From Macrostomum lignano (lineage: Eukaryota), in contig NIVC01003846.1 of the NCBI GenBank assembly GCA_002269645.1, positions 1 through 33,192 on the forward strand: a stretch of 33,192 nt of DNA. The letters run 5' to 3'. The notes under the pieces were generated by a model, which had not been told where the DNA came from, did no database searches, and saw nothing but the letters and a program-made list of their open reading frames with translations. The translations under genes and the position numbers were made by a program. Below are positions 1 through 33,192 of the stretch, piece after piece; position 1 is the stretch's first letter, and every line of letters starts with the position of its first letter.

Positions 1-2770
1 TTCAAAACTTTTACTTAACATTGAAACGGCTGAAGAGATTTTGACATTGGTTGATATTTAACTACACAATTACATTAGCCTTGAACTTGGCTATTTTTTG
101 TACGCTAACTATGTACACTTCATGTCAAACCTGAAAATTCTATACGCCAAGTGTATGCCAAGATTGTCAGCGAGAACAAAAATATGCCAGAAAATTTGGC
201 ATAAAGGTCACCTTCCGGACTATGGTATACATATAATGTCATATTTTTTTGAAAATAGATAATTTGAAGAATCCATTATATTGCATATAGTGTTGCAATA
301 GCAAATTGATTGATTTTATTGATTTCAACTTTATTGATGCAGTTGCAAAAAAGGTCCTTTATTGTCGCAATGCCTTATAGGCCCCATGTGTAAAGCATAA
401 TTGCTGGCTATGCACTGCAAGCAACTTCTATGGCAGCCACAAAATGTTCCCAAGCAGCTGGTGCATCTACAAGACTATGGCCTATAGGTTGTGTTGTGAC
501 TCCCAGTGGGGTTGTGTGACTTATTTTCTGGGGGTCGCAGCTCTAAGAAATGATAGACAAAAAACTTAATGATGCATTATATTGATTATAAAAGAGGTTG
601 CAAATGTTAAAAAAGTAATGCAAATGAATAAATTAAATTAGGGCTGCCTAAAAAGGTTGAGAGCTGCTGATATTTACTACTAGTTTTTGAAACTTATTTT
701 AATGACAATAGAGACTAAATATACCTTACTTTTAAAAATTAGTCAAGTAACCAAAAATAGATTTTTATTATGTTTTAATTATTTAAAACTTCAACTTTTT
801 ATTTATGTTTTTGCCTATTCTGTATATCTTGCTCATTTTTGCTTAAAACTTTGCTTTTTACTAATACTATTAATATATATTTTCTAATTTCAATATCTGT
901 GCAGGGCCCCTCCCGATTTCTTTATATAATAGTCACCGTTTAGTCAATTTGAATTCACGCCAAAACTAAGAAACATATTTTGTTTTAATACTTGTATTTT
1001 CTATAATATTTTGCGCTAACAAATTTTTGTTTAAAACTGTAGCAAATTTTAGTATAAATAGAAGCATTTTTGGCAGAGGAGAGACCAACCTTGCGTATTG
1101 CGGTTCTGCAATAAGTGATTGATAGCGAATAGTAAGAGTTCTGAGAAAATAAGAATCAAAGAAGTGTTTTCTATGTAAATTCCTTTTACGAAGTAAGAGT
1201 GAAATAGACTGAAGCATATACAGTACATACTATTGAGAAGCAGCAGTATTGAGTAGTAAGAGAATACAGAAGTAGATCTAAAGTGATACGTGTAAGAATA
1301 ACTGGAGGCTGTGACCCTCTGATCTCGGTAACACCCAAGGACTTGCAAACTTCATGAAATACATATACCAGTAAGCCAAAATACCACTCAGGCCAAATTA
1401 TTAAATAGAATGCTACCAGAATAACAGAATGCTACCAGAATAACAGAGGAGTAAAATCTTTCAGGGCTAACAGTTTTCTAAGAATAATACTCAGACTAAA
1501 TACGCAGACAAAATACTTAGACCTATTCTAATAAAAATTCTTATACTTATTCTAAGATTAATAATCTCATAATTTATTAATAGAATAGTCTTGGTGGCAA
1601 CTACCAACATTTATAAAAACAGGAGTTTAGCCCTTTGACAACTTTAGTAACAGCTATGGAATCATCTGAAGAGACAGAAGAATCAGCCCTTTGACAACTT
1701 GGTTGCAGCAGTGGGATAATTTCAGTGAGAGCAATTACGCCTTTGATATATCCAATGTCTTTTTAGCTTTTTTATCTATTATCTATTGATAACAATAAAT
1801 CTAATATAGCCAGAATAGCCTAAAACTTAGCAAAAATACCAAATAAGTCAGCTTTGGGCCTAAAATATATAGGAAAAATATATAAAAAAAACATTTTTGC
1901 TCTTATCATTATAATCAATAATTTTAATTGCTTCTTCTTATTGCATAAGCTATAATTTAATATATTAAAAGTTGCTTACTAACAAAGGGCAACAAAGCTA
2001 ACCTATTGAAAAAAGTGTGACAAATGTATGAGAGATTTATTCTGTTTTCTCTTGTTCATAATTGCTTTTTATTGTATGTAATTGCATTGCAAAGTTATTT
2101 ATTTGTAAAAAAAACCAGTGTAGGCAAGTCATAGGACTTTTATTAAAGTCCTTTTCTAAATCATATATTCCAAACAACTAGCTAACCAGGGCTAGAGCTA
2201 TGCATTTTTTGGGAGTATTGTTTTTACTCTTAGTCCTTGGTTCTAAACTTATGGTTAAAAGTTGAAAAGTGAAGACACTATCAATTTTTCACTTTTGCAT
2301 ATATATAATATGCAGCATTGGCTTTTTTATATTTCATAGTATTAATATTAAGCTCCTTTGAAGTTTTCCAGGCTACAATGTGTTCTCACAAACCATTCCT
2401 TTTTGCCATACCACCAAAGGGGTCTATCTGAAAAGTGCAGCAATTAGACAATCGCAAAATGGCATATTTTTCAATAGGGATACAAAAGAAAAGATTACTC
2501 TGACTCTGATTGATCTGTTTGTGCCTGTCTGCCTATATGATATTGTGCATAAATTATGCACCCTATTTTACAGTAAGGAAGTAAAGAATAATTGCAAGTT
2601 TAACCTACTCATTAAGTCTCAGTTATTGAGTGCCCAATATTACTAAATATGGGATTTAGATATACATTCCTGTAGCCATATCCGTACCTACAGTCAGTGG
2701 ATCTCTACTATTAAGTGACAATAAGTTTTATTGATTAATTGCATGTGCTTGTGCCAGCCAACCAGCAGCT

Positions 2771-4324
2771 ATGCGCCGCATTTATATTGGCAACTTGTCA
2801 TCGCGCGCAACCAAGCGCGATATTGCTAAGTTTTTCCATCGCTACGGCCCGCTGGAGGATATCCTGCTGCGTGACGGCTTTGGCTTCGTACAGCTGAGCT
2901 CCTCAACTGACGCCGAAGATGCTGTTGACTATCTGAACGGCCGGGACCTGTGCGGCAGCCGGGTGTCGCTGGAGATGGCCAGGTCGGAGCGCCGTGGCGG
3001 CCGCGATCGCTATGGTCCGCCAACGCGCACCAGGTACCTACTTTTAGTAGTATTATAACTGTTTTTTTGCCCTGCCACAACCAGCGCTGAGTCAATTCTG
3101 TCAATTCTGCTGACTCCTAAGCATGTAGAAGGTGTGCCCCCATACACACGCCCATTCAGTGCGTACAGTGGCCCTGACTTATAATCGCCAGGCATGTACA
3201 CTGTGCCTTAGGGAGATTGGCCGAGCACAACCCCAAATTAATGTGTAGATACCATTGAATTGCTTCGCCCCTTATTAATTTATTAATTTGTCATAGAACC
3301 GTTCTCTTAAAAGTTCGGCAAGTTCCAATCTATGCAGTACCATATTAATTTGGAGACGGCCCCCAACCTGGCCGCTGTACACTTCGGGTATTGTCTCGCC
3401 GCTGGTTGCGGGCTTTTGTCGCCTTGATTTGCGGCAGCACTCATAGCGGCCCCTGCAGGTAATTAACTAACCTGAATGTAGAGCCACAGGCACGTAAAAC
3501 TCGCGGTTATCACGTAATAATCAATGCTGTACAAAGCGACGAAAAACCATGTTTTGAGTGATTTGAGTCAGGAAAAATGAGTGAAACCTAAATTGAAACT
3601 CAATACACTATAGCTTTCTTGAAACCTGTCGCAAATGCCCTGGGCCTTATTGACGTATTTATGTCGCTAAGAATACTGCAAAAATCGCCAATTCAGGCAC
3701 CGCCTGGTTGTCAAGAACCTGGGCTCCGACGTCAAGTGGCAGGACCTTAAAGACCTGGTTCGCCGCGCCGGCGAGGTCACCTTCGCTGACGTACACCGAC
3801 CTGTTCGAGGCGAAGGCATCGTTGAATTTGAGAGTCGTGACGATATGCGCCGGGCGCTGAAGCAGTACGACGGATTCGAGTGGCACGGCCGCCGGCTGCG
3901 CCTGTCTGTTGACGGCGCCGACGACTCGCGACGGTCGCGCCGGTCCCGGTCTAGGTCCCGGTCCAGGTCCAGGTCCCGATCTAGATCCCGTTCTCGCACC
4001 CGTTCTCGGTCGCGCTCGCGACGGTCCAAGTCCAGGTCCCGGTCTAGGGACCGCTCGAAGTCCCGGTCGGTGTCTAGGTCCCGGTCCCAGTCCCGATCAC
4101 GTTCTCGTTCCAGGTCGCGCTCGCCGATAAATAACAACGACAAGGCCAAAGCTAGGTCGGCGTCCCGGTCCAAGTCCAAGTCTCGGTCTCCGTCCCGCTC
4201 GCGCTCCAATTCCCCCGGGTCGCGCCGTTCCCGCAGCGGCTCGCCCGGCGCCCGACGCGACAATAACGGCGCCGCTGCCGAGCGCCGGTCCCGAAGCCGC
4301 AGCGACTCCAGAGGCTCGCGCTGA
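2771..4324 (+). CDS. SRSF4/5/6: SR-family splicing factor, SRSF4/5/6 (B52/SRp55) type, copy A, complete; exons 2771-3033 and 3697-4324, 296 aa
   Basis: Exon 1 encodes RRM1 (RNP2 IYIGNL, RNP1-like GFGFVQL) and the YGPPTRT linker. Phase-2 intron 3034-3696 (CAG|GTACCT ... TTCAG|G). Exon 2 reads HRLVVKNLGSDVKWQDLKDLVRRAGEVTFADVH...GEGIVEF (pseudo-RRM with the SWQDLKD-type motif), then a long RS domain ending at TGA 4322-4324. The spliced frame is continuous (891 nt). Confidence 0.95.
3085..3270 (-). mobile_element. Degenerate tRNA-derived SINE (family 1), antisense in SR intron; duplicated at ~15909-16094
   Basis: Shares ATTAATTTGGGG, AAGGCACAG, the GTGTACA-TG-CCTGGC/GTCAGG-GCCAC-TGTACGC hairpin and TCAGCGCTGGTT with copies at 7340-7568, 21845-22042 and 26690-26955. 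Boundaries approximate. Confidence 0.65.
3310..3395 (+). mobile_element. Internally deleted SINE family 1 fragment, inverted relative to the copy at 3085-3270
   Basis: GTTCCAATCTATGCAGTACCATATTAATTTGG resembles the family B-box/post-head segment (CTCGATTCCAAGTGCAGTCGCATTAATTTTTGG in the 7.5-kb copy) and is followed by GGCCGCTGTACAC, the hairpin 3' arm. Confidence 0.5.
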
Positions 4325-6689
4325 TGTGGCGGCTAACAATGACTATGGAGAGCGGCAGCGGATGGCGCGGGCTAATTGCAGACTCCTGGTGGGCCCAGAT
4401 TCGCCGCCTGCCAAGCCAGCTCCCAGTATGTTTAGCCATTGTTATTGCCTGTCCTGTTGTTTTCTCTGTTTATCAATTAAGTTCGGGCCTGTTAAAAATG
4501 CTTATTTATCTGTTGTCTCCCTGATATTTATTTTGTGGCTGTTGTGTGTTTTCTTGCTGTCGCTGCTGCTGCTGCTGTTTCTTTTTAAAATCGGGATTTT
4601 CTGTTTGAAATTTACGTAAAAAAGCAAACGGTTTTCAGTAGTTAGGAAAGCAAATCCATGTTGTGTCCGTGTTTTAGGCTATTCCAGCAGGAGCAGCGGC
4701 TTCGGTGTTTATCTGTTCCGTATTTTGCACACACAATAACATCTTACTGAACCGCCGATCGTCCCTGAAATGCAAATTTCTGCCGTGTTTTTACCAGCCT
4801 GTTGGGGGTATTTCAAATGCAGCACACCGAGCAAATAACGGGACATTAATTTAAACTCTGCTACGGTTCTCCTACTACAAGTAGTGTAAAATCATTAATT
4901 CCTCACTAGTTTGTCATTTCTGCTTGGTCAATTTGTTCTTTGATATTGTAAAGCTCGAAAAATGTTAATTAACTTTTTTATCAAAGTTTTTTATTGCTGG
5001 CCTCTTATAATTTCTATAACAACACTGAACGCAACCTAAATCCATCAGTCGATATGTGAGGAAGTGTCGACTGGCGATTCATAATTTCCTTTTTATTGAA
5101 CGTGTTAGAAACCACAAGTTCTCTGTAAACAAGCTGTCCCCCTGTTCAACACCTTTATGGGTTCGCTGACCAGTTATTTTTAATAGCAGACATACGTTAA
5201 TAATTAATAAGCTATCCGGGCAACTTAGTTGGCTAAGCTCCAACTGATATAATATTTTAATAGCATGCGCGTCATTAGCCTGCATTATTATTAATTGCTG
5301 CTTTATCTACGCAATAATTTCTTTGTTTCTCTCACTCTTTCTGTCCATTTTCGATCAGCCCCCGGGGCCAGCCGACCCGCCGGTCCCAGTGCTGTGAGAG
5401 GGAGCTGAGCTGATCCGGCGCTGCGCTGAGCTGAGCCAAACCAATGGTGCCTTGGTGCTACACACCATGCGGGCAGGCCTAAGGTGTCTACAATTAGCAG
5501 GCGGAGATCTACATGCAACCTGGGTAACCAGGGTGACTGCGTGCATTGTGCAGTGTGGTGTGTTTGTCTACTGATAGAACTGATTGCAAAGTGTCCGCAG
5601 CCTGAAAAGTACATAAAAAGTGGCAAAGCATTCAGTACAATTAGCATAGCATATAATACTATTAGTAACGCGTACCGCACCATTATTAATGCTGAAAACC
5701 CTAATTAGATAACGAAGAGCTGGCTTTTGAGATGAGAGATCGGCGATTGCTTTACCTCCGTTCGGTAAGATAGATTGAATTTAAATTCACGTCGAAATGA
5801 GAAATAATTTAATAACAAAGCAATTTGCAGCTTAACATAATGTAGATGTTTTGACGGCTTTAATACCTGGCTTAGCAAGTCCTCGTTTTGCACAATTTTG
5901 AATTCCGTACCATTTATTAAATGAAAGTAAAGAATTGCCGTGAAAGATACTTTTAGGTCGTAGCAACGTTTTAAAGTCTAAAATTTGATAGGTAAAAGAA
6001 TCTGTTGGGTTATGCTGTTGCTAAGTATATTGTTACGGTTGTCGAACTCCTAAAATCAACATTTAGAAGTCGGTGCGTTGCTCCGCGTAAAAAGAGAGCT
6101 ACATTTATTTTGTGCCCTGCAACTGTGCCAACTGACCCGAGGCTGCGAGTGCGACCCCGGGTTGCCTGCAGGGGCCGCAGACTAGAGGGTCAGTCGAGCT
6201 GTGAGGCCGTGTCTGTCTACTGTTGCTAATTAGTACAGGTAGATGACGTTGGATATGCGTAATTTACTGACAGTAGTATATGATCCAGCTGGGTAATATT
6301 GTAGATAGATGCTATTATTGCCGGAACAGGTGATGCTTGTGACGTAGTAATGAAGCACTGATTAGTTGGGCGTAGCTGTATACAGTAGGTGAACCTGGTC
6401 GCGGCTGAATGGAACCGAGAGAGCCCGGCAGTCTTCCGAAGGGGAATGTTCGGGGAATCTGGTTCAATTCGAGAGCGGCAATGGGACAACAGTGTCGCTC
6501 CCCGGCCGTTAGGACGAAACATTGGAAGCCGTATCGCGCCCGTTGCTACAAACGTAGAAGGCCAATTTGATTCTATTGTGAGTAGATTACCCGTGAAAAT
6601 GTGTTAAACCTCGTGTAAATATAAACAACCGCAATCACTTAAGTCTTGGGATGAGAACTGTAAGCGTCACAGGACGCGTCCCAATGCTA

Positions 6690-7075
6690 GCCAGTTGACG
6701 AAACGCCGAGTGCGCGCCTGTCTTCGCCGGCAGGGTGCCCGCCGAAGTCGCCGACAGTGCAACAGGTCGGTTGGGTGACCAATCTTGAAGCTGACAAGCA
6801 GCAGGCCAGCATGCGCCTCGTCCACCTGCTGTTCGAGCGAGTCTTCTCAGCGTCCAAGTCTTGGCCACGATGTGGAGTAACGCACCGCCTTCTGTCGGTC
6901 TGGTATGGCCTCTGACTGCAGGACCAACCTCACAGAAGGAAACGCAGTCCGCAGCCCAGGCAAGCCAGTAACGATGCCAGAGATTCTCGAAAGCGTCTAG
7001 GAAACAGCTACCGCCGAGGTAGACGAACTGCTGACATCGCGGAAGTTCCGTCGCCTGTCCGTCAGCGTCTGTATA
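6690..7075 (-). mobile_element. Decayed RTE-clade LINE fragment (region C-terminal to the RT core)
   Basis: Minus-strand frameshifted pieces ELPRCQQFVYLGG, WLAWAA, ALLHIVAKTWTL and LEQQVDEAHAGLL follow the RTE pattern F-x-YLG ... AWAA ... LLY-x-x-ETWTL ... LD-x-x-x-x-x-LLR (motif order recalled, not searched). Confidence 0.75.
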
Positions 7076-7339
7076 AGAAGCCTAGAATTCACTCCTTGAG
7101 GAAGCTTACACTGGCATCTCTCTTATTTGTAATTAGTACTTTCGACACACTAATAGAGTACTAGAAAAACAGTTTAATAGCACTGATTTATCTACTTATG
7201 ATGTACTTTTATGTTGTAATTGTAAGTTCTTTGCTGCAGACTGTTGTATGGGATATTTACTTGGGAATCTTTACCCCGGTGAGAGGCATTACTGCCCATT
7301 CCGCCGACTCCCCTGAGCAGGCGCACAAGCGCGTGGATA

Positions 7340-7568
7340 CGTACGCGATCATACGCGCAGGCACACACTCACACAGGAGTGTACAGCGGCCCTAACTTTA
7401 TTTATCATTAGGCATGTACACTTCACTGTGCCTTGGGTACTGGCCCTCAAGGCCGTTAATTGCACGAGCAGAGCCAAGCCGAAGTTCCAATTTAGCCCCA
7501 AAAATTAATGCGACTGCACTTGGAATCGAGCCTGGGCCGCTGGCACATGAGAGCTGCGCACTGGCTCT
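7340..7568 (-). mobile_element. tRNA-derived SINE family 1 (duplicated at ~18752-18980)
   Basis: Minus strand shows a partial tRNA-like head with B-box GGCTCGATTCC, then ATTAATTTTTGGGG and the conserved hairpin at 7379-7421. Confidence 0.7.
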
Positions 7569-7811
7569 GGGGGGGGGGGCACGGACCCCCTTTGTACAAT
7601 ATGAAATCTTACAATTAAGATTATTTTTTCCTTTCACGAGTAGACGTATATGGAGCAATTACTGAATTATTGTCTTAAAATAATTGGATTGTCAATATTG
7701 ACGCAAGATATAAATCGAGGATTAGCCGCAGCACTTATTGCGTGCAGATTTTTTCAGGCTCGGTCGCTTTTTATACGAAAAAAAGGTAGTTATATAGATA
7801 GATTTCGTGTT

Positions 7812-7825
7812 GTTACCATGGAAAC
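7812..7825. promoter_or_regulatory. RFX X-box-like palindrome GTTACCATGGAAAC (also 19224-19237)
   Basis: Matches the GTTNCC-AT-GGNAAC consensus; no transcription start can be assigned nearby. Confidence 0.25.
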
Positions 7826-9108
7826 TTAATCGTCTGATTTTGAATTTGAAATATAAGCTTAGTCGCGCAGATTCTGTTGGCGCTTATTTTTATGTTATAA
7901 TAGTGAAAATTTGACACCTATGAAAAAATTTATGGCTAGTCTTTTTATTGCTTTACGTGTCTGGGTATACAAAGCTATATATACACTACAACGAACGGTG
8001 TCAGCGAACGGGCAATACAGCAATAAAAAGCTAATGAATGAAAAAAATCCCGACATCATGACAGTTAAATAAAGTTTCGTACCCAAATTATTCTAGCTAT
8101 TTTTTGGTATCAATATATGAAGCCTAACTCGGTTGTATTCTGGCTTGTAGTCTTTGATGTATTTTACTTGAATTTCCATTTTATCTCCATCTTCTTGAGT
8201 CGTTAGGTAAAGCACTTTCTTCTGACCGGTCCCCTAGCGTTTAGATATGAAATCCCAGGCGCAACCGCACAAACAAAACAAAGGAAACTAAATAGGTTTA
8301 ATTACGATCGCCGTATTTTTCTGCAGTAAAGAAATTGCATATTGATATTAAGTCTGCGTTCTAAATTCTATTCATGTACGTTGCGGACGTGCCGAAAGTC
8401 AAGTCTATTTTGCTGTGCAAAGTCAACACAGACTGTCAACGGACAATTGTCATTTTCTTACTAGGTGATTTTTCACAGCATTTTGGTTTAAACTTTGTCT
8501 TAAATAAAAACCAAGGCTCCCAGCTGGACTCCCAAGATACTCAGAAAACTTCACGAGCATGCTCTCGAATATTTTTACGAGCTATCTCATCCAATGACAT
8601 CGGATTTTTGTGCATGGATCGTGTCCCTGAATCCAACATCGTTAAGCCTTTCGCATGCCTATATAAGTGACGGCTACAGCGCTACAGATACTTTGAAGTT
8701 CAACTGTATCGAGTGGCACAGTTAAATCATCTGATTCTTTTCTTCTGATGAAAGTCTGACACATCTGTAAAAGTTTATTGGGTCAGGTTGCTAACCTGTA
8801 CTTCTAGGTAAAAAATCACAATAACGGTGGCGCTATATAAAATAATACGACTCTAAACAATCTTAATCTTGGATAAAAGGAATAAATATTAAATATGTAG
8901 GCTATCTACTAATTGTATATCAGATCTGCAATATGATGCGCCAATGACGGCAGTCTCTGGACTGCTCTTAAGCTAGTGCATAGTCCGGTACTTTCACGAG
9001 CGCATGCGAGACTAGATGCACTGTGCGGAAAGGAGTGGCAGGATGTCCGGTTGGAAAACTGTGGGAGATTTTTAACAGCGCATGCGCAATAGCGCAACAA
9101 ATTAAAAG

Positions 9109-9825
<717 letters not shown>

Positions 9826-9919
9826 TCAGAGTACACAGTTATCAAGTCAAGATGGCAGTCCATCTGCAGCGAGCGAGGAGGCAAAGCAGTTGTGCCCATC
9901 TACTAACTACTGGATATGT

Positions 9920-10593
9920 GTACATGTACACAGGCAAACACTGAAGAATGTACATTTACACAGGCAAACACTGAAGAATGTACATGTACACAAGCAAACA
10001 CTGAAGAATGTACATGTACACAGGCAAACACTGAAGAATGTACATGTACACAGGCAAACACTGAAGAATGTACATGTACACAGGCAAACACTGAAGAATG
10101 TACATGTACACAGGCAAACACTGAAGAATGTACATGTACACAGGCAAACACTGAAGAATGTACATGTACACAGGCAAACACTGAAGAATGTACATGTACA
10201 CAGGCAAACACTGAAGAATGTACATGTACACAAGCAAACACTGAAGAATGTACATGTACACAGGCAAACACTGAAGAATGTACATGTACACAAGCAAACA
10301 CTGAAGAATGTACATGTGCACAGGCAAACACTGAAGAATGTACATGTACACAGGCAAACACTGAAGAATGTACATGTACACAGGCAAACACTGAAGAATG
10401 TACATGTACACAAGCAAACACTGAAGAATGTACATGTGCACAGGCAAACACTGAAGAATGTACATGTACACAGGCAAACACTGAAGAATGTACATGTACA
10501 CAGGCAAACACTGAAGAATGTACATGTACACAAGCAAACACTGAAGAATGTACATGTGCACAGGCAAACACTGAAGAATGTACATGTACACAG
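9920..10593. repeat. 30-bp minisatellite GTACATGTACACAGGCAAACACTGAAGAAT, ~22.5 copies
   Basis: Head-to-tail exact 30-nt period with a few single-base variants; no spacers. Confidence 0.98.
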
Positions 10594-10646
10594 TAGGCAC
10601 ACATATTGAGGATATAACTTTACAACTGCGCTGACTTTCTCATTGT

Positions 10647-11663
10647 CAGGCGTCGTAGAACCTCTCTATCCGGTCCTCGGGTCTTTTGAAATTTCACAAT
10701 AGCAATCCGGTCCGGTCCGCTCAGGGTTTGCGTCTTCACAGCTCTCTTCTCTAATTTCCTCTCCTCTCTTCTCTTCTCCTCTCCTCTCTTCTTCTTTCCT
10801 CTCCTCTCCTTCTTTCCTCTCCTCTCCTCTCTCTTCTCCTCTCCTCTCCTCTCTTCTCCTCTCCTCTCCTCTCTTCTCCTCTCCTCTCTCCTCTCTTCTC
10901 CTCTCTTCTCTCTTTTCCTCTCCTCTCTCCTCTCTTCTCCTCTCCTCTCTTCTCTCTTCTCCTCTCTTCTCTCTTCTCCTCTCCTCTCTCCTCTCTTCTC
11001 CTCTCCTCTCTTCTCCTCTCCTCTCTTCTCTCTTCTCCTCTTCTCTCTTCTCCTCTCCTCTCTTCTCTCTTCTCCTCTCTTCTCCTCTCTCCTCTTCGCT
11101 CTTCTCCTCTTCCCTTCCTCTCCTCTTCTTTCCTCTCCTCTCCTCTCTTCTCCTCTCCTCTCTTCTCTCTTCTCCTCTCCTCTCTTCTCTCTTCTCCTCT
11201 CCTCTCTCCTCTCTTCTCCTCTCCTCTCTTCTCTCTTCTCCTCTCCTCTCTTCTCTCTTCTCCTCTCCTCTCTCCTCTCTTCTCCTCTCCTCTCTTCTCC
11301 TCTCTTCTCTCTTCTCCTCTTCTCCTCTCCTCTCTTCTCTCTTCTCCTCTTCTCTCTTCTCCTCTCCTCTCTTCTCTCTTCTCCTCTCTTCTCCTCTCTC
11401 CTCTTCGCTCTTCTCCTCTCCCCTCCTCTCCTCTTCTTTCCTCTCATATTCTTTCCTCTCCTTTCCTTTCCTCTCCTCGCCCTCCTCTTCTATCTCATCT
11501 CTTCTCTCCTCTCGTCTCGTCACTTTTCGCCTCGCCTTGCCTCTCCCTTATCGCCTCTCTTGTTTCCTATCTCTCATCTCTCTTCTCTCTCCTCTCCTCT
11601 AACTCTCAGTGATGCACTAGGTTTTCTATCTGACCCTTTAGATAAAAAGTTCGCCGACCCCTG
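10647..11663. mobile_element. Non-autonomous hAT (Charlie/Buster-like) DNA transposon remnant filled by a pyrimidine microsatellite
   Basis: Right end 11641-11663 (revcomp CAGGGGTCGGCGAACTTTTTATC) is a typical hAT TIR and is followed by ATCTAGAC, which fits the NTCTAGAN Charlie/Buster target preference. Left end 10647-10670 CAGGCGTCGTAGAACCTCTCTATC matches it at about 18/24 positions. No TSD on the left. Confidence 0.55.
10743..11600. repeat. ~860-bp polypyrimidine microsatellite built from CTCCT/CTCTT pentamers
   Basis: Almost exclusively C/T on the + strand; the E/R/K/G ORFs on the - strand are by-products. Confidence 0.97.
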
Positions 11664-12726
11664 ATCTAGACTTTAGTAGGGAATCATTCGTACAAGATGA
11701 TCGTATATGCATAATCCATAGCGATGTCACTACAGGTTCAGACTAGAGCGCTTGGAGAATAAAAAAAGAGTTTGTTTGCTTCAACAAACTACTAAGAGCG
11801 GCAAAGTATGCAGAACAGACAAAAAACCGCACATTTTAAGCTAGCAAAACGTTTTATACGACTGTATATAAAAGTACTAATTGTCAAAGAAATCACCCCA
11901 GCTTAATTTGGGCCAAGCTGACACAGAGGGCGGGGCTGACTGCGCAATAAGTGTAATTAGGTAATAATAATTAACAATTTATTAACTTGTTATATTAAAT
12001 GTGTAGTCGTTAAAGCGGCTTACACAATGCGCACGGTGTACACAGACAAACAGATAGTGACTGTACTGAAGTGCAAGTTTATGTACACAATTATAATGTA
12101 AGATATATATCATCAATGCAAGATTAAATAAATGTAAATTAGCTGCTTTTGTAAGAGAGACAGACATGATTACAGAGGCCCGCGGACGGGGCCCACAAGG
12201 AGCAGGACACAGACGGCATCTTAAAATTGCCGCCATTTGACTAATCAAATGATTAAAACAAGGTCAAATCTGCTACACAAGCAAAGATATTTGGTAGAAA
12301 TGAAACATTTTCAAAAGCAGGAGATTAGTAAGTAAAACAGAGGAAAGGAGCAAACTCAGGAAAAAATCGGCTTTCTATGCTTGAATTCTTTGCGGACGTG
12401 TGCGGCTAAAAAAATTCCGATCGGATAATTTTGCAACAAATTTAAAAACAGACAACAACACACAAAACTGCCGCTTCGGATCGAAATTGCTGGTGCGTCA
12501 GTGAAACAAGATGATCATTTAATAAGATATTAAAATTATTAAATGTTTATAGAATTAATCAGGAAACTGTCAGCCATGATTATTTAATAAAATTTGTTAA
12601 TAACAACAGAGAAAATCGTACACTTGGATAGATTACAACGCGGAAACAAATAATTATATTAACTATAATTAACACAAACAACACAGCATATACTCGTATG
12701 ATTGAATCTAATTAAGAAGCTGGGCT

Positions 12727-12765
12727 GAGAGGGAGATAGAGATGAAGAGAGGATAGAGAGAGGAA

Positions 12766-12813
<48 letters not shown>

Positions 12814-12816
12814 GGA

Positions 12817-12862
<46 letters not shown>

Positions 12863-12902
12863 GGATGTGTGTGTGTGGAGAGAGAGAGAGAAGGGGGTGT
12901 GT

Positions 12903-12939
<37 letters not shown>

Positions 12940-12942
12940 GGA

Positions 12943-12979
<37 letters not shown>

Positions 12980-12982
12980 TGT
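12727..12982. repeat. Compound (GT)n(GA)n microsatellite in ~5 blocks separated by AAGGGGA
   Basis: Seen directly; lies 3' of the HMG20-like stop codon on the - strand. Confidence 0.95.
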
Positions 12983-13150
12983 GAGAGAATGAGACAAGAA
13001 CGGGAAGAAGACCTGTGCACTTTCAAATCGTGGCAGAAAGCTTTCAAGTGACTGCAACATGAGTGACACAAAGGACTAATCCAGTGACCATATTCGAATT
13101 TTGCCACGACTTGAATTAGCAACACTTCATCACCCTGTCTCAGCCTAGCC

Positions 13151-13463
13151 TCAGGTGGGCAGAATCAGCGAGCGAACCAGTTCTTGCAGATTAGCCAGCA
13201 CATCCGGCCTGACGGAGCTCAGAGCTGGCAGCACCCGGTCAATCTGAGCTTGCAAATCCGGCACAAAGTTCTGCGCCAAGCCCTGCTGCCTGTAGGCCGC
13301 CTGAACGTCAGTCATTCTGGCGCGCAATTGTCGGACAGATTCTTCCGCCGCTCGCAGTCGGTCTTCTGATCCGGCGTTAAAATCTTCCGCTATGCGTTGA
13401 ATGCTGGCTGCCAAATCTGCTGTGCTGACGGCCTTGCTATTCTGCATGTGCTGCTGCTGCTGT

Positions 13464-13513
<50 letters not shown>

Positions 13514-13585
13514 ATGAAGCTGTTGAGAAGGCTGTTGCTGTTGCTGCTGTTGCTGAATCTGCGTCGACATGTGCTGCTGTTGCTG

Positions 13586-13616
<31 letters not shown>

Positions 13617-15350
13617 GGCTGAGCCGACTGTACAAGCTCCTGGAAGCTGGACAGAGACTGTCCACCAACTGAGGCCACCTGAGCGAGGCCGGGCATAGGA
13701 CCCTGGGTGACAGCTAGCAGAGCCACTGTGCCAGGCGGCAGGCCAGGCAGATTCTGGAGCTGCATCAGCTGCTGACCAGCCGGCATGAGCAGCTGCTGGC
13801 CTTGCCCGCCCGGCCCGCCCGCCATCAGCATCTGCTGGCAAATATAGGGGGGTGATGGAGCTCAGAGCCACTGCTTGAAATCCGAATTCACCGATTCAAT
13901 AGAGACCAGAGCTCACTGGCACATTGGAAATCTCACTCTATCTGGACTGGCACATTGGAAATCTCACTCTATCTGGACTGGCACATTGGAAATCTCACTG
14001 TCTGGACTGGCACATTGGAAATCTCACTCTATCTGGACTGGCACATTGGAAATCTCACTCTATCTGGACTGGCACATTGGAAATCTCACTCTATCTGGAC
14101 TGGCACATTGGAAATCTCACTCTATCTGGACTGGCACATTGGAAATCTCACTCTATATCTGGACTGGCACATTGGAAATCTCACTCCCGAGCATATCAAA
14201 TTAAGCACAGAATTTCGAGCTCACCTGTTGCTGCCCGCCCGCCGGAACCAGGAACTGCTGCTGTCCAGTATTCAGCCCGGACAGCTGGCTGGCTGGTACC
14301 AGCACCTGTTGCTGACCGCTGGCAGACACCAGCACCTGCTGCTGACCGCTAGCTGGTACTAACACCTGTTGCTGACCACTAGCGGGCACTAGCATCTGCT
14401 GCTGACCTCCGGCAGACACCAGCATCTGTTGATGACCACTAGCAGGCACGAGCATCTGTTGCTGACCGCTAGCGGGCACCAGCACCTGTTGCTGACCGCT
14501 AGCGGGCACCAGCACCTGTTGTTGAGCTCCAGCCGGTAGTAGCATCTGCTGCTGACCAGCCGGTACCAACAGCTGCTGGTGGCCCACTGTAGTCGGGACC
14601 AGCAGCTGCTGCTGAAGTGACTGTTGCTGCTGCTGCTGCGGTTGCTGCTGGTTCACAACAACAGACCCGGCCGCTTGGCTATTATTGAGAATGGATGACT
14701 CGTCCTCAGTTGATTTCCGGACGCCAGCAGTAGCGGCCGGCGCAGTCGCCGCCGCCCCCGCCGCAGCGGCGCCGCCCGGACGAGCTCCGGCGCCGCTTCC
14801 CGCGCCGCTGCCAGCGCCGGAACCAGTTTTGGCTCTCTTAGCCGGACTTGGTGCCGACGTAGACGGATGATTGCTAGCCGACCGTTGCGCGTCCAACGCT
14901 TTGAGCTTCTCTTGAAAGGCCCGGTGCGCTTCGGTCTGCTTGTAGGCTGACAGCTCCTGCTCATAGGCGGCGAACGCTTTGGTATAGAGCTGCTGGTAGC
15001 GCTGCTTCTCATCCGCTGACAGGTCGCGCCACTGCTGCGCTACCACTTTAATCTGGTCGCGACCTTTCAGCTTCAGTTCCGGCGTGTCTTTAATATGCGC
15101 GCCTAGCTGCTCCATTTTCTCTTTGACAAATACGGTGTAGGCCGACCGGGGATTCACCGGCTCCTGGGGATCGCGGCGCGCCTGCCGGGACCGGCGCCCG
15201 GTGCCAGCCGGCTTGCGCGGCTTTGCCGGCCTCGGCGGCGTCACCGAGGACGCATCGCCGCCGCCGGCCGCCGCTGCGGCGTCGGCCGCTGCCGCGGCCG
15301 CCCGCGTCGTCACGTCTTCGATTATGCGTGAGAGCGACACTTTGACGGCG
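13151..15350 (-). CDS. HMG20: HMG-box protein, HMG20A/B (BRAF35/iBRAF)-like, with Q-rich repeats; exons ~15350(uncertain)-14225 and 13834-13151; native 5' end not visible
   Basis: HMG box PVNPRSAYTVFVKE...AQQWRDLSADEKQRYQQ...YEQELSAYKQTEAHR; the post-box YxxELxAYxQSEA pattern is HMG20-like. C-terminal helical region EDFNAGSEDRLRAAEESVRQL...LQELVRSL. Phase-0 intron 13835-14224 (CAG|GTGAGC ... TTTGCCAG|CAG), stop TGA 13151-13153. The open frame continues through the 40-bp repeat to an ATG at 15664. Confidence 0.8.
13915..14185. repeat. 31-bp intronic minisatellite ACTGGCACATTGGAAATCTCACTCTATCTGG, ~9 copies
   Basis: Tandem units (one 29-nt and one 33-nt variant) occupying most of the HMG20-like intron. 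Confidence 0.97.
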
Positions 15351-15413
15351 GGTGGGCTGCGCGCTGGCGGCGGGCGGTTCGGGACGGCGAGACAGTGTAA
15401 ATATTCGAAATTC

Positions 15414-15615
15414 GGGGCATCTTGAGGCACTGCAGTGTTCTGCGAATCCCAATGGGGCATCTTGAGGCACTGGAGTGTTCTGCGAATCCCAATGGGATAT
15501 CTTGAGGCACTGGAGTGTTCTGCGAATCCCAATGGGGCATCTTGAGGCACTGGAGTGTTCTGCGAATCCCAATGGGATATCTTGAGGCACTGGAGTGTTC
15601 TGGGAATCCCAATGG
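15414..15615. repeat. 40-bp minisatellite CTTGAGGCACTGGAGTGTTCTGCGAATCCCAATGGG(GC/AT)AT, ~5 copies, alternating variants
   Basis: Units start at 15421, 15461, 15501, 15541 and 15581; the last unit is cut at AATGG and fused to SR exon 1. Confidence 0.97.
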
Positions 15616-17148
15616 CAACTTGTCGTCGCGCGCAACCAAGCGCGATATTGCTAAGTTTTTCCATCGCTACGGCCCGCTGGAGGATATCCTGCTGCGTGAC
15701 GGCTTTGGCTTCGTACAGCTGAGCTCCTCAACTGACGCCGAAGATGCTGTTGACTATCTGAACGGCCGGGACCTGTGCGGCAGCCGGGTGTCGCTGGAGA
15801 TGGCCAGGTCGGAGCGCCGTGGCGGCCGCGATCGCTATGGTCCGCCAACGCGCACCAGGTACCTACTTTTAGTAGTATTATAACTGTTTTTTGCCCTGCC
15901 ACAACCAGCGCTGAGTCAATTCTGTCAATTCTGCTGACTCCTAAGCATGTAGAAGGTGTGCCCCCATACACACGCCCATTCAGTGCGTACAGTGGCCCTG
16001 ACTTATAATCGCCAGGCATGTACACTGTGCCTTAGGGAGATTGGCCGAGCACAACCCCAAATTAATGTGTAGATACCATTGAATTGCTCCGCCCCTTATT
16101 AATTTATTAATTTGTCATAGAACCGTTCTCTTAAAAGTTCGGCAAGTTCCAATCTATGCAGTTCCATATTAATTTGGAGACGGCCCCCAACCTGGCCGCT
16201 GTACACTTCGGGCATTGTCTCGTCGCTAATTGCGGGCTTTTGTCGCCTTGATTTGCGGCAGCACTCATAGCGGCCCCTGCAGGTAATTAACTAACCTGAA
16301 TGTAGAGCCACAGGCACGTAAAACTCGCGGTTATCACGTAATAATCAATGCTGTACAAAGCGACGAAAAACCATGTTTTGAGTGATTTGAGTCAGGAAAA
16401 ATGAGTGAAACCTAAATTGAAACTCAATACACTATAGCTTTCTTGAAACCTGTCGCAAATGCCCTGGGCCTTATTGACGTATTTATGTCGCTAAGAATAC
16501 TGCAAAAATCGCCAATTCAGGCACCGCCTGGTTGTCAAGAACCTGGGCTCCGACGTCAAGTGGCAGGACCTTAAAGACCTGGTTCGCCGCGCCGGCGAGG
16601 TCACCTTCGCTGACGTACACCGACCTGTTCGAGGCGAAGGCATCGTTGAATTTGAGAGTCGTGACGATATGCGCCGGGCGCTGAAGCAGTACGACGGATT
16701 CGAGTGGCACGGCCGCCGGCTGCGCCTGTCTGTTGACGGCGCCGACGACTCGCGACGGTCGCGCCGGTCCCGGTCTAGGTCCCGGTCCAGGTCCAGGTCC
16801 CGATCTAGATCCCGTTCTCGCACCCGTTCTCGGTCGCGCTCGCGCCGGTCCAAGTCCAGGTCCCGGTCTAGGGACCGCTCGAAGTCCCGGTCGGTGTCTA
16901 GGTCCCGGTCCCAGTCCCGATCACGTTCTCGTTCCAGGTCGCGCTCGCCGATAAATAACAACGACAAGGCCAAGGCTAGGTCGGCGTCCCGGTCCAAGTC
17001 CAAGTCTCGGTCTCCGTCCCGCTCGCGCTCCAATTCCCCCGGGTCGCGCCGTTCCCGCAGCGGCTCGCCCGGCGCCCGACGCGACAATAACGGCGCCGCT
17101 GCCGAGCGCCGGTCCCGAAGCCGCAGCGACTCCAGAGGCTCGCGCTGA
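15572..17148 (+). CDS. SRSF4/5/6: SRSF4/5/6-type SR protein copy B, native start lost; possible chimeric ORF from repeat-derived ATG 15572; exons 15572-15858 and 16521-17148 (304 aa), or pseudogene
   Basis: Homology to copy A begins at 15613, so the first 17 coding nt are missing. In-frame ATG in the minisatellite gives MGYLEALECSGNPNGNLSSRATKR. Splice sites and stop are intact. The three coding differences I found are synonymous. Confidence 0.7.
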
Positions 17149-18109
17149 TGTGGCGGCTAACAATGACTATGGAGAGCGGCAGCGGATGGCCCGGGCTAAT
17201 TGCAGACTCCTGGTGGGCCCAGATTCGCCGCCTGCCAAGCCAGCTCCCAGTATGTTTAGCCATTGTTATTGCCTGTCCTATTGTTTTCTCTGTTTATCAA
17301 TTAAGTTCGGGCCTGTTAAAAATTCTTATTTATCCGTTGTGTCTCCCTGATATTTATTTTGTGGCTGTTGTGTGTTTTCTTGCTGTCGCTGCTGCTGCTG
17401 CTGTTTCTTTTTAAAATCGGAATTTTCTGTTAGAAATTTACGTAAAAAAGCAAACGGTTTTCAGTAGTTAGGAAAGCAAATCCATGTTGTGTCCGTGTTT
17501 TAGGCTATTCCAGCAGGAGCAGCGGCTTCGGTGTTTATCTGTTCCGTATTTTGCACACACAATAACATCTTACTGAACCGCCGATCGTCCCTGAAATGCA
17601 AATTTCTGCCGTGTTTTTACCAGCCTGTTGGGGGTATTTCAAATGCAGCACACCGAGCAAATAACGGGACATTAATTTAAACTCTGCTACGGTTCTCCTA
17701 CTACAAGTAGTGTAAAATCATTAATTCCTCACTAGTTTGTCATTTCTGCTTGGTCAATTTGTTCTTTGATATTGTAAAGCTCGAAAAATGTTAATTAACT
17801 TTTTTATCAAAGTTTTTTATTGCTGGCCTCTTACGAGCATAATTTCTATAACAACACTGAACGCAACCTAAATCCATCAGTCGATATGTGAGGAAGTGTC
17901 GACTGGCGATTCATAATTTCCTTTTTATTGACCGTGTTAGAAACCACAAGTTCTCTGTAAACAAGCTGTCCCCCTGTTCAACACCTTTATGGGTTCGCTG
18001 ACCAGTTATTTTTAATAGCAAACATACCTTAATAATTAATAAGCTATCCGGGCAACTTAGTTGGCTAAGCTCCAACTGATATAATATTTTACTGGACGCG
18101 TCCCAATGC

Positions 18110-18485
18110 TAGCAGTCGACGAAACGCCGAGTGCGCGCCTGTCTTCGCCGGCAGGGTGCCCGCCGACAGTGCAACAGGTCGGTTGAGTGACCAATCTTAA
18201 GGCTGACAAGCAGCAGGCCAGCATGCGCCTCGTCCACCTGCTGTTCGAGCGAGTCTTCTCAGCGTCCAAGTCTTGGCCACGATGTGGAGTAACGCACCGC
18301 CTTCTGTCGGTCTGGTATGGCCTCTGACTGCAGGACCAACCTCACAGAAGGAAACGCAGTCCGCAGCCCAGGCAAGCCAGTAACGATGCCAGAGATTCTC
18401 GAAAGCGTCTAGGAAACAGCTACCGCCGAGGTAGACGAACTGCTGACATCGCGGAAGTTCCGTCGCCTGTCCGTCAGCGTCTGTA
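18110..18485 (-). mobile_element. Duplicate of the decayed RTE LINE fragment
   Basis: Near-identical to 6690-7075. Confidence 0.72.
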
Positions 18486-20315
18486 TAAGAAGCCTAGAAT
18501 TCACTCCTTAAGGAAGCTTACACTGGCATCTCTCTTATTTGTAGTTAATACTTTCGACACACTAATAGAGTACTAGAAAAACAGTTTAATAGCACTGATT
18601 TATCGACTTATGATGTACTTTTATGTTGTAATTGTGAGTTCTTTGCTGCAGACTGTTGTATGGGATATTTACTTGGGAATCTTTACCCCGGTGAGAGGCA
18701 TTACTGCCCATTCCGCCGACTCCCCTGAGCAGGCGCACAAGCGCGTGGATACGTACGCGATCATACGCACAGGCACACACTCACACAGGAGTGTACAGCG
18801 GCCCTAACTTTATTTATCATTAGGCATGTACACTTCACTGTGCCTTGGGTACTGGCCCTCAAGGCCGTTAATTGCACGAGCAGAGCCAAGCCGAAGTTCC
18901 AATTTAGCCCCAAAAATTAATGCGACTGCACTTGGAATCGAGCCCGGGCCGCTGGCACATGAGAGCTGCGCACTGGCTCTGGGGGGGGGGGCACGGACCC
19001 CCTTTGTACAATATGAAATCTTACAATTAAGATTATTTTTTCCTTTCACGAGTAGACGTATATGGAGCAATTACTGAATTATTGCCTTAAAATAATTGGA
19101 TTGTCAATATTGACGCAAGATATAAATCGAGGATTAGCCGCAGCACTTATTGCGTGCAGATTTTTTCAGGCTCGGTCGCTTTTTATACGAAAAAAAGGTA
19201 GTTATATAGATAGATTTCGTGTTGTTACCATGGAAACTTAATCGTCTGATTTTGAATTTGAAATATAAGCTTAGTCGCTCAGATTCTGTTGGCGCTTATT
19301 TTTATGTTATGATAGTGAAGTGAGCTCCGCGAATTTGACACCTATGAAAAAATTTATGGCTAGTCTTTTTAATGCTTTACGTGTCTGGGTATACAAAACT
19401 ATATATACACTACAAGGTGCTGCGAACGGGCAATACAGCAATAAAAAGCTAATGAATATGAAATCCCAGGCGCAACCGCACAAACAAAACAAAGGAAACT
19501 AAATAGGTTTAATTACGATCGCCGTATTTTTCTGCAGTAAAGAAATTGCATATTGATATTAAGTCTGCGTTCTAAATTCTATTCATGTACGTTGCGGACG
19601 TGCCGAAAGTCAAGTCTATTTTGCTGTGCAAAGTCAACACAGACTGTAAACGGACTTGTCGTCTTCTTACTAGGTGATTTTTCATAGCATTTGGTTTAAA
19701 CTTTGTCTTAAATAAAAACCAAGGCTCCCAGCTAGACTCCCAAGATACTCAGAAAACTTCACGTGCATGCTCTCGAATATTTTTACCAGCTATCTCATCC
19801 AATGACATCGGATTTTTGTGCATGGATCGTGTCCCTGAATCCAACATCGTTAAGCCTTTCGCATGCCTATATAAGTGACGGCTACAGCGCTACAGATACT
19901 TTCAAGTTCAACTGTATCGAGTGGCACAGTTAAATCATCTGATTCTTTTCTTCTGATGAAAGTCTGACACATCTGTAAAAGTTTATTGGTCAGGTTGCTA
20001 ACCTGTACTTCTAGGTAAAAAATCACAATAACGGTGGCGCTATATAAAAAAATACGACTATAAACAATCTTAATCTTGGATAAAAGGAATAAATATTAAA
20101 TATGTAGGCTATCTACTAATTGTATATCAGATCTGCAATATGATGCGCCAATGACGGCAGTCTCTGGACTGCTCTTAAGCTAGTGCATAGTCCGGTACTT
20201 TCACGAGCGCATGCGAGACTAGATGCACTGTGCGGAAAGGAGTGGCAGGATGTCCGGTTGGAAAACTGTGGGAGATTTTTAACAGCGCATGCGCAATAGC
20301 GCAACAAATTAAAAG

Positions 20316-24857
<4,542 letters not shown>

Positions 24858-25053
24858 GACCCCCTTGCGACAGCGTCTCAAGCTATAAAAATGCCCGTCC
24901 TCTTAGCCAAGCACAATGAGCCTGCGCATAGCTTGTAAAAGCATTGCTGTTCAAAATTTGTTTGCCTATCGGAGGGTTGTAGGATGTTTTTTTGCGAGCG
25001 TTTCCACAAAGCCACTAAAATGTTATTCATTTCCGGGGGGGGGGGGTTGTGCT

Positions 25054-25270
25054 TTCATATATCTGACACTTTATGTCTCCGAAACTTCAACTCCGCGAAA
25101 CTTCATATATCCGACTTTTCATATCTCCGACACTTCTTAGCTCTGACACTTCATATCTCCGACACTTCATATCTCCGACACTTCATATCTCCGACACTTC
25201 ATATCTCCGAAACTTCCTATCTCCGACACTTCCTATCTCTGACTTTTCATATCTCCGACACTTGATATCT
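25054..25270. repeat. 16-bp degenerate minisatellite CTCCGACACTTCATAT, ~13 copies
   Basis: Seen directly. Confidence 0.93.
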
Positions 25271-25290
25271 ACGAGTATCGCTAAGGTTTA

Positions 25291-25941
25291 AGTGACTAAA
25301 TCCAGAACCGAGACTCTCAGAGTCAAATTTGAGTGACTAAATCCAGAACCGAGACTCTCAGAGTCAAATTTGAGTGACTAAATCCAGAACCGGAACTCTC
25401 AGGGTCAAATTTGAGTGACTAAATCCAGAACCGGGACTCTCAGAGTCAAATTTGAGTGACTAAATCCAGAACCGAGACTCTCAGAGTCAAATTTGAGTGA
25501 CTAAATCCAGAACCGGAACTCTCAGGGTCAAATTTGAGTGACTAAATCCAGAACCGGGACTCTCAGAGTCAAATTTGAGTGACTAAATCCAGAACCGGAA
25601 CTCTCAGGGTCAAATTTGAGTGACTAAATCCAGAACCGGGACTCTCAGAGTCAAATTTGAGTGACTAAATCCAGAACCGAGACTCTCAGAGTCAAATTTG
25701 AGTGACTAAATCCAGAACCGGGACTCTCAGGGTCAAATTTGAGTGACTAAATCCAGAACCGGGACTCTCAGAGTCAAATTTGAGTGACTAAATCCAGAAC
25801 CGGGACTCTCAGAGTCAAATTTGAGTGACTAAATCCAGAACCGGAACTCTCAGGGTCAAATTTGAGTGACTAAATCCAGAACCGGAACTCTCAGGGTCAA
25901 ATTTGAGTGACTAAATCCAGAACCGGGACTCTCAGAGTCAA
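25291..25941. repeat. 41-bp minisatellite GAGTGACTAAATCCAGAACCGAGACTCTCAGAGTCAAATTT, ~16 copies
   Basis: Exact 41-nt period with variation limited to CCG(AG/GA/GG)ACT and CAG(A/G)GTC. Confidence 0.98.
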
Positions 25942-26018
25942 GTTCAAGCGGCTTAAAGTCGCTACTGGAACTCAACTCTCAAAGAGCGACAAAGATTGTA
26001 GATGAAGCGACAGTCATT

Positions 26019-28815
26019 CTATAGACTTTTAGATTGCTTGAATCTTTGCTTTGCGGTTTTATTGCCATTTTCTACAATGGAGAATAGCCACAAAAATGAC
26101 CCAAAAAAGCACCCAATTACCCATTACCCATGTATAGAGCTATTGTCGATGAAGTCGTGGTTTATGACTTTAAAGTGAATCCAAACACCACGAAAGCTGG
26201 TCCAATCGCTCAGGCACCGCCAAGCAGCTCCAGCATTGTCCTTAGCCTGTCTTTGTCGTCGAAGCCACCCAACTTTGTCTTCTTCTTCTGGCCGCTCCGT
26301 TTAAGCTGGCGCCGACTGCTGCCTCTGCTATGCGCGCGCTGGTTGCGCCTGAAATTGATTAATTTTTACTATTATTTTGCAACGTTACGCTAGTAGGCTG
26401 GAAGCTAAGCTAGATGCACACAAATAGACTTCACTCTGTCATCATTACTCCTTTGCCAACTTTTTACAGTGCTTTTTTGCGAAACCAGCTGCCGTAGAGA
26501 CTGCTTCCCCTGAACTTCTCATCAAACTCTTATCAGGGATCAAATCAAGTCAAGTGAAGTCAAGATTGTGAGAGTCGTGAGCAGGTTGATCATAAGCACT
26601 CTAACCCCTCTCACCCTTCTCACCCTGCTTATTCTTCTTCCCCTTCTCATCCAATCACCTTCTCAACCTTCTAGCATTTCGGTTGTGGGCACCCTGACGC
26701 AACGTCTTTGGCGACATTGTCCCGCAAACCAGCGCTGACGGCAACTCGTACACACGCTCACACAGGGTGCACAGCGGCCCTGACTTTCTAATCGTCAGGC
26801 ATGTGCACTGTCTGTGCCTTGTGGGTTGGCCCACATGGGTGCGAATCGCACGACAACCCCCGGGCCCCAACTTAATACAATGTATGGCCGCGCACGGAAT
26901 CGAACTCGGAATTGTGCCGAGTGTCAGACGCGTCTAGCGCTGAGCTACACGGCCCCCTAGGTTTAGGGTTAGGGATAGGGTTAGCAAACGGCAGTCAAAA
27001 ATCGTAAACCCCTTTTACCCCTCTCACCCCTCTCACCCCTTTCACCCTCTCACCCTCTCACCCTCTCACCCCTCTCACCCTCTCACCCCTCTCACCCTCT
27101 CACCCTCTCCCCCCTCTCACCCTCTCACCCCTCTCACTCTCTCACCCCTGTCACCCCTCTCACCCTCTCACCCCTGTCACCCCTCTCACCCTCTCACCCT
27201 GTCACCCCTCTCACCCTCTCACCCCTCTCACCCCTCTCACCCCTCTCACCCCTCTCACCCCTCTCACCCCTCTCAACTCTCTCACCCCTCTCAACTCTCT
27301 CAACTCTCTCACCTCTCTCAGCCCTCTCTCTCACCTTTGGCCACTGCGCTTTGATTTTCCGCGGCCGCCCGCCTTGCCGCCCTTCCAGCCCCGCTCACGC
27401 CAGTACTTCTCCCGTCGCCTGGTAAGGAAGCGCCGATAATCTGCCGCCGGATCTTCGGCTTCTCCCCGCTGGCCCCGGCGGCCCTGACGGTCCGACCGGC
27501 CACCGCCGATCAATACCATCTTGGCCGAGCCGACTCGAACCCGCTTCCCGTTTGCCACCAACACAAAGCGAAGCGCAACGTCGCCGTGGCGCCGGTCTCG
27601 CTTAGAACGGCGCATCAGTCGGTGCGCCTGTCGCAACAGCTTGCGCAGGGATAGGCGCAGGGTGCACTCGTTTCTATGGCAACTGGTGCGTACGCCGCTC
27701 AACCGTTGGCCGCCGCCACTTGAGCTGCCAGCGGCCACAGCTTTCTGACTTTTTCTTGACGGCTTTGCGTGTCTCTGGCGACAGTTCTTCGGCGGCTTGG
27801 AGCCGAGCGGCAGAGCGACCAGATCTTTCCCGATCTGGTTGGACCAGAACGGACATAACATGTACGCTTGTAATTCCAAAAAGTTGAGTTCAGTTAAAGA
27901 TTTAAATAGGCCATTTCGAATGTTGGACTTTTTTACGAATATAATAATTTAAAAATGTTTGATTACACCTACCCCGATAGGCAGATGTGCAACCGACAGC
28001 TCAGCCGCAGCTATTTGCGCGGCGCATCTGAAGGCTGCGTACGGCTGTTCCGTCCAAGGACTGATGGGGGGGGGTCGCCACACACACCCTCAATTACCCC
28101 AGCTAATGCTGGCACCCATTTTACAGCTGGGTGAACTGAAGCAATGCAGAGTTAAGTGTCTTGCTCAAGGACACAGATTGTTCCGAGTGGGTAGAGAATC
28201 GAACCCCCGACCTTCAAGTCGTGAGTCCGACGCTCTAACCACTAGGCTACAACCCCCTGATCAAATATTACCACGAAAGTGTATAAAAACTAGTCTCTTG
28301 ATTACTGACAATTACAAAACCGGCTACAGGTGTACAGAGACGTTGACTTTCTCACCATCATCAGGACCAACTTTCTTACCTGGTACACAATCCTCCACGA
28401 CCGATCGCCGCGTTTCCTGGCGTACACCCGGCCGCGCCAGATGGTCAGGCGACGTCCTTCCCAGCCACGCTTCGCCAAAGTGAACAGTGTCATGCGCTGC
28501 TGCTTCTGCTTTTTCCTCACTCCTCCTCCTCCTCCTCCTTTTACACTGACGCTGCCCAGCCAGGAGATCCGGTAGGTTGCATCGCCGAACTGCAGCCGGC
28601 CCGAGTCGCAGCGGGCTCGGCACTGGCGCCAGCTGCGCGCTCCGTGACCGGCAAGGCGGCGGCACCAGTCGGGCACCGGCTGGCAGGAGGCGGCTGGCAG
28701 CAGCTTCGCAGCCGGATAGGCGGTCTGGCAGTTCAGCTTCCTGGCGTTGCTGCCACCGCTGCTCGCTGTCACAGTGTCTGAACTGCCAGTGAGTGGGATA
28801 AAGGATAAAGCGATA
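26019..28815 (-). CDS. Uncharacterised basic (R/K/G-rich) multi-exon gene Y. Proposed exons 28815-28380, 27834-27335, 26348-26218, 26071-26019 (stop); 5' exon(s) unresolved, possibly including one ending at 31344
   Basis: GC3-rich frames with phase-compatible junctions: CAG|GTAAGA to CCAACCAG|ATC (phase 0); CAAAG|GTGAGA to ATTTCAG|G (phase 2); GGCG|GTGCCT to CATTGTAG|AA (phase 1), ending at TAG. No domain recognised. Confidence 0.5.
26690..26955 (-). mobile_element. tRNA-derived SINE family 1, best-preserved head
   Basis: Minus strand GGCCGTG-TAGCTCAGCGCTAG...GAGTTCGATTCC-GTG-CGCGGCC: 7-bp acceptor stem, A- and B-boxes, broken T-stem; followed by the family body with the hairpin at 26767-26808. 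Confidence 0.8.
26958..26984 (+). repeat. Short interstitial telomere-like tract (TTAGGG)n, ~4 degenerate units
   Basis: TAGGTTTAGGGTTAGGGATAGGGTTAG. Confidence 0.55.
27011..27331. repeat. (CCCTCTCAC / CCCCTCTCA)n 9-10-bp satellite at the 5' end of a gene Y intron
   Basis: Seen directly; related degenerate units at ~26605-26670. Confidence 0.95.
27959..28257 (-). mobile_element. tRNA-derived CORE-type SINE (family 2)
   Basis: Head GGGGGTTGTAGCCTAGTGGTTAGAGC...GGGGTTCGATTCTC (A/B boxes); central TGTGTCCTTGAGCAAGACACTTAAC...TCAGTTCACCCAGCTGTAAAATGGGT resembles the MIR/CORE domain; second copy at 30517-30809. Confidence 0.85.
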
Positions 28816-28943
28816 CTGTAGGCTTAGCTAGTCTACTTTGCTTTTGAGGGGCTTGTTTCTTTGGAGCTGGAAGTTTTGCTGCGGATCCTTGTTCTCAAGG
28901 GATAAAAGGTTTCAGCATGAAGTCGCAGGCTTAGCCAAACCAA

Positions 28944-29365
28944 CACGCGGATCGTACAAGCGAGGCAATATTGGTTCTGTTCTGTTGCGTCACGCGGATC
29001 GTACAAGCGAGGCAATATCGGTTCTGTTCTGTTGCGTCACGCGGATCGTACAAGCAAGGCAATATCGGTTCTGTTCTGTTGCGTCACGCGGATCGTACAA
29101 GCGAGGCAATATCGGTTCTGTTCTGTTGCGTCACGCGGATCGTACAAGCGAGGCAATATCGTTCTGTTCTGTTGCGTCACGCGGATCGTACAAGCGAGGC
29201 AATATCGGTTCTGTTCTGTTGCGTCACGCGGATCGTACAAGCGAGGCAATATCGGTTCTGTTCTGTTGCGTCACGCGGATCGTACAAGCGAGGCAATATC
29301 GGTTCTGTTCTGTTGCGTCACGCGGATCGTACAAGCGAGGCAATATCGGTTCTGTTCTGTTGCGT
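28944..29365. repeat. 47-bp minisatellite CACGCGGATCGTACAAGCGAGGCAATATCGGTTCTGTTCTGTTGCGT, 9 copies
   Basis: Units start at 28944, 28991 and onward; near-identical, no spacers. Confidence 0.98.
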
Positions 29366-30064
29366 GTTAGCAGCTGGTCAACTCTGCGTCACCAACCTTC
29401 CACAATTCCTGAAGCTCCTGAAGTCCTGAACCATCAAATTAGCCATAAAAATGTCACACAAAAGGTGTTAAAAGCGAAGAAAGGAAATCTGTACAAGCCA
29501 TTTGACAGGGCAAAAGTGAAGGAGCCTCAGGGAACCAAGCGGTGGTAACGCTCAAAAATCGGGAGCCCCCTCCAGGAAATTGTCTACTGAATAGTAGGTA
29601 GGAAGGAATTTAAAGCGAATCTCTAACAGAGTGCAAAATCCCGGCCTTTCCCCCCTCCTTCTAAAGCTCCCAAAAAGGGAAGACGACCTGAAAAAAATTT
29701 ATAGGCTGTTCAGTGATCGCATTAATTTGATTTGCTTGTTTTTAGTCAGCTTTAATTTTGAAGCACCGTTCAATGCAACTAACAGTTAGGAACGGTACTT
29801 AACACTTTCGTTTAGCAGAAAATAGCATAAAATACGAGTATGTTTCTGAAATAAAATGGTAAAGACTCACCATGTGACATACAACAGAAATGTCCAGGCT
29901 AGCAGAGCAACGCTTTGGGGCTACAACGCAAATTTTAGATATGAATAACATTTTTAGATTAGTTGAATAGCAATCAGCGCCCCCTGTTGGGGAAGCAACA
30001 AAGAAAGAAGTTATTATTTTTGAATAAACTGCATGTGGCTTCTGACCTCTCACTCAGCCGTGCC

Positions 30065-30352
30065 ATCTCACCAATTCCCCCGTGAGCCTTGACATCTCAG
30101 CAATCCCCCCGTGAGCCTTGACATCTCAGCAATCCCCCCGTGAGCCTTGACATCTCAGCAATTCCCCCGTGAGCCTTGACATCTCAGCAATTCCCCGTAA
30201 GCCTTGACATCTCAGCAATTCCCCGTGAGCCTTGACATCTCAGCAATTCCCCCGTAAGCCTTGACATCTCAGCAATTCCCCCGTAAGCCTTGACATCTCA
30301 GCAATTCCCCCGTAAGCCTTGACATCTCAGCAATCCCCCCGTAAGCCTTGAC
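30065..30352. repeat. 28-29-bp minisatellite CCCCCGT(G/A)AGCCTTGACATCTCAGCAAT(C/T), ~10 copies
   Basis: Seen directly. Confidence 0.97.
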
Positions 30353-30516
30353 TTAAGTAAAGTAGATGTCGAAGGTCGCTACACGAAAAGTATGCCCGGA
30401 GATCGGCAACGCACAAAATATAGCTGTGTTTTTTTAAAAGATTTCGCAAAAAAAGTTGCTGCTTTTTGCACAGCGCTGAATGGGGTTGTGGCATAGACTT
30501 TAGTGCTCAATTCCCA

Positions 30517-30809
30517 GGGGGTTGTAGCCTAGTGGTCAGAGCGTCGGACTCACGACTGAAAGGTCGGGAGTTCTAATCTCCATCTACTGGAACAATCTGT
30601 GTCCTTGAGCAAGACGCTTAACTCTTGCATTGCTTCAGTTCACCCAGCTGTAAAATGGGTGCCAGCATTAGCTGGGGTAATTGAGGGCGTGTGTGGCGAC
30701 CCCCCAGTCCTTGGACTGAACAGCCGTACGCAGCCTTCAGATGCGCCGCGCAATAGCTGCGGCTAAGCTGTCGGTTGCACATCTGGCCCATTAGTGCAGG
30801 TGTAATCAA
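30517..30809 (+). mobile_element. tRNA-derived CORE-type SINE (family 2), second copy
   Basis: Inverted near-copy of 27959-28257 over its full length, ending GGTGTAATCAA. Confidence 0.85.
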
Positions 30810-31758
30810 TTACAAACATTGAAACACTAAAACTGTTACCACTGCGTTGCTCTGCCATCCAGGCTTCGGACTTCTCCTATGCTACTCTCTGCAGGACTCA
30901 TTTTATGCTTTTTATGTTTTTTTTCTGCGACGTTGGCGACTTTGAGCTGGAATGTAAAATAGCGCTCAAATTCAACGGTTTAAAAACTTACAGATTGGCG
31001 GCTCATTTGTCTTCTGCGATGGTAATTCGTCTTAACTTTTCACAAAATATAACTTATTCTCCTTTAAAACGAATAAGGCTTCGAAAAATACATGTATGAA
31101 GTTTGAGAGCACAATTTAAGCATGTGTGATTGTTTGACTTGATTTTCAACATTTTCCGTTCACACTGCCCCGTAGCTGCGCCGACAAGCGGCTCTCAAAT
31201 CCGCCAACACGTTTTCCCATTAGGCCGAATTGTGCCGAAAATGAAATTTTCTTGACCCAGAATCTGACTGACTGGCCGACTGCCCTCTGCCGGGCACCAA
31301 AACAGAAAAATCTCGCCAAAAATTCTCAATCAAAACTATTTACCGCGTCCCTAGCTTCAGCAGTTTTACTGTATCAAGTATATTGTTGAATGAGAAAACA
31401 CTGGTCAGAATGATATTTTGCTGAACCAAGCGAAAGCAATGTCTGCTAGGGCCAATGCAGAGAGTCACAAAAAGCTGAAGTATCATCGAAAAAATATTGA
31501 TAGAATCGAGCCTGTCTGCAGGCCAGGCCAGTCGGAGTTGGCAGGTCAAAAACGATGAGCAAAATAATAAGTTGCTTCCAATCCATCAAGCAGAGCGGAA
31601 AAATCAACATGAAGTACAAAGTAAATAAATCTTTCATTACAGCTGAAGCCAGTTGTCACCAAGTGCAAATTTCACATTGGCACCATTGCAGTCCGCAAAA
31701 TCAGGTTTTGCATGTTCAAGTAAAAGTTGACCCCTTGAAGTCCGGTTCAGCTGTTCAG

Positions 31759-33192
31759 CTACTGGACGCAGCAGGCCCGCGAGTTTTCCACCCGGTTGAC
31801 TCGCCACTGGCTCACCAGCTGCGCGATCTTCATGCCGGCGGCCAGAGACGGGTTGGTCTCGTCCCCGGCCCCGCCGCCTCCGGCCAGTCCTTGTCGCTCC
31901 TTGTACACGGCCTCCTCCTGCCGGCTGGGCAGCTCGTTGACCACCCGCACCAGGGTAGCGTCTGACGGGTCAGCGATCGCCAGCAGCGTCAGGGAGCCAT
32001 CGATGCCGCCGCAGGCGATGCCGCGACCGTCAAGGGCGCTGACCATCGACTTGATCTCGGCGTGCACTTTGAAGTCGGCCAGCAGGGCGGCGTCCTCGAC
32101 TCGGATTAGCCGGATAGTCTTTCTGCCGCTGTGAAAGTGCGCAATGTACTTGTCGCCCTCCGTGAATATTGTGATGCTGGGAAACACTCCGTCAGAAGTC
32201 TGCCGCCGAAGCACCCACTTGGAGTTCTGCGGCTTCCGCAAGTCGATCAGCTTCACGCCGCCAACCAGAGGTGAGAACAGGCCGAAGCGGCCGTCGGCAG
32301 TACGCAGCCCTTGCCACTCGGGCACGGAGCGCACACCAACTGCTTCTTGCGCGAATCCCAGAGCTGGCCTTTCTCCTCATCGATAAAAGCGATCCAGCCC
32401 GGCTTGTCCGGCAGGGAGACAATTTGCTTCACGGCATTGGTGCCCTCCAGCTTTGGCTTTGTCTTCTCAACGAATGCGCCAGTCGCGGCGTTATAATAGG
32501 ACACTATGAACTTCTCCTTGGCAGTGCAGGGTACCAACAGCTGCATGCTGTCGATGGAGAATATTGGCGGCACAAAGTCTACAAAGTAGTATTCAAATTC
32601 ATATAGCAGCTGGCTGCTGGGCACTGCGTAGCAGCAGATTGCAGCCGTCTTAGAGGCGCGCTTCTCCATGCTAACGGCCAGGACTTTTGAGCCGTCCAGC
32701 GTCATCTCCAGGGCTTCGACTGGGCCCGAAGTCGCGTGACAAGAGTGACCCGCCGTCCGGCAGGACCAGAAGACGAGGCGCCGGCTGTCGGCCGACACGG
32801 CCACGCTGGCATCGTGAGAGATGAGCGCCTTGAAGATGACAGCGTTTCCACTAGCCGAAAAAGTTTTCAACAGAACGGCCCGCTGTACGTCCCACAGTCC
32901 CAGGTAGGTGCGAGCCACGTGAGCGCCGTGCAGCCATCCTTCGACAAGGAGATGTAGTCTATCGGCTTCTCCATGTGGTGAATGTTGAACACGCGCTCCA
33001 TGATATTGTTAAAGTTCCACACCTTAATGGTCTTGTCCATGGATGAGGAGACAACGCAATTCAGTGCCACGGAATTGGTCATGGAGACAATGCGACCGAA
33101 ATGGGCGTCCAGCTTCTTCATCAGAGTGCCGGTCTTGCACGAGTAGGCCATGACTAGGTGGCGGACGGCGGAGATCATGAACTCATTTCCGC
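31759..33192 (-). CDS. C-terminal WD40 beta-propeller region of a probable NACHT-WD40 (NWD1/NWD2-like) protein; 5'-truncated by the window; two frameshifts (~32918, ~32334); pseudogene or assembly error
   Basis: WD repeats (AHFGRIVSM...VVSSSMDKTIKVWNF; YLGLWDV; GQLWDSRKK; GGIDGSLTLL) are spread over three consecutive ORFs that join after two small indels. The frame is open to the window end; stop TAG 31759-31761 follows SRACCVQ. The NACHT domain itself is not in the window, so the family call is inference. Confidence 0.8.

What the first reader, a model, noticed from the sequence alone, without database searches (positions are those of the whole stretch)
10647..15615. 4.96-kb foreign insert carrying an HMG20-like gene, flanked by a ~7.9/6.3-kb direct duplication, with a hAT TIR exactly at the left junction
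Seen: architecture D-insert-D'. Copy A keeps the 5' end of the SR gene and copy B keeps the 5' exons of gene X, so the ancestral locus was a single SR-to-X convergent pair. The left junction overlaps a hAT-like TIR (CAGGCGT in the shared SINE sequence vs CAGGGGT in the TIR, 6/7 microhomology). The element's right end retains a Charlie-type ATCTAGAC flank with no matching left TSD. The right junction has TGG microhomology between a minisatellite and SR exon 1. Inference: one-ended or alternative hAT transposition, or microhomology-mediated template switching, moved a chromatin-regulator gene fragment and duplicated a splicing-factor gene in one event.
Basis: partly seen in the sequence, partly recalled or inferred. 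Interest (0 to 1): 0.7.

Follow-up and report, generated by a model that had tools for sequence, protein, structure and literature searches.

The report
Tandem duplication with captured HMG-box gene
In one of the three near-identical genome copies of the flatworm Macrostomum lignano, a 7.9-kb stretch was duplicated in tandem and a 5-kb piece of foreign DNA carrying an HMG-box gene was copied in between; this is a known, fairly ordinary kind of complex rearrangement, and a hAT transposon role is not supported.

Summary
The window is the whole contig NIVC01003846.1 of the M. lignano Mlig_3_7 assembly. D (2788-10653) and D' (15613-21890) are direct copies that differ by 0.9% substitutions. They flank a 4,959-bp insert (10654-15612).

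Two paralogous loci from the same assembly, L004 and L005, show the unrearranged state. They have one copy of D, no insert and an uninterrupted SINE-like repeat at the left breakpoint. L004 also has an intact SR exon 1. D and D' are each other's closest relatives, so the event is specific to this copy and younger than its split from L004.

The insert carries the whole known coding region, with an intact intron, of a divergent and unannotated paralog of Mlig011149. It is an HMG-box gene, not a fragment, and "HMG20-like" is not shown.

The right junction shows TGG microhomology. It also appears in a UniProt gene model that probably comes from the older ML2 assembly.

The "hAT TIR" is a 12/15 match that is not better than chance. 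There is no target-site duplication, no other copy in about 110 kb, and no element at the ancestral breakpoints.

Best reading: a "cycle of templated insertion", meaning replicative template switching or end-joining capture. An assembly artefact is unlikely but is not excluded without reads. Interest is low to moderate.

The parts
1..2787 (.). Left flank U with the SR upstream region. It is single copy in the window and collinear with paralogous locus L004.
   Evidence: 98.7% identity to L004 22297-19512.
2788..10653 (+). D (copy A) of the duplicated segment, 7,866 bp. It retains the ancestral length.
   Evidence: It is collinear with L004, including the 1409-bp and 205-bp stretches that D' lacks.
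2771..4324 (+). Intact SRSF4/5/6-type SR gene. Exons are 2771-3033 and 3697-4324, encoding RRM1, a pseudo-RRM and an RS domain.
   Evidence: Pfam RRM_1; splice sites and translation; 100% match to the aligned parts of UniProt A0A1I8G929; annotated as a 304-aa gene on the contig.
9109..9798 (-). Orphan copy of exon 3 (the last exon) of gene X (Mlig000727). It carries a copy-A-specific N-to-D change. The GenBank model of X nevertheless uses this copy.
   Evidence: The gene range 9342-24084 in L003 equals window 9109-23851.
9919..10593 (.). 30-bp minisatellite in X intron 2, copy A (22.5 units).
10647..10653 (+). CAGGCGT, the last 7 nt shared by D and D'. It is native SINE-like sequence. The left breakpoint is 10653|10654.
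10654..15612 (.). Insert of 4,959 bp. It is absent from paralogous loci L004 and L005 and unrelated to the rest of the window.
10647..11664 (.). Its status is unproven.
   Evidence: Ends are CAGGCGTCGTAGAAC and rc CAGGGGTCGGCGAAC (12/15). Local alignment scores 18, p about 0.03 in pre-chosen windows, and is not significant in an unbiased scan. Flanks are CTCATTGT and ATCTAGAC, so there is no TSD. No other copy was found.
11665..13150 (.). AT-rich spacer and GA/GT microsatellite (about 12720-12990). This is the 3' flank of the HMG gene.
13151..13834 (-). HMG-box gene, last exon (Q-rich region plus conserved C-terminal domain; stop codon at 13151-13153).
   Evidence: tblastn to P0123 residues 301-447; acceptor ...tttgccag|CAG ATG.
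13835..14224 (-). Canonical GT...AG intron of the HMG gene, holding a 31-bp minisatellite (13915-14186).
   Evidence: The reading frame is kept across the splice.
14225..15364 (-). HMG-box gene, upstream coding exon. The HMG box is at about 14939-15154. An in-frame 30-bp coding repeat lies at 14298-14557. The ORF stays open upstream as far as 15664.
   Evidence: Pfam HMG_box; 58% aa and 75% nt identity to Mlig011149g1/g2.
15414..15615 (.). 40-bp minisatellite (5.1 units) directly 5' of the HMG coding region. The right breakpoint lies inside it, at 15612|15613, and TGG (15613-15615) is shared with SR exon 1.
   Evidence: The Mlig011149 loci also have a minisatellite, with a different unit, at the same relative place.
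15613..21890 (+). D' (copy B) of the duplicated segment, 6,278 bp. It carries two later deletions, equivalent to A 5260-6668 and 8040-8244.
15613..17148 (+). SR' gene copy lacking the first 6 codons (MRRIYI, most of RNP2). Exons are 15613-15858 and 16521-17148. The frame stays open into the minisatellite, which has an in-frame ATG.
   Evidence: UniProt A0A1I8IM76 starts ALECSGNPNG|NLSS..., which is the translation of 15587 onward.
20316..23851 (-). Contiguous gene X (Mlig000727g2). Exon 1 is 23159-23851, exon 2 is 22088-22165, and exon 3 (copy B) is 20316-21005. The left breakpoint equivalent (21890) is in intron 2, 198 nt from exon 2.
   Evidence: P0125 sequence against window ORFs. In L004 and L005 the gene is 3.2 kb long.
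21840..22035 (-). SINE-like repeat with a box-B-like GGTTCGATTCC motif. It is intact in D' and cut after CAGGCGT in D.
   Evidence: ARAGORN and Rfam find no tRNA, so 'SINE' rests on the motif and a second copy at about 26700-26950.

Best explanation
This is a real rearrangement specific to one of the three paralogous copies (subgenomes) of the Macrostomum lignano genome. It is a tandem duplication of a 7.9-kb segment, running from codon 6 of an SRSF4/5/6-type gene to intron 2 of the convergent gene Mlig000727. A 4,959-bp stretch from another locus is copied between the two repeats. Cancer genomics calls this a 'cycle of templated insertion'; human CNV work calls it FoSTeS/MMBIR.

Most likely course (inferred): a broken or stalled replication end in the SINE-like repeat of X intron 2 switched to a distant template. 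That template was the 3' flank and body of an HMG-box gene, a paralog of Mlig011149. Synthesis ran about 5 kb up to the minisatellite in front of that gene, then switched back through a TGG microhomology to SR exon 1, 7.9 kb behind the starting point, and re-replicated that segment. End-joining capture of a 5-kb fragment between sister chromatids would give the same product.

Consequences (shown): one intact SR gene and one contiguous X gene remain. There is an orphan X exon 3, an SR copy without its first six codons, and a relocated intron-containing HMG-box gene lying head to head with the truncated SR copy across a 40-bp minisatellite. D' later lost 1,409 bp and 205 bp. No transposase step is needed.
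For: Architecture and junctions.

The window is contig NIVC01003846.1 of Mlig_3_7.

Empty site: L004 (NIVC01004366.1) is collinear with window 1-10653 plus 21891-33192 at 97-98%. L004 and L005 read ...CATTGTCAGGCGTGTGTCAGC... without interruption, and L004 has the intact SR start. Gene X is 3.2 kb in both, against 14.7 kb as annotated here.

D and D' are sisters: 61 sites have A=B differing from L004, against 30 A-only and 18 B-only, out of 5,448. With four sequences the pattern aabb occurs 7 times, abba once and abab never. D-D' divergence is 0.9%, against about 1.5-1.7% to L004. Published subgenome divergence is 1.4-2.4% (PMC10733133).

The insert is foreign to the locus, with no similarity to L004, L005 or the rest of the window. 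It is genuine M. lignano-type gene sequence, covering P0123 residues 13-447 with a GT-AG intron.

Both junctions share only 3-7 nt, too little for an overlap-based assembler to create them. The right junction is reproduced in UniProt A0A1I8IM76. That accession series differs from the one that carries the Mlig_3_7 BOX15 names and, to my knowledge, comes from the ML2 assembly.

The same structure class is described in PMC7025897.
Against: - The donor locus was not found, so it is not shown that the insert is a copy rather than a relocation. Microhomology at the left junction cannot be measured.
- No reads were available.
- The contig is only 33 kb.
- PMC10733133 reports that most four-copy blocks in Mlig_3_7 have three-fold read depth, so over-representation errors are common in this assembly.
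- ML2 and Mlig_3_7 were built from the same PacBio data. The second sighting of the right junction is therefore independent of the assembler but not of the reads.
- The GenBank model of X uses the copy-A exon 3 rather than the nearer copy-B exon. This is odd if the contig structure is what is transcribed.
- A 3-nt microhomology alone occurs by chance in roughly 5% of random joins.
Confidence: 0.68

Rival explanations
1. Assembly artefact. The contig is a chimera in which Canu ran from one haplovariant into another through the shared 5-kb segment, or D and D' are an over-represented single locus.
For: The contig is small, in an assembly with N50 of 215 kb. The assembly is known to over-represent paralogs: most four-copy blocks have three-fold depth. 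D is present four times here (D, D', L004 and part of L005). The gene model for X links exon 2 to copy A.
Against: D and D' differ at 50 of 5,496 aligned sites and by two deletions after Pilon polishing, so they are not one sequence assembled twice. They are sisters relative to L004 and L005, so neither is a stray copy of those loci. Both junctions join unrelated sequences with 3-7 nt of overlap and must exist in reads. A chimera would need two separate rearranged chromosomes that both carry the same 4.96-kb piece with complementary ends. The right junction also appears in a gene model that probably comes from another assembly.
Confidence: 0.12
2. The event depended on a hAT transposon. Either alternative or one-ended transposition, or a transposase-cut end of a hAT-type element at the donor locus, was joined to the break in X intron 2. 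That would explain why the insert starts exactly at a TIR.
For: The right end of the putative element reads CAGGGGT... and is followed by ATCTAGAC. From my own knowledge, this fits the hAT terminal pattern YARNG and the target pattern nTnnnnAn. The left junction sequence matches it 12/15 in inverted orientation, starting at the very first base.
Against: The match is not better than chance when the junction is scanned against the whole insert. 7 of the 12 matching bases belong to the native SINE. There is no TSD (CTCATTGT against ATCTAGAC). No other copy occurs in about 110 kb of M. lignano DNA. No transposase is seen. The ancestral-type loci have no element at either breakpoint. The right junction lies in a minisatellite and an exon, not at a transposon end. 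Ac-type duplications have a transposon at the start of each repeat and a shared 8-bp TSD (PMC3744419).
Confidence: 0.08
3. Two separate events. Either a plain tandem duplication was followed by an insertion at its junction, or an insertion into X intron 2 was followed by a second join to SR exon 1.
For: The two junctions cannot be dated separately. M. lignano paralogous loci differ by many large indels. L005 and D' show further independent rearrangements at this same locus.
Against: A later insertion would have to land exactly at the duplication junction, within one base in about 7 kb, without loss or gain of host sequence. The one-event model needs only two joins.
Confidence: 0.1

Closest known systems
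Cycles of templated insertions (Li et al. 2020, Nature; PMC7025897)
   Same: A string of DNA copied from a distant locus returns to the host chromosome behind its point of departure. A host segment is thereby re-replicated, giving host copy, insert, host copy, with two novel junctions. The size scale is kilobases, and whole genes or gene parts are juxtaposed.
   Different: Those are somatic events in human tumours, recognised by copy-number gain at the donor. Here the event is germline and old (0.9% divergence) in a flatworm, and the donor has not been located.
FoSTeS/MMBIR complex duplications and insertions in human germline CNVs (own knowledge; PMC5120786 listed)
   Same: Direct duplication with inserted sequence at the join, short microhomology (TGG) at the junction, and breakpoints in or next to repeats (a SINE-like repeat and a minisatellite).
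   Different: Microhomology could be read at one junction only. A non-replicative end-joining capture cannot be told apart from sequence alone.
Tandem direct duplications by reversed-ends transposition of maize Ac/Ds and dhAT elements (PMC3744419)
   Same: Two direct repeats with a candidate hAT-type end at the join, and one flank without a matching TSD.
   Different: In the maize cases each repeat begins precisely with the transposon, elements pre-exist at the locus, and the junctions share an 8-bp TSD. None of this holds here.
Large-indel divergence between the three M. lignano subgenomes (PMC10733133)
   Same: Three paralogous copies at about 1-2.5% SNP divergence that differ mainly by kilobase-scale indels and rearrangements. 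The window, L004 and L005 fit this picture.
   Different: That study gives genome-wide statistics. This is one event resolved to the base, with its ancestral state.

Membership tests
Tandem duplication with templated insertion ('cycle of templated insertion', FoSTeS/MMBIR class) | Two direct copies of one contiguous host segment flank the inserted DNA. | tested here: met
   2788-10653 and 15613-21890 are collinear and direct, with 0.9% substitutions.
Tandem duplication with templated insertion ('cycle of templated insertion', FoSTeS/MMBIR class) | The progenitor state has a single copy and no insert. | tested here: met
   L004 is collinear with window 1-10653 plus 21891-33192. The breakpoint sequences are uninterrupted in L004 and L005.
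Tandem duplication with templated insertion ('cycle of templated insertion', FoSTeS/MMBIR class) | The insert is a copy of another genomic locus, and the donor is retained. | not testable with these tools
   No flatworm genome can be searched by DNA. The insert's ORFs are not on record as called genes. Only the 58%-identical paralogs Mlig011149g1/g2 were found.
Tandem duplication with templated insertion ('cycle of templated insertion', FoSTeS/MMBIR class) | Junctions are blunt or have a few bases of microhomology, with no long homology. | tested here: inconclusive
   Right junction: TGG is shared between the minisatellite unit and SR exon 1. Left junction: the donor sequence is unknown, so microhomology cannot be read. 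There is no long homology at either junction.
hAT alternative (reversed-ends) transposition duplication, Ac/Ds type | Transposon copies pre-exist at the locus, and each repeat starts precisely at a transposon end. | tested here: not met
   There is no element at 2787/2788 or 21890/21891, and none at the equivalent sites of L004 and L005. The criterion is from PMC3744419.
hAT alternative (reversed-ends) transposition duplication, Ac/Ds type | The new junctions carry an 8-bp target-site duplication. | tested here: not met
   The flanks are CTCATTGT and ATCTAGAC. The right junction lies in a minisatellite and an exon.
hAT-superfamily non-autonomous element (10647-11664) | Terminal inverted repeats. 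| tested here: inconclusive
   12/15, or 19/25 with one gap. This is not above chance in an unbiased scan. 7 of the matching bases are native SINE sequence.
hAT-superfamily non-autonomous element (10647-11664) | 8-bp target-site duplication. | tested here: not met
   CTCATTGT against ATCTAGAC.
hAT-superfamily non-autonomous element (10647-11664) | Multiple copies in the genome with the same ends. | not testable with these tools
   No second copy occurs in the window, L001, L002, L004 or L005, about 110 kb in total. The whole genome could not be searched.
HMG20A/B (BRAF35/iBRAF) subfamily | A single HMG box. | tested here: met
   PF00505, E=7e-9, one box.
HMG20A/B (BRAF35/iBRAF) subfamily | Closest relatives outside the species are HMG20 proteins. 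| tested here: inconclusive
   The word-seeded protein search returned only the M. lignano paralog. The best solved structures are HMGB1 and TFAM, with SMARCE1 weaker and no HMG20 entry.
HMG20A/B (BRAF35/iBRAF) subfamily | A coiled coil C-terminal to the box. | not tested
   A conserved C-terminal domain shared with Mlig011149 exists, but its fold was not examined.
SRSF4/5/6-type SR proteins | RRM1, a pseudo-RRM with a (S/K)WQDLKD motif, and a C-terminal RS domain. | tested here: met
   RRM_1 hit; KWQDLKD and RS repeats in the translation; best named hits are SRSF4, SRSF5 and SRSF6.

The most novel reading that the evidence does not exclude
A transposase-cut end of a hAT-type element at the donor locus seeded the event. 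The free element end, with the HMG gene behind it, was joined by the imperfect CAGG(C/G)GT microhomology to a broken fork in X intron 2 and was then copied back into SR exon 1. In this reading a DNA transposon started a templated-insertion cycle without transposing. The product would be a head-to-head pair of new chimeric genes (the HMG paralog and the N-terminally replaced SR') that share a 40-bp minisatellite as their common 5' region.
Probability: 0.07. Interest if true: 0.5.

Novelty: new member of a known kind. Interest (0 to 1): 0.25.

Why it matters
This is a base-resolved example, with its ancestral state in hand, of how the three young subgenomes of the neopolyploid M. lignano diverge. 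One event relocated an intact HMG-box gene, made a truncated splicing-factor copy and an orphan exon, and produced a gene model with a 12.3-kb false-looking intron.

It is useful for curating the Mlig_3_7 annotation and for designing knock-outs or RNAi against these genes. It also adds a germline, evolutionary instance of the 'templated insertion cycle' best known from tumours. It does not reveal a new mechanism.

Tried and rejected
- **ORFs across the junctions:** I looked up ORFs 14201-15664 and 13151-13831 to find other assemblies carrying them. Neither is on record.
- **UniProt SR proteins:** the look-up has no contig on record for them.
- **Spliced SR protein:** I tried a look-up of the spliced 304-aa protein to reach further paralogous loci.
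- **X exon 1:** the word-seeded protein search found nothing. The HMMER library search with exon 3 then found P0125.
- **Different species:** I first took the 58% HMG hit to mean another Macrostomum species. I dropped this when the SR protein matched M. lignano exactly and the contig itself was retrieved.
- **Retrocopy origin of the HMG gene:** rejected, because it has a canonical 390-nt intron. One intron of Mlig011149 is absent here, and this one is absent there.
- **A-only segments as insertions:** the 1409-bp and 205-bp segments are present in L004, so they are deletions in D'.
- **tRNA origin of the SINE-like repeat:** ARAGORN and Rfam found nothing.
- **Literature search for the terminal sequence:** it returned only unrelated primers.
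- **Bacterial promoter/terminator scan:** irrelevant for this eukaryote.

Full report
**What the window is.** The SR protein encoded at 2771-4324 is identical, over all aligned parts, to Macrostomum lignano UniProt entry A0A1I8G929. A look-up of protein P0125 returned a 33,192-bp contig, NIVC01003846.1 of assembly Mlig_3_7 (GCA_002269645.1), whose gene positions map exactly onto the window in reverse. The window is therefore a whole small contig of that Canu/PacBio assembly of the inbred DV1 line. It has no N runs.

**Check of the observation.**
- Self-BLAST gives three collinear direct blocks: 2788-5259 = 15613-18091, 6669-8039 = 18091-19457, and 8245-10653 = 19456-21890. D is 7,866 bp and D' is 6,278 bp.
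- The difference in length comes from two stretches present only in D (5260-6668 and 8040-8244) and one extra 30-bp minisatellite unit in D'.
- Substitution divergence is 50 of 5,496 sites, or 0.91%.
- Left junction: D and D' read identically up to ...CATTGTCAGGCGT, then D continues CGTAGAACC... and D' continues GTGTCAGC....
- Right junction: the 40-bp minisatellite ...GGGAATCCCAA runs into TGGCAACTTGTC. In D the preceding bases are ATGCGCCGCATTTATAT. D' therefore starts 17 nt after the SR start codon, and TGG is shared with the expected next bases of the minisatellite unit.

**Genes.**
- *SR gene.* It has two exons (2771-3033 and 3697-4324) encoding RRM1, a pseudo-RRM with KWQDLKD, and an RS domain. 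Its best named relatives are SRSF4/5/6.
- *SR' in D'.* It lacks MRRIYI, which is most of the RNP2 strand. It reads ...NPN|GNLSS instead, with the frame open into the minisatellite.
- *Gene X.* This is BOX15_Mlig000727g2. Protein P0125 (486 aa) shows three exons: 23159-23851, 22088-22165, and a last exon that exists twice, at 9109-9798 in D and at 20316-21005 in D'. Exons 1 and 2 lie to the right of D'. This confirms that only copy B is contiguous with the 5' exons.
- *HMG-box gene in the insert.* It lies on the minus strand and carries a single HMG box. tblastn with its paralog P0123 (Mlig011149g2, 448 aa, 5'-partial) aligns residues 13-447. The two coding blocks are joined by a canonical GT...AG intron of 390 nt that keeps the frame.
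- *Nature of the HMG gene.* The insert holds the entire known coding region of an intron-containing gene, not a fragment and not a retrocopy. It is only 58% identical in protein, and 75% in DNA over the box, to Mlig011149g1/g2. It is an old paralog, not a copy of those loci. No identical protein is annotated.
- *"HMG20-like".* This could not be confirmed. The best solved structures are HMGB1 and TFAM boxes.

**The ancestral state.**
- The 90% cluster of P0125 contains P0126 (Mlig000727g1 and g4) on two other contigs. Their loci, L004 and L005, have gene X in 3.2 kb, against 14.7 kb as annotated here.
- L004 is collinear with window 1-10653 and then directly with 21891-33192. It has the SR gene 4.8 kb from X in convergent orientation and no trace of the insert.
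- At the left breakpoint, L004 and L005 read ...CTTTCTCATTGTCAGGCGTGTGTCAGCATCCC..., the same as D'. At the right breakpoint, L004 has the intact ...CAGCTATGCGCCGCATTTATATTGGCAAC....
- This is the empty site.
- The 1,409-bp and 205-bp stretches are present in L004, and the latter also in L005, so they are deletions in D'.
- L005 loses all similarity at the equivalent of window 7961, which is a further independent rearrangement.

**Timing and relationship.**
- In three-way alignments, 61 sites have D = D' differing from L004, 30 are private to D, and 18 are private to D'.
- With L005 added, the informative patterns are aabb 7, abba 1 and abab 0.
- D and D' are therefore sister sequences. The duplication arose in this copy after it diverged from the other two, at roughly half that depth (0.9% against about 1.5-1.7%).
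- Published estimates for the three DV1 subgenomes are 1.4-2.4% (PMC10733133).

**Is it an artefact?** I could not look at reads, so this stays open.

Arguments against an artefact:
- D and D' differ by 50 substitutions and two deletions after polishing.
- Neither is a stray copy of L004 or L005.
- Each junction joins unrelated sequence with only 3-7 shared bases, which an overlap assembler cannot invent.
- UniProt A0A1I8IM76 begins ALECSGNPNG|NLSSRATK..., exactly the translation of 15587 onward across the right junction. That accession series differs from the A0A267 series carrying the Mlig_3_7 BOX15 names. To my knowledge it derives from the ML2 assembly, which used another assembler on the same PacBio reads.

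Arguments for caution:
- The contig is short.
- Mlig_3_7 is known to over-represent paralogs.
- The GenBank model of X joins exon 2 to the far copy of exon 3.

I put the artefact at about 0.12.

**The hAT claim.**
- The right end of the proposed element reads, on the reverse strand, CAGGGGTCGGCGAAC, followed by ATCTAGAC. The left junction reads CAGGCGTCGTAGAAC, a 12/15 match, or 19/25 with one gap.
- 7 of the 12 matching bases are native SINE sequence present in D', L004, L005 and a second repeat copy.
- In windows chosen around the two ends the alignment has p of about 0.03.
- When the junction 37-mer is scanned against the reverse complement of the whole insert, a better match lies elsewhere. 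28% of random 37-mers from the window score at least 20, above the proposed pair's 18.
- The flanks CTCATTGT and ATCTAGAC do not match. No second copy of either end occurs in about 110 kb of M. lignano DNA.
- The ancestral-type loci have no element at either breakpoint. The right junction is not at a transposon end.
- Ac-type reversed-ends duplications have a transposon at the start of each repeat and a shared 8-bp TSD (PMC3744419). These features were tested and are not met.
- CAGGG fits the hAT terminal pattern and ATCTAGAC fits nTnnnnAn. That is recalled knowledge and only a lead.

**Mechanism.**
- Shown: two novel joins turn U-[a..b]-R into U-[a..b]-insert-[a..b]-R.
- This is the structure called a cycle of templated insertion: inserted segments return to the host chromosome and re-replicate a host segment (PMC7025897). 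It is the kind of product expected from FoSTeS/MMBIR template switching.
- Inferred: a replication end broken in the SINE-like repeat of X intron 2 invaded the region 3' of the HMG paralog. It copied 4,959 bp up to the minisatellite that precedes that gene. It then switched back through TGG to SR exon 1.
- Both breakpoints on the insert side lie at repeats: a CT-rich tract with the candidate element end on one side, and the 40-bp minisatellite on the other. The Mlig011149 loci also carry a minisatellite in the same position in front of the coding region.
- End-joining capture of a free 5-kb fragment would look the same. A two-step history is possible but needs an exact coincidence of sites.

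**Comparison and novelty.** The event belongs to a known class of complex duplication. It occurs in a genome where kilobase-scale differences between subgenomes are the rule. What is new is only the instance, with its progenitor state. I rate it a new member of a known kind with interest 0.25. The one reading that would raise interest is a transposase-cut element end seeding the event and a new bidirectional chimeric gene pair. It has little support, and I put it at about 0.07.

Noticed in passing
window 9109-23851 (minus strand): The GenBank gene model BOX15_Mlig000727g2 joins exon 2 (22088-22165) to the far copy of exon 3 (9109-9798, with its private N-to-D change). It skips the nearer copy at 20316-21005. 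Its 'intron' of about 12.3 kb therefore contains SR', the HMG-box gene and a complete spare exon. This is probably an annotation artefact of multi-mapping.
   Followed up: partly
window 13151-15364 (minus strand): The HMG-box gene in the insert is structurally intact (two coding blocks, canonical intron, no stops). It is not annotated on the contig, and no identical protein exists in the searched collections. It contains an in-frame 30-bp coding repeat (QQQVLVPASG-like, 14298-14557) and a long polyglutamine tract.
   Followed up: partly
window 15414-15664, both strands: Both reading frames that cross the right junction stay open. The HMG ORF runs through the 40-bp minisatellite to an ATG at 15664, inside antisense SR' exon 1. 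The SR' frame has an in-frame ATG inside the minisatellite. The two genes lie head to head across the repeat.
   Followed up: no
L002 9793-9950 and window 15414-15615: Both the Mlig011149 loci and the paralog in the insert have a minisatellite, with unrelated units of about 32 bp and 40 bp, directly upstream of the homologous coding start. The known protein models of Mlig011149 are 5'-partial and have no ATG before the HMG box.
   Followed up: no
L005 14333 onward (equivalent to window 7961): The third paralogous locus loses all similarity to the window and to L004 about 1.1 kb beyond the end of gene X. No SR gene occurs within the next 8.9 kb. This is another independent rearrangement or large insertion at the same locus.
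   Followed up: partly
window 5260-6668 and 8040-8244 (absent from D'): There are two deletions in D' relative to D and L004. The 205-bp deletion is bounded by a short direct repeat (TGAAA). The 1,409-bp deletion has a 3-nt filler (CTG) and no repeat.
   Followed up: yes
window 27959-28259 and 30515-30809: This is an inverted pair of a roughly 300-bp repeat (91% identical). The repeat is also present in the Mlig011149 loci (L001 14931-15336 and L002 14976-15382, 82-90% identical), so it is a dispersed repeat family.
   Followed up: no
window 9919-10593, 13915-14186, 21126-21830, 25287-25941, 28944-29365, 30056-30352: Minisatellites are unusually dense, with units of 30, 31, 41, 47 and 29 bp, most at 95-98% unit identity. 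The 30-bp array has 22.5 and 23.5 units in D and D', but only about 13 in L004.
   Followed up: no
window 31759-33178 (minus strand): This is the 3' part of a NACHT/WD40 (NWD2-type) gene. Two long ORFs overlap in different frames at 32253-32334, so there is either a short intron or a frameshift there.
   Followed up: no
L001 vs L002: The two Mlig011149 loci are 98.4-99.6% identical over 16 kb. In L001 the coding region has a frame break before the C-terminal domain (the model ends ...PMCCP), which L002 lacks.
   Followed up: no
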